Shown here: positions 1-64,000 of the stretch, in pieces | Position numbering within the stretch: position 1 is the first letter of the stretch | Layout: each line of letters opens with the position of its first letter | IMG/VR virus record: IMGVR_UViG_3300030372_003714 | Span: 1 to 64,000 of that record | Direction: 5' to 3' (one strand) | Source: a virus | Lineage: Duplodnaviria; Caudoviricetes | Length of the DNA: 64,000 bases | Notes under the pieces: model-generated | Seen by the model: the letters and a program-made list of their open reading frames with translations, nothing else | Database searches by the model: none | Told to the model about the DNA's origin: nothing | Made by a program: the position numbers and the translations under genes

Positions 1-2
1 CT

Positions 3-2990
3 ATCTCTAAATACTTTATCTGAACGATTCTCTGTTACAATAAACTCTTTATTAGTATCAGATTCTCTGAATATAAGTTCGTTTGTATCCGGATCTCTGT
101 AGATCATACCTAATCTCTCTCCCCATACTACAGGAACATACTTAGTTATACCATCAAATAATTCACTGATAAGAAAATCCTCACTAGACTTTTCTCCATA
201 TAACCATTTATTAAATTCAGCTTTATTTTCTCGCTGTTCTTGCTCAAGTCTAGTTCTACGAGCTTGTTCTCTTCGTGATATTTTAGGATCAAATATATCT
301 TTCCTAAACTTATCAAACTTCTTTTCTAAATCACTTTGTACTTCTTCCTGTGCTTTTGCAGCCTGCGCTCTAAGTTCTTCAACAGCATTAATATAGTCTT
401 GTCTAGCTCGCATTTTAAGAAATCTATCAAGCATCTCTTGACCATATTTTTGAATCTCTGCATTGTCTGGATACTGAGCAAAGAAATCTCTGATTTCAGT
501 TTCACTAATATCAGGATTATTTGTTATTAATTCTCTGAAGTCGTCCTTAATAGCATTATTCATTGCCGATTCAGCAATGTCTTCTCTACCTTCAACTATA
601 GTTTTCTTAATAGCTTCTCTCTGAGCCTCATCTGCAAAACCTTCTTCTACTTTTTCTTTTTCCCAGGTACCATCTAAAATTTCTTGTAACCTTTGCCATG
701 CAGCATTCCTATTTTGCTCAAAGATATTTTTCTTTTGCTCTAGAGCTTGTTTAGAATTAGCATTTACTTTTGATAAAAACTCTTCCTCTTTTTGATAGTT
801 ATCATTCTCATAAGTTTCTTTTGAATCATTTCTTAAAGTATTCTCTTCTCCCTTTACTTTATCTAGATTTTTATTAGCCTGCTCTAGAAATACATCCATC
901 ATCTCCATCAAATCCTTAGCTTCTTGTTTAGCTTGTTTTGTGGTTTCAGGATCTGTACTAGTTGCTTCAGTAGCTGCTTGATTTCTAAGGAACTTCATTT
1001 GTTCTATCTGCTGAAGTAAGGCCTGTTTTTTAGCTTTAAGTTCGTATCTAACCTTAGTATTAGGACCTATTCCGAACTGTTCATTTGTATAGGCATCATT
1101 ACTGTCTGAATTTTCTATTTGTTCATTTACTCTTTTAAGTAATTTATCATAGATTTCGACTGCCATATCCATCTGTGTAAGAGCATTTGCTATACCATAA
1201 CTATATTTTTTCCCTGTAATATTATTTACATACTTATTAAATTTCTTTTCTGTCTTTAGAATAGTATCAATTAAATCTTGTCTATTTTGTGATACTTCAT
1301 CTGAAGATATTCCGTACTCTCCTAATAAGTCTTCATATATAGGATCATTTATCATATCGACTAATAGATCAGTTGTACCAGCTCTAGCCGCATTTAATGC
1401 CATTTCAAGAGCCATTAATTCATCCTGCTCTTTCATACCATTTGTATCTCCTCTATCTTCTGCTTTTTGTCTTTTCTTTAGAGACTCTCTTAGGAAATCC
1501 ATTCTATTTCCTATTTCTTTTATAGCTTCAGCTTCTCTTTGCTTAAGCGCTTTATTATTTTTAGCAGCTGAAATACCAGTAAAAATACCACCACCTATCA
1601 TACCAAAGAATGCTGCTGTCCATAACTCTCCATCAGCATAGTACTCGTTTAATCTATCTGAAAAATTACCTTTCTTAAATTCTCGATTAGTATCATAACC
1701 TGTATTTCCTGCCATAATATCCCCTTCTCTAATACCTTCTTGCATAGAGATAAAGTTAACTTGCTCCTCTATACCTTCTGTACCAGCCCAGAATATACCA
1801 TGCCTTAGTCTAGGTGTAGCATTCCATAGCCTACCCATTTTAGTTTTGGGCATTCTAGGCGCTTTAAGTGTGGCATTTTGTGCAGTTTTTACATTCTTAC
1901 TATGACCAAAAAACCCTGCTCTTGTAGATCTTCCTACTCCTCTAAAAAATAATGCAGACTGAGCTATATCAAATGCTAGGTTAGCATAGTTAAAATTATA
2001 AGATGAAGCGGCTGCATGCCCTGCAACCCAAAGAGCTGCTTGTTCTCTAGTACCAGGATCATTTGGACTTAGACCCCTTTCTTCAAGCATCTTTTTACCG
2101 TCACTGCTGTTTAAGAATCTTCCTAGTTTTTCATTATCACCAAAGAATTCATAATTTTTATCATAAGATTGTGTAAATGTTTCTCCGGCTTCTCTGTAGT
2201 TTTCCATGTGACGCATAGAAAGTCCCATAACTGTAGACTTAGCTAACCATTTTTGAGTACGGCTTAGATTTAATGCATTAGATATTCCAGCATTCATACG
2301 AGCTGACTTCATGCTTTTAGTTGCTGCATTTATTCTTCTCGCCATTCTACCGGCCTTTCCTAGTGCTCCAGTTACTGCTAAACCTGGAACCATTAATGAT
2401 ATTGTAGATACTACACTTACTCCATTAGAAGCCCACCAATCACCGTCTCCAATTCTAAATCTTTTAGAAGTAGGTTTAGCATAAATAGGAGTTAATCCAC
2501 CAACATCTTCTCTCAGCCATTTACCAAATCCAATCATACCTGTAGCTAGATTATCTAAAATACCCATTTCAGCATCATTATAACCAGTATCTAGGCCAAA
2601 ATCATGCATGATACTTCCATCCATCATGTCTATTATAGATCCAAAGCCTTCAATAATACCTCCTGTTATTTCTCCTACTACAGCTTTATTTAAAAAAGCA
2701 CCAGTTTTAGACCATCCTCCTTGGTTATACCAAAGCTTTTCACTAATGTTATCATAATTTTTTACATCCCAATCTACATCACTGTTAAGATATGGATTAT
2801 CAGGAATAACTGTAGGTCGATTAAATCTGTTACCGAAAAAGCCTTGATCAACTTTATCTATATGATCCATCAAGGTCCCCTCAAATTTAGGAGGTTCAGT
2901 ATTAGTAGGCAGGCTAGTTATAGGATCTAGACCTGCAGTAGTATTAGCCGGTGGAATAATTACCGGCTTTTTTTCATCTTTGTCGCTCAT
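3..2990 (-). CDS. N-terminal ~996 aa of a giant virion cargo/ejection protein (crAss-like virion RNA polymerase cluster), truncated by window start
   Basis: Missing from the ORF track because no stop lies in the window. ATG at 2990 (MSDKDEKKPVIIPP...); the frame was open where I spot-checked it. Contains 'EGIEEQVNFISMQEG...LWTAAFFGMIGGGIF', typical of crAss-like giant virion proteins, and lies downstream of two cargo genes. No RNAP catalytic motif seen. Confidence 0.75.
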   Translation of the reverse strand, partial: MSDKDEKKPVIIPPANTTAGLDPITSLPTNTEPPKFEGTLMDHIDKVDQGFFGNRFNRPTVIPDNPYLNSDVDWDVKNYDNISEKLWYNQGGWSKTGAFLNKAVVGEITGGIIEGFGSIIDMMDGSIMHDFGLDTGYNDAEMGILDNLATGMIGFGKWLREDVGGLTPIYAKPTSKRFRIGDGDWWASNGVSVVSTISLMVPGLAVTGALGKAGRMARRINAATKSMKSARMNAGISNALNLSRTQKWLAKSTVMGLSMRHMENYREAGETFTQSYDKNYEFFGDNEKLGRFLNSSDGKKMLEERGLSPNDPGTREQAALWVAGHAAASSYNFNYANLAFDIAQSALFFRGVGRSTRAGFFGHSKNVKTAQNATLKAPRMPKTKMGRLWNATPRLRHGIFWAGTEGIEEQVNFISMQEGIREGDIMAGNTGYDTNREFKKGNFSDRLNEYYADGELWTAAFFGMIGGGIFTGISAAKNNKALKQREAEAIKEIGNRMDFLRESLKKRQKAEDRGDTNGMKEQDELMALEMALNAARAGTTDLLVDMINDPIYEDLLGEYGISSDEVSQNRQDLIDTILKTEKKFNKYVNNITGKKYSYGIANALTQMDMAVEIYDKLLKRVNEQIENSDSNDAYTNEQFGIGPNTKVRYELKAKKQALLQQIEQMKFLRNQAATEATSTDPETTKQAKQEAKDLMEMMDVFLEQANKNLDKVKGEENTLRNDSKETYENDNYQKEEEFLSKVNANSKQALEQKKNIFEQNRNAAWQRLQEILDGTWEKEKVEEGFADEAQREAIKKTIVEGREDIAESAMNNAIKDDFRELITNNPDISETEIRDFFAQYPDNAEIQKYGQEMLDRFLKMRARQDYINAVEELRAQAAKAQEEVQSDLEKKFDKFRKDIFDPKISRREQARRTRLEQEQRENKAEFNKWLYGEKSSEDFLISELFDGITKYVPVVWGERLGMIYRDPDTNELIFRESDTNKEFIVTENRSDKVFRD

Positions 2991-3012
2991 TATTTTAAAC
3001 TAATTTTAGTTC

Positions 3013-6000
3013 TTACTTTGCCCATGACGGATAAACAAATCCGCTGGATGCACCTGTTAATTCTCCGAGTGACCAGTGCCACCACTCTTGATCAAATTGT
3101 TTTATATTAGGTAATACAGTAGCCTCTTTCCAAGGACCCTCTCTCTTTTGTTCGTCTTTAATAGATTGAGGAGTATTACTTAATTGATTAAATAATGAAG
3201 TTAAAACAGTTTTATTATAATTAGGCATTACTAAGTTACCATTTTTATTAACTAATTCACTTATTCTAATTCCTCTTACTGCAACACCTGTTTGATCAAA
3301 TCCATTTTTTCTAGTATGATTACCTACTGAATTGTTACCAATAGTTTGGATCTTTTTTCCGGACCTATCTGCTATTATCCAATCATAATCAGCCATATTA
3401 GAAGATAAATCGATAGCCTGACCGAATACATGGAAACCTCCTGCATCAGGGTTAGCTATTGGAGGATAAGGTTTATCATTTTCTATCCACTCATCATACA
3501 TTGCTTTTTGTTGTTCATAAGATCTAGCTCCACTTATCACAGGTAGTGAGAAGTTTCCATCTATACTATTCATTGGAATTACTTGTATATCACCTGCGCC
3601 TAATGCTGTAAAGAAGTCTGTAGTTGATCCATCTGCATATGTAATAATTTCTCCGCTCATATTTTGACCTAATGCATTATTAACTTTTAGATCCCACTCT
3701 GTATTAAACTTTGATGTGGTTATAGAAACAATATCTGCAAATGTATCATTTAATCCTACAAAAGCATGATTCATTGCCTGACCTTTTACAGTTGAAGCAT
3801 TATTAGCATTTTCTGCTCTTCCTTGTGTCATTCTAGATTCTGGTAACATTAACTGTCCTGGTCGTAATGTAGTAGAGAAATTCTGTCCTGTTATATCTAC
3901 ACCACGTGCTTCAGATGTTTCTGTAACAGGTATTCCCTCTCTTGCTATTGGATTAGGATCAGCTTGTGATCTATTAGCCCAGTATGCTTTTGCTCCTGAA
4001 TATTGTGGATCATTAAGTGTAATTAACATACCTACTTTAGAAGCATCTGTATCTGCATTAAATAACTCATTACCTGTAGTATAAATATATCCTCCATCAG
4101 CATCAATATCCATTATAAGACCTGCTCTAGGTTGGAATACATATGCTTCATTTTGAATAGGATTTCCATTAGGTAACTGATTGAAATAATAATATCCTAA
4201 TGGGTTATTTTCTCCATCTTCTGCGGAGCTCATTGCAACATTTCCTGGGGTAGTAGCTGCTCTAGAAAAATCTATTTGAGCTAACTCATTTGCATCCCAT
4301 AACATTTTTTGTTCTTCAGTTCTTGGAATAGTAATAAATTCAGTTCTACCTGTCCCATCACCAATAGGTCTTGTAGTTTCCATTTGGTTTCTCCAAACAT
4401 CTCTAACTTTACTCGGTGCTGTAAAGAATAAATCAACAGTCCCATCGTCAGTTGATCCGCTTCCTTTAGGTAAAGTTAATGCTCCATAATAACTACCATC
4501 TGGATTAGGATTAGTTAACCATACAACACTTTCACTAAACTCTCCATCTAAGAATTTATCTACAGTCTCTTGAGTTATTATATTCTCCTCTACTAATTTT
4601 TTCCAATTAGTTTGCTTTCCGTCTGACCTTAAGAAATTTTGATCCTCATCACCAAGTATTCCTGGTAATGATTCTGCTATTTCGGCGTCTGCTCTTTTAC
4701 TACCTGTAGAAGTTAATGTTTGAGCAGAAGTAATACGTCCTTTAAAGTATTCAGAATTATCAACATTTGCATCTATTCTCTTCATTAACTCAGATCCTGC
4801 TCCTCCTCCTAATGAGTAAACATTTTCAAATAATGATTTAGCTCTATCCATATACTCATAGATATTATCATTAGGAGTTCCTGCTAATGCATTAACCTCT
4901 TCTACTGATGCAATATTACCACTATCATCAAACTGTATTGCAGACCATCCATGAGTTTCCCACTCAGGATTTACTGTTCCATCTCCTTTCATCATATCTA
5001 CATATCTCCATTGTCCTGCCTCATTTTGCCATCTAATTCCTTCATTAGTTTGCTGAACATTAAGTTGTTTTGCAGCACCTTGAGTTAAATTAAATAATGA
5101 CATAGCAGAAGATTCATAATGGTATTTAGCTAAATTAATTTTATCAGCCCATTCTTTATGATATGGATCATCTAAACTATAATTATCTTTTGTAGTTTCA
5201 TATTCTGAAATAAGATTTTTATAAGTATCTCCATTAGTATTTACAATATCAATATAACTTCCTACATTATCTATTGGCTCACCATTAACATTTCTTATTG
5301 TACCTGCTATAAAGCCTGACTGGTCTCCAATCTTAGGTACCCAATCCGACTTTTCAATAGGGTATCTATTTTTATTAGCTACACTTTGATCAAATGTAAG
5401 TTCATTTATTCTTTCATCAAATACATATTTTTCACCCATGTATCCTACATAATCTACTTTAGCCATATTAAATCTAGCAGCTTTTGCTTCGTTTGAGTCT
5501 CCTGTTATTGCATCTAGGGCTTTTTGTTTTGCTTCAGCTGCATCTGATCCTGCGGCTGGGTTACCAAATAGCATATTAATAGCATGTGTTGCTGCTCCTA
5601 ATTGATCTTTATCGTCCATCATAGACACCTCGAATTCAATTTCTTTCTGCATATTAGCTGGATAGTAATCTATATCATCCATAGCTGCTTTATATATTTT
5701 ACTAAGAGTTATACCTCTATAGCTTTCCATTGCTTTTGCTCCAGTTATTGGATCTTCTTCTAAACCTTTAACAAAATCAGCTTTAATTTTATCATAGGTT
5801 TGCTCATTAGCAATCTTTAATTGATCAGATGGTTTATGTATCCCAGAATAAGTAAATGCTTCCAATACCGGCTTTCCGTTTTTCATTGTCCAACCGGCAG
5901 TACTATTTTGATCCGGCACCCATGATTTCGTACCATCAGAACCTTCAACTAATTTTAATCCGTGATTATAAAAATCAGTCCAATCTCTTTGTCCTGCAAA

Positions 6001-6432
6001 ATAAGGATTATAAAGATCTGAGTATTCTCCCGCTTCTTTAGCCGTTGCAATAGCTGGATTCAAATCTTCTTCTAGAGCTCTTGTAGTTTCTTTAATAGCA
6101 TATAGATTACCATCATTAAAACTTCTGTCTATATCTGCTTTAATAGCTGTTAATTCAGGAACCATATCTGCATAACGTCCTCCATGCTTTTCAATAAGAG
6201 CATTTAGCTTAGCATCTAAGTCTTTTCTTGTTTGTGTTAGAACAGTATTATGCAAAGGCGTAGATGATCTTACTTTAAGTATTTCATCATCTAAACTACC
6301 TGCTAACTTTTCACCCGCATCATGTTCTTTTTGTACTTGATTATACGCCAAAGACATTTCTTCAAAAGGAAGTCTTACATATGTGTTCATTAGCGGTTGC
6401 TCCGCCGGTTTCATAAATCTATTTACAGCCAT
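3013..6432 (-). CDS. Virion cargo/ejection protein with C-terminal M15 (VanY/VanX-like) Zn peptidase domain
   Basis: N-terminus MAVNRFMKPAEQPLMNTYVRLPFEEM resembles crAss-like cargo proteins. C-terminus has SGARSYEQQ, H-x6-D (HVFGQAID) and EWWHW, the M15 signature. Confidence 0.75.
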   Translation of the reverse strand: MAVNRFMKPAEQPLMNTYVRLPFEEMSLAYNQVQKEHDAGEKLAGSLDDEILKVRSSTPLHNTVLTQTRKDLDAKLNALIEKHGGRYADMVPELTAIKADIDRSFNDGNLYAIKETTRALEEDLNPAIATAKEAGEYSDLYNPYFAGQRDWTDFYNHGLKLVEGSDGTKSWVPDQNSTAGWTMKNGKPVLEAFTYSGIHKPSDQLKIANEQTYDKIKADFVKGLEEDPITGAKAMESYRGITLSKIYKAAMDDIDYYPANMQKEIEFEVSMMDDKDQLGAATHAINMLFGNPAAGSDAAEAKQKALDAITGDSNEAKAARFNMAKVDYVGYMGEKYVFDERINELTFDQSVANKNRYPIEKSDWVPKIGDQSGFIAGTIRNVNGEPIDNVGSYIDIVNTNGDTYKNLISEYETTKDNYSLDDPYHKEWADKINLAKYHYESSAMSLFNLTQGAAKQLNVQQTNEGIRWQNEAGQWRYVDMMKGDGTVNPEWETHGWSAIQFDDSGNIASVEEVNALAGTPNDNIYEYMDRAKSLFENVYSLGGGAGSELMKRIDANVDNSEYFKGRITSAQTLTSTGSKRADAEIAESLPGILGDEDQNFLRSDGKQTNWKKLVEENIITQETVDKFLDGEFSESVVWLTNPNPDGSYYGALTLPKGSGSTDDGTVDLFFTAPSKVRDVWRNQMETTRPIGDGTGRTEFITIPRTEEQKMLWDANELAQIDFSRAATTPGNVAMSSAEDGENNPLGYYYFNQLPNGNPIQNEAYVFQPRAGLIMDIDADGGYIYTTGNELFNADTDASKVGMLITLNDPQYSGAKAYWANRSQADPNPIAREGIPVTETSEARGVDITGQNFSTTLRPGQLMLPESRMTQGRAENANNASTVKGQAMNHAFVGLNDTFADIVSITTSKFNTEWDLKVNNALGQNMSGEIITYADGSTTDFFTALGAGDIQVIPMNSIDGNFSLPVISGARSYEQQKAMYDEWIENDKPYPPIANPDAGGFHVFGQAIDLSSNMADYDWIIADRSGKKIQTIGNNSVGNHTRKNGFDQTGVAVRGIRISELVNKNGNLVMPNYNKTVLTSLFNQLSNTPQSIKDEQKREGPWKEATVLPNIKQFDQEWWHWSLGELTGASSGFVYPSWAK

Positions 6433-6460
6433 TTTTATTTCTTTTCTACGTTATCGTCTT

Positions 6461-9400
6461 CTATTTAATATAATCACCTATAATATTTTTTAGTTGTGGA
6501 TATTGCTGCATTAACTTATTTAGCTCACCACTGTCTATTAATTTTTGTATATCAAAGCTTCCATCCTTACCTATATATAAATGTGCATCAGGATATATTA
6601 AATTAAGCATATTAGCTAAATTTTTATCTGTAGACATTTCATTAGCCATCTTATCTTTAAGTTGAGAATAACCTGATAGTCCTTCCCATCCTTTAGCTTC
6701 AAAGGCTTCTTTAGCCGCTCTATTCATAGCATTAGCCTCATTCTGTCTTACTCCTTCTTGTCTATCTCTCTCGCCTAAATTAAATAATGATTCATTAGCT
6801 ATTTGTAATCCTTGGTTTTCTAATTGTGCTTCAGTTAAGAATGCTTTAAGATCAGCTTCATTTTGTATATTCTGGCCTCTTAATAACATATTCATCATTG
6901 ACCCACTAGAACCATCGCTTGCATCTCTACCTAAATATTTTAACATATTAAAGTTTGTTTCATTCTCTTCTAATAAGTTCTGAATATCTAAAGAATTAGT
7001 TAATCTTTTTAAATTCTCTTTTATTAATGCTTCATTTTCATTAGATACAAATGGCTCATACTCAACCCCTTCTTTAGCTTTTTTAAAGTTATAAAGAGTA
7101 GGAGCTAGAGTCTTAAGATCAGTAGCACCTTTCTTAAAAGCACTCATTAGATTTTTCATCATCTCAGCATTTCTAGCTTTCTTAGCTGCAAGGGCCGCTT
7201 CTTCAGCAGGATCTAATGGTTTATTTTTTTCTATATTTTCTAAATTTTCTAAGTTCTCATCATACTTAATTCTCTCTCTATCAAGTATAGATGCAACATC
7301 TTCTGGACTTTTTCCATCAGCTAATAGACTTTGTTCTAAGGCTTTAAAGTATTGTCTTTTCGACATGTCATTATCTAGACCAAAGTTTTCATCCCATCCT
7401 ACTCCTAAGCCCATATTATATAAATTATAATTAGCTTTATCTTTTGTAAACTCTTCTTTACCTCCTAAATAACCGTCTTCAGTTGCAGGTTTCCAATCCC
7501 ATGTCTCCATATCTTCTTTGCCTGTATGAGGATTCATAACCATGAATTCATCCATATAGGTATCTCTATCCGGTTTACTACCAGGTACACCTATATTTTC
7601 TAACTGTCCAGATCTCCAATCACCATAGCCTGACATTAAAGCTTTATAAGCATCTTTAGGATCTGTAAATGTTTCATCATTAATACTAAAACCGCCATCT
7701 GGATAGTTAGCTGTAAGCCAATCCATTACATCCCCTCTATTTGGTTCATATCTTTTATTTAAAGAAAAGTCATCAAATTCTATATCACTAAACGTCTCAC
7801 CAAAATATCTATTAAAATTATAAGGATCAAATCCATTCTCAGCTTGAGGTAAACCATACTTAGCTCCAACAAGTTGTTGATCTTCAGCACTTAATTGACT
7901 CATATCAATATTACCCATTGGGTTATCTTGCATTCCTCCTGCAGGTCCTGCTATAGAAGCCATAGCTTGTTCTGATAATGCTTGAGTTTGTTGTTGTTGC
8001 ATATACTGCTCAAATATATCAGGGAACTTTTCATATAGCTCGTCTTCAGTAGCACCGCTATTTAATAAGTCCATAAACTTTTCTTGTCTAGATGCTTCTT
8101 GTTCTGTTTGAAGATCAGTTAATTTTTGATTCCAAGCATCTATCATAGAAACAGCTGTAGATTTTGTAATCTCATCTCCTTCTTCCATTTCTTTTTTAAA
8201 CTTAGCAATATGGTTACCAATTTTTTCAGCTGCATCAGCATAACTCATATTCCACGTTTTAGATTTTAAGCTTTTAGAAAATACATACTGTCCTTCAGAA
8301 GATTGTACAATCTCTCCTCCTTTTTCATGTGAACTACCTTCTAGCATAGAAATCATTGCATCATTCATATCTCCATCAACTTGTTCTGTATCTGCTGTAG
8401 TAACAGGTATATCTCCTGGCTGGTGCATAATTGCCTCACCGCCTTCTGCTTCATAATCTACACTATCACTATTAGGCTGTCCTCCTGCATTAAAAGAATT
8501 TCCTGCAGTACCTTGAGCTTCAAACATTGCACTTTGTCCTAAAGGATTAAATTGATGACCAATTAAATCTACAGCGTTACCGGGCTGCAAATCTATTGCT
8601 CCTCCCCCCATTTGTTTTTTATGACGATAAGGAGATCCTCCATACATAGCTGATCCTGCAGGTAATGGTGCTATATCATCTGCACCTATTTCGCCATAAG
8701 GTATAGGAGTATCTCCTGTTCCTTTATTAAACAATTTACCTATATCTCCAGCATAATTTGAACCAATAGACATAACATTTCCAGCTAATTCTCCCCAATT
8801 AAATTTAGGTTTTTCTGTTCCTAAATAACTAGAGATAGCTTCTAATCCTCCTAATCTTGTATCGAATCTTAAAGTTTCTTTATTTACACCTTCTTTATTT
8901 AAAGTTCTTGCAGTATTAACAGCTTCATTTGCATCTTTAACATTCGCTTCATGTTGTTTTACATCTCCTCTATGTCTAAATATATCAGCTACAATATCTA
9001 ATCCTGTTCCTAATCCTGGAACAACATAGTTAAAGGCTTTTAGTATTTTATTTGCAACAGTACCGTCTTCACCTACAGCGCCTATAGTTTGCTGAACATT
9101 TGAATTACGTCCGTCTCGGCCTATTTCGTTAACATCACTATAATCTCTAACAGTTGTTGCATCAGGAAGATCATACCATTGTGAGCCCATACCAAGTTCT
9201 GCTTTAGGTAATCTTGGAGTTTTATAAGAATGTCCGTGTCCTCCAAATTTTTTCATACCGCCTATAATTCTACTACTTAATTCAGGAGTTCTGTTTGATT
9301 TATCTATATTTCCAAAGCCATCTATTTCTCCTGAGAATAGAGGCATTTCGTTACCAGGGAAGTTTATATCTCTTAAAAAGAGATCTTTCAAAGCTACTGG

Positions 9401-10309
9401 ATCACTTGAGCTTTGCATAACATCAGACCTATTTGCATTTTTTGCAAACCACATTTTAAATGTTGGGTCTTCAGTTATTGTTTCTTGTGAATTTGGATTA
9501 CCTCCTGAATCATATTTATATAAAGGGTTTCCTCCCATTTCCCATGTAATTTCTTTAGTTTTAGTATCTTCTCTTTCTATCGGTGTATCTCTTATACCTT
9601 TATTCACAGTAAAATATTCTGAGTTATTATTAGGATGAAATAAATCAAAAAATAAACCATTACCATCTTCATAGTTTAATATCTCTCCCTCGCTATTTAC
9701 AAATGTAGCATAAGGATTTTCCTTTTTCATTCTCTCATTTTCTCCACGTTTATGCGCCAGATCATACATAAGTTTACCACCAACAATTAATCCTCCTAAT
9801 CCTTTCATTCCCCAACCTGCTATTTGTGTGTAAGGTGTTGGTACTGCATTAGCTACATTAGAAGCACCAAACCAAGCCGCTGCTGGAGCTCCTCCATATA
9901 ATATTGCATCATCCCAACTAAAGTCAGTATCATGAAGTTGGATAGTTCTAGTTCTATTAGCGCCTATAGCTTCTTCATATTTATTTAATTGTTCAATATT
10001 TTTTGGAACATCTTTAAGAGTATCTGGAAAAAAGTTATACCACTTACTATTTTGAAATGCCTCAAACTGCTTTTGCTGCGTCTCGTCATCCCAGGTATAA
10101 TTTGTTCTTTTTGTTAATGGCTTTCCCTCTGTAGTTTTATATGTAGAAAATAATTGAGCACCCTGTAATACATCATCGCTCGCATTTTTAGGGTGTGGAT
10201 GCGGATGAGTAAAACTTCCGTCATGATATTTACGCATTTTTTTAGGGTGTCCTCCCCATTTCATCCAATATGAATTGCTGTTCTTAGTTTTCTTCTTCTT
10301 ATTTGCCAT
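6461..10309 (-). CDS. Virion cargo protein (crAss-like cargo protein 1 type)
   Basis: EAEGGEAI and GSSHEKGGEIV...YVFSKSLK motifs, repeated basic-aromatic-GG motifs, and position directly downstream of the muzzle gene as in crAss-like phages. Confidence 0.7.
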   Translation of the reverse strand: MANKKKKTKNSNSYWMKWGGHPKKMRKYHDGSFTHPHPHPKNASDDVLQGAQLFSTYKTTEGKPLTKRTNYTWDDETQQKQFEAFQNSKWYNFFPDTLKDVPKNIEQLNKYEEAIGANRTRTIQLHDTDFSWDDAILYGGAPAAAWFGASNVANAVPTPYTQIAGWGMKGLGGLIVGGKLMYDLAHKRGENERMKKENPYATFVNSEGEILNYEDGNGLFFDLFHPNNNSEYFTVNKGIRDTPIEREDTKTKEITWEMGGNPLYKYDSGGNPNSQETITEDPTFKMWFAKNANRSDVMQSSSDPVALKDLFLRDINFPGNEMPLFSGEIDGFGNIDKSNRTPELSSRIIGGMKKFGGHGHSYKTPRLPKAELGMGSQWYDLPDATTVRDYSDVNEIGRDGRNSNVQQTIGAVGEDGTVANKILKAFNYVVPGLGTGLDIVADIFRHRGDVKQHEANVKDANEAVNTARTLNKEGVNKETLRFDTRLGGLEAISSYLGTEKPKFNWGELAGNVMSIGSNYAGDIGKLFNKGTGDTPIPYGEIGADDIAPLPAGSAMYGGSPYRHKKQMGGGAIDLQPGNAVDLIGHQFNPLGQSAMFEAQGTAGNSFNAGGQPNSDSVDYEAEGGEAIMHQPGDIPVTTADTEQVDGDMNDAMISMLEGSSHEKGGEIVQSSEGQYVFSKSLKSKTWNMSYADAAEKIGNHIAKFKKEMEEGDEITKSTAVSMIDAWNQKLTDLQTEQEASRQEKFMDLLNSGATEDELYEKFPDIFEQYMQQQQTQALSEQAMASIAGPAGGMQDNPMGNIDMSQLSAEDQQLVGAKYGLPQAENGFDPYNFNRYFGETFSDIEFDDFSLNKRYEPNRGDVMDWLTANYPDGGFSINDETFTDPKDAYKALMSGYGDWRSGQLENIGVPGSKPDRDTYMDEFMVMNPHTGKEDMETWDWKPATEDGYLGGKEEFTKDKANYNLYNMGLGVGWDENFGLDNDMSKRQYFKALEQSLLADGKSPEDVASILDRERIKYDENLENLENIEKNKPLDPAEEAALAAKKARNAEMMKNLMSAFKKGATDLKTLAPTLYNFKKAKEGVEYEPFVSNENEALIKENLKRLTNSLDIQNLLEENETNFNMLKYLGRDASDGSSGSMMNMLLRGQNIQNEADLKAFLTEAQLENQGLQIANESLFNLGERDRQEGVRQNEANAMNRAAKEAFEAKGWEGLSGYSQLKDKMANEMSTDKNLANMLNLIYPDAHLYIGKDGSFDIQKLIDSGELNKLMQQYPQLKNIIGDYIK

Positions 10310-10331
10310 TAGCGATATGTTCTAAAATCCA

Positions 10332-10339
10332 CAAAAATA
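10332..10339 (-). promoter_or_regulatory. Bacteroidota-type -7 promoter box (TATTTTTG)
   Basis: Matches TAnnTTTG; lies in the gap just upstream of the 6461..10309 start codon. Confidence 0.65.
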
Positions 10340-10364
10340 TTAAAAATTTTCTTAATAACCAAAC

Positions 10365-13300
10365 TTAACGATAAGAAGGTCTAAAAAATGTTTTAAAATA
10401 GTGTAAAACAAACTTTATATTCCTTGGTTCACCTACTTCTGTGTTATAATTATTATATATTAAATCAATAAGCATATACTTATCTCTAAGTCTATCTTTA
10501 TGTTGTCTAGATGCATCATAATTAAATACATTAAATATATCTGCATCTTGAATATTTTCATCCATTACATTTCTTGGAACAGCCATTTGCCATTCTCTTT
10601 CTTTCTTTTTGATATTAGTCCCTGGAGTTACATCTATATAGTCAGTTATTTGATAATCAGTATAAAATCTAATCTTATCAAAAGTATTATCTTTTATATC
10701 TATAGGTTTAATATTAGGATTACCTGAATATAATCCTGTTATTCTATTTGCACCAAAAAGTGATTGATTGCCTATAGCACTCTCTGCTCTCCCCACTTCC
10801 CATAAACTTTCCATATGGAATGATACATTATCAAAAACTTTTGTTGCTGCTGATTCTAAATTAGAAATAAGAGTAACACTACTTGGGTAAATAACATCAT
10901 AGAATTTGCCATATGCTCCTACATTATGTAAGTATAATTGATTCTCTTTCCATCCCGGAATATCTATATCTGACTCACATACATTTTGTGTATTTGGAGT
11001 TATCATAAATTGTGGAGTTGTAATATAAATAGATGGAGTAAAATCATAAAATGAAGTAAATCCTTGAATTAACTCATTATATGCTATAGTAGTACTTTTA
11101 GTTCCTATACCACATTCCATATTGGCTATTTGCATAGTTCCTTGCATAGCCCATAGATCATCAAATGTTACATTGTCTGGTTGAAAACCTGGATTAGTAT
11201 TCCAACCTTCTGGTATCCATAATAAAAGATCTCCTGCTTGCCAGTTAAAAGTATTAGGATTAGGAGTAGGGAAGTTTGGACATCCTACTTTACCTACTAT
11301 AACTCCCATAAATGGGCCTTTACCATTAACTAATATATTATTAACTACAATAAAATCAAAACTAGCTAAATCTCCAAAAGCAAACTCTTCGCAATCTGTA
11401 TTAAAGCAAGGATTACAAGCTCCTCCTGGTACGTTACGTAAAACAAGTCCAACAATTCTATTAGGTGTAACTCCTGTAAGATCCTCTTGTATAATTGTTT
11501 GATCATATTTTCTTGTATATCCTGCATCATGGAATGTAAATAAAGCTTCACTATTACCTGGATCATAAGTTGAGCTTATTCCTTTTTTCATAATAGGATT
11601 ATCATTAGTTAAAACATCACCTCGCAATTCATCTGTAAAGAATGAATGTAATCCTGTTATATCAGATAATGGAGTAGTACCTTTACTACTATAATTAAAT
11701 AATTTTCTTGCTTTTATATCAAAAAAGTAAATAGCGTTATCTGATTTTGTCACAGCCCATTGTTGACTTGATCCAAACTGAGTTGATATATATTGATACG
11801 ACTGTATAAATGCTCCAGCACCAGAACTTATAGTTCCTAACTGTAAAGCTGTTCCATCAGCTGCTTGGACCATCGCTGTTGGATTAACAGATAAAGCCCC
11901 AAATCCAGTATCTTGGAAATAATACATTGTATCATGCAGTGTTACAAGTTTATTAATAGGTCCATAAACACCTTCTACATCTTTATAATTATCTATTAAA
12001 AAGACTGACCATGAATCACTAGGTTCACCATTAATTTTTGTTTGAGAATAATATATTCTTGTATCAAACTCATCTCCTCTAGAAAAAGATAAAGGTAATG
12101 GGAAGTATGTTCTAACATTATTCTGAGCATTGTATGCTTCATTTAATAAATACTCATCATGTAAACTGATTCCTGTATTAGGATAACTTCCTGAGTTTGT
12201 TGCTTTTGCAGAAAAATGATACCCATGTCTCCATAAAATGTTTTTATAATGACATTCTAATGGAACCATACAGGCTCTCATAGATCCCCAATCTGCATCT
12301 TCAGGAGCTCCTGACCCTCCAGATGCTGTTATACTATCATAGTTATCAAAATCTGTTTGTCCCCAATTCTTTTCAAATTGTGTATAATCAAATATCTGAC
12401 ATTGTACATCCCCTCCAAATACTGAGTTTATAAAAGGAGCGTTTAGATTTGAAGATGAATTAATAGGAACATAATGACCAGTTGACATATATTCACTATA
12501 TGTTCTTGCTGCATATGTAGGGCCTCCATAAGGAGTATTATATCTTTCATAACTAAAAGTACTTCTTGTAGGAACTGCTTGGAACTGAGCTGGTGTTGGA
12601 TTAATTTGAACAGATGTAGTAACAGAAGCTCCCATAATATGATCTGCTCCAGTCCATTCTTTCCCATCTTCTTCAAATCTTAAAAATAAAGTTTCACTTC
12701 CTATAGACATTGGTCTATTCCACATCCACGTATAAGAAAGAGAATTAGGAAAGTTCATAACATCCATTAATCCCGCCCATGCAGGATTAGTTACATTCAT
12801 AAATGGCCATTGAAGACTAGGTACAGAAGTGTTTTCTATATAACCACCATCTGGAACCCAAGTACCCCATTCTAATGAATACCTATTATTTGCTGGGTCC
12901 ATACCATTATTATTTGCTATTACTCCATTAGAATAATCTATTTGAGTACTTTGAACTGAACCAAATATACCTCCTACTAAGTTTACACCTACATAATACT
13001 TATACCAATGATTAGCTCTTTTTTGATAATATCCGTTTGGTAAACCGGCTCCTGTGCTCGTTGGTGCAAAATTATTTAGACCCATAGTAGCATTAAAGTG
13101 AGGAAAATAAACTTGATCTATTTTAATGTAATCTCCCTTCTTTATAGGGAAAGTTGTTTCTAGTCCTTCATTTAAATTACCTTCTTCGGTCAGATCACTG
13201 TTATGCCATCCTAAAGCACCATATAATAATAACTCTGTTTTACGTGTTTTACAAACCCAATACGGGTTATCATTCATAGCTATTACGTTCCAAGTTGCGT

Positions 13301-15965
13301 CGTTCCAGGCAGGCATATCACATGTATCACCACCGCCAGGACCACCATCACAATAACTAAGCCCATTTCCTCCGCAAGGAAGAGCAAGATTACCTGTAGA
13401 TGGAATTAAAACACTTTGTTTATTATCTACTCTCCATGAATAATTTGCAGGAGGAGATAAACTATTCCATTTACTACCTCTCATATCTAACCTATCTACA
13501 GTATGGGCAAGTGCAGTACCAAATCTAGATTTATCTTTTTCTTTTCTATCGCATCTAACAATAGAATAACCTGTAATACCAGCCAACACTTCTGGAGCTA
13601 TATTTGATAAATCTACAGTAAACTGTATACCGATTTGATTTAAACGTATTTGTCCCTCTGGTTGATAACTTTGAGCAGTATTAGCATTATCTGTATAAAG
13701 ACTATAAGTAGGACTAGTAAAATCAGGTACCCAATTTGATACAGCAAATGTACCAAGAGGTGTTCCAAGTCCTGAAGAATAGCTAAAAGGTATTCTTATA
13801 TCTCCTATCCAGTTTACAAAACTTGCTTGTCCTTTATTATTATAGAATACAATACCAAATCTATATACTTCTCCTCGAGCGTAACTACCATATAAACTCC
13901 ATTTGTATGGAGACTTCATAGTATTAAAACTACTATTCATTTCATAGTTTTGTACTGCTATACCTAAATTTTCAGTACCTGTTAAAAATGCTGGTAATAT
14001 TGTTAAAGCTCCGCCAAAAGCTGCAGGATTTATAAAACAAGCAACAGTTGGAGATGTATTGTATACATTACATGATAGATCTGTATAAAACGTTTGATAC
14101 GCATTATCTGTATTTGGCTGATCTCTTTGTGAGTCTCCTACATCTTGTTCAGTAACAAACTGATAAGAGACATTAACCCCTTCACCTCCTAATGTTACTC
14201 CATCAGATTGAAATTGATATTGATCGTTTGTAAACCAATTTGAATTTGTAGTAGGGTTTTCATCATTAAAAGGATTAATACAATCATGTGTTTCAGGAAC
14301 AAGATCAGGAGTGATAGTTCCTGGAGCTGGAATATTAGATACACTAATAGAAGCTTCAGATACAGAATCTAAATCAGCTACCTGCGCCGCATTAAATCTA
14401 TAAGCTCTTGCATCAAAGTCTACAATAAAAGTTGAATTTTCTATATTACCAAAAAATAATTTATTATCTTTTGTATCTAGTGTTTTTACTTTTTCAAATG
14501 TAGCTCCTAATCCTGTTATAAAATCTACAGCTGTTATAGGTATTTCAACTTCATTTCCTGTTAATGTAACTGTTAAATCAACTGATCCATTAATATATTC
14601 TCCAAATATAAAGATCTGATCATTAGCTGGAATATCATCTTTTTTATATACGGCAGCTACTTCAATTAATTCAAAAGATGTATCTAACCCATTGATTGTC
14701 CAATCAATACGTTTCGTAGTTTCTTTTCCTATAGTAGGAGTAACTGAAGTATCTAATGTGTCTCCTATAATTTCACAATATGGATTATCATCTAATGCGT
14801 CATATATTGGAACTAAATTAGATAATGGAGACCACTCTGTAGAGATACCTTCACTACTTTTATATCTATAAGTTAACTGATAAAGACCAGCATTAAGTGA
14901 ACCTCCAATAGTTATTCTGTCTAATACTGGAATAGAAAAACCAGTTTTAGGAGCTAAGTCTAAAAAGGCACACGGAGTAGACATACTAATACCACTAGCT
15001 ACATTTAATTTTCTTGGAGGGTTATAAAAATCTGTCCAATATACACTTTGAATATCTTTCTTTTCATATCTTCCTAAAGCTTCTATAGGATGCTGTTTAG
15101 TAAAATTCATACAATTATTTCTTGCATAAACGCATTCTATGTATGATGTAATACCTAATGGAGATTGGATTGAAGGGTTTACATATAGTCTCCAAATTTG
15201 TCCTGGACCACCATCTCCTTCAGTATTAGTAGTAAATAAATAAATCTGTTCTCTTAAACTTGCATATCCTATAATAGATAAAGAACTTTGAGGTACTGCT
15301 AGATTAGTTATTGTCATGAAATTAGCGCCTACTCCGGCTAATGTCATTACACTAAAAATAGGAGCTGATATTTGCTGTACTTGAGATCCGTTATAATTAG
15401 TACCACTATTAGGAAATACTTGAAAATCAGATTCTACAGGTTTACCCCATATAATTAATCTATTTGAAGATTCATCAAATATATAGAAAAACCCTTCAAG
15501 ACCATCGGGTTGGCTTGATGGAGGGATAGTGAAAGGAGGTGGACCAGGATTCGTTAGTGGTACACCATTTAAATCCCAAGTACCTAAAAGAGTATCTTCT
15601 AATGTAGAAGCTAAAGTTCGGATAGGATTACCTCCAGTTCCGGTTAAACTTATTTCAAAGGTTCCCCAAGTACCGGCATTAAAAAGAAGAGTAAACGCCC
15701 AAACTACACCATCTAGATCAAGATTAGGATTTAATCTTAGTTCCCATACAGCAGGAGAATCAGGAATATTTACTAAATGATCATTACCTTCAATATTAAC
15801 CAGTGCAGCTCCCTCCTGTCCCGAATTAGCTACAATCCTAATATTATTAGCATCATAATATTGATCAGCGGGCATAGCATATTTAGATATATCCTTATTC
15901 ATACCTTTATGAAAGGTATTTATACTAACTGGTATGCTTTGTCCTTTATTCTGTTCTTTTGCCAT
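10365..15965 (-). CDS. Tail muzzle/nozzle (stabilisation) protein
   Basis: N-terminal 'INTFHKGMNKDISKY...YYDANNIRI' and C-terminal 'LRDKYMLIDLIYNN' are typical of crAss-like muzzle / P22 gp10-like proteins; beta-rich; synteny fits. Confidence 0.75.
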   Translation of the reverse strand: MAKEQNKGQSIPVSINTFHKGMNKDISKYAMPADQYYDANNIRIVANSGQEGAALVNIEGNDHLVNIPDSPAVWELRLNPNLDLDGVVWAFTLLFNAGTWGTFEISLTGTGGNPIRTLASTLEDTLLGTWDLNGVPLTNPGPPPFTIPPSSQPDGLEGFFYIFDESSNRLIIWGKPVESDFQVFPNSGTNYNGSQVQQISAPIFSVMTLAGVGANFMTITNLAVPQSSLSIIGYASLREQIYLFTTNTEGDGGPGQIWRLYVNPSIQSPLGITSYIECVYARNNCMNFTKQHPIEALGRYEKKDIQSVYWTDFYNPPRKLNVASGISMSTPCAFLDLAPKTGFSIPVLDRITIGGSLNAGLYQLTYRYKSSEGISTEWSPLSNLVPIYDALDDNPYCEIIGDTLDTSVTPTIGKETTKRIDWTINGLDTSFELIEVAAVYKKDDIPANDQIFIFGEYINGSVDLTVTLTGNEVEIPITAVDFITGLGATFEKVKTLDTKDNKLFFGNIENSTFIVDFDARAYRFNAAQVADLDSVSEASISVSNIPAPGTITPDLVPETHDCINPFNDENPTTNSNWFTNDQYQFQSDGVTLGGEGVNVSYQFVTEQDVGDSQRDQPNTDNAYQTFYTDLSCNVYNTSPTVACFINPAAFGGALTILPAFLTGTENLGIAVQNYEMNSSFNTMKSPYKWSLYGSYARGEVYRFGIVFYNNKGQASFVNWIGDIRIPFSYSSGLGTPLGTFAVSNWVPDFTSPTYSLYTDNANTAQSYQPEGQIRLNQIGIQFTVDLSNIAPEVLAGITGYSIVRCDRKEKDKSRFGTALAHTVDRLDMRGSKWNSLSPPANYSWRVDNKQSVLIPSTGNLALPCGGNGLSYCDGGPGGGDTCDMPAWNDATWNVIAMNDNPYWVCKTRKTELLLYGALGWHNSDLTEEGNLNEGLETTFPIKKGDYIKIDQVYFPHFNATMGLNNFAPTSTGAGLPNGYYQKRANHWYKYYVGVNLVGGIFGSVQSTQIDYSNGVIANNNGMDPANNRYSLEWGTWVPDGGYIENTSVPSLQWPFMNVTNPAWAGLMDVMNFPNSLSYTWMWNRPMSIGSETLFLRFEEDGKEWTGADHIMGASVTTSVQINPTPAQFQAVPTRSTFSYERYNTPYGGPTYAARTYSEYMSTGHYVPINSSSNLNAPFINSVFGGDVQCQIFDYTQFEKNWGQTDFDNYDSITASGGSGAPEDADWGSMRACMVPLECHYKNILWRHGYHFSAKATNSGSYPNTGISLHDEYLLNEAYNAQNNVRTYFPLPLSFSRGDEFDTRIYYSQTKINGEPSDSWSVFLIDNYKDVEGVYGPINKLVTLHDTMYYFQDTGFGALSVNPTAMVQAADGTALQLGTISSGAGAFIQSYQYISTQFGSSQQWAVTKSDNAIYFFDIKARKLFNYSSKGTTPLSDITGLHSFFTDELRGDVLTNDNPIMKKGISSTYDPGNSEALFTFHDAGYTRKYDQTIIQEDLTGVTPNRIVGLVLRNVPGGACNPCFNTDCEEFAFGDLASFDFIVVNNILVNGKGPFMGVIVGKVGCPNFPTPNPNTFNWQAGDLLLWIPEGWNTNPGFQPDNVTFDDLWAMQGTMQIANMECGIGTKSTTIAYNELIQGFTSFYDFTPSIYITTPQFMITPNTQNVCESDIDIPGWKENQLYLHNVGAYGKFYDVIYPSSVTLISNLESAATKVFDNVSFHMESLWEVGRAESAIGNQSLFGANRITGLYSGNPNIKPIDIKDNTFDKIRFYTDYQITDYIDVTPGTNIKKKEREWQMAVPRNVMDENIQDADIFNVFNYDASRQHKDRLRDKYMLIDLIYNNYNTEVGEPRNIKFVLHYFKTFFRPSYR

Positions 15966-16726
15966 TAGCCCATCATTCTACGTTCTTGGTTTCCTAAGTC
16001 TGTATAAAAAGTGCCGTGCGCTGTTTGTGACGGTCTTAACTTCATCCATTGTAATCTAATATTATCTACCTTATCTAGATTAGGCATATTCGCAGCTCCT
16101 CTAGCTTGCTTAACATACCATTCCCAATCTCTCTGACTATCTCTATATAGATTTTCTGGAACAGAGCCTTTTCTCCATCCTATACGATCTATCATCATTG
16201 TTATATAAGATTTCATAGCCTTTTTGTAACTCACATGATCAGGTACCATTGGAAACCCTTCATGGTCTACTTTAATTCCTCGGAAAGCAAGTAGTAGACA
16301 TCCGCTAGCAAAAGACGTAATAATAAAATTATCGTTTGTATAATAGCAATCTCCTCCTCTGTTTTGACTAGATCCTTTTAATGGGAAATTTTCAGTATCT
16401 ACTAACTTACCATCAATAAAGTTTTGATTACTTGCTGGTGGTCCTGGATCAGTAGAGATAGCCCCAAAAGTTCCTGTACATTGCTTAAGAGGATTTCCAT
16501 TATAAGAAACAGAATCTAGTAAATGAAGATTACATGGTAACTTTGCTCTGTGCTCTTTAACACAGACTTCAGCTACAAGTTCTTCATACTGTAATCCTGC
16601 ACCTATTAATTCTAGAGCTTCTCCTCCCCATTCAATCACGTCCCAAATATCTAACTCTTCGTGGATAGCAGTATCTCTATAAACGCCTTCTATTATTTCT
16701 TTTATGGATGTAAATTTATATATCAT
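15965..16726 (-). CDS. Tail ring (tubular) protein
   Basis: MIYKFTSIKEII...VIEWGGEALELIG...HRAKLPCNL...DHEGFPMVPD, a crAss-like ring protein pattern directly upstream of the muzzle gene. Confidence 0.7.
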   Translation of the reverse strand: MIYKFTSIKEIIEGVYRDTAIHEELDIWDVIEWGGEALELIGAGLQYEELVAEVCVKEHRAKLPCNLHLLDSVSYNGNPLKQCTGTFGAISTDPGPPASNQNFIDGKLVDTENFPLKGSSQNRGGDCYYTNDNFIITSFASGCLLLAFRGIKVDHEGFPMVPDHVSYKKAMKSYITMMIDRIGWRKGSVPENLYRDSQRDWEWYVKQARGAANMPNLDKVDNIRLQWMKLRPSQTAHGTFYTDLGNQERRMMG

Positions 16727-17217
16727 TCAAAATAGTCTACTTGTTTATTTTTTAATAATCCTGCTAGTCGTCTTTTATTAGTTCGAGTAGCTTGGAAACT
16801 ATAAATAGTTTTATTCTTTACTATAGCTTTTTTCTTAGACCAAAACCAACGATAATTAAATCCGTCGGTATGATCATTAAGATGATAAATTACTTTACCA
16901 TGCTCATTTGTAGATTTCCAATCTATCTTTAACTTATTCTTACTAGAAGAATAATTCATTTCTTTTTTTAAGATTCTAAGACTTCCTAATCTATACGGCA
17001 TCTTAAACTCTTTAGCTTTTAATAATATTTCATCAATTATTAATTTATTAAACGCCTCACATATGCCGCGGTATTTTTTATACCCGACATTATAAAAGTC
17101 ATCATACTCTTTATAGGCTTGTACTAATGTACAACTAGCCTGCGGAGTTTTGTCTAGGAGCTGGCTGCATTTGCCCGCTATCTTCTTTTGCGTTGTTTTC
17201 TTCATCGCTTGGTGCAT
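16723..17217 (-). CDS. IHF/HU-like DNA-binding protein (crAss-like)
   Basis: KEFKMPYRLGSLRILKK...IDWKST...YHLNDHTDGFNYRWFW; conserved IHF-like gene between ring genes. True start uncertain because of an 83-nt overlap upstream. Confidence 0.65.
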   Translation of the reverse strand: MHQAMKKTTQKKIAGKCSQLLDKTPQASCTLVQAYKEYDDFYNVGYKKYRGICEAFNKLIIDEILLKAKEFKMPYRLGSLRILKKEMNYSSSKNKLKIDWKSTNEHGKVIYHLNDHTDGFNYRWFWSKKKAIVKNKTIYSFQATRTNKRRLAGLLKNKQVDYFE

Positions 17218-17863
17218 TTAAAATTATATTAACTCTTTTCTGAAGTATTATACTAGTAACCTGTTCGGCCATAGATAAAGAAATTGGAAAAGGGTATTCC
17301 CAGTCATATTCACAAGCTGAAAGGATTGGATTATGTGACGACGTGCAGTGGTTTATTTTCCAAACTTCCTCTGGATCTTCAAACACTCCGGTAACTTTTA
17401 CTGCTTCTATACGAATGTCGCAACTTACATATAAGTAGCCATTCTTTATATACCATCTTTGGTTGGAGCCGGTATATTTGTTATACTTATTCCATTTTCG
17501 GCGGGTATCCGTGGTTTCTGAGAAAGGTCTCATACCATCTAAAGATTCTACGGCTAATATACTATCTCTTCCGTTTCGCTGGATAGTCGTGGGAATAGGA
17601 TTTACAGATTTAAGAATATGAATACCAGACTCTAGCTCACAACATTCAGAAGCATCGGCTGGCTCAAGATAAACACAATTTAGATATTCTACACAAACGG
17701 CAGGTACTCTGACTTTCCTGCTCATCATTTGAGATAATAGCATAGAACGCTCTTGCTTTACCCAGTATGCAACTTGTCTAAAGCTTAAATCAGCGTCATC
17801 GGAGCTCTCTCCTCCGTATGCTATGTTTTGTATATCATATACTATTGTATTTAAATTTGTCAT
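17135..17863 (-). CDS. Tail ring protein
   Basis: MTNLNTIVYDI...DLSFRQVAYWVKQERSMLL...WYIKNGYLYV...VTGVFEDPEEV...FPIS pattern of crAss-like ring proteins. Confidence 0.7.
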   Translation of the reverse strand: MTNLNTIVYDIQNIAYGGESSDDADLSFRQVAYWVKQERSMLLSQMMSRKVRVPAVCVEYLNCVYLEPADASECCELESGIHILKSVNPIPTTIQRNGRDSILAVESLDGMRPFSETTDTRRKWNKYNKYTGSNQRWYIKNGYLYVSCDIRIEAVKVTGVFEDPEEVWKINHCTSSHNPILSACEYDWEYPFPISLSMAEQVTSIILQKRVNIILNAPSDEENNAKEDSGQMQPAPRQNSAG

Positions 17864-17867
17864 TATC

Positions 17868-19013
17868 TTATATATTTACTTGTAAATAACCTTCACAACC
17901 CTTTTCCTTATTCCATATATATGCTTGAGCACATCTTGATGCAGCATAGCCCATCAGTTTGTGCCAAGAATCGTTAGCGCATATTGAAGGAATAAATCTA
18001 ACTTTAATTCCTCTATATTCGTTAACCATTTCTTTATGTAAATGTCCGCAATGAACTTCTCTAAACTTAGTTCGTGCAAACATTACAGGCTGCTCAGTAG
18101 CCATTATTAGTGGCATCTCAGCAGCTTTCTCTTTATCCCCATGAGTAAACATAATCATGTTTGTTCCATATTCATAATACTTTCTACCTTCTGTACTATT
18201 GTCTATAGTAACATTCTTATCGTTTGTGTACCATGCAGACAAGACTTCTCCTGCATAGAACATTCTCTCATAGTCATGATTACCTTGGATTACAACAACA
18301 TCTACTGGAGCATACTGACTTAAATAATTTATAGCTTTTATTACAAGCTTAGTATATCCAACAAAAGATTGTTGCCAGTCCATTGAATCATCTTGAGGAG
18401 TACCTTTTGTAGTAGCCTTTCTCATTCCCTCAGAATTCATTCCGTCATTACCAATAGGTAATAAGAACCTTTCTATATTCAAACCTTCAGCTCTTCTATG
18501 TAATTCATAAATAGAATTTAAGAAATTAGCCTCAGCTTGTTCGGGTGTATCATCAGTCCTCTTACCATAATGAATATCTGGTAATGAGATCTCATATACA
18601 ATAGGACTCTCCTTTTTTATATCATACGATCTTTTTGGGATCGCAGGGGATATAGATTTTAAACTTTCAAAGAACTCATCTTTTACTTCTCTTATTGCTT
18701 GGCCTCCCTCTTTAGTTACTATAGAGTAACGAGTTTCTCCTTGCATTGTTTGCCAAATCTTTACAGATTTAACATCGGTTCTGTCTAGACCTTCTGCAGT
18801 TAATAGAGAATTAAAATCAGAATCATTAATATTTACATTGCTGTTATCTAATGTTCCTTCTTCGTATTCCCATCTAAACCCTCCGGCAGTCTTTCGATTA
18901 CCTTTTAAAACTTTGCAGATACTGCCTTTATCAATATCTGTTCTTTCCGACGCTTCAGTTAAACTTTTGTAACGTCCCACTAATTGACCTTCGTGCGTTA
19001 TTTGTAATATCAT
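17868..19013 (-). CDS. Calcineurin-like metallophosphoesterase with N-terminal NUMOD1 HTH domain
   Basis: Phosphoesterase motifs DIHYG, GND, GNHD, THGD, GHLH. N-terminus 'GQLVGRYKSLTEASERTDIDKGSICKVLKGNRKTAGGFRWEY' is NUMOD1-like. Confidence 0.85.
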   Translation of the reverse strand: MILQITHEGQLVGRYKSLTEASERTDIDKGSICKVLKGNRKTAGGFRWEYEEGTLDNSNVNINDSDFNSLLTAEGLDRTDVKSVKIWQTMQGETRYSIVTKEGGQAIREVKDEFFESLKSISPAIPKRSYDIKKESPIVYEISLPDIHYGKRTDDTPEQAEANFLNSIYELHRRAEGLNIERFLLPIGNDGMNSEGMRKATTKGTPQDDSMDWQQSFVGYTKLVIKAINYLSQYAPVDVVVIQGNHDYERMFYAGEVLSAWYTNDKNVTIDNSTEGRKYYEYGTNMIMFTHGDKEKAAEMPLIMATEQPVMFARTKFREVHCGHLHKEMVNEYRGIKVRFIPSICANDSWHKLMGYAASRCAQAYIWNKEKGCEGYLQVNI

Positions 19014-19016
19014 GCC

Positions 19017-19370
19017 TTATTTTCCTTTAGGAACACAAGCAGGACAATCCCAACCTTCTACCTTAGCAGCTAAACATTCACACAACTGTGCAAACTTAGC
19101 ATTCAAAGTTGCAATTTCAACTTCCTGTACATTGTTCTTAGTTAAGTTAGCATTAATACCTGTAGCATTCGTTGCTATATCAGTATCATTACTTGCTATG
19201 TTTGTAGTATTTGATGTAACTCTAGCTTCTAAAGCATCTAAATCAAAATTAGCTTCAAAGTTATTTTCGATAGTAGTTAACAATTCATTCCAATCCCATG
19301 TAGCATTTCTACCTGGATTGAAGCGAGTATTAACTGCTCCTCTTATTCTATATTTATCTAATACACCCAT
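19017..19370 (-). CDS. Hypothetical coiled-coil protein (possible virion fibre)
   Basis: Heptad-like 'LEARVTSNTTNIASNDTDIATNATGI' segment and Cys-rich C-terminus. Confidence 0.5.
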   Translation of the reverse strand: MGVLDKYRIRGAVNTRFNPGRNATWDWNELLTTIENNFEANFDLDALEARVTSNTTNIASNDTDIATNATGINANLTKNNVQEVEIATLNAKFAQLCECLAAKVEGWDCPACVPKGK

Positions 19371-19371
19371 T

Positions 19372-19938
19372 CTATTTATTTATTTTAAAATTATACATTA
19401 TTCCAATACTGTGTGTTTTATCAAGAACTCCATATCTATAAAAATATGAATTATTATTCTTTGTAGTAAAACCCACAATAGGAGAAAAGTTAAATCTATC
19501 AACGCTTCCTCCTACTTCCATGCCCGCATTCAAACTAAAATTAGTTTTTCTAATTGTAGTAGTTTGATTAGTATTTATAATTACTGTATCAGTTTGTATT
19601 ATATACTGAGGAAACCTCGGAATATAATCAAAAGACTGATCTAATACTTTACCTTTAACCCTGGTCCAAACCTCTCCCGTTATTAAACTATCACTAAACT
19701 CATTAACATATTCGTTAATACTGTCGTTTATTGTGATTGGTTCTTTTATCCTAACGATTACTTTGCGGATAACTGTATCAATAAATTGAACAGTATCCAC
19801 AACAGTAATCCTTGTCGTATCAGTTTGTACTTCTGTGGTTATTTCTTCAGTAACCCTAGGCGTGTCTGAACAATTCTGAAGGAACAGGATATATACAAAC
19901 AGCCCTAAAATAATATATATTTTAGGATCGTTCTTCAT
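19372..19938 (-). CDS. Putative spanin-like membrane protein
   Basis: N-terminal hydrophobic segment ending LQNC (possible lipobox), Thr/Asp-rich stalk, beta-rich C-terminus; adjacent to a holin-like gene. Confidence 0.45.
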   Translation of the reverse strand: MKNDPKIYIILGLFVYILFLQNCSDTPRVTEEITTEVQTDTTRITVVDTVQFIDTVIRKVIVRIKEPITINDSINEYVNEFSDSLITGEVWTRVKGKVLDQSFDYIPRFPQYIIQTDTVIINTNQTTTIRKTNFSLNAGMEVGGSVDRFNFSPIVGFTTKNNNSYFYRYGVLDKTHSIGIMYNFKINK

Positions 19939-20156
19939 TATTCCCAGAATAGTATTTTAGTTAGCACTCCCGCAAGCGCTATCCAAATAGACCAAAGTAC
20001 TTTTGTTGTTGATTTACGAAATGAAGTATTCCGATTTACACGTGCTGTAACTCCAACATCAGGATCTAATAATTTAGTTTTAATAAATCTAACATCTTCT
20101 TTAATATCCTGGATATTTTCATGTAGCTCTGTATTTGAAATTCTTCGTTTCGTCAT
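19938..20156 (-). CDS. Small membrane protein, putative holin
   Basis: Coiled-coil N-terminus and C-terminal TM segment (VLWSIWIALAGVLTKILFW). Confidence 0.45.
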   Translation of the reverse strand: MTKRRISNTELHENIQDIKEDVRFIKTKLLDPDVGVTARVNRNTSFRKSTTKVLWSIWIALAGVLTKILFWE

Positions 20157-20167
20157 TACTTTATGTT

Positions 20168-20593
20168 TTATTCAACAACAATTAATCCCAATAAAGGTTT
20201 CATTATATTTGCATCTAAATTCAAATCAGAAAGATCTGATAATTGAATAGGATACAAAGTTACTTCAACTTCTGTTTCAAGTGTAGCAGTCCAACTCTCA
20301 GTTGCTTTGTCGATATTATCTCCAAAGTCAATTTGATTGTTTTCTGTTCTAACTGGATTACCATGCTCATCTTTTGTAGCAAGATCTTCAGTTAATTTTT
20401 TATGCGCTGCATTAACAGTTTCTACATCTTTTGCTATACTATCTAAATTTTTTGTAATAGTATGCCATACTTTAGATTCCTTACTGTTAATGTAAGCTAA
20501 CCCTTGACTAATAGTTAACAGATCCTTATTTTTAAGTTTTGTTAGATCTGTATTAGTTGTAGTTTCCGCCTTTAGCGTTTTTACTTTACTCAT
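20168..20593 (-). CDS. Hypothetical protein, possible tail-fibre chaperone
   Basis: Helical 141-aa ORF downstream of the fibre and giant-protein genes; function inferred from position only. Confidence 0.4.
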   Translation of the reverse strand: MSKVKTLKAETTTNTDLTKLKNKDLLTISQGLAYINSKESKVWHTITKNLDSIAKDVETVNAAHKKLTEDLATKDEHGNPVRTENNQIDFGDNIDKATESWTATLETEVEVTLYPIQLSDLSDLNLDANIMKPLLGLIVVE

Positions 20594-20618
20594 GATTATT
20601 GTTTTAAATTAATATTAA

Positions 20619-20936
20619 TTACACACTAGGAGTTAATACGATATATAATTGACCTACTACTGCCGCTACTCCTAAATCACCAGCTGTTGAGATGCTTTTA
20701 TATTCAGCTTCTCCTGCTGCTGGTTTTACAATAACAACTATATCACCTACTTTAAGACTTGCAAAGTCTGTAGTTTGTGATACTGCTGTAGCAATTATTA
20801 AATCGCGTAACCCTATATTATTAAGTTCCGTAAGCTTCTTATTCATCATCTTAGTAGATACATACTTCTCAAAGAAAGATGCACCTAAAGATTTAACTTT
20901 AGAAAGCATAGAAACATCTGTTTTTTGTATTCCCAT
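20619..20936 (-). CDS. Hypothetical protein
   Basis: 105-aa ORF in operon orientation. Confidence 0.55.
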   Translation of the reverse strand: MGIQKTDVSMLSKVKSLGASFFEKYVSTKMMNKKLTELNNIGLRDLIIATAVSQTTDFASLKVGDIVVIVKPAAGEAEYKSISTAGDLGVAAVVGQLYIVLTPSV

Positions 20937-21064
20937 TAAACTATAGTTTTAAGTTTATTAAACATTCTTTTTATTTTCCCTTTTTTTAAATACTCCTGTG
21001 CCTGTTCATACGTCATATTCCTAGTCACATCCCAGTAGTATTTTGATTTTTTATTTTTAAACAT
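20936..21064 (-). CDS. Small basic hypothetical protein (42 aa, MFKNKKSKYYWDVTRNM...)
   Basis: Shorter version of the track ORF 20936..21121. The ATG at 21064 follows a promoter box and avoids overlap with the giant gene. Confidence 0.45.
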   Translation of the reverse strand: MFKNKKSKYYWDVTRNMTYEQAQEYLKKGKIKRMFNKLKTIV

Positions 21065-21068
21065 TCTG

Positions 21069-21076
21069 CAAATATA
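21069..21076 (-). promoter_or_regulatory. Bacteroidota-type -7 promoter box (TATATTTG)
   Basis: Reads TTTTTTATATATTTGCA on the minus strand, just downstream of the giant gene stop. Confidence 0.7.
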
Positions 21077-21093
21077 TAAAAAAGTTTTCATTA

Positions 21094-24000
21094 TTAACAG
21101 TCCGATAAATAATCTTTCCATAAATCATATAACATTGTTGAGCTTAATTGCTGTATTGGGTAACTAGGTATATGGAAAGACATACCATAATTACTCAATG
21201 ATCCTCCTTGGTATCCTGTTGTATGAGTAGGATCTCCTCCTCCTGATGCTCCCATATATGGATTAGGTATAGTAACATCTGTTGCTACATAACATTGGAA
21301 ATTATATACTGATGGAACATCAACATAACTTGCACAATCTATATGTCCTTGATATGAAATAATAGCATCTTTACTCTGTGCTCCTACTGCTCCCATTAAA
21401 TGGAATATGAAATCTCTTCGTGTAGTAACTACATTTGTTACACTATGATCAATATAAGATCCTGCATATATCATTGTTTTTTGTGTAACATTATGAGATG
21501 TTAAATTAGGATCTCCATTTGCATCCCAACCATATTGGTGTAAACTCATATAGTTATCATAATCATTTTTCCATTGAGGCATCAGTGTATTATTAGGTCC
21601 TGTACCTATTTCATGCCAGTTAAGACCTGGCTGTCCGCCCCATAATGCATTTCCACAAGTACCTCCCCACGCATTTCCACTACTACCAACATTAGTTTCA
21701 TGGTATCCACCTGGATTACCTCTAGACTCGTCTTGGAATACAACCACAATACTGTCTAAATCTCCTCCTTCAAACTCATGATAAGGATCACTGAATCCTT
21801 CTTCTCCAAATGGGTCTTGCCATGGATTAACTTGATTAAATCCATCAGTTGCATAAGATCCAGGTAAGATCATTATTTGTTTTAGTAATGGTCCATGTGT
21901 AGCTGCAATGTATGCTGGATTATTACAATCAGCTGGTGCTCCGCCTATTCCATCTACCATAGTATGAGCCATAACTGTTCTCTTATTTGCAGGTAAAGTT
22001 CCTGTTGCCATTGGATTTACTCCGGCTCCATTTGCTCCTTTGTTACCGCTTAGTGGATAGTTAACCCAAGCTAACCAATCTTCTGGTGCTGTAGCACTAC
22101 CTGGTGCAGCTGCTCCTGTATTATTACAATTATTACAAGGACCAAACTGACTTCCATGAGCCCAAGCCCCAGGAATAACATATAGATGTCCTGAGTATGT
22201 TGGGAAATTTGATTTTATCATTTGGAATGCTGGCTCAATTACATTTACTTTAAAGTCAAGCATTGATGACAGTCTATCAAGGAATGATCCTCCAAATGTT
22301 GAAGTCATATCAAGGAATACATATATGTTACTGTTACCAAAGCATCCAGTATCACATGTTACTTCTTGATCTGTTAATCCAAATGGTACATTACAATCAT
22401 CACATACATCAGCTACTTTATCGAAGAACTTTTTCATATCTATTTCATCTAAACAATTTTCACAAATAGATTCAAACGTTCCTCCTTCTGGCTCATAACT
22501 AGCACAGTCTAAAGCACAGTCTTGTAATGTTGGGTATTGTCCTGTTCCCTGGAAGTTTTGTATACATCCAAATACTGGATCACAATCCCAAGACGAAGAT
22601 ACTCCTCCACATGATGGATCTAATGGACATCCATTACATCCTTGACATGCGACTAATCCTCCATTAGTATTATTAAATGTTCCTGTTCCATCACCTGGAT
22701 CAATACATTGTGTTACTCCATTATTTATAACACAGTTATATGATTCTACATAACATGGTTGTGTATTCATACTTATTGCCATATTACAATTAGCAAGTGT
22801 AGCAAATGTACCTGAACCATCTCCTGGATCAGAACAAGAATATGAATTAGTAGCTGCACTATAAATACAATTATATGATTCTGGTGTACCACAATTTTGT
22901 ATACATGCTTGTACACTAGCATACTGACCATTACCTGTTCCAGGATCAAAACATGTTTGAGTTAAAGGATCACAATCCCATGATGGTGTGTTAGGGCAAC
23001 ATTGTGGTGAGGCTAAACATGCAGCCTGAGATGGGAAACCTGGTCCCGCTGTCGGTACACAGTTACATCCTCCTAATGGATCACATTCCCAAGCAGTTTG
23101 TCCTCCAGTACATAAAGCACATGAAGCGTATGTTTGTGTTACATTTACACTTAAACAAGTAGCTGGATCACAATTTATAATATCATCACAAGATATTTCA
23201 TAACATATAGTAGCATTACCATTTATATTTATAACTTCTCCATTTATATAAGCATTATCTAAATCTGCAGACTGACATACATTATTAATTACAATAGTAG
23301 GATCTGAACAATCTGTTAATTTATAACATGGACATCCTGAACCACTTTCACAATCTGGACAGGTTGGATGAACTGTATTTAATACAACTGCTCCTACTGG
23401 ATTACATGAACCTGTTCCACAAGTACCACATAATTGAACCTCATAACATTCAGTTGTATTTAATGGCGCTGGAGGTGCTCCTCCTAGTGTTACAACTTGT
23501 CCTAATTCTGCAGATAGATCATTTGTTACTACAGTACAAGTACTAGTACAACTACAAGGACCACCGTTTATTGCAAAACAAGCTAATGATCCATCAGCAC
23601 TAACATAATTCTGTGCCAGCCACGTTTGCATTGTATTATAATCCATAGCTGCATTACCATAACCTGCTGCTACTAACTCAGCTCTAGCTGTATCCCAACT
23701 CTCAGTTTGACCCCAATAAGAATTAGTCATGCCATCTAGCGGCTGATTAGGATTAGTACCACATTTATAAATACGTAGTCCTGATAAAGAAACTATCATG
23801 TTTCCAGTAATAGGATCAGTACAATGACTTGATTGACTAGGCAGGATACTGTTTACTAACTTTTTAGTATTATGCAAATCAGTTGGATTATCTATAGAAT
23901 ATTGTTGATATCCATTGGAATATCCAACTCCATTAGCTGTAGATATTAAAGTACGAGTACTACACGAGTCAGTACCACTAAAGGTACACGTACAACTATT

Positions 24001-27000
24001 AGTTCCAATAACAATATTACCAGTGGTTCCGCTAAACCATGCATTGAATTTTGTCCTTAAAGAAGTATAATTATCTGCTACAGTAACTCCTGTAATTCCT
24101 AATGCTATAGCCTCATTACGTAGAGTAGTCCAATTTGAATAACTAATCTGAGAAAAAGGATTTGGAGCACCTATAGCTTGTATACCCCAAACACCTCCTT
24201 GGTTTACCCCAGAACCTGGGAAACCAAATAACTCACAAGGTTGTACAGAGCTTACAGTTGCATATTTTAAAGTCGCAAAATCAACATTATCAAATCCATT
24301 TCCTGGTGTAGTGATAAAGTCACTTGCTGCCATATGTTGATCACTACTAGTAGCTCCTGCAAATGGAGTTGGTGAAACCAGAGTTAAAGTATTTATGTCT
24401 GTCCCATTACAGGTCCCTACAGATACGGTAGAATCACAAGGACATAACTGATAACATTGTTCATTAGATACACAACAGTCCGTACAGTTTTGATATGTAT
24501 TTGTTACAACTACCGTTACTGCTCCCGTTGAAGGACATGGCTGTGGTGTGCAATCTATTTCATAACATGCTCCTGGATATAAATCTATTTCTACTATAGT
24601 ACCTGTACCAATCATACCACTACAATATAATGATAAATCTGTATCAGTAATTATTTGTGCAGGGGCTCCTGCTACTGTATTACAAGAACATAAATTTAAT
24701 GTATAACAAGGATTTACCAAACCACAATCAGTACAATCTCCATTTGGATCTCCTGAAACTAAATTTACAGGGTTAATCAGTGCAACTCCTCCTGGACATG
24801 GATTTATTATATCAACTTCCCAACATCTTTCGCCTGCTGGATCTCCATTATCCCAAGTTATAATTCCTCCAACATATCCTGCAAGAGCCGGATCATCAGA
24901 ATATTCTGTAATATACGTACATCCAGAACCTTGTAAACACACACCATCTTCACATCCAAAATTTACATTTGGATTTCCATATATACCACATGTAGCTCTT
25001 CTATCATATATTCCTTCTGGGCCCATTAAACCTGTAGGGAAATCAGTAGCAAAAGAATTACTACTTGAGAAAGGTCCCATTAATGCATCAGCATTATAAA
25101 TAGCGCCTGGGCAATTATCAGGTAAACCATCGTTATCATTATCTTGATAAAGATTAGGACAAGTAGGATCACTTTGGAAACAAGGACAATCACAAAGACT
25201 ATCACATCCATTAGCTGCTCCAAATGTTAACCAATCATGGCCATATCCAAATGCGTGTAGTATTTCGTGTATACCTACTCTAATTAAAGAAAATGAATTT
25301 GCTACTACTGCATCTCCTGCTTTTCTCCAGTTTTCATTTGCATCAAATAATAATAAACCTACTTCTGGAGAAGCTTTAGCAATTCCTGGATCATTGAAAT
25401 TTAAATTTCCTGTAAAGCATAATCCTAATATTCCTGAAGCTCCTCCAGTATTACCACATCCACTTCCTCCTGCTGGATCTAATGCTCCAAAGTCTGAGAA
25501 TCCAATTCTAAAGTCTCCTATTCCTGCTACTCCATTACTATCAGTAAAAGATGTTCCATTGTTACCAGTTATAGTGTTTGTTCCCATTGCTGGATCACCT
25601 GCAGTATATCCAGTTTCATATCCTAAATCTGTAAAGTTAACAGTTAAATTAGCTCCATATCCACAGTTTGTATTAAATACTCCTTCAAGCATTGCTTTAA
25701 TTTCAGCAAACATTGTTTGCATTTCTGCCTTAAACTGTACATGTGTAATCGTATATGTTTTATTATAAGGAGCACAAAATGGCCAAGAACTAATTCCTGT
25801 TGTATTAGCTGTACCTGGCCCTTGTTCACAAGCTAAAGCTGGACCAAAACCAGGAATACCTATTGGGAATGTAGCTCCATCGTTAATGAAACTATAGCTA
25901 AAGTCTACTGTTTGTGCTATACCTGGTGCTCCCTGTGTTCCTAATGCTTGTACTGCATTTACTAATGCCGCCCACCTTTGTGGTGTATTATTTATACATG
26001 TAGGAGACCAAGTCTTTCCGTATGTAACCATATTCGGAGGCATCGTTGCTGGATCATTTACTGAACACTGATTAGCTGGTCCAGAAGTTCCTCCTGTACA
26101 TTCACACTCTGTTAATTTATAACAGAAGTTTGGTGGAGGTGCACAATCTGTACAATCATTATGTGTAACTGTAATAACAGGATCTGGGTTAATCACATTA
26201 GCCGGATCACATGGACAAGGCATATTTAACCATGTTGGGAATCTTTCTCCCATAGGTCTATTACCTATATCATAAGAAGGAACTGGATTTATAAGCTCTA
26301 GTCCCTGCTCTATTGCTAATGCATTATTAGGATCATCTAATCTTAATAATGAATTTGTTATTTGATTTCCTGCTCCTACTTTTAGCATGTATGGATTATC
26401 TTGTAACTGTTCTACTATATTTAGCCAAAGTTTACCATCTGGTCCTACAACTAAATCATTAATCATAACATTACATCTAGTTACATCTGTCGGAGTTCCA
26501 TACCATCCTGAAGCAGTAGATGCATCAGGGAATGATTTAACATGGTCTGTATAGCCTCCTGCAGAATTTGTAAACCACATAAATGGAGCCGCGTTCGGTC
26601 CTGCAGCATCAAATGCAGCAGCATCATCTGTTTCATTGTAAAATACAAAAGCTTGTTGAGCGGCCATTTCTATAGCTAATCCTTTTAATTTTAAGATTAT
26701 TATCCCAAATCCACTTTTAATTAAGGTATTATTATAAGGATCATTTGTATCATAATATTGAGTCCCTGATAAAATTAAGTTTCTTCCATTAGGACTAAAA
26801 GCCATAGAATCTACTCTGTCAAGAAAATAATCACCTACATATGCTCCAAGTGTAGGAGATTTTTCTCGGTGTATCCCAAGAACAATGGAATTGAAAACTC
26901 CATTGTTTGCTCCTCCGTTATAACCATTATTGAATGTCCATCCTATTGCTGCAGTCGCTGAATCTCCTGTAACAGGATTTAACCCAAAAGCAAAGGTTTC

Positions 27001-30000
27001 TGAAGCTACGTTATTAAGATCATCCCCTTCAAACCTTACAGCTATAATATCATTTGTTTGATTTACTAATAATTCACCAGATCCTATTGTCTGGGTTCCA
27101 GATGCAGCTGAATTATTCCATCTACCAGTTACGACATCTACTGCAACAAACGCTGTACCTATTCCGGCACTACTAAATTTAATACCTTTGATATGCTGAT
27201 TAGCCCAATCTGCACCGTTAGACATAACAGGAACATAGTAGAAATGCCAGTAAGCGCCAGATCCTATTCCCGTAGTTGTATTTACACACATAACCTCAGA
27301 TGCTGATGCTGCTAAAGTCGTATTGTCAGATGCAGCTAGTACTTCTCCTTTTCCTGAATTAAGAGTCATATCAACTATAGACCATTTTATAGGACCATTT
27401 CCAGCACTATTTTGTATTACATAATACTGATGCCACACTCCATCTGTTACTCCTCCTGCAGCGTTTGGAATAATTACTGCTCCTTGAGCTGGGAATGTTT
27501 TACCATCTGAACTTGTTGCTCCTTGATTTGCATTTCCCTCATGTACGGGACCTGAATCAAGATTCATTTTAGTGTGAGTTCTATCATATATCCAATGACC
27601 GTCTGTATAGAACATTAAATCTCCTGCCGCAAAAGCGTGTCCACCTATAGTAGCTGCTCCTGTTGCAGAATGTACTGCTGCTCCTCTAAAAGTATAAGCA
27701 TCTGAATTTGGTGCATTCGAGGAGTTAAAGTTTAACATAGTAGATTGTCCATTAAAATCTGCTACCGGTGCTCCTGTACTAAAATCTATTCCTAGTCTAT
27801 CTCCATAGAACCAATTTGTACCTGCTATTGGATTTCCTTGGCTAGTACATTGTTTCCAACATCCTATTTGTCCTCCTAATTCTACTACATCTGTTCCTAT
27901 TGTAGCACCAAGTCCTCCTGATACAGTTATTGTTGTTCCTGGATTAGTACATGATTCTAATAATGTACATTGAGGATCACATGGATTTACTAAACAATAA
28001 CTACAATCTGGCATATTACCTGTTCCTACTGTTGCTGTAGCTATCGCAGTTACATCTGCATCTGGTAGCATACCAGTACAATCAGCACTAGCACTTACTG
28101 TCCAACATCCTGTATAAAGAATACCACCTACTGTTATATCTGCTTGAACTACAGATCCTACATCAGCAGCTGTAATACCTGTTGTTACATTAACAATTTG
28201 ATCTGGTACATATGAAGGACCACAACAATGTGCTACTTTTACACATGTTTGTCCTGAAGTAGCGCAATCTGCACAATCTGCATAAGACGCAGTTATTGCT
28301 CCAGTAGGATATACTACTGTTGTAGGTCCTAAACAACCTACTAATACTTTATGACAATTATCTTGTGCTACTCCCCCTATTGTAATATCATGAGCATTAG
28401 CTGCTCCAATAAAAGGATGAAGTGTCGGAGAATTCAAATAATCAACACTAGTTATATTTCCTGTAACACAATCTTCAACTCTTAAATAATATCTACAAGA
28501 AGCACAATCTACTTGGGTAGATGATACAGTTAGAGCTGCCTCAGTTCCTTGAGGACCGGTTGGATTAATTTGTATTTCTCTACAGAAACATTCTCCTGCT
28601 AAATGTACTACTACTCCTGCTGCAAAATAAGCATCTATTAATGGAGTTGATGTAGCTCCTACTCCATTAACTGTATATACAACATCAGTAGGATCTCCAC
28701 ATTTTGGTAATTTATAATATACTGTTGGATCTGGAGTACAAGTAGGACAATCTGAATATGGCCCAGGACTAGTATCTAATATAACTGATACTGGGCTTAT
28801 ACAAGTTGGAGATTTTTCTACATACCAACAAGTACCTCCTTGAAGTCTTACATATAAACCTATATAAGGAGATAATATAGCTTGAGTACTATATTGTATA
28901 ACTCCTGTATCACAATTTGTTAATTTATAGCAACAATCTTCTGTACCTGGTGCACTTAAACAATCAACACAGTCTGTATATAAAGTTACACTAGGATCTG
29001 TATTATTTGGCCACTTAGAACATATATCATTATAACCTAAACCTGTAGGAATATTCGTCCAAGCATTTGTTGCTGTAACTGGGTTAATTAAACCTATTAC
29101 AGCTGTCTGTCCAGTACCAGCATCATTTAATGTATGTAAAAATAATTCATAATTACCAATACCTACTAGCTTTGCAGATATAATATAAGTAATACTAGTA
29201 GCTATACTAAGACCTCTAACTCTTTCTATACCATATGCATCTTGTCCTGCAACAAAACTACAAACAGTAGCTAAGTCAGATATTACTGTATGATTACCAT
29301 TAGCATCATCAATGCTCATTAATTTATTTAAACCTCCAGCTCCAGTATTATCTCCTAATACATAATAATCACCGCTATTATAATCTACAGATAAATCATA
29401 TCCTAAACTAATAGTTGCATTAGTTACACTACCTGCTATTGCTATACCTCCGCTTAAAGAATTAGTATATCTAGCAAACGTCGCATTTCCTCCTACCATA
29501 TCACCTGCTACAATATGTCCTGTTGCACTATAATCATAATCTAAACATTGAGGAACTGTAAAAGCATTGGTAATTAGCTCAGGATCAGATATATAACTTG
29601 GCCACGCTGATGCCCAAGATATATCAGTAGCGCCTGATGTATATATAATATTACCATGTTTATCAAATGTTAGATCTTTTAGATTACCTATAACACCATT
29701 CCATGTAGTAAATTCAGAAATAGAACAAGTACCATTTAGTACATTATCAATAGAATAAATATTTCCATCTTCAGAAGTAAACCAAAAATGCTCTGTTGGA
29801 GCTGTTGCTTCACCACAAACTGGCGTTCCTCCATTACTAACTGAATATACATCGCCAGCTACTACAGTAGTTAAATCATTAGTAATTATTCCAGGCATTT
29901 CTACTGGGCCTAAAGAATACGTTCCTCCTGTTGGAGTTGTAGCTTCAATACAACATGGTAAAAATCCTATACATCTATCTTGAAAAACATCTAAACATGC

Positions 30001-32607
30001 TCTACAAGTATTATAAAAAGTATCAGGTTGTTGCCAGTCACAAGGTTGAACATGATGTGTAGTAGGAATTTCTGATGTATAACAAAAGAAACATCCTCTA
30101 TGCTCTCCAGTAGCTGGTAGTTGCCAAACATCTGTATTAGGATCATTACATTTACCTGCATAGAATGCATAATCTGGATCTATACCTAATATTCTTAATG
30201 GGCTGTTCTCAAAATACCAAGCTGCATTTGCAGTTGAACATGACATAGGAAGACTTGTCCAAGGGAAAAGTCCAGGATCTGTAACTATTGAAGTAGCAAA
30301 TGCTGCCCAAACTATAGCAGCACCTGATGCTACATCCCCATTATGTGTTACTGTTGAACCTAAAGCTCCTGTTGTAATCTGTACTTTATCCGTACCACCA
30401 ATTCTAGAAATTGTTATAGTAGTAATATTTCCTGGAGCTGCATTTGTACATAAAGTCCAAGCCCCTGCTACTGTATCATATATAGCTACTCTATCACCAA
30501 AAGCTACATATACTAACTGAAGTGATACATCTACTCTACTATATGTGGCAACAGCAGTAGGATGTTTACCTGCTAATGCGCCTCCAAATGCAGATGATAT
30601 ATCAATTTGAGACGCGGCAGACCAAGCGCTTACTTCATTAGTATCTGTTTTTATAGCACCAATACTATAAATATTAGTTTCTCCTGCTTTTAATCCTACA
30701 AATTGAAATGTATCACATAATAGATCGGTAGTAGGATTTGTTTGTCCTCCACTTGCTGGGCCAGTCCACATCACATGACTTACAGCTTTAATAGATGCCC
30801 AATTAGCTAAATTAGCTCCACCTATTGCTTGTGGATTTGTTATTGTAGAATTATCACTATTCCATTTTAAATAGCTAACACTATTACCCCCGGTTGGAGA
30901 ATCCCATATATACAGATTATCAGTATATTGATTATGTGCTAATCCTATAACTCCTGCGGCACTTAATTGCCCAATATCTGCAAGTTTATTTACTCTAGCA
31001 GTTGTAACAAGATTAGTAACGAGCCAAAGACCTTTATCAGTATCTAAGTATACCATGTCACCCTGATTACACTTTTTAATTAAAAGATCAGGATTAGCTG
31101 AAGTTGCATATGTACATGGAGTAAATTGTGGGGCTCCATATCTATAATATGTATTATCTAATAAAGTACCTACCATACTAGCTGTAGGAGCAGTAGTTAC
31201 CGGAGCGTTTACATTTTCTATAATACAGTGTTGTATTGGATTACTTGTTGTTGTATCATTTGTACTGTATATTTCTGGATAATGTGTACTCCAAGTTGGG
31301 CTAGTAAAGGTTACTGATAAAGTCCATTCACCAGTTTTTAATGGTGTAGAAACAAAAATTCTTCCACTTTTTTGTGGATCTCTCCATATACCTGCAATAA
31401 TTCTTCCGTTATGATTTGGCTCCCATATATTAATTCCTGCATTATCATTAATATCTATAGCTCCCTTATTTGTTACAGACCATACATTTAAGCTATTTAT
31501 TTCATTCCAAGCAATTTGTAAAGTAGGAGAAGCAGCCCCAGAAGAATCTAAATTACCATAATAAAGATGTCCCTTAGTAGCTGTACTATCATGAGACCAA
31601 ACAGCATACATATTATAATATCTAGAATCGTCTCCTGGAGAAGCTGGCCATGGTCTTGGTCCTTTGTCTAATCCATTTGTATTTTGGTATGTTGGATTAG
31701 ATAGTTGTCCTGTAGTACCATCAAAAGAGAGAACTTCAACTTTATCTAAAAGTTGCGGAACATCATTAGTTCCGACAGTAGGTCTATATATTGTTGCTAC
31801 TTTATGATTATTTACTCCAGTTGTAGATATTTCTAAAGGTGTAACATCTACTACACCATGAGGACCATTATCTTGCCAGCCAGTATAATTTGTACCTACA
31901 GCACTCACAATAGGCACACTATAAGATTGATCAATTATAGGCCATCCAGTTGAGTTTACTGCTAGAATTTGCCATGTAAGCCATCCATTATCAGTCCAAG
32001 TACCAGAACTAGAAGTAGCTGACTTTGCAATTATCCAAAATCCACTATCATATGCTGGATTAGGAGCTTTATATGTTCTTCTGCATATTGTTGCCATACG
32101 TCCCCCAACACCAGTTTGAGAACCCGATAATGTACCTAGTGTTCCTCCTGGAGGAGTTTGTCCAGATAATGTATAATTACTAAATGTTCCTAATCCACCA
32201 TCACCTGACATATCAACTAATCCTACTCGTATACCACTGGTTAAAGCATTTGAGAATACCCAATAATATCTACCTTTATCAATTTTTGCTACGTCAGCTA
32301 ACGTATCTGGAACTTTAACTATATTTACAGATTGTGGTAAACTTTTAATTCCTCCAGTAGTACTGGAGCCATTCATTATATTACCAGTTCTATTAAAAAT
32401 TTGATTACCGTCAGAAAAAAACATCAAGTCTCCATCAGCATAAGACTGTGCTCCATGAGTTACTGCACCATCTGCAGTTATTGTTGCACTAGACCAATGA
32501 GCAGTACGATCAGGAACACTTTCATTTATTGGAGGAGTGGCACCATTTATTGTATTAGTTAGTATTTGAGTACCTGTAAACCACTTTTGATAATCTTTTG
32601 CTGACAT
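21094..32607 (-). CDS. Giant 3837-aa Cys-rich multidomain protein (two beta-propeller-like blocks, Cys-rich repeats, metzincin protease domain); probable virion appendage
   Basis: Uninterrupted ORF in the tail-fibre region; HEILHAFGYGH plus Met-turn; repeated CYxLxxC...YxxCxxC modules. Confidence 0.8.
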   Translation of the reverse strand: MSAKDYQKWFTGTQILTNTINGATPPINESVPDRTAHWSSATITADGAVTHGAQSYADGDLMFFSDGNQIFNRTGNIMNGSSTTGGIKSLPQSVNIVKVPDTLADVAKIDKGRYYWVFSNALTSGIRVGLVDMSGDGGLGTFSNYTLSGQTPPGGTLGTLSGSQTGVGGRMATICRRTYKAPNPAYDSGFWIIAKSATSSSGTWTDNGWLTWQILAVNSTGWPIIDQSYSVPIVSAVGTNYTGWQDNGPHGVVDVTPLEISTTGVNNHKVATIYRPTVGTNDVPQLLDKVEVLSFDGTTGQLSNPTYQNTNGLDKGPRPWPASPGDDSRYYNMYAVWSHDSTATKGHLYYGNLDSSGAASPTLQIAWNEINSLNVWSVTNKGAIDINDNAGINIWEPNHNGRIIAGIWRDPQKSGRIFVSTPLKTGEWTLSVTFTSPTWSTHYPEIYSTNDTTTSNPIQHCIIENVNAPVTTAPTASMVGTLLDNTYYRYGAPQFTPCTYATSANPDLLIKKCNQGDMVYLDTDKGLWLVTNLVTTARVNKLADIGQLSAAGVIGLAHNQYTDNLYIWDSPTGGNSVSYLKWNSDNSTITNPQAIGGANLANWASIKAVSHVMWTGPASGGQTNPTTDLLCDTFQFVGLKAGETNIYSIGAIKTDTNEVSAWSAASQIDISSAFGGALAGKHPTAVATYSRVDVSLQLVYVAFGDRVAIYDTVAGAWTLCTNAAPGNITTITISRIGGTDKVQITTGALGSTVTHNGDVASGAAIVWAAFATSIVTDPGLFPWTSLPMSCSTANAAWYFENSPLRILGIDPDYAFYAGKCNDPNTDVWQLPATGEHRGCFFCYTSEIPTTHHVQPCDWQQPDTFYNTCRACLDVFQDRCIGFLPCCIEATTPTGGTYSLGPVEMPGIITNDLTTVVAGDVYSVSNGGTPVCGEATAPTEHFWFTSEDGNIYSIDNVLNGTCSISEFTTWNGVIGNLKDLTFDKHGNIIYTSGATDISWASAWPSYISDPELITNAFTVPQCLDYDYSATGHIVAGDMVGGNATFARYTNSLSGGIAIAGSVTNATISLGYDLSVDYNSGDYYVLGDNTGAGGLNKLMSIDDANGNHTVISDLATVCSFVAGQDAYGIERVRGLSIATSITYIISAKLVGIGNYELFLHTLNDAGTGQTAVIGLINPVTATNAWTNIPTGLGYNDICSKWPNNTDPSVTLYTDCVDCLSAPGTEDCCYKLTNCDTGVIQYSTQAILSPYIGLYVRLQGGTCWYVEKSPTCISPVSVILDTSPGPYSDCPTCTPDPTVYYKLPKCGDPTDVVYTVNGVGATSTPLIDAYFAAGVVVHLAGECFCREIQINPTGPQGTEAALTVSSTQVDCASCRYYLRVEDCVTGNITSVDYLNSPTLHPFIGAANAHDITIGGVAQDNCHKVLVGCLGPTTVVYPTGAITASYADCADCATSGQTCVKVAHCCGPSYVPDQIVNVTTGITAADVGSVVQADITVGGILYTGCWTVSASADCTGMLPDADVTAIATATVGTGNMPDCSYCLVNPCDPQCTLLESCTNPGTTITVSGGLGATIGTDVVELGGQIGCWKQCTSQGNPIAGTNWFYGDRLGIDFSTGAPVADFNGQSTMLNFNSSNAPNSDAYTFRGAAVHSATGAATIGGHAFAAGDLMFYTDGHWIYDRTHTKMNLDSGPVHEGNANQGATSSDGKTFPAQGAVIIPNAAGGVTDGVWHQYYVIQNSAGNGPIKWSIVDMTLNSGKGEVLAASDNTTLAASASEVMCVNTTTGIGSGAYWHFYYVPVMSNGADWANQHIKGIKFSSAGIGTAFVAVDVVTGRWNNSAASGTQTIGSGELLVNQTNDIIAVRFEGDDLNNVASETFAFGLNPVTGDSATAAIGWTFNNGYNGGANNGVFNSIVLGIHREKSPTLGAYVGDYFLDRVDSMAFSPNGRNLILSGTQYYDTNDPYNNTLIKSGFGIIILKLKGLAIEMAAQQAFVFYNETDDAAAFDAAGPNAAPFMWFTNSAGGYTDHVKSFPDASTASGWYGTPTDVTRCNVMINDLVVGPDGKLWLNIVEQLQDNPYMLKVGAGNQITNSLLRLDDPNNALAIEQGLELINPVPSYDIGNRPMGERFPTWLNMPCPCDPANVINPDPVITVTHNDCTDCAPPPNFCYKLTECECTGGTSGPANQCSVNDPATMPPNMVTYGKTWSPTCINNTPQRWAALVNAVQALGTQGAPGIAQTVDFSYSFINDGATFPIGIPGFGPALACEQGPGTANTTGISSWPFCAPYNKTYTITHVQFKAEMQTMFAEIKAMLEGVFNTNCGYGANLTVNFTDLGYETGYTAGDPAMGTNTITGNNGTSFTDSNGVAGIGDFRIGFSDFGALDPAGGSGCGNTGGASGILGLCFTGNLNFNDPGIAKASPEVGLLLFDANENWRKAGDAVVANSFSLIRVGIHEILHAFGYGHDWLTFGAANGCDSLCDCPCFQSDPTCPNLYQDNDNDGLPDNCPGAIYNADALMGPFSSSNSFATDFPTGLMGPEGIYDRRATCGIYGNPNVNFGCEDGVCLQGSGCTYITEYSDDPALAGYVGGIITWDNGDPAGERCWEVDIINPCPGGVALINPVNLVSGDPNGDCTDCGLVNPCYTLNLCSCNTVAGAPAQIITDTDLSLYCSGMIGTGTIVEIDLYPGACYEIDCTPQPCPSTGAVTVVVTNTYQNCTDCCVSNEQCYQLCPCDSTVSVGTCNGTDINTLTLVSPTPFAGATSSDQHMAASDFITTPGNGFDNVDFATLKYATVSSVQPCELFGFPGSGVNQGGVWGIQAIGAPNPFSQISYSNWTTLRNEAIALGITGVTVADNYTSLRTKFNAWFSGTTGNIVIGTNSCTCTFSGTDSCSTRTLISTANGVGYSNGYQQYSIDNPTDLHNTKKLVNSILPSQSSHCTDPITGNMIVSLSGLRIYKCGTNPNQPLDGMTNSYWGQTESWDTARAELVAAGYGNAAMDYNTMQTWLAQNYVSADGSLACFAINGGPCSCTSTCTVVTNDLSAELGQVVTLGGAPPAPLNTTECYEVQLCGTCGTGSCNPVGAVVLNTVHPTCPDCESGSGCPCYKLTDCSDPTIVINNVCQSADLDNAYINGEVININGNATICYEISCDDIINCDPATCLSVNVTQTYASCALCTGGQTAWECDPLGGCNCVPTAGPGFPSQAACLASPQCCPNTPSWDCDPLTQTCFDPGTGNGQYASVQACIQNCGTPESYNCIYSAATNSYSCSDPGDGSGTFATLANCNMAISMNTQPCYVESYNCVINNGVTQCIDPGDGTGTFNNTNGGLVACQGCNGCPLDPSCGGVSSSWDCDPVFGCIQNFQGTGQYPTLQDCALDCASYEPEGGTFESICENCLDEIDMKKFFDKVADVCDDCNVPFGLTDQEVTCDTGCFGNSNIYVFLDMTSTFGGSFLDRLSSMLDFKVNVIEPAFQMIKSNFPTYSGHLYVIPGAWAHGSQFGPCNNCNNTGAAAPGSATAPEDWLAWVNYPLSGNKGANGAGVNPMATGTLPANKRTVMAHTMVDGIGGAPADCNNPAYIAATHGPLLKQIMILPGSYATDGFNQVNPWQDPFGEEGFSDPYHEFEGGDLDSIVVVFQDESRGNPGGYHETNVGSSGNAWGGTCGNALWGGQPGLNWHEIGTGPNNTLMPQWKNDYDNYMSLHQYGWDANGDPNLTSHNVTQKTMIYAGSYIDHSVTNVVTTRRDFIFHLMGAVGAQSKDAIISYQGHIDCASYVDVPSVYNFQCYVATDVTIPNPYMGASGGGDPTHTTGYQGGSLSNYGMSFHIPSYPIQQLSSTMLYDLWKDYLSDC
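22490..23110 (-). repeat. Five tandem ~35-40-aa Cys-rich repeats, [W/Y]xC...C.DPG.G.G.[Y/F].[S/T]...C
   Basis: AWECDPLGGC, SWDCDPLTQTCFDPGTGNGQY, SYNC...CSDPGDGSGTF, SYNC...CIDPGDGTGTF, SWDCDPVFGC...GTGQY. Bounds approximate. Confidence 0.75.
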
Positions 32608-32625
32608 TCTTATTCTTTTATTTAA

Positions 32626-33306
32626 TTATACTTCCTGTTTAGGATAACACTTTAATTCAACCCAGTGACCACTTTCATGGAATCCTGTATTCATAGGATT
32701 AGGTTCTGTAATACTAATAAAATATTTACCTCTTTTAGTTTGATTTGCTCCTACTCCTCCGCCCATAAATCTAACTATATCTCCCATACCATAAACTACT
32801 GATGCGTCCCAATCAACACTTCCTGCAGCTTGCCAAGCTTCTTTTACATGCCCACAAACACTCCATGTTGCTGGACCAATTCCATTAAGTCCTGTCATAC
32901 AAGGAAAAGCGAAACCAGTATTATCAAAACATGTGCCTGCTGGTTGTACCAAAGGGGCTACTCCTTGCCATCTTAAATATAAATATTCTCCTGGATTTGC
33001 GTTTGGTTTCATATAAGCTTTTACTACTTTTCCGTATGGGATAGTTCCATAAGATTGTGTCCAAACAATACTACCATCTAATTCCCACTCACCTTTACAA
33101 TTACAAGGTAATGGTGAATAACATTCTATAATTTCAATATAAGCTCCTAAAAGTTTTAAATTGCATAGTTCATCTTTACACTCTTTTCCAAAGCGTTGTT
33201 TATCAACTAGTTCTGCTGCTTTTGTAGCAAAGCAACATTTTAACTTATTTAATCTATAAGTTATATCATATTCTGTTATTACTGTAGGCGTCGCTGTTTT
33301 ACTCAT
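32626..33306 (-). CDS. Tail-associated structural protein with possible CBM5/12-like module
   Basis: Helical Cys-containing N-terminus; 'WDASVVYGMGDIVRF...KYF...WVEL' resembles the W-x5-Y-x2-GD-x-V carbohydrate-binding signature. Confidence 0.45.
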   Translation of the reverse strand: MSKTATPTVITEYDITYRLNKLKCCFATKAAELVDKQRFGKECKDELCNLKLLGAYIEIIECYSPLPCNCKGEWELDGSIVWTQSYGTIPYGKVVKAYMKPNANPGEYLYLRWQGVAPLVQPAGTCFDNTGFAFPCMTGLNGIGPATWSVCGHVKEAWQAAGSVDWDASVVYGMGDIVRFMGGGVGANQTKRGKYFISITEPNPMNTGFHESGHWVELKCYPKQEV

Positions 33307-34148
33307 TACAATTTCATTATAAAGGCTAATACATAGTATTTATTAGTAATATCAACATTTGCTCCATTTGGTGCAGAAAGTCCTGATGATGTTCCATCTC
33401 CTGTTTGTCCACTTATATTTGTTGTTGCTTGATGATTGTGTATACCTGCCCAAGTAGTCCAATATTGTCCTACTGAATTACCACCACCTTTATCAGCCAT
33501 ACCTCCTGTAACACCGTTTGCTGCATCAATCTGGTGTCTGTGATTTCCATTATCTGCAATAGTTGTAATTGCTGTTAAAGTATTTCCGCTATGTGTATGT
33601 GCTGGGATTTGAGAAGGCTCTAGATTTACTGTAAATGATCCTCCACTAGCTCCTAAATTATTAAAGGGACTATAAGCAATATTATCTCCAAAAGCTCCTA
33701 CAAAATGACCTCTTAAATCTGGAGTCCCTTGAGTTCCATCACAAAAAGCCCACCCTTGTGGAATAGAGGCAACATTACCTTTCCACATGCATATTACTCC
33801 TGCAGGAATTGCTCCTCCAGGTCCTAATACAGTAGAAATAATATTACCTGCATTATATGTATTTGGGCATGGCGCAGCCGTACCAGTAGTAACTATAACA
33901 TCTCCAGTAGTATTACCATCTAAACCATCAGATATATATACATCTGTTAAGGAACATCCGTCTGCTCCATCTGCTCCTGGTAATCCATTTGTACCATTTA
34001 CACCTGGAGGTCCTTGGGGACCTTGAGGTCCTACGGGTCCTGTATCTCCTACAGGAATGTCACAACTATTTGCTTCTGCACATGTGTTACAATCACACGA
34101 GCAATGTTGAGGTGTTACACACCCATTTAAACAACTTTCACATGCCAT
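33306..34148 (-). CDS. Tail fibre protein with collagen-like repeat and tail-collar domain
   Basis: GDTGPVGPQGPQGPPGVNGTNGLPGADGADG; tail-collar motif IPAGVICMWKG...PQGWAFCDGTQGTPDLRGHF. Confidence 0.85.
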   Translation of the reverse strand: MACESCLNGCVTPQHCSCDCNTCAEANSCDIPVGDTGPVGPQGPQGPPGVNGTNGLPGADGADGCSLTDVYISDGLDGNTTGDVIVTTGTAAPCPNTYNAGNIISTVLGPGGAIPAGVICMWKGNVASIPQGWAFCDGTQGTPDLRGHFVGAFGDNIAYSPFNNLGASGGSFTVNLEPSQIPAHTHSGNTLTAITTIADNGNHRHQIDAANGVTGGMADKGGGNSVGQYWTTWAGIHNHQATTNISGQTGDGTSSGLSAPNGANVDITNKYYVLAFIMKL

Positions 34149-34160
34149 TAAATATCTTTT

Positions 34161-34769
34161 TTATGAAGACGTGCATGATGCACAAGTCCCCTTATAATTA
34201 CACAATTTATTTACCTGTTTTGCCATTTTCGCGGCTTTAGTTAAACTTCCACAGGTATAAGCATATAACATGGCTTTATAAAGTGTATAAGCTTCAAGAG
34301 CATTTGACTTATCTTCTCCACAAGGACACTCATCACATATATCTAGATTTGCTAACATCTTGTGTACACAACATTTAATTACACTAGACATTAATCCATA
34401 TTTTCTTTTTGTGATTAAGAATCCGCCTTGAGTTCCGTCATTTACTAATATTCTATATTCAAATTCATAGATACCTTGAATTACCGTTTGACCTGCAGCT
34501 CCTCCTAAAAGACCCATATGAATATTAAATTCTCCATTTATTCCATTAGGAAGATCTGGAGAAATCATTGTAAAGTCTAATACGTATTTGGTTCCGCTCG
34601 GAGTAGTTACAATAATCTCCGCATCTAAAACGTCCCCTAATTCATAATTAGGTGTACCCCATCCACCAGGAGTGAATTGACTATATACACCTGTTATATC
34701 TGTAAATATAATACTTTTATTATCGCATGCTTCGTGTATCCTAAAATCTACTTTTGTTATTCCAGCCAT
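34161..34769 (-). CDS. Tail hub / fibre-attachment structural protein
   Basis: IFTDITGVY...GGWG...GIYEFEY pattern and position between capsid-auxiliary and fibre genes, as in crAss-like phages. Confidence 0.5.
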   Translation of the reverse strand: MAGITKVDFRIHEACDNKSIIFTDITGVYSQFTPGGWGTPNYELGDVLDAEIIVTTPSGTKYVLDFTMISPDLPNGINGEFNIHMGLLGGAAGQTVIQGIYEFEYRILVNDGTQGGFLITKRKYGLMSSVIKCCVHKMLANLDICDECPCGEDKSNALEAYTLYKAMLYAYTCGSLTKAAKMAKQVNKLCNYKGTCASCTSS

Positions 34770-34792
34770 TCATATACTTTTATTTAAATACG

Positions 34793-34800
34793 CAAATATA
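34793..34800 (-). promoter_or_regulatory. Bacteroidota-type -7 promoter box (TATATTTG)
   Basis: TATATTTGCG, 24 nt upstream of the 34769 start codon. Confidence 0.65.
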
Positions 34801-34823
34801 GAAGGGATTTCTCCCCTCTATAT
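34796..34823 (-). terminator. Intrinsic terminator-like hairpin overlapping the promoter box
   Basis: ATATAGAAGGGA / TCCCCTCTATAT inverted repeat (one mismatch), 4-nt loop, downstream of the capsid genes. Confidence 0.55.
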
Positions 34824-34844
34824 CTACATATATATTTATAACTA

Positions 34845-35222
34845 TTATCCGTTACCTCTGATGTACGCTATCGTTACGATATGTACACCATTAGCAGTAG
34901 ATACTGTACCACTAGCAGTTACGTGGATTAATCCCGTATGCTGATTTGAAGGAACAAGCACACTAGCTTTTACGTTAGCTGCTGCTATAGCTGCAGTAAC
35001 CCATTGAGCTGCGCCACCTACTGCTACTCTTAAAGCACCAGTACCTGCTAATACAGCACCTCCGTTATTAGTATTTATATAAATACTATCAAGAACTGCG
35101 TCAGCTGGAATTTCTACATCAGATACCATAGCACCACCTGCCGTAGATCCGTCATATTTTATTGCTACAGAGACCGTTTCGATTTTACCTTTGGTTGCTC
35201 TGCTTTCTATTACATTTGCCAT
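34845..35222 (-). CDS. Putative capsid auxiliary/decoration protein
   Basis: Small Ala/Val-rich beta protein directly after the auxiliary capsid gene. Confidence 0.45.
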   Translation of the reverse strand: MANVIESRATKGKIETVSVAIKYDGSTAGGAMVSDVEIPADAVLDSIYINTNNGGAVLAGTGALRVAVGGAAQWVTAAIAAANVKASVLVPSNQHTGLIHVTASGTVSTANGVHIVTIAYIRGNG

Positions 35223-35253
35223 TATCTTATATTTTTAAAGTTAAACAATTATT

Positions 35254-36231
35254 TTATAGATTCACATCTGCGAAGTTACCTGGTGTAGATCCCATCCAAG
35301 GATTAATTTCTGCTTCGAAATTAGCCTTTTGTCCTGCACCTGTAGGTATTGCAACCAATGTCATTTCTGGGCTTAAGCCGTCTTTGTTAAGATTAGCTGT
35401 AGCGTGTCTATCAGAATGCGTTACTGCATACATAGCATATTGAGCTCCTGCTGCTGCGTACACTGGGTACGAAGGTACTGGGAATCTCATTAAGTTAGTT
35501 ACACCATCGTATCCTAACGCTGCTCTTTCTAGATCTGAAACATGCTCGAAAGTACCTGATCCATAAACTGGAGCAACTTGGTTCTCATCGTAAGTAGTTA
35601 CACCACCATCAGAGAATCCTCCTTCCATTACACACTTAAATGTTACTTGCTCATAACCATCAATGATAGCATAAGTTTGTGCTAAAGCTGTAACAGTAAA
35701 TCCACTATCAGTTGCTACTGCACCTGTAGTTTGAGCTGCTACTACTAAACCTGCAGCGTAATCATCAGCGTTGATAGCTGCAACCATAGCTGCAGAAATC
35801 TCAGCTTGTGTAGCTGTTGCATCTGAAGTATAGTAGAAACGTCTTACTAATTGTCTTTCAGATCCGATAACTTTATCATATGTAAATATAATAGAGAATA
35901 CGTATTCAGTTGAGTTTACTAAGTTGATAGAACCTGCACCCCCTGCAACTGCACCTACTTGTGCTTGTTGTTGTGTTGCTGCTAAAAATGCTGTTCCGTC
36001 CCACTTTTCAACTTGTAGTCCTTGGATTTTTGCCGAGAACTTTGGTGCTCCTGTTGTACCTTGTACAATGTAAACATATTCCGAATCCGCAATAGTTTCT
36101 GCTGGAGCTAGTATAGTCATATCTGACTTTACTAATGCTATCTCACCGTCAGCTAATGTAGCTACAGTTGCTCCTGCAGTTCTTGCTACACCCTTACCGA
36201 TAAGAATTTTATAATTTTCATGTCTTGCCAT
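35254..36231 (-). CDS. Auxiliary capsid protein (crAss-like)
   Basis: Ala/Thr-rich 325-aa protein third downstream of MCP; GSGTFEHVSDLE and YAMYAVTH motifs; crAss-like synteny. Confidence 0.55.
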   Translation of the reverse strand: MARHENYKILIGKGVARTAGATVATLADGEIALVKSDMTILAPAETIADSEYVYIVQGTTGAPKFSAKIQGLQVEKWDGTAFLAATQQQAQVGAVAGGAGSINLVNSTEYVFSIIFTYDKVIGSERQLVRRFYYTSDATATQAEISAAMVAAINADDYAAGLVVAAQTTGAVATDSGFTVTALAQTYAIIDGYEQVTFKCVMEGGFSDGGVTTYDENQVAPVYGSGTFEHVSDLERAALGYDGVTNLMRFPVPSYPVYAAAGAQYAMYAVTHSDRHATANLNKDGLSPEMTLVAIPTGAGQKANFEAEINPWMGSTPGNFADVNL

Positions 36232-36262
36232 TACTCATAATTTTTAAATTAAACAATTTTTT

Positions 36263-36964
36263 TTATTCTCCTGTAATTTCTGTGACCATATGACTCTGGA
36301 ATCTTGGACTTGCTATATTCTCTAATGCTAAACCAACAGCTATACTCACAATTTCTATATGTGTATGTTCTGCTAATTCACATGACATTAGTGGAAAATT
36401 AGTAATATCCAATCTAATCGGTTGTCTTATGTATCTCAAAAAATACTGGTTTATTGTAAAAGTCCCGTCTGTAATTAACTCTGCCCATCTTCCATGCATC
36501 AAACGTAATACAACGTTCTTTGTTGGTTTATTAAATGGGTCATCTACCAATTTATCGTAATCATTATGAGACGTCGCATAAACTCCTGTTCTTTCGTCTA
36601 CCCAACTGCCATTGCAGTCTTCATAACGTATTTCACATTCTTCATTAATGGCGAACCAATAAATGTCCGGACTTATACTCCCATCAGGCAAATCGAATAA
36701 TATTCCATTTGGTTTAGTTGGGGTTTGTATCGCAGACGGAATTATTGTTGCTTCTGTAACAATAGTTCTTAAATCATCAGTACGTTTTTGCGTTTCCTCA
36801 AATGTTTCCGTTTTTTGGTTGTGTACATAACGTGTTTTTACAAAACGATCTTGAGCTCTATTAAGCCAAAGATCGATTTCTTCAGGTTCAAAGTTAGGGT
36901 AGTTAAGACTATCTGTCTTATCTAACCCTAATTTGAATTCTATGTGCATTTCTGCTAATGTCAT
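36263..36964 (-). CDS. Tail ring / head-tail connector protein
   Basis: MTLAEMHIEFKLGLDK...FEPEEIDLWLNRAQ...YLRYIRQP...CELAEHTHIEIV, a crAss-like ring protein signature. Confidence 0.75.
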   Translation of the reverse strand: MTLAEMHIEFKLGLDKTDSLNYPNFEPEEIDLWLNRAQDRFVKTRYVHNQKTETFEETQKRTDDLRTIVTEATIIPSAIQTPTKPNGILFDLPDGSISPDIYWFAINEECEIRYEDCNGSWVDERTGVYATSHNDYDKLVDDPFNKPTKNVVLRLMHGRWAELITDGTFTINQYFLRYIRQPIRLDITNFPLMSCELAEHTHIEIVSIAVGLALENIASPRFQSHMVTEITGE

Positions 36965-37737
36965 TATTTTTTACTTGCTTTAAGTTTTGACTTTAACGAT
37001 AATACTATATCCTGATTTTTTGGATCTTTTAAGTATAGTAATGCTGATTCTAAGTCGTGACCAATAGCACTATCACCGAACATGTAGTGACCACCTCTCA
37101 CGCGAAGAGCATTTATACCTCTAAGATCTTCGACAAATACTCGAAGTTTGAAATCTGGTTGGTCTACAGTTTCATTAAAACTCCCTGGATCTTTATCTAA
37201 AATATCTGCAAGTGTATTTTCAATTAATGTGTCCGAAGCATTATCTGACTTCTTACCCATTAGTTTTAATACATTACGCATTTCAGTTGTTGTCATTGAG
37301 TTAAATGTTTTATAAGCCTTCCTTTTTTCTTTAATTTTAAGATTATCCTTTTTAGCATCTTCTTCTGCATCATATAATACATATTCTGCTTTTGGCCAAT
37401 CTTGTAAATTATTAACTGAATTAGCTACACGTTTACTAGACATTAAGATTCTATAATCAATAAAATCTCTAGGTCTTTCTAACATTAAGGTTTTATCCTT
37501 GTCATTTAATATAACCGTATAGTCTCTCCAATATTCTGAGTACTTACCTAAAGTACCAGGCTTCATTTGCAATTCTGATTCTAGATCCTTTTCTTCCTTT
37601 TGTGAAAGACCGGTAGCATAGCCCCCTCGACCGAGAGAAGCTATGACCGTATCTTTACATTTAGGAAATCTATGAAAACCAGACCATGATTGTCTTTCTA
37701 AAGCCTTCAAAATTACTTTTCCTTTTCTATCTTTCAT
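36964..37737 (-). CDS. Conserved crAss-like structural protein adjacent to MCP
   Basis: Directly downstream of MCP; LMLERPRDFIDY and LLYLKDPKNQDI motifs. Confidence 0.6.
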   Translation of the reverse strand: MKDRKGKVILKALERQSWSGFHRFPKCKDTVIASLGRGGYATGLSQKEEKDLESELQMKPGTLGKYSEYWRDYTVILNDKDKTLMLERPRDFIDYRILMSSKRVANSVNNLQDWPKAEYVLYDAEEDAKKDNLKIKEKRKAYKTFNSMTTTEMRNVLKLMGKKSDNASDTLIENTLADILDKDPGSFNETVDQPDFKLRVFVEDLRGINALRVRGGHYMFGDSAIGHDLESALLYLKDPKNQDIVLSLKSKLKASKK

Positions 37738-37762
37738 GATAAATTTTTAAATTAAACACTAA

Positions 37763-39214
37763 TTAGCTGTTTGGAGCTGCCTTAGTACAAATCAATTCAC
37801 CACAAGCCATAGGATTTTTAATCATCACACCACACTCAGTTAACATGTGTACTGAGTAACCATCAAGATTATCAGAACGCATAGTGTTAACAGACTTAGC
37901 TGTATTTCCAAATGGATCTACAGAACCAGCAGTATGCCACATCATATCCTTAGAGTCTTTCTTATGTACTGCTTGGATGTTTGATTCTCCACCAGCCATA
38001 CCAAAGTCAAGGAATGTGAATCTGTAAGACTCTAATGGTCTTCCAGTATCAGCATGTAACTGTCTGTTGATAACTGTGTTGTCATATAATGGTAAGTGCT
38101 TAAGAGTAATCTTAGTACCATTTAATCCTAGGTAAGTTTTGAATTGTCCACCTAAAGACAAGTTTTGCCCGCTACCAGTAATGAATGTTGAATCAACAAG
38201 AGTCCAGTTTGAAGCTGCTGTTTTCATAGCTTTGTCGAATTCTGCGAATCCGTACTCACCTGTAAACGCAACAAACTCTCTTGAAGACTCAGGCATCACA
38301 TTATAAGATAGATCAATTAAGAAATCTCTGATGATTCCTTCTGATAAATCTGTATAGTAACGTCTGTTAGCAGGAGCAATTTGCTCTCTAATTCCTGCTC
38401 CTTCGTATACTGGAAGACCGTTGTTACCTAACATATCTGTAATACCATTAGCATTAGCAGAGAATGTTGAGTACCAGTATGATCTTTCAATTTCTCTATA
38501 CCACTGAGCCATTGCTTCCCACTCAGCGTATCTTGTCCACACTGTAGTTTTCTTTCCTGGGTTAGCAGGGTCAGCTAGTTGAATAACAAGAGCATCAGTT
38601 GCTGCTGATCTTGTTACTGTGTAAGATTTACGTAGAGTTGATAAATGATTTCTCATTTTAAATGGAGCACTGAAAGTCGTGTTACCACCAGTTGAGAATT
38701 CAGGAACTGTAGTATACTCTTTCGAGAACTGTGATCCTGCATCAATCAATAGTGGGTCCATGAATTTCGTTGGGTCTGGACTCGTTAATTTTAACGTGTA
38801 GATCCAATCTGATCCATCAAAATATGGATCTTCCATTACTCTTACTCTGTAATCTCTGTCATCCGCAACCAATACTTCTTGGTTAGCGAACCATTTTTCT
38901 CCGAACTTAACTCGGAATGTTGTACGGTTAAGCCCTGGTTGAGCTCCTCCGTCACCTAAGTTTCCAGTCACTGGAACTGCCTTTTCATCATCTCCTTGTA
39001 AGTGCCAGTCGTACTCTCTGTTTCCGATCTCAGAAGATCTTCCCATACCGCTAGTTAAATATTGGATTGGGTTAGATCCCTGCATTCCGAAGATACGAGT
39101 TACTAAAGTACTCATAACTTCCGGCTCAGTCAAATATGCTGACGAAAGGTGATTTTGTTGGGTCAAGCCCGAGTGCCACTTAGTTTTATAAAGTTGCAAT
39201 CCGTTTATAGCCAT
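37763..39214 (-). CDS. Major capsid protein (crAss-like HK97 fold)
   Basis: 483 aa; REYDWHL, GSQFSKEYTTVPE, MRNHLSTLRK, FTGEYGFAEF, DGYSVHMLTECGV; follows portal and scaffold-like genes. Confidence 0.9.
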   Translation of the reverse strand: MAINGLQLYKTKWHSGLTQQNHLSSAYLTEPEVMSTLVTRIFGMQGSNPIQYLTSGMGRSSEIGNREYDWHLQGDDEKAVPVTGNLGDGGAQPGLNRTTFRVKFGEKWFANQEVLVADDRDYRVRVMEDPYFDGSDWIYTLKLTSPDPTKFMDPLLIDAGSQFSKEYTTVPEFSTGGNTTFSAPFKMRNHLSTLRKSYTVTRSAATDALVIQLADPANPGKKTTVWTRYAEWEAMAQWYREIERSYWYSTFSANANGITDMLGNNGLPVYEGAGIREQIAPANRRYYTDLSEGIIRDFLIDLSYNVMPESSREFVAFTGEYGFAEFDKAMKTAASNWTLVDSTFITGSGQNLSLGGQFKTYLGLNGTKITLKHLPLYDNTVINRQLHADTGRPLESYRFTFLDFGMAGGESNIQAVHKKDSKDMMWHTAGSVDPFGNTAKSVNTMRSDNLDGYSVHMLTECGVMIKNPMACGELICTKAAPNS

Positions 39215-39242
39215 TCACTTTCTTTTTTTAGTTAAACATTAT

Positions 39243-40439
39243 TTAAATTTTAAGCGCGTTTTCAAACAAGCTGAAATCAATATCATTACCTGTAGCTTTT
39301 GTTCTAGTTTTACTCTTTAGTTTCTTTGATGAAACTCCAGAAGCTCGTTCTAGACTTGCTTTAAGTGAAGATGTTGCTTTTGTTCTAGCCTTTTTTTCAA
39401 CTTTTGAAAAATCAAACTTATTATAATATAACCAAGCCATCTTAAGCTGAGAATCTTGATCAGCTTCCGAATCCATTACTAATCTTGTTTTTCCTGTCTT
39501 CCTATCAGGTTTAGTTATATAATCATAGAAATCCTTTTTTGCTTTCTTAGATACTGGGAAACCAGCGATTTCTTCTCTGGATGCAATATCGTCTTTAAGA
39601 CTAGTAAGAAAATTTGTGTACTCAGCTTCTTTAGCTTGAGCAGATTCTTCTTGTTTTTTAAGAAGGTCTTTTCTTTCATTAGCTTGCATAGACTTTAATT
39701 TACTTAAAGCTCTGCTTGCTCTTTTCTCGATTAAACCTCCATCTACAAAATCTTGAATATCAGAAAGGATTTCATCCTGAGTGAAACCTTCACGTCTCAT
39801 TAGTTCTGCAACTAATTGCTTTTGTAAATTTTCTTTCCCCTTAACCATCTTTGGGTCAATTCGGCTAAAGTCAACATCACTTGTAGCTTTTACAAAATTT
39901 TGAGGATCTCCTCCTTTATCTATATACTCAATAAATTCTTGTGCTAAAGCAGGAAGGTCTTCTTTGTATTTACTTACACCTTTTTTTATTTCATTCTCAA
40001 TCAAAGATTTGATCCCATCTTCTGAGTCTTCAAATTCTTCGTCATCAAAATCAATAACACCTTCTTCCTTTAGGTAATTAGCAAGTACCCCAAGTTGTGA
40101 TACTTCCTCAGAATCAGATTCAGCAACAGATTCTTCTGCTACGTCTTCTTCTTCTACCATTTCTTCTTTATACGCGATTTCTAAATTATCAGCCGAAAGA
40201 GTTTCTTTTTTCTCCTCTTCCTTCTTCTCCTCTTTATCATCGTCCATATGTTCTACTTCATCAGTAGTGAGGTCTGTATTTGTTAAGTCTTTGACCCCTG
40301 TATCAGCACCTAAAGTTTCTGTTAAGTTTTCTTCTGGTACTGATGCGACTTCTTGTACTTCTAGATTCTCAGCTGGCATTATTTCTGCAGCCAAGTTTTT
40401 AAATCCGTCTAGTGGATTATCGTTTGTATTCTCTGACAT
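39243..40439 (-). CDS. Acidic scaffold-like head assembly protein
   Basis: Very Glu/Asp-rich N-half, helical, immediately upstream of MCP. Confidence 0.65.
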   Translation of the reverse strand: MSENTNDNPLDGFKNLAAEIMPAENLEVQEVASVPEENLTETLGADTGVKDLTNTDLTTDEVEHMDDDKEEKKEEEKKETLSADNLEIAYKEEMVEEEDVAEESVAESDSEEVSQLGVLANYLKEEGVIDFDDEEFEDSEDGIKSLIENEIKKGVSKYKEDLPALAQEFIEYIDKGGDPQNFVKATSDVDFSRIDPKMVKGKENLQKQLVAELMRREGFTQDEILSDIQDFVDGGLIEKRASRALSKLKSMQANERKDLLKKQEESAQAKEAEYTNFLTSLKDDIASREEIAGFPVSKKAKKDFYDYITKPDRKTGKTRLVMDSEADQDSQLKMAWLYYNKFDFSKVEKKARTKATSSLKASLERASGVSSKKLKSKTRTKATGNDIDFSLFENALKI

Positions 40440-40464
40440 AATAATATTAGTTTTTTGAATTCGA

Positions 40465-40472
40465 CAAAAATA
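40465..40472 (-). promoter_or_regulatory. Bacteroidota-type -7 promoter box (TATTTTTG)
   Basis: 26 nt upstream of the scaffold start codon; likely drives the capsid operon. Confidence 0.65.
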
Positions 40473-40542
40473 TATTTAATTAATTACATAAAAAAACCTT
40501 TTAACAGGAAAAAATAAATTTTTTATTGTTTATTATAGCTTT

Positions 40543-41592
40543 TTATTCATATCTATAAATCTCATTTTTCTTTACAAAGTTTTCAAAACCATAATTTACA
40601 TCATTCCACTTAGAGGTCATATAGCCTTTTTTGTGTTTATATGGAGTTGAATAATCTTTTTTGTATGTACCTCTATCCATATTCCACAGTACATACATTT
40701 TAGTTTCGTTGTTCATTTTCTTATACCAAGTTGACCATCCTGCTTTTTTATCTTCAGCAGATAATGATTTCCAGAATATATCAAAATTAGTTGGGCCCAT
40801 ATTATATGCAGCAAATGTTCTAGCTTTTCTTTCTTCTGTTGTTGTAGCAGATTTTACATTACTTCTATCTTCATATATATAATCCATATAACGTCTTTGA
40901 GCTAATGCTTGAGCAGCTGGATCTGTTATCTTAGCTGTCTCTGGAATCCATCCTTTTTCTTTTGCCCATTTAAATGTGCTTGGTAAAAACTGTGCTACAC
41001 CCATTGCTCCTGCATCTGAAACTACAGAATTCTTTCCACCAGATTCTTTCCATATTTGAGCTTGGAATTCTTCTTCAGTAAAATATGGATTAGTATAGTT
41101 CTCTAACTGTCGGTTTACTAGACTTTGATTTATTGCACTATAAGTCTTATTACCCCAAGCACCATCAACAGTAATATTTCTACCTTCTGATACTGCTAGG
41201 TTTTGTTGATCTGTAATATATTCAGTATCATCTTTTTTAGATCTATAATGATCTATATCTGCCCATCCATATTTATTAACTTTAAAATTTGATTTTTTTA
41301 ATTCTTCTGGAATAACTGGACCTATACCACTGAAGTATGGATCTTCTTGTGTAGCCTCTGTAACAGGTATTTGTTGTTCTATTAAACCAACATTTGCTCG
41401 TAGTTCTCTTGGATCAACAGTAGGTACAGGATCTTTAGTACCATATTCTGCTTTAATTCTTTTTCTCCATTCAGGATTAGCCCCAACAAAACCTGATATT
41501 TTTGGCATAGATGGAACCTCCTTTTTAGGAGAACTTTCAAGGTTTCCTCCAAATCTTGCTTTTCTATATTCTGAAAATAACTTACTGTGCAT
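40543..41592 (-). CDS. Lytic transglycosylase (SLT family)
   Basis: Catalytic motif QIWKESGG, GAMGVAQFLPST, AAYNMGP; upstream 'VDGAWGNKT' resembles a peptidoglycan-binding motif. Confidence 0.85.
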   Translation of the reverse strand: MHSKLFSEYRKARFGGNLESSPKKEVPSMPKISGFVGANPEWRKRIKAEYGTKDPVPTVDPRELRANVGLIEQQIPVTEATQEDPYFSGIGPVIPEELKKSNFKVNKYGWADIDHYRSKKDDTEYITDQQNLAVSEGRNITVDGAWGNKTYSAINQSLVNRQLENYTNPYFTEEEFQAQIWKESGGKNSVVSDAGAMGVAQFLPSTFKWAKEKGWIPETAKITDPAAQALAQRRYMDYIYEDRSNVKSATTTEERKARTFAAYNMGPTNFDIFWKSLSAEDKKAGWSTWYKKMNNETKMYVLWNMDRGTYKKDYSTPYKHKKGYMTSKWNDVNYGFENFVKKNEIYRYE

Positions 41593-44074
41593 TCGGTTTC
41601 TTTTTAGCTGCTGTTCTCTTTATAGCTTCTTCTGCTTTATTGGCCCTCTTCTTTTCATTTAGCTCAGCTTTTTTCAATCCTAATTCACCTTGCATTTTTT
41701 CTCTTTGTAGTGCCATATCTGCATTACTCTTGGCTTCAGCTACTCCTGCTTCAGCTTCTTTATGATCTACATAACCATCATTATTTTCATCAGCGTCTAT
41801 CATTTTTGCCTCAGCATTAATCATAGCAACTTTGATTTTAGTTTCATTATCTTGTAGATTACGAGCATCTTCTCTAGCCTCTTTCTCTTGCTCCATCTGC
41901 ATTTGCATTTGCTGTTGTTGTTGAGCAGCTTGTTGTTCTGCTTGTTGAGCTTGAGCTTGCTTTTTCTCCATTTCTGATTGAGCTGTTTCTAACATTTTTC
42001 TAACCTTAGTCATAGACTCAGATTGTAAAATAGTAGCCACATCTGTAAAGCTTACTACTCCTGCTTGTAATGCTGCTTGAGCTAAAGACTTCAATGATTC
42101 TAATGCTCTATCATCTTTAGAAGAATTTGAAACAAATACTCCATAACTAGAATTAGTAAAGTCTTCTGCATCTATATTTAAAAAAGTTCTCATCATATCA
42201 TCTCCTAGATATTGAATCTTTTTTCCTGTTCTATAAGACATTTTAGCTACATCTAATAATGCAGTTAATACTCTTTTCTTACATTCATTATGAGAATAGA
42301 ACCAGAATTCAGTAATATGTGAAGACTGTACTACAGCTCTTTCAGTGTTACCTACTAATTCTGATGTTTGTACTTGACCTTGTCTTTGTCTACTAACTCC
42401 TGATAATTCACCAAGTTCAGTTTTAATTGCATCTAGTAATTGTACATGAGTATTAATATAATTACCCATAGATAAATCTATACTTTGGAATTGATTAAAT
42501 GGAGCTGCATCTCTAGATCTATTTCCTTCTTCTCTAGAATTAATAAACATTACTCCCATAGATTCTAAGTAATACATCCATTTAGATACATCCCATCCTT
42601 CAGACGCAGGTATTTGAGAAATATCCATTAATGCTACTTTACCTTTTGATTTAGCTATAGCTAATTCTGTTCTATAGTAAATAATATTATATAGATATTG
42701 GAAAGGCTTCATTCTATCAATTAATGAAATAGATTCTGAATTTCTTTCATTATAGATATAACCAACATATCCTGATTTTACATCACTAGGATTAGACATA
42801 TCTCTACGTTGGTTTTTCTTAGGCTTAACATTACAATAAATATCTTCTCCAATTTTAGTACCTTCCCAATACTCACTTATCCAATACCACTTCAGTTCTA
42901 CGCCATCAAAGAAATAAGATCTTCCTTTCTTTTCAGCATAATCCGGCACTTCAAATATTTCATCTACAACATCTTCTTGCGCCTGTCCTTGAGCATCAAA
43001 ATAAGAAACAATTCCAATTTTTCTCATAGACTTCCATTCTACTTGTAGAACTCTAATCATTCCATTTCTTCGATACTGTCTAATTTGTCCAGGATCAAAA
43101 ACTCCACTACCTACTGTATCTAATCTTTCATAGTTAACTATATTAAACTCGCTATATGGATAATTTAAACCATTACTTTCCATATTATCATTTCTTCCAT
43201 CTGGTCCTCTTTCGAGTTTATCAATCTCAGAAGGTTCTAAATCTTGATAAAATTCGTCAATGACTGTAGATAAAGTTAACCATCTCTCTTCTATTACTGC
43301 TTGTGAGTCTTCTATCCACGGAGAATCTGGATCTAAAATTACTCTTACGTCTAATGGATTTACTAATCTAACTGTAGGATTTCCTGATATATCTCCTACC
43401 CAATAAATTTCTTCACCAGCAATTAATGCATCTTTAAATCCTTGATTAAACTTAAGCTCTAAATCATCCTCTCTCGTTAAAAACTCTAATATACTTTGAG
43501 CAGTTATTTCTTTTATATCTCTATATTCATAGTTAATATATTTTTCAATTTGAGCTGGAGTTTTTGGTTGATAAGTTGCCGCGGCTTCAGGATCTGTTTG
43601 TTGTAATTGTTGAAGTTCTTGTTGTTGAGCTGCCTCGTCTTCTGGGCTAACAACCACAGAATATAGATACTGCATCATCATCTCTTTCTTCATCTCTTCT
43701 AATTTTGAAATAGCATCGGGATCATGAGATACTACTTTAAAATTAAATGGACGTTTTATTTCTTCACCAATTAATAATTGAAGTTTTGGAGAGATAATAT
43801 CATAATGCTGCATCTGTGCAGGGAATTCTCCTTCATTAAATCCAAAAGGATTTAGTACATATTGAAAATCTTGTTGATCTAGTTTACCATTAAACAAATC
43901 ATAATTAATTTGTTTTTTAAATCTAGAAGATCTTCCATTATAATTTATATCTCCATACGTTATTTTTTCAAGCTCATCAATACATGTACGAGCCCACTTC
44001 TTGCCTTTCTTATTTCGAGGTAATTTCTGTCTAGGCAGATCCCCCAAAATATATGATCCCATGTTTTCTTCCAT
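41582..44074 (-). CDS. Portal protein
   Basis: 830 aa directly downstream of terminase; HYDIISPKLQLLIGEE, FKDALIAGEEIY, SLIDRMKPFQYLYN, LSGVSRQRQG; Gln-rich C-terminal coiled coil. Confidence 0.9.
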   Translation of the reverse strand: MEENMGSYILGDLPRQKLPRNKKGKKWARTCIDELEKITYGDINYNGRSSRFKKQINYDLFNGKLDQQDFQYVLNPFGFNEGEFPAQMQHYDIISPKLQLLIGEEIKRPFNFKVVSHDPDAISKLEEMKKEMMMQYLYSVVVSPEDEAAQQQELQQLQQTDPEAAATYQPKTPAQIEKYINYEYRDIKEITAQSILEFLTREDDLELKFNQGFKDALIAGEEIYWVGDISGNPTVRLVNPLDVRVILDPDSPWIEDSQAVIEERWLTLSTVIDEFYQDLEPSEIDKLERGPDGRNDNMESNGLNYPYSEFNIVNYERLDTVGSGVFDPGQIRQYRRNGMIRVLQVEWKSMRKIGIVSYFDAQGQAQEDVVDEIFEVPDYAEKKGRSYFFDGVELKWYWISEYWEGTKIGEDIYCNVKPKKNQRRDMSNPSDVKSGYVGYIYNERNSESISLIDRMKPFQYLYNIIYYRTELAIAKSKGKVALMDISQIPASEGWDVSKWMYYLESMGVMFINSREEGNRSRDAAPFNQFQSIDLSMGNYINTHVQLLDAIKTELGELSGVSRQRQGQVQTSELVGNTERAVVQSSHITEFWFYSHNECKKRVLTALLDVAKMSYRTGKKIQYLGDDMMRTFLNIDAEDFTNSSYGVFVSNSSKDDRALESLKSLAQAALQAGVVSFTDVATILQSESMTKVRKMLETAQSEMEKKQAQAQQAEQQAAQQQQQMQMQMEQEKEAREDARNLQDNETKIKVAMINAEAKMIDADENNDGYVDHKEAEAGVAEAKSNADMALQREKMQGELGLKKAELNEKKRANKAEEAIKRTAAKKKPNAQ

Positions 44075-44095
44075 TATCCGTAATTAATTAATTTA

Positions 44096-44103
44096 CAAAA
44101 ATA
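44096..44103 (-). promoter_or_regulatory. Bacteroidota-type -7 promoter box (TATTTTTG)
   Basis: In the terminase-portal gap, 22 nt upstream of the portal start codon. Confidence 0.65.
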
Positions 44104-44126
44104 TATAAATTTATTTAAAAATTAGT

Positions 44127-46145
44127 TTAAAATCTTACTTTTCTCTTTTTAAAGTGAGATGTGCGCCAAAATTTATCACCTAAGCCGTAGTCAAACTGGG
44201 CTTCTAAATCAATATGATAGTTTTCATGTGAGTGTAAAATACATAACATAAACGCTATTGCGCGGTCAAAGTTACCATCTTTATCATATGCTATCAATTC
44301 TTTTAGTAATGGTATAGACAATATAGAATGTAAATTTAATTTATCATTACCATCTTCACCATCGGCTCTTTTTTCTAGCAACCAATCTCTTAAATATATT
44401 TCAGCTTGCACCTTTATTGGCTGACTCATGTGTACTCCATATCCTCTAGCTACTGTAGTTCTATTTACAATATCTTTTAAAATACTTGGTTGAGACTTCA
44501 ATAAATGTAAACACTTTTTTTGCTCAAAATATATCTTCAAACCTTTTAAGTTATTTTCATATAAGGTTTGCGCATTGTAATATGTGAGAAGTTTTCTAAT
44601 ATTCTCATAATATTCTTTTGCGGTTTCTGGTCTACCAGTATATTCTGCTACTGGTAAATTATAAGTTTTATCAAACTTTTGGAATGTCTTATAAATAAAA
44701 GTACTTCCCAAAGAGCTCGTTGTAGAATCGTCTTGATCATAAGGGTCAGTTCCTGCAATATACAATCCAAACGGACTACTACCAGAATCATCTCTATAAG
44801 GATGTTCCCATATAACAATACATCCTTGTTTATCTTCGTTTGGTTTTAATGGGAATTTATTAATAGGTTTTAAATCATTATTAGGCATCCATTTTACTGT
44901 ATCCTTTTCCCAATATAACTCACCTACCATAGCCATGTCTTGTGCTTTTTTAGTAACTTCAAGTTCAGCTAGCCAAGCATTTAATTCAATAGTAGGGAAT
45001 ATATTTCCGCTTGTTTTTAAGAAAGCTTCTCTTGGAGTCTTTGGTGACTGTGTGATATATTTTTCCCAAGTAGTTCTAGAATCTGTAGTTTTTAATATCC
45101 TGCGCTCTTGATCTAAAAATGTTTCAGCCGCTTCTCTATTAGAGTTACCATCTTCATCTACCATACTAACTACCTCGCCCGTTTTCTCTATTGTAACCTT
45201 TCCAGGCTTATACCACATATCATCAATAAAAAATCCAGCATTAGTTCCAAGACCTCCATCATCCCAAATATTCTCATAAGGTCTTAACCAATACTTTTCT
45301 GGATTGTAAAACATCTCAGCAAAATCATTAGATCCACCATCCATGTCACCCCCTGTTCCAAAGATAAGAGGCATACCAATCATAACATTACCATCTCTAA
45401 ATACTGGAGCTGTTACCATATATGCATTTATAAGATTAGGGAATTTTCCAGCCTCCTCGAATAACATAAGGTCTGCTGTTTTACCAATAGCTGCCGAGAA
45501 GTTATCCTTAAACGTTAGTGTAAATATTTCACTATTATATCCATTCCAAACTTCCTGGCCATCTACCACTTCTTTAAACCTGGCTTTTACAAAATCTCGT
45601 CTATCTGGATTTCTACGCTTTGCCCATGCGGTATGTTTATTTATAAAGTTTAACATTTCAAATGCCATACTCATAGTAGCTCCAGAATATTCATTTAAAT
45701 AAGCTCCAATAATACTTGTAGAATCTCTAAAGAAATTATATTGATATACACATAATGCCCCGTTCTTATATGAGAATCCCTTACGTCGGGCTTTTGCTAC
45801 AATTATTCCTTGCCCGTTTTGTCTAGCTAATTCTACCTCCATAAAATAATAATAGTCCATATCTAGAAAAGAAGGGAATGTTAAGATCTTTCTTTCTATT
45901 TTACCCTGCTTTACTGTTGCTTTAATCTGTGTAAAATTTAAATAAAAATAATGAGCACCTGTAATTCTAACTCCTCCTATTTCATAACCATCCATACATC
46001 TACGGGTTTGTTCATCCCAATATTCTCTATATGCATAGGTGCCTGGAGGAGAGTTAGTATAATATCCATTCTTTATGAAGTTTTTAGCTTCACAAGAAAA
46101 CTCTCTTGTATTAACAAAATGTGGTACTATTTGGAAGTGATTCAT
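44127..46145 (-). CDS. terL: Terminase large subunit
   Basis: Walker A KARRKGFS, Walker B LFEEAG, FGTGG coupling motif, nuclease GTDPYDQD and NFDRAIA. Confidence 0.93.
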   Translation of the reverse strand: MNHFQIVPHFVNTREFSCEAKNFIKNGYYTNSPPGTYAYREYWDEQTRRCMDGYEIGGVRITGAHYFYLNFTQIKATVKQGKIERKILTFPSFLDMDYYYFMEVELARQNGQGIIVAKARRKGFSYKNGALCVYQYNFFRDSTSIIGAYLNEYSGATMSMAFEMLNFINKHTAWAKRRNPDRRDFVKARFKEVVDGQEVWNGYNSEIFTLTFKDNFSAAIGKTADLMLFEEAGKFPNLINAYMVTAPVFRDGNVMIGMPLIFGTGGDMDGGSNDFAEMFYNPEKYWLRPYENIWDDGGLGTNAGFFIDDMWYKPGKVTIEKTGEVVSMVDEDGNSNREAAETFLDQERRILKTTDSRTTWEKYITQSPKTPREAFLKTSGNIFPTIELNAWLAELEVTKKAQDMAMVGELYWEKDTVKWMPNNDLKPINKFPLKPNEDKQGCIVIWEHPYRDDSGSSPFGLYIAGTDPYDQDDSTTSSLGSTFIYKTFQKFDKTYNLPVAEYTGRPETAKEYYENIRKLLTYYNAQTLYENNLKGLKIYFEQKKCLHLLKSQPSILKDIVNRTTVARGYGVHMSQPIKVQAEIYLRDWLLEKRADGEDGNDKLNLHSILSIPLLKELIAYDKDGNFDRAIAFMLCILHSHENYHIDLEAQFDYGLGDKFWRTSHFKKRKVRF

Positions 46146-46146
46146 A

Positions 46147-46476
46147 CTATTTAAATTTATACATTGCAGAAAACGAATTAGCTACAGGAGTGTTTACTAC
46201 TAATTTAAATCCAGGAGGCATAATAAGCTCGTCTTCAAAAAATTCTATACCTGCCCCATCTAAAATAGTTATTCTATAACATAAAAAAAACTCTCTAATA
46301 TTAGTAGGATTAGTGTCTTGCTTTATAGATATATCTATCTCTAGATCTCCACCAGATATATTAGCTATTCTTAAAAAACTAAGCTCTTTATTATTTGTAG
46401 GTATTTCTATATCCCCAGGTCCTGTTCTATGATTGAACAATCCTTGACTCTCATTTATTTCTCCTGTTACTGCCAT
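46147..46476 (-). CDS. Hypothetical protein
   Basis: 109-aa beta-rich ORF in operon orientation. Confidence 0.55.
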   Translation of the reverse strand: MAVTGEINESQGLFNHRTGPGDIEIPTNNKELSFLRIANISGGDLEIDISIKQDTNPTNIREFFLCYRITILDGAGIEFFEDELIMPPGFKLVVNTPVANSFSAMYKFK

Positions 46477-46488
46477 TATTATATTATT

Positions 46489-47514
46489 TTAAGTTAGAGT
46501 TTGATCTACATTTGTTCTTAAGTTAACTACATTTACTAATGTATATTCAACTTGAAAATACATATCTGGCTGTTTAACAGCATTTATTACAGAAGGAGTA
46601 CTTAAAAGCAAAGGTTTATTTGTTACTGGACCTAACATTGGTGTTCCATGTTTTTCTGCATCTAGTGTTACTTGATACCACCAATCTAGTGGATTTGAAC
46701 ATATTACAACTTGCCTTGGTATTCCACCTATAATCCTATCAGCATTTGCTCCTCCAGAAGCTCGCCAACCAAATTGAATAGGATAACTACCCGAACTCCA
46801 TCCTGATCCTACTGTACCTAATTTATTTACTAATATACTTCTAATATACATTACTTGGTTTGGTCCTGGGGTTGGAGTAATAGCTATACCGTTAGCAAGA
46901 CCAGCTCCTGTTGGCCATCCCGACGGGTCTGTTGCGGCTGTACTACCAACTACTTTAGTAGTATAGATTCTGCTTGCTTGTACAACCTTACCATTTTTAC
47001 CAAAACCTGCTGTAGTTTTAAGTAGGTTTTCTTCTAATTCCATACCTAAGAAATTAGCAGCATTGGTATAAGCTCCCATCTTAACATATCTAGGTCCAGA
47101 TCCTCCTTCAACAAAAAAGTTTTGCTCAGTAGTTACTCCAATATTTAATTCATTTCTTGCCCTTAATGTTCCATTTACATCCATAGCAGATCCAGGAGTC
47201 TGTGTTCTAAAACCAACAGTTCTATTGTCTGTATTTATATACAATGTTTCTTGAGCTGTAGCATCAGAACCTATTTTTACAACACTCCCTGTATCTGTAA
47301 TTTCAGAATCACCTAATGTTGTTGGATTAATCCATTTAGCAACAGTGTCTCCTGTACCGGTTCCCCCTACAGTTCCCATTGTACCAGTACCTAATTTACC
47401 ATCAGGTTCTACAACAACAGCATCTGTAGAAGTAGAGGCATCTAATTTTTTTAGATACACATAATTTCTAAATGTAGAAATCCAATCAAATACATATTCC
47501 CCTATTCTTTTCAT
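46489..47514 (-). CDS. Putative fibre/structural protein
   Basis: GTGDTVAKW...LGDSEITDTGSVVKIG and VGFRTQTPGSAMDVNG segments resemble Bacteroidota-phage fibre repeats. Confidence 0.45.
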   Translation of the reverse strand: MKRIGEYVFDWISTFRNYVYLKKLDASTSTDAVVVEPDGKLGTGTMGTVGGTGTGDTVAKWINPTTLGDSEITDTGSVVKIGSDATAQETLYINTDNRTVGFRTQTPGSAMDVNGTLRARNELNIGVTTEQNFFVEGGSGPRYVKMGAYTNAANFLGMELEENLLKTTAGFGKNGKVVQASRIYTTKVVGSTAATDPSGWPTGAGLANGIAITPTPGPNQVMYIRSILVNKLGTVGSGWSSGSYPIQFGWRASGGANADRIIGGIPRQVVICSNPLDWWYQVTLDAEKHGTPMLGPVTNKPLLLSTPSVINAVKQPDMYFQVEYTLVNVVNLRTNVDQTLT

Positions 47515-47988
47515 CTACATTTCTCTATTTTCATATACAACTTTTCCGTCTCTTTTTAAAGCTACTGTTAGTTTTTTTCTATTTTCTCTATGAGTCACAT
47601 AACTAACGTGTATCCAGTTAGGGTTTTCTTCATCTCCAAACTCCCATATTAACTGATCAAAATCTAGATGCTCTTTTATAAAATGATACATTTCGGCATT
47701 ACTACATCTTCCAAATGTATCATCAAGATCCATTGCTTGACCTTTCATATGCTGTGATCGCTTACTTCCACCAATAGCAGTATTAACAGGTTCTCCCCTG
47801 AAAAAACTATTTATTTTTATTGGTCCTCCTACATACGCACGTAATGGTTCGAATACATTTTCTGCAATCTCTTTCATACACTTAAGCTGTTCTGTGTTTG
47901 GAACATTTTCCAATCCTAGTCTATCTGCAGTTCTACTACGAACTCCTTCACGATAACTTACATGTTCACTAATTCTACCTAACTTCAT
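47515..47988 (-). CDS. Endolysin, peptidase M15A family
   Basis: ISEHVSYRE, VFEPLR, INSFFR, SQHMKGQAMD (H-x6-D), QLIWE, WIHVS. Confidence 0.9.
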   Translation of the reverse strand: MKLGRISEHVSYREGVRSRTADRLGLENVPNTEQLKCMKEIAENVFEPLRAYVGGPIKINSFFRGEPVNTAIGGSKRSQHMKGQAMDLDDTFGRCSNAEMYHFIKEHLDFDQLIWEFGDEENPNWIHVSYVTHRENRKKLTVALKRDGKVVYENREM

Positions 47989-48101
47989 TACGCTTTACAA
48001 CATTTATCTCCTGCATCACATACTTCAGGTTTTATACACCATTCTAAACAAACTAAACCAAAGGTTATAGCTTTTATCCATTTACAAAATTTAACTTTCA
48101 T
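47988..48101 (-). CDS. Small Cys-rich peptide (37 aa), below the ORF-track cutoff
   Basis: MKVKFCKWIKAITFGLVCLEWCIKPEVCDAGDKCCKA; its TAA overlaps the endolysin ATG. Confidence 0.55.
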   Translation of the reverse strand: MKVKFCKWIKAITFGLVCLEWCIKPEVCDAGDKCCKA

Positions 48102-48106
48102 TATTT

Positions 48107-48331
48107 CTATTTTTTTGCGAATTTTTCAATACCCGCTATTCCAAAACATCCTAATACTAAGAATAGGAACGAGTCATAAACAAATTCATTTATTACTAAA
48201 TCTTTACCACACCAACCTGTAATCATATCGGCTAGCATTATTAAAATCATAATCACAAATGCAATAAAGCCTACAATAGCTTTTTCATTCCAGTCATTAT
48301 CATCTTTGAATATCTCTAAAAATTTTTTCAT
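48107..48331 (-). CDS. Two-TM membrane protein, putative holin
   Basis: Two hydrophobic helices, charged termini, near the endolysin. Confidence 0.55.
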   Translation of the reverse strand: MKKFLEIFKDDNDWNEKAIVGFIAFVIMILIMLADMITGWCGKDLVINEFVYDSFLFLVLGCFGIAGIEKFAKK

Positions 48332-48341
48332 TAATATCTAT

Positions 48342-48737
48342 TTAATTATTAAGTTCATTTACAACACCCTGAACTTTTTTAGGCGCTTTCTTGGGACATA
48401 GTTTAAATTTTATATCACCTTCAAATCTTTTAACTTCTATTCCATCATTAAAAATAATTACTGTTGGTAATACTTTTATTTTAAAGGATTTGGCTTTTTC
48501 AGTTTCTACATTCATAATATAATACATAGCTCCTGTTATTTCTGATAACCAAGATGTACACATATTAGTTTCATTCCAGGGGGCCCAAAATTCAACAACA
48601 GATGTTCCACTATTTACTTTTGTAAAATTATCATCTGTTAATGTTGCTTGTGCATTACTTGCTGTGCCCATAAGAAACACAAATATCATAATCAAAATAT
48701 AAGTAATATACGTTTTTATCTCATTAGTCTCTTCCAT
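48342..48737 (-). CDS. Thioredoxin-fold protein lacking CxxC, with signal peptide
   Basis: VVEFWAPWN...KVLPTVIIFNDGIEVKRFEG; hydrophobic N-terminus ending SNAQA. Confidence 0.7.
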   Translation of the reverse strand: MEETNEIKTYITYILIMIFVFLMGTASNAQATLTDDNFTKVNSGTSVVEFWAPWNETNMCTSWLSEITGAMYYIMNVETEKAKSFKIKVLPTVIIFNDGIEVKRFEGDIKFKLCPKKAPKKVQGVVNELNN

Positions 48738-49015
48738 TATTTATATAATTTTTCTTCTATCTTTTCGATAGACTCCTTAATTTCTGTTACATCATCCTGA
48801 GTATTTAAGATCGTTTCGCGTATCATTTGATCTTTTAAATCATACTCCATTCTAGTTACTTCTGGTTCTGGTGGTATTGGTAATTCTTTCGCTTCTTCAA
48901 TATCAGCTTGTAGAGCGAACCACATTCCCACTAAAGAAACTATTCCAGCTATAATTAAACCTATTGTTTTTAAGTCTAATGTTATTTTTGTATTTTCCCC
49001 AATCTCTTTTGCCAT
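48737..49015 (-). CDS. Membrane-anchored coiled-coil protein
   Basis: One TM segment (IGLIIAGIVSLVGMWFAL) followed by a coiled coil. Confidence 0.55.
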   Translation of the reverse strand: MAKEIGENTKITLDLKTIGLIIAGIVSLVGMWFALQADIEEAKELPIPPEPEVTRMEYDLKDQMIRETILNTQDDVTEIKESIEKIEEKLYK

Positions 49016-49044
49016 TCATGTTATAATATTATAAAGTTAATAAT

Positions 49045-49599
49045 TTATTGAGTTTGTATTATCCATCCTGTAATAATATACTTATCATCTGATATAGGCA
49101 TTAATGCTCTATGAGGCCATTCCCATGTAGAAGGAAATAAAACTAATTTACCACATTCAGGTTTAATGCTGAAATCTTTAAACTCAGTTTCGCCTCCTTC
49201 TTTTACATCATTTAGATACCACATGTAAACAATATATCTTTTTTGTGAAGATGTTTCATCTACATGCCAGTCATAAAATCCAGATCCTTTATCATATTTT
49301 TGTACCTGATAACCTGAATCTGCTATATTAGGAGGAAAGTATACTTTGTCTCCTACCATAGTTGCATTAATATATTTAGAAACCTCATCTTTTAATTCTT
49401 CATATAATTTATTATCTAAATCTTTCCATCCCTCATTAAGACTAATATTCATATCTGTAGTCTTTTTAATATCTTCATTTACTCCTCCAGCCATTTGTCC
49501 TGGAGCTTTTCTCTCATCACTTTCAAATCTTTCTATCAGTTGTTTACATAATTCTGGTGAAAGGCTATTTTCTTTTATATATAAATTTTCTTTAGTCAT
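49045..49599 (-). CDS. 2OG-Fe(II) dioxygenase (prolyl-4-hydroxylase-like)
   Basis: YQVQKY...YDWHVD, YLNDVKEGGETEF, GKLVLFP, WPHRA, KYIITGW. Confidence 0.9.
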   Translation of the reverse strand: MTKENLYIKENSLSPELCKQLIERFESDERKAPGQMAGGVNEDIKKTTDMNISLNEGWKDLDNKLYEELKDEVSKYINATMVGDKVYFPPNIADSGYQVQKYDKGSGFYDWHVDETSSQKRYIVYMWYLNDVKEGGETEFKDFSIKPECGKLVLFPSTWEWPHRALMPISDDKYIITGWIIQTQ

Positions 49600-49602
49600 A
49601 AA

Positions 49603-49857
49603 TTAAACTGGTTTTCTTGAAAAAAATTTTTCATTCTCTAATATTTTCTTAAGTACTGAACATTTTTCATATTCTTCAGTTTCAATAAAATATTCAATCA
49701 TACCTTCTAGATCTGGCTCTTCTTGTCTAATGTCATAAGGTAATGAACACTCTCCTTCCTTATCCATTATTTTATCAAAAGTTTTAGCGCCTATAATAAT
49801 TTCATAGGCGTTGTTCATCGCTTCGTCTAATATTTCTGAATCATACTTTTCCTGCAT
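49603..49857 (-). CDS. Hypothetical protein with UVR-like C-terminal helix
   Basis: IEYFIETEEYEKCSVLK resembles the UvrB/C motif. Confidence 0.5.
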   Translation of the reverse strand: MQEKYDSEILDEAMNNAYEIIIGAKTFDKIMDKEGECSLPYDIRQEEPDLEGMIEYFIETEEYEKCSVLKKILENEKFFSRKPV

Positions 49858-50080
49858 ATTGTTTCTTTTTTATACTACTAATTAATTTTTCTAAATAAGC
49901 TGAGAATAATTCTAGAGGCATCCATTCTAATGTACATATTGATTTACCTTCGTAAAACATTACATTACCGAATACATCTATTGTGTCTTCTCCACCTACC
50001 TTTCTAGTTAATAATTTCTTATGATCTTTAGATGGTCTAAACCCATAATTATCTATTAATTGCTTTCTTGTAATTGCCAT
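49841..50080 (-). CDS. Hypothetical protein
   Basis: 79-aa ORF coupled to its neighbours. Confidence 0.55.
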   Translation of the reverse strand: MAITRKQLIDNYGFRPSKDHKKLLTRKVGGEDTIDVFGNVMFYEGKSICTLEWMPLELFSAYLEKLISSIKKKQYAGKV

Positions 50081-50081
50081 G

Positions 50082-50291
50082 TTATTGTTTTTTTCTAATA
50101 TATTCTAAAATTATATCTATCTTCTTTTTTATTTCATTCATATTATCAGCATTCTTCTCATGGTGTCGAGAAAATGTGTTTTTTACTTCATGTATGCTAA
50201 AAAAGAAAAAACGATATAAAGCATATAAAGCTCCTAGTAATAATACTAAAGGGAGCCCGTATCCTTCTATAAGTTTTAATATTTCTTCCAT
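50082..50291 (-). CDS. Small membrane protein (holin-like)
   Basis: TM segment YGLPLVLLLGALYALYRFFFF followed by a coiled coil. Confidence 0.5.
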   Translation of the reverse strand: MEEILKLIEGYGLPLVLLLGALYALYRFFFFSIHEVKNTFSRHHEKNADNMNEIKKKIDIILEYIRKKQ

Positions 50292-50294
50292 TCA

Positions 50295-50651
50295 CTATTC
50301 TGTTTTTGCATTGGGCCAGTAGCCTAAAGGACAATCCGAGGATCTCCAAGTTGCTTTAGTAGTGAGTATACATCCACATCTATTACATGTTCCTCCATGA
50401 TTATGTGTACATTTTGAACATATATTAAGTCTAGCTGTTAATTCATTTTTATCTACTTTAACCATACCATCTGCTACGTGATCTACTATAGCTTCACCAA
50501 AATTTAAAGCCTTTTTCAAAAGACTAGGGCTGCTAGTATTATTTTCCTTAACAGGCTCTATCTCTTGTTTTGGAACTTCAAATCCTTTTGAAGTAATTGG
50601 TGTAACAACAGGTTGTCCCACTTTTTTATTTTTATTGCATCCGCATCCCAT
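50295..50651 (-). CDS. Cys-cluster (putative metal-binding) protein
   Basis: MGCGC start; RLNICSKC...CNRCGC...CPLGYW. Confidence 0.6.
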   Translation of the reverse strand: MGCGCNKNKKVGQPVVTPITSKGFEVPKQEIEPVKENNTSSPSLLKKALNFGEAIVDHVADGMVKVDKNELTARLNICSKCTHNHGGTCNRCGCILTTKATWRSSDCPLGYWPNAKTE

Positions 50652-50662
50652 AATTATTAATT

Positions 50663-51202
50663 TTATCGTTCATATAATCCGATGTCTCCGCCTCCTCTAA
50701 CACGAGATTCAGTTTTAACTTCTTTTTTAATTCTAGTTTCTAACTTATCTAAACTGTCTACAATACTTCCTACTTTCTCTAAATTGTAGGCTACATCTTT
50801 TGCAGTATAAATAGGCTTTCCATTATCATCTGTTTTAAGAAAATCTATATTCTCAAAATATCCAGCTAATTTATCAGCTGCTCCTTTTGCCGCCCTCATG
50901 AGTCTCATTGTATGAGTCTCTTGAAATTCCTGGTATCTCTTGATGGCTTCTTTTATTTCAGGAGTTTCTTTCCATTTGTCCTCTTTCATAAAGTCCTTAA
51001 TAATAACATCCTTTCGTTTATGTGTAGGATATACTGCATAAGGACTATTATAATCACACATAAAAAAGATATAAGATATTTCTCTAGTAGCTTTATCTTT
51101 ACCTTTTGTTTTATCTTTTTTCCAGATCTCTCTAAACCCAGGCAATGCTAAAGAGTCTGGGTTTAATACTATATTTCCGTTTTTTAAATCAAATAATGCC
51201 AT
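50663..51202 (-). CDS. Conserved crAss-like protein, possible terminase small subunit
   Basis: DKTKGKDKATREISYIFFMCDYNSPY and C-terminal RVRGGG; functional label is tentative. Confidence 0.45.
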   Translation of the reverse strand: MALFDLKNGNIVLNPDSLALPGFREIWKKDKTKGKDKATREISYIFFMCDYNSPYAVYPTHKRKDVIIKDFMKEDKWKETPEIKEAIKRYQEFQETHTMRLMRAAKGAADKLAGYFENIDFLKTDDNGKPIYTAKDVAYNLEKVGSIVDSLDKLETRIKKEVKTESRVRGGGDIGLYER

Positions 51203-51205
51203 TTC

Positions 51206-52894
51206 TTAAGCTTGTTGGTTAGGGGTTGCACATGTTTGAGGAGGTGGTGAACTAGCTCCGCAACAAGTAGGATCTGATGCTGCATCTCCCCCATTATTGT
51301 TTGGGAAATATGGATAAGTACTATGAACTGGAACTAATGTATAATTTGTTTTATCTATACTCTGAAGGTCTCCTCCGCTATAGAATAAAATTTCTCCAGC
51401 CTCACACCACAGTGAAACTACAACACTAGTCGTTGCAATACTTCCTAAAACAGTTCCATTTATATCATAATGCTTTATAACATTGGGTTGGCCCATTTGC
51501 GCAATCCATATAGTATCAGTAGTTGGGTCATATACCATATCACCAGCTGGTTGTGTTTGATCTGTAGCAAATAACAACGTTTTTGTAAATGTACTTGTTC
51601 CTGGATCTAAGTCTATTTGGTATATATTAAAACCTTCATTATTTAAAAGCTTATTTACTCCCATTGAACAAAAGGAATTACCCGGCATAAAAGAACCTAC
51701 ATTAATACCATACATATTACTAAAAGTTACCGTTGTACCTGTTGGGTCTATTTCAAGCTCATTTATCAACCGTATAGAACTCCCTTGTATTGGTGTATAA
51801 GTAAAAGAAGTATATATTTTATTACCGAATTTAGCCACACTACCAGTATTTGATGAAAGAGTTCCGTTAAGATTAAAAGGAGGTCCTGAAATAGCAGCAT
51901 TTATCATATTATAACAATCTTCTTCATTCATTAATTGAAAACCAACTCCTGGCGCATTCATTGTACTAGGTACAACAAATATTCCTCTGTTTATATTATC
52001 CCAACCAAAAGAACCACTTGTAACATAGGCAGTAACCATTGCGCAAGCATCTAATGCTCCTGATGCTGATCTATTAATTGCCTGTTGTCCTGGTGATGCA
52101 CATGAAGGTGTTACTGTAGTAATGCATACAGGATCTTGTTTTAATGATGAGCATTCATTATATGCAGGATTACAATCACTAATTTGTATTGGTATCCATT
52201 GAGATCCCCAACAAGTACTAGCACAAGGATAATGATATGGATTACCTGGAGGAGCGCAAGATACTGGTACTCCTAATATAGCATTAGTTGGGGTACCACC
52301 TTCAAATACAGCGCACGGAAAATGATATGGTCCATTACCATCACAATCATTCACCTTAACATATTTCCCAATTTGGCCTGTGCAGGTTGGACAATTCGAC
52401 TGACTACTACTATTAGCAGATAGAGCCATTGTATATCTTAAATTCTGTGGTAATAATTCTTCTGTTGTATACGGAGGTCCTACCCATGTCTTTACTGGAG
52501 TTTCTTTTTTTACTTCTTTTTCTTTGGCTTTAGGTTTAACATTAGATAGACGTGGATTTGATGCTTGAACTTTTTTAGCATACCCTGCTTCAGGCAGTTT
52601 ATATTTTTTATTAAACTCTTTAGTAGGAATAGCTTCAATTTTTGTTATTAATCCGCCAGCTGCTGGTGTAGCGTTAAGTAATGGATTATCATTAGTAAGT
52701 CTAACAGCAGGATCTAGATTTGTTTTTTGTGGCTTATTATCTTTTCCAGGCTGTAATAATAAATCAGATAGATATTGTATTCTTTCTTTATCTTTTTTTG
52801 TAGCAAAATTAATCATTGTACCTCCCGGTAAAGAGAACGGGTACAATGATTTTTGTTTTGGATGTTCTATAAATCTAGATTTCTTTTTTGCCAT
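51206..52894 (-). CDS. Bipartite protein: basic N-terminus, then Cys-rich and beta-propeller-like region
   Basis: Lys-rich first ~150 aa, then CPTC, KVNDCDG and other Cys clusters, then 'GDMVYDPTTDTIWI...IKHYDING' propeller-like blades. Confidence 0.55.
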   Translation of the reverse strand: MAKKKSRFIEHPKQKSLYPFSLPGGTMINFATKKDKERIQYLSDLLLQPGKDNKPQKTNLDPAVRLTNDNPLLNATPAAGGLITKIEAIPTKEFNKKYKLPEAGYAKKVQASNPRLSNVKPKAKEKEVKKETPVKTWVGPPYTTEELLPQNLRYTMALSANSSSQSNCPTCTGQIGKYVKVNDCDGNGPYHFPCAVFEGGTPTNAILGVPVSCAPPGNPYHYPCASTCWGSQWIPIQISDCNPAYNECSSLKQDPVCITTVTPSCASPGQQAINRSASGALDACAMVTAYVTSGSFGWDNINRGIFVVPSTMNAPGVGFQLMNEEDCYNMINAAISGPPFNLNGTLSSNTGSVAKFGNKIYTSFTYTPIQGSSIRLINELEIDPTGTTVTFSNMYGINVGSFMPGNSFCSMGVNKLLNNEGFNIYQIDLDPGTSTFTKTLLFATDQTQPAGDMVYDPTTDTIWIAQMGQPNVIKHYDINGTVLGSIATTSVVVSLWCEAGEILFYSGGDLQSIDKTNYTLVPVHSTYPYFPNNNGGDAASDPTCCGASSPPPQTCATPNQQA

Positions 52895-52896
52895 TA

Positions 52897-53199
52897 TTAT
52901 GATATTTCGTATCCTCCACCTTTTATCGTATCATTGAATTCTGGTGCTGATAGACCAGATGCTGGATTTATTTCCCAGCTATATGTTAATCCATTATAAT
53001 ACGCATTTATATCAGCCTCTAAGGTAGCTTTTTGCTGTTCTAACTCTTTCTTTACAATGTCTAAATTAATTAGCTCTTTGTTTTCCGGATCAGGATTAGA
53101 AGTATAAAAGATTATATCCCCCTCAACTCTATGCAAAGACTCTGTCACTTGCTGTAGATTTTCTCTCATTATATCTATATTTACGGTCCAATTATTCAT
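52897..53199 (-). CDS. Hypothetical coiled-coil protein
   Basis: 100-aa ORF in operon orientation. Confidence 0.5.
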   Translation of the reverse strand: MNNWTVNIDIMRENLQQVTESLHRVEGDIIFYTSNPDPENKELINLDIVKKELEQQKATLEADINAYYNGLTYSWEINPASGLSAPEFNDTIKGGGYEIS

Positions 53200-53401
53200 T
53201 AGCTGTTTCTTGGTTTATTATATATAATCTTTTCGGCTTTACTTTAAATACGCCAAAATGATGCAATCTCACTTTAGCGCATTCACCCTCTTCCATTTTA
53301 TCTTGAACAAATTTAAACTGCGATTTAACTATACTCTCTACTACAAAATCTGGTAAATCATATTTTTCTGCTAGTTGTTCAATCAAATCTTTATCAATCA
53401 T
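53192..53401 (-). CDS. HU/IHF-like DNA-binding protein
   Basis: LIEQLAEKYDL...VESIVKSQF...KVRLHHFGVFKVK, an HU/IHF fold pattern. Confidence 0.75.
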   Translation of the reverse strand: MIDKDLIEQLAEKYDLPDFVVESIVKSQFKFVQDKMEEGECAKVRLHHFGVFKVKPKRLYIINQETANE

Positions 53402-53403
53402 GC

Positions 53404-53736
53404 TTATTTACACCTTTTGTAAAAAACTGCATCTGCACCTGCCACATCACATGATTCAATATTCATTTCCCAACTCATAGAATATCTTAAATCGAGATTT
53501 AGTGTTGTTACAGGAGCATTATTAGCTAGAGCTGAATCATTCCATGGCTCTCCTTTCCAAACGATATTACTTAAAATGAGAGGGGCTGCCGCAAGGCCTT
53601 TCATCATGACATAGTCACCAGCTGGTAAAGCTTGTCCCTTACGTACTAACTGTGCACCACAACCACAACCTGGATCGGTTGAGTTGCTTTGCTTGTTTAT
53701 TGCACTTACTAATCTGCTATTATCTGTTATTGCCAT
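53404..53736 (-). CDS. Hypothetical protein
   Basis: 110-aa ORF with a GCGCG motif. Confidence 0.55.
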   Translation of the reverse strand: MAITDNSRLVSAINKQSNSTDPGCGCGAQLVRKGQALPAGDYVMMKGLAAAPLILSNIVWKGEPWNDSALANNAPVTTLNLDLRYSMSWEMNIESCDVAGADAVFYKRCK

Positions 53737-53758
53737 TATTCTTCGTTTTTAAATTTAG

Positions 53759-53830
53759 TAGCGGGTGAAGGAATCGAACCTCCGGCTCTGGCTAATGAAA
53801 CCAGCGAGTTCACCATTACTCTAACCCGCG
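53759..53830 (-). tRNA. tRNA-Met (CAT), initiator-like, no encoded CCA
   Basis: Cloverleaf: CGCGGGT/ACCCGCT (C1:T72 mismatch), D stem GAGT/ACTC, anticodon stem CTGGT/GCCAG with loop TTCATTA, T arm GGAGG-TTCGATT-CCTTC; followed by CTA. Confidence 0.85.
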
Positions 53831-54189
53831 ATATTATTTTTTTCTAAAAAGTAATTGGTTCTAGGATAGTTCTTCGCATCATCTTTTACATATGCATCAC
53901 GATCTACTCGTACTTCTAAGAAATCAAATGCATCTTTCTTAAAGCTATCTTTATTCTTTTTTCCTAAATCCGCTATTGCTGTATACATATATCCACACGG
54001 AGCCCCTGAAGGATCTAATACGCTCCATATTCTCCTCGGAGTACCATCATTAGCTTCTGCTTTAAACATAACCTTGAGTTTGTGGTTATCGATATAAGTA
54101 AAAGCTTCCTCTTTATTCACGATACATGCATTAGCTTGTTTATGCGTACAGTAGAATAGTTCTTTCCAGTCTTTTTCCTTTTTTGCCAT
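53821..54189 (-). CDS. Hypothetical protein, first gene of the leftward unit
   Basis: 122-aa ORF after the 54238 promoter box; its last 10 nt overlap the tRNA. Confidence 0.5.
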   Translation of the reverse strand: MAKKEKDWKELFYCTHKQANACIVNKEEAFTYIDNHKLKVMFKAEANDGTPRRIWSVLDPSGAPCGYMYTAIADLGKKNKDSFKKDAFDFLEVRVDRDAYVKDDAKNYPRTNYFLEKNNIAG

Positions 54190-54237
54190 TAACTTTCATT
54201 TTAGCTATAGTTTTATACTTAACTATAATTATGGTGA

Positions 54238-54245
54238 CAAAGATA
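54238..54245 (-). promoter_or_regulatory. Bacteroidota-type -7 promoter box (TATCTTTG) at the head of the leftward unit
   Basis: Reads TTTTTTTATATATCTTTGTC on the minus strand at the strand-switch point. Confidence 0.7.
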
Positions 54246-54400
54246 TATAAAAAAATCCTATAAAAAATAATTTTTTCTATAAAATTTTTTATGGTATATA
54301 TTCTAAGATGCAGACCATTATTGAAAAGTCCCCCCGGTCTGAAAGAGAAATCAAATCCCCCCACGTCGAAATTAGATCATAACCATTACAGAATATTGGT

Positions 54401-54643
54401 ATGGATAATACATCTACTACTACTACAGTTAAGTCTCCTAAGAGATATGGTCGTTATGACATTGTTACTCTTAAGTCTGACGGTTCTAGGAAGATAGTTC
54501 TTCGTAGAGACGGACAACTTAAGTACGACACTGTTACTGACAAGTTCGTATCAACTAAGGGAGATGAGTGGTTTGAGTATACTGAAGAGGTAATTCAGTA
54601 TCTTGACAAATCCCTTCAAGAGAAAGGATACATTGAACTGTAG
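54401..54643 (+). CDS. Hypothetical early protein
   Basis: 80-aa ORF, first on the plus strand. Confidence 0.55.
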   Translation: MDNTSTTTTVKSPKRYGRYDIVTLKSDGSRKIVLRRDGQLKYDTVTDKFVSTKGDEWFEYTEEVIQYLDKSLQEKGYIEL

Positions 54644-55297
54644 TAGATACTAATCATCACACCAGATGAACAGTATTGGAGTCGTTATACACTCTATCAA
54701 TCAGTATAACACACAACACTCGGGTCGTTCCCTAACTCACTGACTAAGGTTTATCCTAAAGGTGAGAGTGTTGTTCTTTTTTAGATCTATGACCATTACT
54801 AAGTTTTGGTAGGTTAAGTGTTGTTCACTTATAATTGACGACTTAAGAAAGTTATTGTAATACAATAGAAGTTCGACAGATGATCTAATTCAGAAAAGAT
54901 GTCTTCCTACCTTTATTAGGAACTAGTGTTGAGTGTGTGTGTGTGAGACACAAGGAGAACAAGTGTTATGACCCCTTGAGTAAAATCAAGAACTACTTGT
55001 CTCTTCTTTTTTTTTAGATCAACGACCTTTACTAAAATTTGGATACGATTAACCACAATCTGTGTGTGTGTGATACGAATTATATTCCTCATTCCCTTAT
55101 AAAACAACTCAACACTTAATGATATTGATAAGAATGATGAAAATAAGTATACATAGACACTTATGTGTGTTAAGACTACCATTTAACTAACATTTTAACT
55201 AATTGTTATTATAGTATATTAATATATATATAGCTAAAGTGCTACTATGATAACTACAAACCGAAGAGAACAATGTGATAACCGTTCAACTAAACAA

Positions 55298-55990
55298 ATG
55301 GCGAAAATACAATATACGCAACAAGAGCAAGATGCTATCAAATCATTACAAACTGGTCAAGCACTTGCATTAAACATCAAGAGAATTAACTCTAAGACTG
55401 ATGTAAAGAACTACAGCATTGAAGTAAGACAAAGACTGTCTGAAAGTGCATCATTTAATCTATTAGGTTTTATGAATCCAAATAATCCATCATTCTCATC
55501 ATCTAGTGGTGTAAGAGTTGGTTGGATGACTGTTAGTGCTGAACAAGCTACAAGTTTGTTTGGTGTTGATAGCAATGCTTTAGACAATTTACCTATTGAT
55601 AGTGGTTTCACTAGAATATTTATAGGTAAACTTAATCCATCATTCGCAATGCCTGATGGAAGCGAGAAATACTTGCAATTACAAATCAATGCTAAATTCT
55701 TGAGTGAGTTTGACCCAACTACAGAAAATGGGAAATACAAGCACAATAATGTTGATAGAGTTGCAAAGAAAAATCCTGGTACAAACAAGTTTATAATGGG
55801 CTTGAATAAAAATACAGGTGAGATTGAACATATCATTGAAGAAACAGTGGTTAAATCATCTACAATGCGCGATGGAGTGCTTGTTAAAGATGGTTGGGAC
55901 CACGTTATCATTGAAGAATATGTTGGTGAAGCAGAAACTAAAACAGTTCAACAAGCTGTTGAGCAAATGTCTGAATTACCAACATTATAG
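55298..55990 (+). CDS. Hypothetical early protein (possibly ssDNA-binding)
   Basis: The track starts at 55247; MAKIQY at 55298, after an A-rich leader, is the likelier start. Beta-rich with an acidic C-terminus; SSB is a guess. Confidence 0.5.
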   Translation: MAKIQYTQQEQDAIKSLQTGQALALNIKRINSKTDVKNYSIEVRQRLSESASFNLLGFMNPNNPSFSSSSGVRVGWMTVSAEQATSLFGVDSNALDNLPIDSGFTRIFIGKLNPSFAMPDGSEKYLQLQINAKFLSEFDPTTENGKYKHNNVDRVAKKNPGTNKFIMGLNKNTGEIEHIIEETVVKSSTMRDGVLVKDGWDHVIIEEYVGEAETKTVQQAVEQMSELPTL

Positions 55991-56080
55991 TATTAATCTG
56001 GTGTGAATAGTTGTGTGTGAGTGTGTGGCTTCGTGTCACCACTCTACATACATCTAGAATTACCATAAAAACAGTTTGTT

Positions 56081-56314
56081 ATGAGAAATCAATTTAAACA
56101 TCTATTAGATACATTATTTGTATCACTATTATACATTGGTATGATAGTATTTCCACTATTCATTGTATTAAACATATTAAATGTATGGGATCTAGGTAGT
56201 GGATTGTTAAATTTAATTGCCATCATATTTGCAGTAATATTTACTATTGCGTGTAAGTATGGTACAAGAGAAGCAAGAATTAGTCATAATCGTGGCGATA
56301 GATTCTTGTTTTAA
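56081..56314 (+). CDS. Two-TM membrane protein
   Basis: Two long hydrophobic segments. Confidence 0.6.
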   Translation: MRNQFKHLLDTLFVSLLYIGMIVFPLFIVLNILNVWDLGSGLLNLIAIIFAVIFTIACKYGTREARISHNRGDRFLF

Positions 56315-56319
56315 TTAAT

Positions 56320-56368
56320 AATAAGGTACAGGGAGTTCCTGCTAAGTTAGTTACCGCTCAGCCTTATT
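56320..56368 (+). ncRNA. Putative structured RNA motif, copy 1
   Basis: AATAAGG/CCTTATT closing stem and CAGG/CCTG inner stem; shares three sequence blocks with copy 2. Confidence 0.55.
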
Positions 56369-56394
56369 TATCTTTTAATTTAAACTATATTGTT

Positions 56395-56604
56395 ATGATA
56401 GTATTAAGATCAGAATCACAGGTTAAATCATTTATGAAAAGAATGAATAAAGAACATAGTCGTTGTTATTATGATTATGATGAATCGTATGACCAATGGG
56501 TATTTAAAGATGGTAATAAAATAGTTCTTCGTTATCATAGACAATTTGGAAATTATGAAGAACATAATGATCAGCTTTTAGCTGTGATAAAGAATAAAGC
56601 TTAG
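56395..56604 (+). CDS. Hypothetical protein
   Basis: 69-aa ORF. Confidence 0.55.
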   Translation: MIVLRSESQVKSFMKRMNKEHSRCYYDYDESYDQWVFKDGNKIVLRYHRQFGNYEEHNDQLLAVIKNKA

Positions 56605-56613
56605 CGGCTTTAT
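56594..56613 (+). terminator. Terminator-like hairpin
   Basis: ATAAAGC-TTAGCG-GCTTTAT over the stop codon; weak U-tract. Confidence 0.4.
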
Positions 56614-56709
56614 ATTGTGACATTAGTCAGTCACTCTTAAATAGCATAGGGTGACTCCTATTCAGGGTTAGCAACCCTTATTCCTAGAAGACTAGAATTA
56701 AATAAAGCT

Positions 56710-56777
56710 AATAAGGTACAGGTATTTGCTTGATGATGTAAATAGTTCCTGCTAAGTTGATGTTATCCAGCCTTATT
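56710..56777 (+). ncRNA. Putative structured RNA motif, copy 2
   Basis: Same stems as copy 1, with the inner hairpin extended by ATTTGC/GTAAAT. Confidence 0.55.
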
Positions 56778-57431
56778 TATGATAAACTAAAGACTACGTC
56801 AATTAGGCGAGCCTTAAGGGTAACGAAAGTAGAGCGAAAGCTTGTCGTCACACTGCTCTGGTCTTTAGATACAAAGTGGATAAATGTTTAAAAGCCAGGC
56901 ACCACACTCGGTAACAGAGACTGGTTAAGAAATAATACTTCATGGAGTTAATGCAAAAAGCTTCAGTCATTCTAGATGGGCAAGGTATGTTTTGATAGCA
57001 AACACAGAGTAATTTATAGCTGAAGGAAAGTTCCTTTATAAAAAAGACTTAGTTTTATAGCTGAGATTTCAGAATGAACTGTGGGCATATGATAGAAGTA
57101 TAATAATATTTTCAACCACTTATAGTAGAGCCTGAGTCTACACTTAATTAGATAGGAACATCTAACCTCTGGTGTGTAAAGTAGGTCTCCATTGTGATGC
57201 ATATAGTTTTCTATTTGTCGTAAATAAGAGTATGCATTTTCTTTTGGATCGAAAGAGTATAAAGAAGATGCTATGTAATGTATTACACATGATGGACTCT
57301 CTGCATACTATAATCTGGTTGAATCTCTATGAGTGAGTGACAGTATTGCTTGATGTGCCTTAGATGTGGACGATAGTTGACGCTGTTACTACACTCATAT
57401 TTAATTAAATGTATAACTTAAATTATTAATT

Positions 57432-57629
57432 ATGGAAAATATTGCTATATTTGCGCTCATTTTTGTTAGTGGAGTTGTATTAGGAGTTTATATTATGGTT
57501 CAAATAAATAATAAATATGATCGTAAAACTATGGATCAGTTATTAGAATTAGAAGATCATGTAGCATCTTTAAAAAAGTATAATCGTGCTTTATTAGATA
57601 AATTAAAGCCTAAAACACTCGAAGACTGA
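57432..57629 (+). CDS. Membrane-anchored coiled-coil protein
   Basis: N-terminal TM segment followed by a coiled coil. Confidence 0.6.
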   Translation: MENIAIFALIFVSGVVLGVYIMVQINNKYDRKTMDQLLELEDHVASLKKYNRALLDKLKPKTLED

Positions 57630-57877
57630 TGAAATTAGAGATAAATAAAGAAAAAAATCCTGTTCAGTGGGCTCTAGATATGGCAGGTAAAGTAGAATGT
57701 CCTTATGCAGCTATGGTATTGTACAATAAACGTGATCAAATTATAAAACAAATTACGGTTATGGAACAAGATCATAAAGGTTATCAAAGTAAAGACATTA
57801 AACTTCAATTAACTACGTTTCGTTCAATGGCTAGAGAATTAGAACGAGCTGCAGAAATAATAATTATTGGTATATGA
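57629..57877 (+). CDS. Hypothetical protein
   Basis: 82 aa, start overlaps the upstream stop. Confidence 0.6.
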   Translation: MKLEINKEKNPVQWALDMAGKVECPYAAMVLYNKRDQIIKQITVMEQDHKGYQSKDIKLQLTTFRSMARELERAAEIIIIGI

Positions 57878-58035
57878 AAAAGATTATAGTCATTTGGCCT
57901 AGACTTAAAAAGGCTATGAAAGAGGTACATCCAGCTGAATTAGGTGTATTTCTTGGATTTACAGGTATTATATTTACAGGATTAGCTGTAGTAGCTTATT
58001 CATTAGTTATAAATCTTATAAATCTACTCTCATGA
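57874..58035 (+). CDS. Small membrane protein (53 aa), not in the track
   Basis: MKKIIVIWPRLKKAMKEVHPAELGVFLGFTGIIFTGLAVVAYSLVINLINLLS; ATGA-type overlaps at both ends. Confidence 0.55.
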   Translation: MKKIIVIWPRLKKAMKEVHPAELGVFLGFTGIIFTGLAVVAYSLVINLINLLS

Positions 58036-58175
58036 CCAAAAATAACTCAGCATTCTTTGATATTAACCTCAATCCTTCTCGTGAAAAAGACGAGTCTTAT
58101 GAAGATTATAAGAAAAGACAAAAAGAGGTAAAAAAAAGAATAAAACTACATTTGAAAGGGAGACGTATAAGATAA
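58032..58175 (+). CDS. Small basic protein (47 aa), not in the track
   Basis: MTKNNSAFFDINLNPSREKDESYEDYKKRQKEVKKRIKLHLKGRRIR. Confidence 0.55.
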   Translation: MTKNNSAFFDINLNPSREKDESYEDYKKRQKEVKKRIKLHLKGRRIR

Positions 58176-58181
58176 TTTTAT

Positions 58182-58189
58182 TATCTTTG
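58182..58189 (+). promoter_or_regulatory. Bacteroidota-type -7 promoter box (TATCTTTG)
   Basis: Intergenic, upstream of the tRNA-like element and RNR. Confidence 0.6.
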
Positions 58190-58239
58190 TTTCCCTTTTC
58201 GAATTACTCAACGCTATTCACAATACAATCTTTGTATTT

Positions 58240-58335
58240 GTAGAGTAGGCAATGTTGGAATGTGCTTCAAAAGAGAGAGTATCCGGGTGCTCGAAACTGA
58301 ACTCAGTTATAGGTTCGAATCCTTACTACTCTATA
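58240..58335 (+). ncRNA. tRNA-like structure without a canonical anticodon arm
   Basis: TAGAGTAG/CTACTCTA acceptor-like stem, GGTTCGAATCC T-loop, D-like arm containing GG, and two internal hairpins. Confidence 0.5.
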
Positions 58336-58363
58336 AATACATTATAATAACATTTAAAATTAA

Positions 58364-60223
58364 TTGCAAATGGATATATCTAATCAGATATTGAGCGACA
58401 TCGTCGTCTTTAATAAATACGCCAAGTTTATACCTGAAAAAGGTAGAAGGGAAACCTTCAATGAAATATGTGATCGTTATCAAACTATGATGATTACTAA
58501 ACATCCTCATGTAGCCAAGGATATAAAAAAGGCTATCAGCTATGTAAAAGAAAGAAAAATATTACCTTCGATGAGGGCTATGCAGTTCGCAGGAGCTGCC
58601 ATAACTAAGTCAGAATCAAGGATTTATAACTGTGCGTATTTACCAATAGATGATTATAGAGCTTTCTCTGAAATCATGTTTCTACTGTTAGGTGGAACAG
58701 GTGTTGGTTATTCAGTGCAATTTAAACACGTAAGAAATTTACCAGAAATAGTTAAACCACAAAAGACTCAAAAATATGTAATTGGAGATTCTATTGAAGG
58801 TTGGGCTGATTCTGTAAGACATCTCATTGGATCATATATGGGTGTAAGAAAGACAAAACCTGTCTTTGACTTCACAGATATAAGACCAAAGGGATCTAGG
58901 CTGGTAACGGCTGGGGGTAAAGCTCCTGGACCTGAACCGCTTAAAACATGTTTATATCATTTAGAAACATTACTAAACAGAAAACAAACAGGAGACTCTC
59001 TGACGCCTCTGGAGGTGCACGATATGGTGTGTTTTATCGCTGACGCTGTGCTTGCAGGTGGGATAAGGAGAGCAGCATTGATTTCATTATTCTCAATGGA
59101 TGATGAAGAGATGCTAACAAGTAAATATGGAAACTGGTGGGAGCTGAATCCTCAACGAGGAAGGGCTAACAACAGTGCAGTCATTCGTAGACACCGAATC
59201 ACTCACTCTGAATTTAAGAAGTTCTGGAAGAAAATCCAAGAGTCTAATTCAGGTGAGCCGGGTATGTATTTCACTAATAATAGTGATTATGGTACAAACC
59301 CTTGTTGCGAGATTGCCTTAAAACCATTTCAATTTTGTAATCTAACCGAGGTTAACGTTTCAAATATTGAGTCACAAGAAGATCTTGAGAAGAGGTGTGA
59401 GTACGCATCATTACTGGGAACTCTACAGGCGTCCTTCACGGACTTCCACTATCTTCGACCAATATGGAAACAAACAACTGAGAAAGACGCTTTAATAGGC
59501 GTTGGGATGACAGGTATAGGAAGTGGACAAATACTCAAGTATGATTTAAAGGGTGCGGCGCTTGCGTCTAACCGATCTAATGAATACTATTCTGAGTTAT
59601 TAGGCATCAATAAAGCAGCGAGGGTAACTACTATTAAACCTTCCGGAACTACGAGCTGTGTATTAGGAACATCATCAGGAATACACGCATGGCATAACGA
59701 CTATTATATTAGACGTATGCAATGCACTAAGGACGAGACTTTATATAAGTATTTGGCCAAAACTCATCCTGAACTAGTTGCTGATATGGAGTTAATACCA
59801 AACTCTGCAGTGATTGAGATCCCTCAAAAAGCACCCGCTGGTTCCATTTTACGACATGAAGAAAGTGCACTTGACATGCTAGACCGAGTTAAAACATTTA
59901 ACTTAGACTATGTGCGTGTAGGGCACAGATCAGGTGATAACACTAACAATGTATCTGCTACAGTCTCTATTAAAGAGGATGAGTGGAAACAAGTTGGTGA
60001 ATGGATGTGGCTCAACAGAGATACATTCAATGGGTTAAGTATATTACCATATGATGGTGGTACATACACTCAAGCACCATTTGAAAACATTTCAAAGACT
60101 AAATATTATAATATGATTAACTCACTGACTGCTATTGATTTACGTAAAGTCAAAGAAACTGATGACAATACTACTCGAAGTCAAGAAGTAGCATGTGCTG
60201 GTGGATCATGTGAAATAGTATAA
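58364..60223 (+). CDS. nrdJ: Class II (adenosylcobalamin-dependent) ribonucleotide reductase
   Basis: YNCAY, TNPCCEI, FCNLTE, TTIKPSGT, C-terminal CAGGSCEI. Start may be the ATG at 58370. Confidence 0.92.
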   Translation: MQMDISNQILSDIVVFNKYAKFIPEKGRRETFNEICDRYQTMMITKHPHVAKDIKKAISYVKERKILPSMRAMQFAGAAITKSESRIYNCAYLPIDDYRAFSEIMFLLLGGTGVGYSVQFKHVRNLPEIVKPQKTQKYVIGDSIEGWADSVRHLIGSYMGVRKTKPVFDFTDIRPKGSRLVTAGGKAPGPEPLKTCLYHLETLLNRKQTGDSLTPLEVHDMVCFIADAVLAGGIRRAALISLFSMDDEEMLTSKYGNWWELNPQRGRANNSAVIRRHRITHSEFKKFWKKIQESNSGEPGMYFTNNSDYGTNPCCEIALKPFQFCNLTEVNVSNIESQEDLEKRCEYASLLGTLQASFTDFHYLRPIWKQTTEKDALIGVGMTGIGSGQILKYDLKGAALASNRSNEYYSELLGINKAARVTTIKPSGTTSCVLGTSSGIHAWHNDYYIRRMQCTKDETLYKYLAKTHPELVADMELIPNSAVIEIPQKAPAGSILRHEESALDMLDRVKTFNLDYVRVGHRSGDNTNNVSATVSIKEDEWKQVGEWMWLNRDTFNGLSILPYDGGTYTQAPFENISKTKYYNMINSLTAIDLRKVKETDDNTTRSQEVACAGGSCEIV

Positions 60224-60359
60224 CATAAAAGATTTTGCAGGCATAATTGTTTAATTTTAAAATGTATGTTATGGAAAAAATAGTATTGATATTAATAATG
60301 GCAGCAGCAATGATTGGTATCATCGGTCTTTTAACGTCTAATGAAAAATACAAGGACTA

Positions 60360-60566
60360 ATGGGACATATGAAATGGATCTCTACTCTTAATAACAGTGA
60401 CCTCGTGAGTATGAGACAAATAGTAAAACTAGCAGAACAAGAAGATGAGCAGCGGGCTCAGTTTCAAGGTTCTAGCTATGAGGTTACATATTTAAAAAAT
60501 GTAATAAACTATCTAGAGACGCGAATAGTCAATGGCTATCTTGCTGATCTAGAAGAAAATGAATAA
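60360..60566 (+). CDS. Hypothetical protein
   Basis: 68-aa ORF between RNR and polymerase. Confidence 0.55.
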   Translation: MGHMKWISTLNNSDLVSMRQIVKLAEQEDEQRAQFQGSSYEVTYLKNVINYLETRIVNGYLADLEENE

Positions 60567-60569
60567 GAT

Positions 60570-62426
60570 ATGATAAAGCTAATCTGCGCACATCAACAGA
60601 TAGACCCTGTGTTTAAATGTGCTACAATGGATGAAGCTGTAAACTATCTTTCTCAACAAACTGTTCTTGGTGTCGATACTGAAACTGAAGGAAAGGATTT
60701 CACACGAAAGAGAGTCGTGATGTTTCAGATCGGTACTAAAGACTTACAGTTTGTTATTGATACAAGATACACTGGTATCGAACCTCTTATTCCTATTCTG
60801 GAGAATCCTAATATTGTGAAGATATTTCATAATGTTAAATTTGATTATAAGTTTCTTAAACGTTGGTGGGGAGCTGACATAAAGAATGTATATGATACTA
60901 TGTTAGCTGAGTGTGTAATAAACTGCGGAAGAAAAGCTGTAGGTTATTCACTTAACGCATTGACACAGAGATACTTAAGTAAAGAATTAAATAAGGATGT
61001 TCGAAACAAATTTGTTGGACTAGATGGTAAACCATTTACTACTGAACAAATATTATATGGTGCTGAAGATGTTGAGCACTTAATTGATATTAGAGACCAA
61101 CAATTAGTTAAAGTAGAGCAGTTTGGATTAGCTGAAGTATTAAAGTTAGAAAATAATGTATCTCTAGCTTTTGCTGATATAGAGTTTAATGGCTTACATT
61201 TTGATCAAGAAGCGTGGTTAGCAAATGCTAATGACACTGAAGGTGTAGTACATAAAATGGAGAATGATTTAGATGAATTGGTGAGAGCTTTAGAGCTTAA
61301 TCGATTTATAAAGAAATCATTTCAAACTGATATGTTTATACCTGCTGAAGAAATTCGTAAGATAGATATTAAATGGTCTAGTCCTACGCAAGTGCTGCGA
61401 GTATTTAGAGAATATGGTTTAGATATTGAAAAAGTAAATGCATTCGAACTATCAAAATATAAAGATAGAAAGTTTGTGGATCAATATTTAAAGTATAAAG
61501 AAAAGCAGAAAATAGTTTCAACTTATGGTAAATCTTTCCTTAAATATGTAATGAAAGATGGTAAGGTACGAACTAGCTTCTGGCAAATATTAAATACTGG
61601 CCGTGTATCAAGTGGTAGTAAGGAAGATAGAAAACCTAATATGCAAAATATTCCTGCAGATAATAAATTCAGAAATTGTTTTAAAGCAAGACCTGGATAT
61701 AGTTTAGTATCTGTGGATTATTCTGGACAGGAATTAGGTATTATAGCTTCAGGGTCTAAAGATCCTGTTTGGATGAAAGCACGTGAAGAGGAGGCAGACC
61801 TCCATAGTATATGTGCTGATATGGTATTTCAAGAGAGATGGCGTGAAGCCGATGCTGATGAAAAGAAGAAACTTAGAACTATGATTAAGACTATTAACTT
61901 TGGTCTTGCTTATGGTATGAGTAAATTCAAATTATCAGATACTCTACAAATATCAGTTGATGATGCAGAAGCATTAATTAACAAATATTTTACTGTATTC
62001 CCTAAAATCGGTGGATTTCTAGAGAATTTAGGAAATTATGGTAAATATTATGGTAATATTAGAACGTTTAAGCCTTATAGGCGCATTAGATGGTTTGAAG
62101 AGTGGCACAAGGGGTTATCCCCTCGTAAAGACTTTAAGCTGTTAGGTGCTATTGAACGGGCTAGTAAAAATACTCCTATCCAGGGAACTGGTGCAGATAT
62201 GATTAAGTTAGCTATGGTTAAAATAAGAGATTATATTAACGATAATGACTATCCTGCATATATGGTTACTCAGGTTCATGATGAAATTGGTGTTGAAGTA
62301 AAAGATGAGCATGCTGAAGAGTGGGCTCAAATTCAATCTCAATTAATGCGTGATGCTGGTGCTGAAATAATACCAGATTTCCCAATGGGTGTAGATCATA
62401 CAATTAGTAAAAAATGGTGTAAATAA
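60570..62426 (+). CDS. polA: Family A DNA polymerase with 3'-5' exonuclease domain
   Basis: Exonuclease GVDTETEG, HNVKFD, YGAED; motif A DYSGQEL, motif B KTINFGLAYG, NTPIQGTGAD, motif C VHDEI. Confidence 0.93.
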   Translation: MIKLICAHQQIDPVFKCATMDEAVNYLSQQTVLGVDTETEGKDFTRKRVVMFQIGTKDLQFVIDTRYTGIEPLIPILENPNIVKIFHNVKFDYKFLKRWWGADIKNVYDTMLAECVINCGRKAVGYSLNALTQRYLSKELNKDVRNKFVGLDGKPFTTEQILYGAEDVEHLIDIRDQQLVKVEQFGLAEVLKLENNVSLAFADIEFNGLHFDQEAWLANANDTEGVVHKMENDLDELVRALELNRFIKKSFQTDMFIPAEEIRKIDIKWSSPTQVLRVFREYGLDIEKVNAFELSKYKDRKFVDQYLKYKEKQKIVSTYGKSFLKYVMKDGKVRTSFWQILNTGRVSSGSKEDRKPNMQNIPADNKFRNCFKARPGYSLVSVDYSGQELGIIASGSKDPVWMKAREEEADLHSICADMVFQERWREADADEKKKLRTMIKTINFGLAYGMSKFKLSDTLQISVDDAEALINKYFTVFPKIGGFLENLGNYGKYYGNIRTFKPYRRIRWFEEWHKGLSPRKDFKLLGAIERASKNTPIQGTGADMIKLAMVKIRDYINDNDYPAYMVTQVHDEIGVEVKDEHAEEWAQIQSQLMRDAGAEIIPDFPMGVDHTISKKWCK

Positions 62427-62436
62427 AATTAAAAAA

Positions 62437-63651
62437 ATGGATGCGAATGAAACAAAAGACAAGATTCAACGTGATGGGTTGAACAAATGGTGGTCCTATC
62501 CAATAAATGGAAAAGGAACATTACAATATGCTACAGGTGTCGGTAAGACAAGATGTGGTGTATTAGCAGCGGCCCTAATAGCGAAGAAGTCTGGTATGGA
62601 TTGTAACATTTTAGTCCTAACACCAACTGAAACTATTAGAGATCGTGCTTGGAAAGATGAATTTAAGAAATGGGGACATATGGATGTATTTAATTCATGT
62701 GTAGAATGTGTATGTATACAAACTGCATATAAATATTTCGGACAGCATTATGATTTAGTAATAGCTGATGAAGTACATAATTATATATCTCCTGAGTATT
62801 TTAACTTCTTTGCTAATAACAGATATGACCGTGTGTTAGGTCTATCTGCATACATTGATTCAGTTAAATTACCTCTGCTTAATTCTGTGGCTCCTATCTG
62901 TGATAGAGTTAATACGAATGAAGCAAGGAAATTAGCATTAATCAGTGACTTTGTTATCTATAATGTACCGCTAAAACTTAGTGGTACAGAAAAGAGATCA
63001 TATACTGGTGCAAATAACTCATTTAACCAGTTGTTCCCTTTCTTTGATAGGGATCTTAAACTTATGTACTCTTGTATGAGACAACAAAACTATGAAACGT
63101 TTCTTCAACGTAAAGGTATGAACCTTGATGATGAAAATAAAACGTTTCCATACCGATGTAATGCGGCAATGCTTAAGAGAAAGAATTTAATTTATAATGC
63201 TAGCTCTAAAGTTGATGCTGTTAAACATCTATGTGAACTATATCCTGAGAGAAAAGCGATCATATTTTCTCAGACTATTGAATTTGCTGACAAAGTCACA
63301 GATGCATTAGGAGATAACTGTGTTAGTTTTCACAGTAAGATGGGTAAGAAAGCCAGAAAAGCTTCTCTTGACTCTCTTATTGATAATAGAACTAAAGTAA
63401 CACGTATCTCTACTGCAAAGGCTTTGAACGAGGGCATGAATGTCCCGGATATTTCAATGGCTATTATAGCCAGTGGAACCAGTAAAGCTAAAGACTTAAT
63501 CCAAAGGATTGGTCGTGTTGTTAGATGGGAAGAAGGTAAGCAGGCGCTTATTTTTCATCTATACATTGAAGATAGTCAAGAAGAGAAGTGGGTCCGCTCT
63601 TCTCAAGAGGGATATAGTGTTGAGATAATGAGACTAGAGCAGACGCATTGA
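62437..63651 (+). CDS. Superfamily 2 (DExH) helicase
   Basis: ATGVGKT, IADEVH, GLSA, LNEGMNVPD, IQRIGRVVR. Confidence 0.9.
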   Translation: MDANETKDKIQRDGLNKWWSYPINGKGTLQYATGVGKTRCGVLAAALIAKKSGMDCNILVLTPTETIRDRAWKDEFKKWGHMDVFNSCVECVCIQTAYKYFGQHYDLVIADEVHNYISPEYFNFFANNRYDRVLGLSAYIDSVKLPLLNSVAPICDRVNTNEARKLALISDFVIYNVPLKLSGTEKRSYTGANNSFNQLFPFFDRDLKLMYSCMRQQNYETFLQRKGMNLDDENKTFPYRCNAAMLKRKNLIYNASSKVDAVKHLCELYPERKAIIFSQTIEFADKVTDALGDNCVSFHSKMGKKARKASLDSLIDNRTKVTRISTAKALNEGMNVPDISMAIIASGTSKAKDLIQRIGRVVRWEEGKQALIFHLYIEDSQEEKWVRSSQEGYSVEIMRLEQTH

Positions 63652-63743
63652 TCGTCGCTGAAGCTATTAAAATTAGGATAACCTGGTCGGCGCCTAACTG
63701 CTCTAGTCTTCATTATAATGTTTAATTAATTAAATTCAATACT

Positions 63744-63977
63744 ATGAATATACCTGGTTATGATAACTGGAAATTAGCTTCCCCTCCTGAAGATAGTACA
63801 GTTAGCCCATGTTGTGGGTCAGAATATGAGGAAACAACGAGTGAAGCATTTTGTTGCTATAAATGTTATGCTTGTCAAGATGTATTTGATGAGCCTATAG
63901 AACAATATGAATATCATGAACAGCAAAAAGAGTCCTGGGCAGACATGATGATGGACGAAGAGCGTTTAAATAAATGA
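63744..63977 (+). CDS. Small Cys-containing (possible Zn-ribbon) protein
   Basis: YDNWKLASPP...SPCCG...CYACQ. Confidence 0.6.
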   Translation: MNIPGYDNWKLASPPEDSTVSPCCGSEYEETTSEAFCCYKCYACQDVFDEPIEQYEYHEQQKESWADMMMDEERLNK

Positions 63978-64000
63978 ACATATTTAAAACACTTGCTGAA

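What the first reader, a model, noticed from the sequence alone, without database searches (positions are those of the whole stretch)
21094..32607. 3837-aa modular, Cys-rich giant protein in the tail-fibre locus (top candidate for a new system)
Seen, N to C: propeller-like block, further beta-rich blocks, Cys-rich modules, second propeller block, metzincin domain, more Cys modules, five short Cys repeats, and a globular C-terminal domain. There is no obvious signal peptide, and it lies next to fibre and hub genes. Inferred: a long virion appendage combining adhesion and proteolysis, for example to penetrate S-layer, mucus or biofilm. This cysteine density (not counted exactly) is unusual for a protein assembled in the cytoplasm.
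Basis: partly seen in the sequence, partly recalled or inferred. Interest (0 to 1): 0.85.

Follow-up and report, generated by a model that had tools for sequence, protein, structure and literature searches.

The report
Giant protease-bearing tail protein, marine crAss-like phage
A marine crAss-like phage, and at least 15 related ocean phages, encode a conserved 3,837-residue cysteine-rich protein in the tail gene block that combines domains copied from host surface proteins with an apparently intact zinc protease, so it is probably a tail appendage that both binds and cuts the host's protein coat.

Summary
The ORF is real: window 21094-32607, minus strand, 3,837 aa, 159 Cys (4.1%). It is not an assembly chimera. 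At least 15 collinear homologues of 3,200-3,844 aa (25-62% identity) lie at the same position in independently assembled marine crAss-like phage contigs of about 76-89 kb.

The gene sits in the tail module, between the hub/fibre genes and ring protein R2, ring protein R1 and the true muzzle protein.

Architecture, N to C:
- a beta-propeller;
- beta-rich blocks;
- four or five Cys modules;
- a second propeller;
- an M10 (matrixin-like) metzincin with invariant HExxHxxGxxHD and ALMGP Met-turn;
- two Cys modules;
- a hypervariable module;
- two Cys modules;
- five 4-Cys mini-repeats;
- a conserved 450-aa C-terminal domain of unknown fold.

Both propellers are homologous to the N-terminal domain of Bacteroidota T9SS-secreted surface proteins. 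The closest outside relatives of the protease are bona fide M10 domains, including proteolytic flagellins.

Predicted ejected proteins of this phage contain no cysteine, whereas the tail-surface genes have 4-5%. That argues for an external location.

Virion incorporation, protease activity and substrate are all untested. AlphaFold models were poor. No homologue exists in 50,697 GenBank phages.

The scan separately noted a reprolysin-type protease in another marine crAss-like phage's muzzle protein; I did not check that note.

Verdict: a new variant of an enzyme-armed phage fibre.

The parts
21094..32607 (-). Whole ORF, 3,837 aa plus stop (P0001)
   Evidence: collinear homologues
31048..32607 (-). 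aa 1-520: propeller block 1. It begins at the position where the bacterial homologues' mature chain begins, and has no signal peptide
   Evidence: homology to the N-terminal domain of T9SS cargo proteins; no signal peptide
29008..31047 (-). aa 521-1200: beta-rich blocks of unknown family, including a 9-Cys cluster at aa 801-900
   Evidence: no Pfam family; not modelled
27817..29007 (-). aa 1201-1597: first array of Cys modules (four full modules and one partial), each CYxLxxC ... CW/YxV ... YxDCxxC
   Evidence: Cys invariant
26278..27816 (-). aa 1598-2110: propeller block 2
   Evidence: fold matches
26038..26277 (-). aa 2111-2190: partial Cys module or linker
24928..26037 (-). aa 2191-2560: M10 (matrixin-like) metzincin domain, with a Cys-rich insert between the zinc motif and the Met-turn
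25234..25269 (-). HEILHAFGYGHD zinc-binding motif (aa 2447-2458), invariant in the family
25072..25086 (-). ALMGP putative Met-turn (aa 2508-2512), invariant
24403..24927 (-). aa 2561-2735: two Cys modules
23578..24402 (-). aa 2736-3010: hypervariable module. Identity is 21-32% where the flanks are 66-78%, and length is 119-288 aa among relatives
23098..23577 (-). aa 3011-3170: two Cys modules
22456..23097 (-). aa 3171-3384: five short 4-Cys repeats (W-x-C-D-P ... G-x-G-x-Y/F ... C-x3-C)
21097..22455 (-). aa 3385-3837: conserved C-terminal domain of unknown fold, ending ...LWK(D/E)YLS(D/N)C (Cys at or next to the C-terminus)
32626..33306 (-). Upstream 226-aa Cys-rich ORF (4.9% Cys), co-transcribed (18-nt gap); candidate adaptor
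   Evidence: a counterpart is present in L016
33306..34148 (-). 280-aa collagen-repeat/tail-collar fibre protein, with 10 Cys in its first 30 residues
34161..34769 (-). 202-aa Cys-rich ORF (5.0% Cys). It resembles tail hub THA only by position, size and Cys content
   Evidence: no sequence match
17135..17863 (-). Ring protein R2 homologue
   Evidence: crAss001 gp40, E 2e-11; Pfam CrAss_Ring_2 on the gene at this position in L016
15965..16726 (-). Ring protein R1 homologue
   Evidence: crAss001 gp43, E 1e-16
10365..15965 (-). True muzzle protein, 1,866 aa
   Evidence: Pfam crAss_MUZ, E 8.5e-151

Best explanation
The ORF encodes the main external tail appendage (fibre or adhesin) of a clade of marine Crassvirales that most likely infect Flavobacteriia-type Bacteroidota.

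Shown:
- It is a real, strongly conserved late gene inside the tail module.
- It carries two beta-propellers homologous to the N-terminal domain of Bacteroidota T9SS-secreted surface proteins.
- It carries an M10-type metzincin with all catalytic-motif residues conserved.
- It carries about ten copies of an uncatalogued Cys module with invariant cysteines.
- It has one hypervariable module.

Inferred mechanism:
- The chain folds in the cytoplasm without export and is mounted on the tail collar, possibly through the neighbouring Cys-rich 226-aa and 280-aa collagen-like proteins.
- Its Cys modules are locked by disulfides or metal once the virion reaches oxidising seawater, and they act as rigid spacers.
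- The propellers and the hypervariable module bind host surface structures.
- The displayed metzincin cuts the dense layer of host surface proteins so that the short podovirus tail and muzzle can reach the outer membrane. This would be a protein-directed counterpart of polysaccharide-depolymerase tailspikes.
For: Gene reality and conservation:
- 13 full-length homologues at 34-62% identity.
- Two collinear ones at 25-33%.
- Identical synteny in a Tara Oceans contig: Crass_capsid, Ring_3_4, the giant gene, Ring_2, Ring_1, MUZ.

Tail-module position:
- Homologues of R3/R4, gp33 and the capsid protein lie upstream. R2, R1 and the muzzle lie downstream.
- There is an 18-nt gap to the upstream gene and no terminator after the ORF.
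- The slot where crAss001 keeps fibres gp22-26 holds only a 349-aa lysozyme-like ORF here, so fibre genes must lie elsewhere.
- Flavobacterium phage Fpv1 has the same backbone with other genes in this slot.

External rather than ejected:
- The four ORFs in the positions that hold cargo and virion RNA polymerase in crAss001 and Fpv1 contain 0 Cys in about 7,950 aa. The giant ORF and its three upstream neighbours have 4.1-5.0%.
- The same split holds in Fpv1.
- It also holds in crAss001, where cargo has 4 Cys in 5,066 aa and hub THA has 5.1%. There, cryo-EM located the cargo inside the virion and showed disulfide-bonded hubs outside (PMC10172136).

Adhesin character:
- Both propeller copies align from the first mature residue of signal-peptide-bearing Bacteroidota proteins that carry PKD and CHU_C or Por_Secre_tail domains.
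- At least 464 genomic matches were found. Nearly all of the 80 listed are Bacteroidota, including marine Flavobacteriaceae (Winogradskyella, Nonlabens, Mesonia).

Protease:
- HExxHxxGxxHD and ALMGP are invariant.
- 8 of 9 family members hit Pfam Peptidase_M10, best E 2e-7.
- A family profile retrieves 101 proteins. All ten non-family hits that I scanned matched Pfam M10, nine of them above the Pfam cut-off (E down to 4e-21), and three of them are flagellins with an inserted M10 domain.

Specificity module: aa 2736-3010 drops to 21-32% identity between relatives whose flanks are 66-78% identical.
Against: - There is no direct evidence that the protein is in virions.
- There is no sequence similarity to any known fibre or virion-attachment domain. 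PHROGs gave 0 hits and tblastn against 50,697 GenBank phages gave none.
- The N-terminus has no docking peptide like that of crAss001 gp22. The propeller starts at about residue 9.
- P0001 itself scores below the Pfam M10 cut-off (18-22 bits against 24).
- An insert of about 50 aa with 6 Cys separates the zinc motif from the Met-turn, which is unlike known matrixins. Activity is therefore not assured.
- AlphaFold models were poor (mean pLDDT 47 and 39). Oligomeric state, Cys chemistry and domain packing are unknown.
- The substrate is pure inference.
Confidence: 0.55

Rival explanations
1. Self-processing precursor. The metzincin acts in cis or on neighbouring copies to cut the giant chain into several mature tail pieces, such as a separate C-terminal domain. 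This would be analogous to the auto-cleaved C-terminal chaperone domains of other phage fibres. It would not act on the host.
For: In three related assemblies the gene is broken within one 65-residue stretch (aa ~3320-3385). The C-terminal domain can then start at a conserved internal Met, which shows that the domain can exist as a separate polypeptide. The modular beads-on-a-string architecture is also compatible with cleavage.
Against: No metzincin-based fibre maturation is known. The protease is flanked by rigid-looking Cys modules rather than obvious cleavable linkers. A maturation protease would not need adhesin-type propellers next to it. The breaks may also be assembly errors in a repeat region.
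Confidence: 0.12
2. A late protein that is not part of the virion and is released at lysis. It might be a receptor-destroying or matrix- and particle-degrading enzyme-adhesin that frees progeny from cell debris or marine aggregates, or blocks superinfection.
For: There is no recognisable virion-attachment domain. Release by lysis would explain extracellular-type Cys-rich modules without a signal peptide.
Against: The gene is embedded between hub/fibre genes and ring genes in one operon, at a fixed position, across homologues down to 25% identity. Apart from the 280-aa collagen-like protein, no other fibre candidate was seen among the window's late ORFs searched. The hypervariable module is typical of receptor-binding proteins.
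Confidence: 0.12
3. A capsid-attached (head) fibre or decoration that tethers virions to particles, mucus-like gels or non-host surfaces. This would be a BAM-like adherence role, with the protease remodelling that matrix.
For: crAss001 has head fibres whose genes lie among the structural genes (PMC10172136). The adhesin-like modules are equally compatible with non-host binding.
Against: Known crassvirus head fibres are about 100 aa, not 3,837 aa. The gene sits among tail hub and ring genes, not next to the capsid or auxiliary capsid genes.
Confidence: 0.1
4. An internal cargo protein ejected into the host, with the protease acting in the periplasm or cytoplasm.
For: Crassviruses package very large proteins, and the gene lies in the same late operon.
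Against: ORFs in the cargo and virion-polymerase positions of this phage, and the cargo and virion-polymerase proteins of Fpv1 and crAss001, are essentially Cys-free: 0, 0 and 0.08%. This protein has 159 invariant Cys. Its domains are of extracellular type, and it lies upstream of the muzzle rather than in the cargo block downstream.
Confidence: 0.04

Closest known systems
Proteolytic flagellins (flagellinolysins; Eckhard et al. 2017, PMC5595980)
   Same: An M10-type metzincin is displayed on a large extracellular protein assembly that is built without classical Sec export. These are among the best non-family hits of the phage metzincin profile (E 4e-19 to 5e-11) and pass Pfam Peptidase_M10.
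   Different: The scaffold is a flagellin, not a phage protein. They have no Cys modules or propellers. The phage domain has a Cys-rich insert of about 50 aa before the Met-turn and an Asp after the third His.
Matrixins / bacterial MMP-like proteases such as karilysin of Tannerella forsythia (MEROPS M10A)
   Same: HExxHxxGxxH, an ALMxP-type Met-turn and the upstream FDxxExW strand. Karilysin and MMP-14 are the best PDB sequence matches.
   Different: The PDB match is weak (E 0.12). There is no PRCGxPD cysteine-switch prodomain. The residue after the third His is Asp, not Ser. The domain is embedded in a 3,837-aa chain.
Phage tailspikes and fibres carrying depolymerase domains (for example crAss001 gp22, annotated polygalacturonase/tailspike in its GenBank record, and, from general knowledge, K1F endosialidase)
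   Same: A receptor-binding appendage that carries an enzyme to clear a path through the host envelope. The gene is in the tail module.
   Different: Known examples degrade polysaccharide, not protein. They are typically 500-1,300 aa and about 1% Cys. There is no sequence similarity.
Bacteroidota T9SS cargo proteins with an N-terminal propeller plus PKD plus a CHU_C or Por_Secre_tail domain ('gliding motility-associated C-terminal domain' proteins)
   Same: The N-terminal propeller domain is homologous: 25-35% identity, with shared motifs NWxFG, LLFYTDG and YSIVDMTLNSGxG.
   Different: The phage protein has two copies, no signal peptide and no T9SS C-terminal sorting domain.
Crassvirus muzzle protein (crAss001 gp44; Pfam crAss_MUZ)
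   Same: A very large tail protein containing a beta-propeller, and highly conserved in the order.
   Different: It is not this gene. The true muzzle is the 1,866-aa ORF at 10365-15965 (E 8.5e-151). The giant ORF has no similarity to it.

Membership tests
Metzincin / Peptidase M10 (matrixin) | Extended zinc-binding motif HExxHxxGxxH | tested here: met
   HEILHAFGYGH at aa 2447-2457. H2447, E2448, H2451, G2454 and H2457 are invariant in 14 sequences and in 9 loci.
Metzincin / Peptidase M10 (matrixin) | Conserved Met-turn downstream of the third His | tested here: inconclusive
   An invariant ALMGP (aa 2508-2512) resembles the matrixin ALMYP. It lies about 50 residues after the motif, behind a Cys-rich insert. 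No reliable 3D model exists to confirm the turn.
Metzincin / Peptidase M10 (matrixin) | Score above the Pfam PF00413 gathering cut-off | tested here: inconclusive
   P0001 scores 18-22 bits against a cut-off of 24. 8 of 9 relatives match, best E 2e-7. P0013 and P0030 carry a precomputed PF00413 hit.
Metzincin / Peptidase M10 (matrixin) | A reciprocal profile search recovers bona fide family members | tested here: met
   The family profile finds 101 proteins at E<1e-3. All ten non-family hits scanned matched PF00413, nine of them above its cut-off (E down to 4e-21).
Metzincin / Peptidase M10 (matrixin) | Cysteine-switch prodomain (PRCGxPD) of zymogen matrixins | tested here: not met
   There is no PRCG motif anywhere in the protein. 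This feature is not universal in bacterial M10 enzymes.
Metzincin / Peptidase M10 (matrixin) | Zinc-dependent proteolytic activity | not testable with these tools
   Needs a biochemical assay.
Phage tail fibre / receptor-binding protein | Gene located in the tail morphogenesis module | tested here: met
   It lies between the collagen/tail-collar fibre and hub-like genes on one side and R2, R1 and the muzzle on the other. The position is the same in L016.
Phage tail fibre / receptor-binding protein | Physical presence on the virion | not testable with these tools
   There is no cultured member. It is indirectly supported by the split in Cys content between cargo and external proteins.
Phage tail fibre / receptor-binding protein | Homology to a known fibre or attachment domain | tested here: not met
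   PHROGs gave 0 families. tblastn against GenBank phages gave no match. PDB sequence searches gave none.
Phage tail fibre / receptor-binding protein | A locally hypervariable specificity region among close relatives | tested here: met
   aa 2736-3010 is 21-32% identical, and 119-288 aa long, where the flanks are 66-78% identical.
Bacteroidota T9SS cargo surface proteins | Homologous N-terminal propeller domain | tested here: met
Bacteroidota T9SS cargo surface proteins | Sec signal peptide and a C-terminal T9SS sorting domain (CHU_C or Por_Secre_tail) | tested here: not met
   No hydrophobic N-terminus. No such Pfam domain. The protein shares a domain with this family but is not a member.
von Willebrand factor A domain (for the C-terminal domain) | Profile similarity to VWA and a MIDAS motif DxSxS...T...D | tested here: inconclusive
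   There is an ESM Atlas lead of 0.89 and the motifs FLDMTSTFGG and VVVFQDES. However, the Pfam VWA HMM finds nothing in the genome at E<=10. hhalign against 15 Bacteroidota VWA domains gives probability 0.1%.
Crassvirus muzzle protein | Match to Pfam crAss_MUZ | tested here: not met
   Only the neighbouring 1,866-aa ORF matches. P0001 does not.

The most novel reading that the evidence does not exclude
This would be the first virion-displayed protein 'depolymerase' fibre. It would be a tail appendage of about 400 kDa, assembled from modules taken from the host's own T9SS surface adhesins and held rigid by about 80 post-lysis disulfides or metal sites. Its MMP-like protease would shave the host's surface-protein coat to expose the receptor. 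Together with an unverified scan note of a reprolysin in another marine crAss-like phage's muzzle, this would make protease-armed tails a general entry strategy of marine Crassvirales against Flavobacteriia.
Probability: 0.35. Interest if true: 0.78.

Novelty: new variant of a known kind. Interest (0 to 1): 0.62.

Why it matters
Phage appendages that digest polysaccharide are textbook. Appendages that carry an MMP-like protease are not. This protein family has no counterpart in 50,697 deposited phage genomes.

If the protease is active on the virion, it defines a new way for podoviruses to cross the protein-rich surface of marine Bacteroidota, which are key degraders of algal organic matter. 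It would also be a natural example of host surface-protein domains being reused for host recognition.

Three parts have no match in Pfam or, by sequence, in the PDB: the Cys module (about ten copies), the 4-Cys mini-repeat and the 450-aa C-terminal domain. AlphaFold could not fold them with the available alignments, so they are candidates for new folds.

The sharp contrast between Cys-free ejected proteins and Cys-rich external tail proteins may give a simple sequence rule for telling crassvirus cargo from surface components.

Tried and rejected
- **Structure prediction.** AlphaFold2 on aa 1600-2640 (9 sequences) and aa 2640-3837 (8 sequences) gave mean pLDDT 47 and 39. Only the second propeller reached 50-80. 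The metzincin, Cys modules, variable module and C-terminal domain could not be modelled, so disulfide versus zinc chemistry could not be judged.
- **PDB sequence and profile searches.** The whole protein, the whole-family alignment, the C-terminal domain and the Cys modules gave nothing significant.
- **Family libraries.** PHROGs and NCBIfam gave no family. Pfam on the C-terminal 1,198 aa of 8 relatives gave none.
- **VWA idea for the C-terminal domain.** An ESM Atlas lead was not backed by the Pfam HMM or by hhalign (probability 0.1%).
- **Muzzle hypothesis.** Rejected, because the real muzzle is the next large gene.
- **Assembly-chimera or repeat-collapse hypothesis.** Rejected.
- **Diversity-generating retroelement for the hypervariable module.** No template-like direct repeat was found in the window.
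- **Terminator or own promoter around the gene's 3' end.** None beyond chance.
- **GenBank phages.** tblastn of both halves of the protein gave no match, and megablast of the structural region gave none.
- **ESM Atlas on propeller 1.** Only a weak PD40-type lead.
- **Local phmmer of reference ORFs against loci L011-L014 and L017.** It returned nothing, possibly for a technical reason, and I did not pursue it.
- **Complex prediction.** Not run. The domains concerned could not be folded, so a failure would have been uninformative.
Full report
**1.
Window 21094-32607 (minus strand) is one open frame of 3,837 codons in DNA of 33-38% G+C. It contains 159 Cys (4.14%), is rich in Gly, Thr, Asn and Ser, poor in Lys and Arg (3.5%), and very acidic, with 339 D+E against 134 K+R. 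It has no N-terminal hydrophobic stretch and no segment that scores as transmembrane.

Self-comparison shows that aa 10-140 resemble aa 1618-1754. Cys-containing segments recur at about aa 1200-1600, 2106-2197, 2550-2730 and 3011-3170, and short repeats recur at aa 3196-3372.

**2. What the window is.**
The window is the first 64 kb of a complete 88,720-bp virus record with terminal repeats. It is a crAss-like phage:
- terminase, portal and major capsid protein are recognised;
- the capsid protein is 42-44% identical to gut crAss-like phages;
- the 1,866-aa ORF at 10365-15965 is the crassvirus muzzle protein (Pfam crAss_MUZ, E 8.5e-151);
- phmmer against crAss001 proteins assigns R1 (15965-16726), R2 (17135-17863), R3/R4 (36263-36964) and gp33 (36964-37737).

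The giant gene therefore lies inside the tail module. Upstream of it are a 202-aa Cys-rich hub-like ORF, a 280-aa collagen-repeat/tail-collar fibre and a 226-aa Cys-rich ORF. Downstream are R2, R1 and the muzzle.

In crAss001 the tail fibres gp22-26 are encoded between the portal and capsid genes. Here that slot holds only a 349-aa lysozyme-like ORF.

Flavobacterium phage Fpv1, an isolate with the same backbone, has a 663-aa and a 290-aa gene (the latter annotated 'peptidase') where the giant ORF sits. This looks like the exchangeable fibre slot of this lineage.

**3. It is a conserved family, not a chimera.**
- Thirteen full-length relatives (3,202-3,844 aa, 34-62% identity) come from ENA, JGI and NCBI assemblies, most on contigs of 86-89 kb.
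- Nine IMG/VR loci carry the gene, and those with both flanks have a crAss-type 482-483-aa capsid-size ORF upstream and a 1,620-1,750-aa muzzle-size ORF downstream.
- Two further collinear relatives at 25-33% identity were found. One is on a Tara Oceans scaffold with identical synteny.
- Module content and module number are constant across the family. Only aa 2736-3010 varies in length, from 119 to 288 aa.
- Nearly every cysteine is invariant.
- No DNA-level repeat exists inside the gene.
- No homologue exists in 50,697 GenBank phage records.

**4. The propellers.**

By sequence, both copies are homologous to the N-terminal domain of Bacteroidota proteins that carry a signal peptide, PKD domains and a T9SS sorting domain (CHU_C or Por_Secre_tail). 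One of these is named 'gliding motility-associated-like' by its source.

A scan of one genome per prokaryotic species found at least 464 matches. Nearly all of the 80 listed are Bacteroidota, including marine Flavobacteriaceae such as Winogradskyella, Nonlabens and Mesonia.

The bacterial proteins begin with a signal peptide and then NWYFG. The phage protein begins MSAKDYQKWFTG, at the position of the mature N-terminus, with no signal peptide. These are therefore host-type surface-protein domains in a protein that is not exported.

**5. The protease.**
HEILHAFGYGHD (aa 2447-2458) and ALMGP (aa 2508-2512) are invariant in every relative.
- P0001 alone is just below the Pfam Peptidase_M10 cut-off.
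- Eight of nine relatives match it, best E 2e-7, and five also touch Reprolysin_5.
- A profile of the domain, searched against 1.84 billion representative proteins, finds 101 proteins at E<1e-3.
- All ten non-family hits that I scanned matched Peptidase_M10, nine of them above the Pfam cut-off (E down to 4e-21). Three are flagellins with an M10 insert, that is, proteolytic flagellins (PMC5595980). One is a Tectonin-propeller fusion.
- The best PDB matches are karilysin and MMP-14, and they are weak (E 0.12).

It differs from classical matrixins in three ways. Asp follows the third His. There is no PRCG cysteine switch. A variable 30-60-residue insert with six Cys lies between the zinc motif and the Met-turn, and in this phage it includes a DNDNDG calcium-loop-like motif.

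I conclude that this is an M10-type metzincin domain with an intact catalytic motif. Activity is not shown.

**6. Cys modules and other dark parts.**
Eight clear modules and two or three partial ones share the pattern CYxLxxC ... G-x-V-x-L ... C(W/Y)xV ... C ... YxDCxxC, about 65-85 aa long. Five shorter repeats carry four Cys each. Neither has a Pfam, NCBIfam, PHROG or PDB sequence match.

The C-terminal 453 aa are the best-conserved long stretch after the metzincin region, ending ...LWK(D/E)YLS(D/N)C. They occur only in this family or as fragments of it. A VWA-like lead from the ESM Atlas was not confirmed. Whether the cysteines form disulfides or bind metal could not be determined, because the models were too poor.

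**7. Inside or outside the virion?**
In this genome, the four ORFs in the positions that hold cargo and virion RNA polymerase in crAss001 and Fpv1 contain no cysteine at all. They are 1,282, 1,139, at least 996, and 4,536 aa long. The giant ORF and the three genes before it have 4.1-5.0%.

The same split exists in Fpv1. It also exists in crAss001, where cargo gp45-49 have 4 Cys in 5,066 aa and hub THA has 5.1%. For crAss001, cryo-EM placed the cargo inside the virion and showed disulfide bonds stabilising hubs and rings (PMC10172136).

By this rule the giant protein belongs with the external tail parts. This is an inference, but it argues clearly against a cargo role. A Cys-rich protein assembled in the cytoplasm is normal for crassvirus tails, although the crAss001 fibres have only about 1.2% Cys.

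**8. Mechanism proposed.**
*Shown:* conservation, position, domain homologies, intact catalytic motif, hypervariable module.

*Inferred:*
- The protein is mounted on the tail collar.
- The Cys modules act as stiff spacers that are fixed once virions are in oxidising seawater.
- The propellers and the hypervariable module bind the host surface.
- The metzincin cleaves host surface proteins so that the short tail can reach the outer membrane.

*Rivals:* self-processing of a precursor, a non-virion lysis-released enzyme, a head fibre, and cargo. The one observation that favours self-processing or modular independence is that three related assemblies break the gene within aa ~3320-3385, leaving the C-terminal domain as its own ORF starting at a conserved Met.

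**9. Novelty.**
No paper in the searched library describes a matrixin on a phage fibre or a Cys-rich giant protein in marine crAss-like phages. I did not verify that note. This genome's muzzle shows no such domain.

I class the finding as a new variant of a known kind, an enzyme-armed phage appendage, with several uncatalogued domains.

Noticed in passing
window 3-10309 (-) and genome 74975-88585 (-), compared with window 21094-34769 (-): The four ORFs in the positions that hold cargo and virion RNA polymerase in crAss001 and Fpv1 (1,282, 1,139, at least 996, and 4,536 aa) contain zero cysteines in about 7,950 residues. The external tail genes have 4-5% Cys. The same contrast holds in Flavobacterium phage Fpv1 and in crAss001. 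It may be selection against Cys in proteins that must thread through the tail.
   Followed up: partly
L003:19600-19700; P0008, P0009 and P0015: In three related assemblies the giant gene is interrupted at different points, all within the last mini-repeats (P0001 aa ~3320-3385). The C-terminal domain then forms a separate 447-479-aa ORF starting at a conserved Met (IDMKKFF). This is either a real gene split or an assembly error in a repeat.
   Followed up: partly
window 33306-34148 (-): The 280-aa fibre protein has 10 Cys in its first 30 residues, then a collagen Gly-X-Y run, then a phage tail-collar domain. It is a likely hub-docking trimer.
   Followed up: partly
window 40543-41592 (-): A 349-aa ORF with an endolysin- or lytic-tail-protein-like domain sits between the portal gene and the gp31-like gene, where crAss001 encodes its tail fibres.
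   Followed up: no
window 17868-19013 (-): A 381-aa DNA-repair-exonuclease-like ORF, with an N-terminal HNH-like stretch, lies in the middle of the tail module. Fpv1 has an 'exonuclease' at the same position.
   Followed up: no
L017:10001-20599: An unrelated 81-kb JGI contig encodes a 3,532-aa protein with an M10 domain, dockerin-type repeats and LDL-receptor-B propeller repeats. It sits next to a 907-aa propeller protein. This may be a second lineage of giant protease-bearing proteins.
   Followed up: partly
L012:246-1715 and equivalents in L011, L013, L014: Viral contigs of 26-39 kb encode proteins of about 490 aa (one ORF is cut at 383 aa by a contig end) that have a signal-peptide-like N-terminus and the same T9SS-cargo-type propeller, with a weak Pfam DUF6923 hit.
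   Followed up: partly
genome 74975-88585 (-): This is a single 4,536-aa ORF. It is comparable in size and in lack of Cys to the 4,401-aa Fpv1 gp33, which is annotated 'virion structural protein'. It is presumably the fused virion RNA polymerase.
   Followed up: no

Follow-up and report, generated by a model that had tools for sequence, protein, structure and literature searches.

Layout of the early region and the two element copies

The window analysed here is the first 64 kb of a complete virus genome of 88,720 bp (88.7 kb), with direct terminal repeats and 34% G+C, which we refer to as G000. On its sequence, G000 is classed as a marine crAss-like phage; a minus-strand open-reading frame (10365-15965) matches the Crassvirus muzzle protein (E 8.5e-151), and the large terminase subunit shares at most 42% identity with any deposited phage. 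The plus strand carries, from 58364, a ribonucleotide reductase (RNR) gene followed by a family-A DNA polymerase and a helicase, and beyond these G000 encodes DnaB, an AAA_24 ATPase, DnaG and a PD-(D/E)XK nuclease. Giant open-reading frames lie on the minus strand, one of 3,837 aa (21094-32607) with only a weak matrixin match, and a second of ~2,950-3,000 aa outside the window (G000 positions 74975-83998) which is a candidate crAss virion RNA polymerase. The structural genes run leftward from ~54.2 kb, and from 54.4 kb follows an early-type region of small plus-strand ORFs and long ORF-free stretches, with the element described here ~2 kb inside it. The small early ORFs ORF80 (54401-54643) and ORF69 show a weak similarity (22% identity, with the motif G.KIVLR), and may be distant paralogues.

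A preliminary description, made from the letters of the window alone, had reported a twice-repeated motif with an outer and an inner stem preserved in both copies, an insertion in the second copy that pairs with itself, and a start codon 26 nt beyond the first. Direct checking of the sequence confirmed the repeat at both positions and the coordinates of both stems (P1 and P2), the insertion ends TATTTGC and GTAAATA are complementary, and the ATG at 56395 does lie 26 nt past the P1 end of copy 1. The blocks TAATAAGGTACAGG, AGTTCCTGCTAAGTT and CAGCCTTATTTAT are identical between the copies, which differ only at the apex of the inner stem (a G in copy 1 vs. a 21-nt insert with pairing ends in copy 2) and in a 9-10-nt linker. 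The exact 10-mer AAGGTACAGG and 15-mer AGTTCCTGCTAAGTT each occur twice in the 64 kb, both times as the element copies, and the 15-mer is likewise restricted to these two positions in the whole 88.7-kb genome. With near matches counted in, the 10-mer occurs 13 times, vs. a mean of 3.3 in shuffled sequence (none of 100 shuffles reached 13), whilst the excess for the 15-mer is marginal (8 vs. a mean of 2.8; 1 of 100 shuffles).

Table 1. Positions of the element copies, their parts and neighbouring features in the window
Feature	Position	Strand	Description
Large terminase subunit	44127-46145	-	
Insertion relative to L218	56315-57106	+	792 nt: copy 1, ORF69, 105-nt spacer, copy 2, 325 nt ORF-free (blastn, junction sequences)
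Element copy 1	56320-56368	+	short form, 49 nt from P1 to P1
Copy 1, 5' edge	56319		conserved T before the element
Copy 1, P1	56320-56326/56362-56368		
Copy 1, J1/2	56327-56328		UA
Copy 1, P2	56329-56332/56338-56341		CAGG/CCTG, loop GAGTT
Copy 1, J2/3	56342-56348		CTAAGTT
Copy 1, P3	56349-56351/56356-56358		AGT/GCT, loop TACC
Copy 1, J3/1	56359-56361		CAG
Copy 1, 3' edge	56369-56371		TAT after the element
ORF69	56395-56604	+	69-aa hypothetical protein, bracketed by both copies
Element copy 2	56710-56777	+	long form, 68 nt
Copy 2, P1	56710-56716/56771-56777		
Copy 2, J1/2	56717-56718		UA
Copy 2, P2	56719-56722/56748-56751		
Copy 2, P2 extension	56723-56729/56738-56744		TATTTGC/GTAAATA, loop TTGATGAT
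Copy 2, 3' bulge	56745-56747		GTT
Copy 2, J2/3	56752-56758		CTAAGTT
Copy 2, P3	56759-56761/56765-56767		GAT/ATC, loop GTT
Copy 2, J3/1	56768-56770		CAG
ORF-free, hairpin-rich stretch	56782-57106	+	after copy 2, inside the insertion; counterpart after the element absent in other genomes
Conserved ORF-free segment	57107-57431	+	common to L217 and L218; right border of the variable slot

Distribution, variants and fold of the element

The preliminary description had not recognised the motif as any known family, and the searches agree. At gathering threshold Rfam 15 gave a single match in the window, a tRNA at 53759-53830, and no family on the element; at E<=10, the region 56000-57500 gave only chance matches of snoRNA or miRNA type, none of them on the element, and 12 related loci gave nothing on it. 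Models of hammerhead, twister, twister-sister, pistol, hatchet and HDV ribozymes, of riboswitches and of tRNA-like structures did not match the element at E<=10, and ARAGORN found no tRNA or tmRNA there. A tRNA or tRNA-like identity was rejected, as the 7-bp stem, UA and 4-bp stem resemble the acceptor and D arms only, and T and anticodon arms are absent.

Homologues, whose existence the preliminary description had made a test of its proposal, do occur: beyond the window, six more sequence variants or contexts were found in marine phage contigs, giving eight distinct ones in total. Four gapped-pattern scans of IMG/VR returned one other carrier there, G001, a 113.6-kb, 97%-complete crAss-like contig; in a 15-mer scan of IMG/VR, all of the 118 matches listed were chance matches in coding regions, and a look-up of IMG/VR relatives through the 89-aa neighbour protein returned G001 itself only. 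A metagenome scan yielded further marine contigs (Tara and JGI ocean samples), and look-ups of ORF69 homologues yielded more. The main long form is found in copy 2, G001, L221, L234, L222, L250 and L253. L225 and L251 carry a G>A change in the loop, L229 a G>A change in the linker, and L228 a shorter apex with one A-A mismatch. A more distant type (L223, L224, L226 and L232, ~85% identical) has loop and linker changes, AAG replacing CAG, and an altered P1, and copy 1 is a distinct short form of its own. Both between copies 1 and 2 and between the L223 type and the main type, GGTACAGG and AGTTCCTGCTAAGTT are kept intact whilst loops and linker change.

A covariance model built from seven long forms, with copy 1 left out (R1), recovered copy 1 at 46.6 bits (E about 3e-9), found no additional copy in G000 and a single copy in the whole genome of G001. 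The carriers are a small group of marine crAss-like phages and the distribution is narrow. No nucleotide similarity to the element region was found among INPHARED phages, and the early region of phage phi14:2 held no homologue (best R1 score 12 bits, E 0.27). A scan of 185,579 species-representative bacterial and archaeal genomes gave six chance matches in coding sequence and no element, and R1 did not find it in 151 sampled Bacteroidota genomes; an origin in, or mimicry of, a host sequence was rejected, with no real match in either collection.

MAFFT misaligned copy 1 against the long copies, and a model-based alignment was used instead. From it RNAalifold independently gives a three-way junction with four helices: P1 of 7 bp plus a U.G pair (7-8 bp), P2 of 4 bp, a 7-bp P2 extension with a 3-nt bulge on its 3' side, and P3, a 3-bp hairpin. 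The junction strands UA, CUAAGUU and CAG are invariant (AAG in one variant), the P2 extension, paired with itself, comes and goes as a whole, and the substitutions in L225 and L229 fall in loops. Compensatory change is limited to two pairs of one helix, P3, with the pairs G-C/A-U/U-A in the main type; in the L223 type these are A-U/G-C/U-A, and copy 1 has A-U/G-C/U.G. By our own estimate from the base composition of G000, a random linker would pair in the P3 register in ~6% of cases per variant; the 5' half AGT is common to copy 1 and the L223 type, so that the P3 changes may reflect a single event. In the L223 type P1 pairs only with a 1-nt slip, and L228 has an uncompensated A-A in the P2 extension.

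Folding energies are lower on the plus strand (-12.6 and -13.8 kcal/mol for the two copies) than on the minus strand (-11.2 and -9.6 kcal/mol), and the G.U pairs (in the P2 extension, at the inner end of P1 and in P3 of copy 1) can form on the plus strand only. Neither copy is more stable than its shuffles (z -1.1 and -0.4), and the minimum free energy structure of a 506-nt context does not retain the element fold. The data fit a folded single strand, as modelled. In favour of the structured motif that was first proposed are the insert that comes and goes as a paired unit, the swapped base pairs of P3 and the variable spacing, whilst covariation is thin and the fold no better than that of shuffled sequence. 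The spacing between the halves of the inverted repeat varies between copies, which excludes a double-stranded DNA operator bound by a dimer. We also considered a pseudoknot in which the P2 loop pairs with the 3' linker (copy 2, GAUGAU/GUUAUC; copy 1, GAGU/GCUC). It fails in L228, is reduced to 4 of its 6 pairs in the L223 type and would consume conserved-block bases in copy 1; the single substitutions of L225 and L229 would each strengthen it, but it was dropped because the local hairpin P3 accounts for the same bases more consistently. On this comparison of sequences, we regard the element as real, small, structured and unclassified, with thin covariation, and as a candidate for biochemical testing.

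A portable unit at mosaic joints

The main new result is that the element is accessory and portable, and that it is located at mosaic joints. The closest relatives of G000, L218 and L217 (76% and 91% identity, respectively, in the ORF247 protein), both lack it. In both, collinearity with the window ends at the stop codon at 56314 and resumes at 57107. The slot between these two positions holds 2 nt in L218 (from the ORF77 stop to TATTTTCAACC), 274 nt of unrelated sequence in L217 and 792 nt in the window, where the insertion starts ~5 nt ahead of copy 1. The element is also absent in the syntenic relatives L258, L261-L265 and L267.

Between more distant phages, the element is shared where its surroundings are not. 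Copy 2 of G000 and positions 43396-43471 of G001 are 99% identical over 76 nt, with unrelated flanks, in genomes whose RNR genes are 65% identical. Homology between the window and L225 is confined to 56375-56778 (92%), starting just past copy 1 and stopping where copy 2 ends, and this module of ORF69, spacer and copy 2 is found at 90-92% identity in L225/L251 and L250, with the other flanks unrelated. On the far side of the element, the upstream module containing ORF69 is followed by any of four different sequences (those of G000, of G001-like phages in L253, of L225 and of L229-like phages in L250), and two downstream modules each occur with two different upstream partners. As the parts which L225 and L250 share with G000 are just 90-92% identical, these two are not chimeras. 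The assemblies L226, L257 and L256 end or have a gap at the element, as expected if populations carry several combinations of flanks. The G000-like contig L256 and G001 come from one metagenome (3300030101), therefore the two phages had the opportunity to recombine.

G001-like genomes have an ORF-free slot, flanked by the first early gene (96-109 aa) on one side and by two paired ORFs (48-50 and 87-90 aa) on the other. This slot is a mosaic of conserved non-coding modules, A to D, and the element is located between C and D in G001, yet between B and C in L222 (slots seen at L216:853-1682, which is G001, at L222:6083-6833, and in L225, L250, L258, L261 and L264). Across all instances, the element is intergenic and in sense orientation relative to the flanking genes, in at least six unrelated flank contexts, at 24 to ~650 nt from the next start codon and 5 to 650 nt from the upstream stop codon. 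The preliminary description had noted a start codon close to copy 1 and had inferred a novel riboregulator, processing site or ribozyme; a regulator of the next ORF is rejected by the varying distances, and the proximity in copy 1 is incidental. Nor is there an obligate link to ORF69 or to the pair of 48-50-aa and 87-90-aa ORFs, each of which occurs without the other. A promoter was likewise rejected: the sigma-70 scan placed no plus-strand promoter-like site in or next to either copy, and together with a search by eye for Bacteroidetes TTTG/TAnnTTTG boxes it gave no consistent site at workable spacing. What these comparisons show is a discrete unit, specific to one strand and conserved in its core, which is gained, lost and relocated as a whole and coincides with crossover points.

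Several further observations concern the sequences around these joints. The contig L253 (ENA ERZ2772612 NODE_20, 77,852 bp) is G000-like before the element and G001-like from the element on, which may reflect either natural recombination or chimeric assembly across the identical 76 nt of the repeat. Modules A, B, C and D are ~120, ~80, ~95 and ~35 nt in size, with unrelated fillers between them and in varying order. The end of module B contains a start codon and ~17 codons (MS[IN]RNIKTQT..., L250:2045-2305 and L229:39-458), which are fused to ORF69 in L250, making it 86 instead of 69 aa, and to an unrelated 139-aa ORF in L229; from its sequence this end appears to be a module for translation start that is both shared and portable. 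Immediately 3' of the element in G001 (L216:1577-1652) is a 13-bp hairpin, AGAAGTAGGAAGG / CCTTTCTACTTCT, whose loop holds a perfect Bacteroidetes -7 box, TATGTTTG, and which, compared with L222, came in along with the element. The filler of the slot in L217 (L217:1890-2163) is structured-looking, and part of it recurs in L258 and L225. At the right border of the slot, the ~325 nt of 57107-57431 are 83-89% conserved with L217/L218 upstream of the ORF at 57432, and are a possible leader or conserved non-coding RNA.

Related systems and possible roles

Crassvirales are among the most abundant phages, and to our knowledge almost nothing has been reported on their early non-coding regions or on the exchange of modules between them. 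In T4-type phages, PeSL (promoter-early stem-loop) cassettes place short conserved intergenic stem-loops at the joints of indels and replacements; PeSLs combine a strong sigma-70-type promoter with a simple G/C-rich terminator hairpin and number dozens per genome (PMC2839356, PMC4122927). The element resembles them in being located in an early or hyperplastic region, where it flanks small orphan ORFs and sits exactly at insertion, deletion and replacement joints, and in that a relative has an empty site, or just one copy, where two copies enclose an ORF in the other phage. It differs in having no recognisable promoter, in its branched three-way junction with invariant junction strands, in its copy number (two in G000 and one in G001, rather than many) and in being near-identical across phages with genes only ~65% identical. 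By this comparison we regard the element as PeSL-like in behaviour but not as a PeSL, since no promoter is recognisable, the fold is branched where PeSLs have a simple hairpin, and copies are few.

Our preferred reading, to which we give a probability of roughly 40%, is a portable cis-acting RNA signal on early transcripts which is at the same time a crossover patch, in analogy to PeSLs. The element would be a portable folded module of ~50-70 nt, most likely read as RNA, in plus-strand early transcripts that are largely non-coding, where it may act in cis as a recognition signal, probably a processing or boundary site for a host or phage factor. Action as RNA is suggested by the invariable sense orientation, by wobble pairs that form on that strand only and by the transcription of a comparable region in phi14:2, a marine crAss-like phage in which long early intergenic regions are abundantly transcribed (10.1101/2020.03.07.982082). 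There too, long ORF-free stretches lie among the first early genes on the same strand, although the early lncRNAs of phi14:2 share neither sequence nor model similarity with the element and are uncharacterised, so that the comparison shows only that such regions can be RNA. The second part of this reading, that the element works as a homology patch for cassette exchange, is largely established by the joints described above: it is the only near-identical stretch between diverged, co-occurring phages and therefore offers a patch of homology for exchange. Cassettes such as ORF69 would be exchanged there in the fashion of PeSL cassettes, and the AAA_24-family ATPase and PD-(D/E)XK exonuclease of the phage would supply the recombination machinery. 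As a counterpoint, 99% identity between genomes may mean recent transfer and not constraint.

We weighed several other roles. A folded single-stranded DNA site, such as an attC-like recombination site, an HUH-enzyme hairpin or an ssi/pas priming signal, would explain the mobility of the unit, and its sharp boundaries, insertion polymorphism and varying position among modules B, C and D agree with this, as does the cassette layout of ORF69 and element, in which, as for an integron attC, an imperfect inverted repeat with a centre of variable length and a strand-specific fold stands 3' of a small ORF. However, no integrase was seen among the ORFs scanned, nor an HUH or transposase gene in the parts of the genome examined, the junctions show no target-site duplication, no attC-like core sites (R/L) were apparent by eye, and one or two copies per genome in uniform sense orientation fit a role in the transcript better; we consider such a site unlikely. 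Slightly harder to accept is a role in terminating or attenuating transcription by the virion or host RNA polymerase, in which the A-rich and U-rich halves of P1 would serve as A-tract and U-tract around a branched hairpin. Copy 1 begins 5 nt past a stop codon, the 3' strand of P1 and its tail are U-rich in copy 1 (CCUUAUUUAUCUUUU) and in L225 and L228 (CCUUAUUUUUUU), and branched hairpins with U6-U9 runs are found elsewhere in the early region (at ~54710-54783 and ~54945-55012). Against this, intrinsic terminators pair a G+C-rich hairpin with a U-tract, whereas the branched fold here has an AU-rich closing stem and only two G-C pairs closing the structure, the terminator scan flagged nothing on the plus strand, and copy 2, G001, L222 and the L223 type have no U-tract tail. 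An ORF begins 42-45 nt past the element in L225 and L228, and no promoter is recognisable in that interval; strict conservation of the junction sequence would not be expected of a terminator.

A new class of small self-cleaving ribozyme, punctuating early polycistronic or non-coding transcripts and, with copies on both sides of ORF69, releasing a defined RNA, is improbable. The invariant nucleotides cluster in the strands of a three-way junction whose stems vary in length, and these strands, CUAAGUU (7 nt), CAG (3 nt) and UA (A alone where the U.G pair forms), have the lengths and circular order of the hammerhead (Rfam RF00163, RF00008, RF02275-7), which likewise occurs sporadically in intergenic regions of phages. 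The small ribozyme classes of Weinberg (2015) are reportedly also sporadic, sense and intergenic in phages, at no fixed distance from ORFs. The core, though, is CUAAGUU and CAG in place of CUGANGA and GAA, P3 has just 3 bp, the small-ribozyme covariance models gave no match at E<=10 and there is no sign of a cleavage site; it is this match in junction geometry and not in core nucleotides that makes us rate a ribozyme low. A selfish miniature repeat that does nothing for the phage, near-identical through recent spread and found at joints simply through recombination between repeats, would account for the sporadic occurrence, the absence in the nearest relatives, the 99-100% identity across diverged genomes and the ordinary folding energy. 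We nevertheless hold it to be improbable, as the core blocks persist and P3 changes are compensated in diverged copies (copy 1; the 85% identical L223 type), all copies are sense and intergenic with only one or two per genome, and none was found in the 151 Bacteroidota or the species-representative genomes searched. An equally improbable role is that of a small RNA released from the early transcript by processing and acting in trans, e.g. a decoy or mimic directed against a host factor or defence system: the element is accessory, as are phage tRNA genes or anti-defence RNA decoys, and has a compact fold with a 7-bp terminal stem in an early-region location, but it has no similarity to tRNA, tmRNA or Rfam families, no similar host sequence occurs in the genomes searched, and the scans recognised no promoter or terminator of its own. 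The boldest combination, a previously unknown three-way-junction RNA that cleaves itself or blocks exonucleases, with hammerhead-like topology and a different core, serving as portable punctuation of early transcripts and also as the joint of an integron-like cassette exchange between co-infecting phages, is a long shot.

The element is a candidate RNA motif outside the families of Rfam, small enough for tests of cleavage, processing and protein binding. It is a natural marker of recombination joints between co-occurring marine crAss-like phages and a probable substrate for their modular exchange. It also provides evidence that small non-coding modules are shuffled to build up the early ORF-free slot. 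Were it a true ribozyme or a specific processing site it would represent a new RNA class, and were it only a homology patch, it would carry over to Crassvirales the concept of modular shuffling developed for the PeSLs of T4-type phages.

The early region upstream of the element holds further repeated features. The branched hairpins with U-runs mentioned above (within 54700-54815 and 54940-55045) are each followed by one unit of a 39-nt direct repeat (54771-54809 and 55004-55042, 82% identical), which contains ACTAAGTTTTGG and ACTAAAATTTGG, respectively, and (TG)n tracts are located at 54934, 55061 and 56014. With their hairpin, U-run and repeat, the units at 54700-55045 have the appearance of a terminator combined with a promoter-like site, as parts of short early transcripts.
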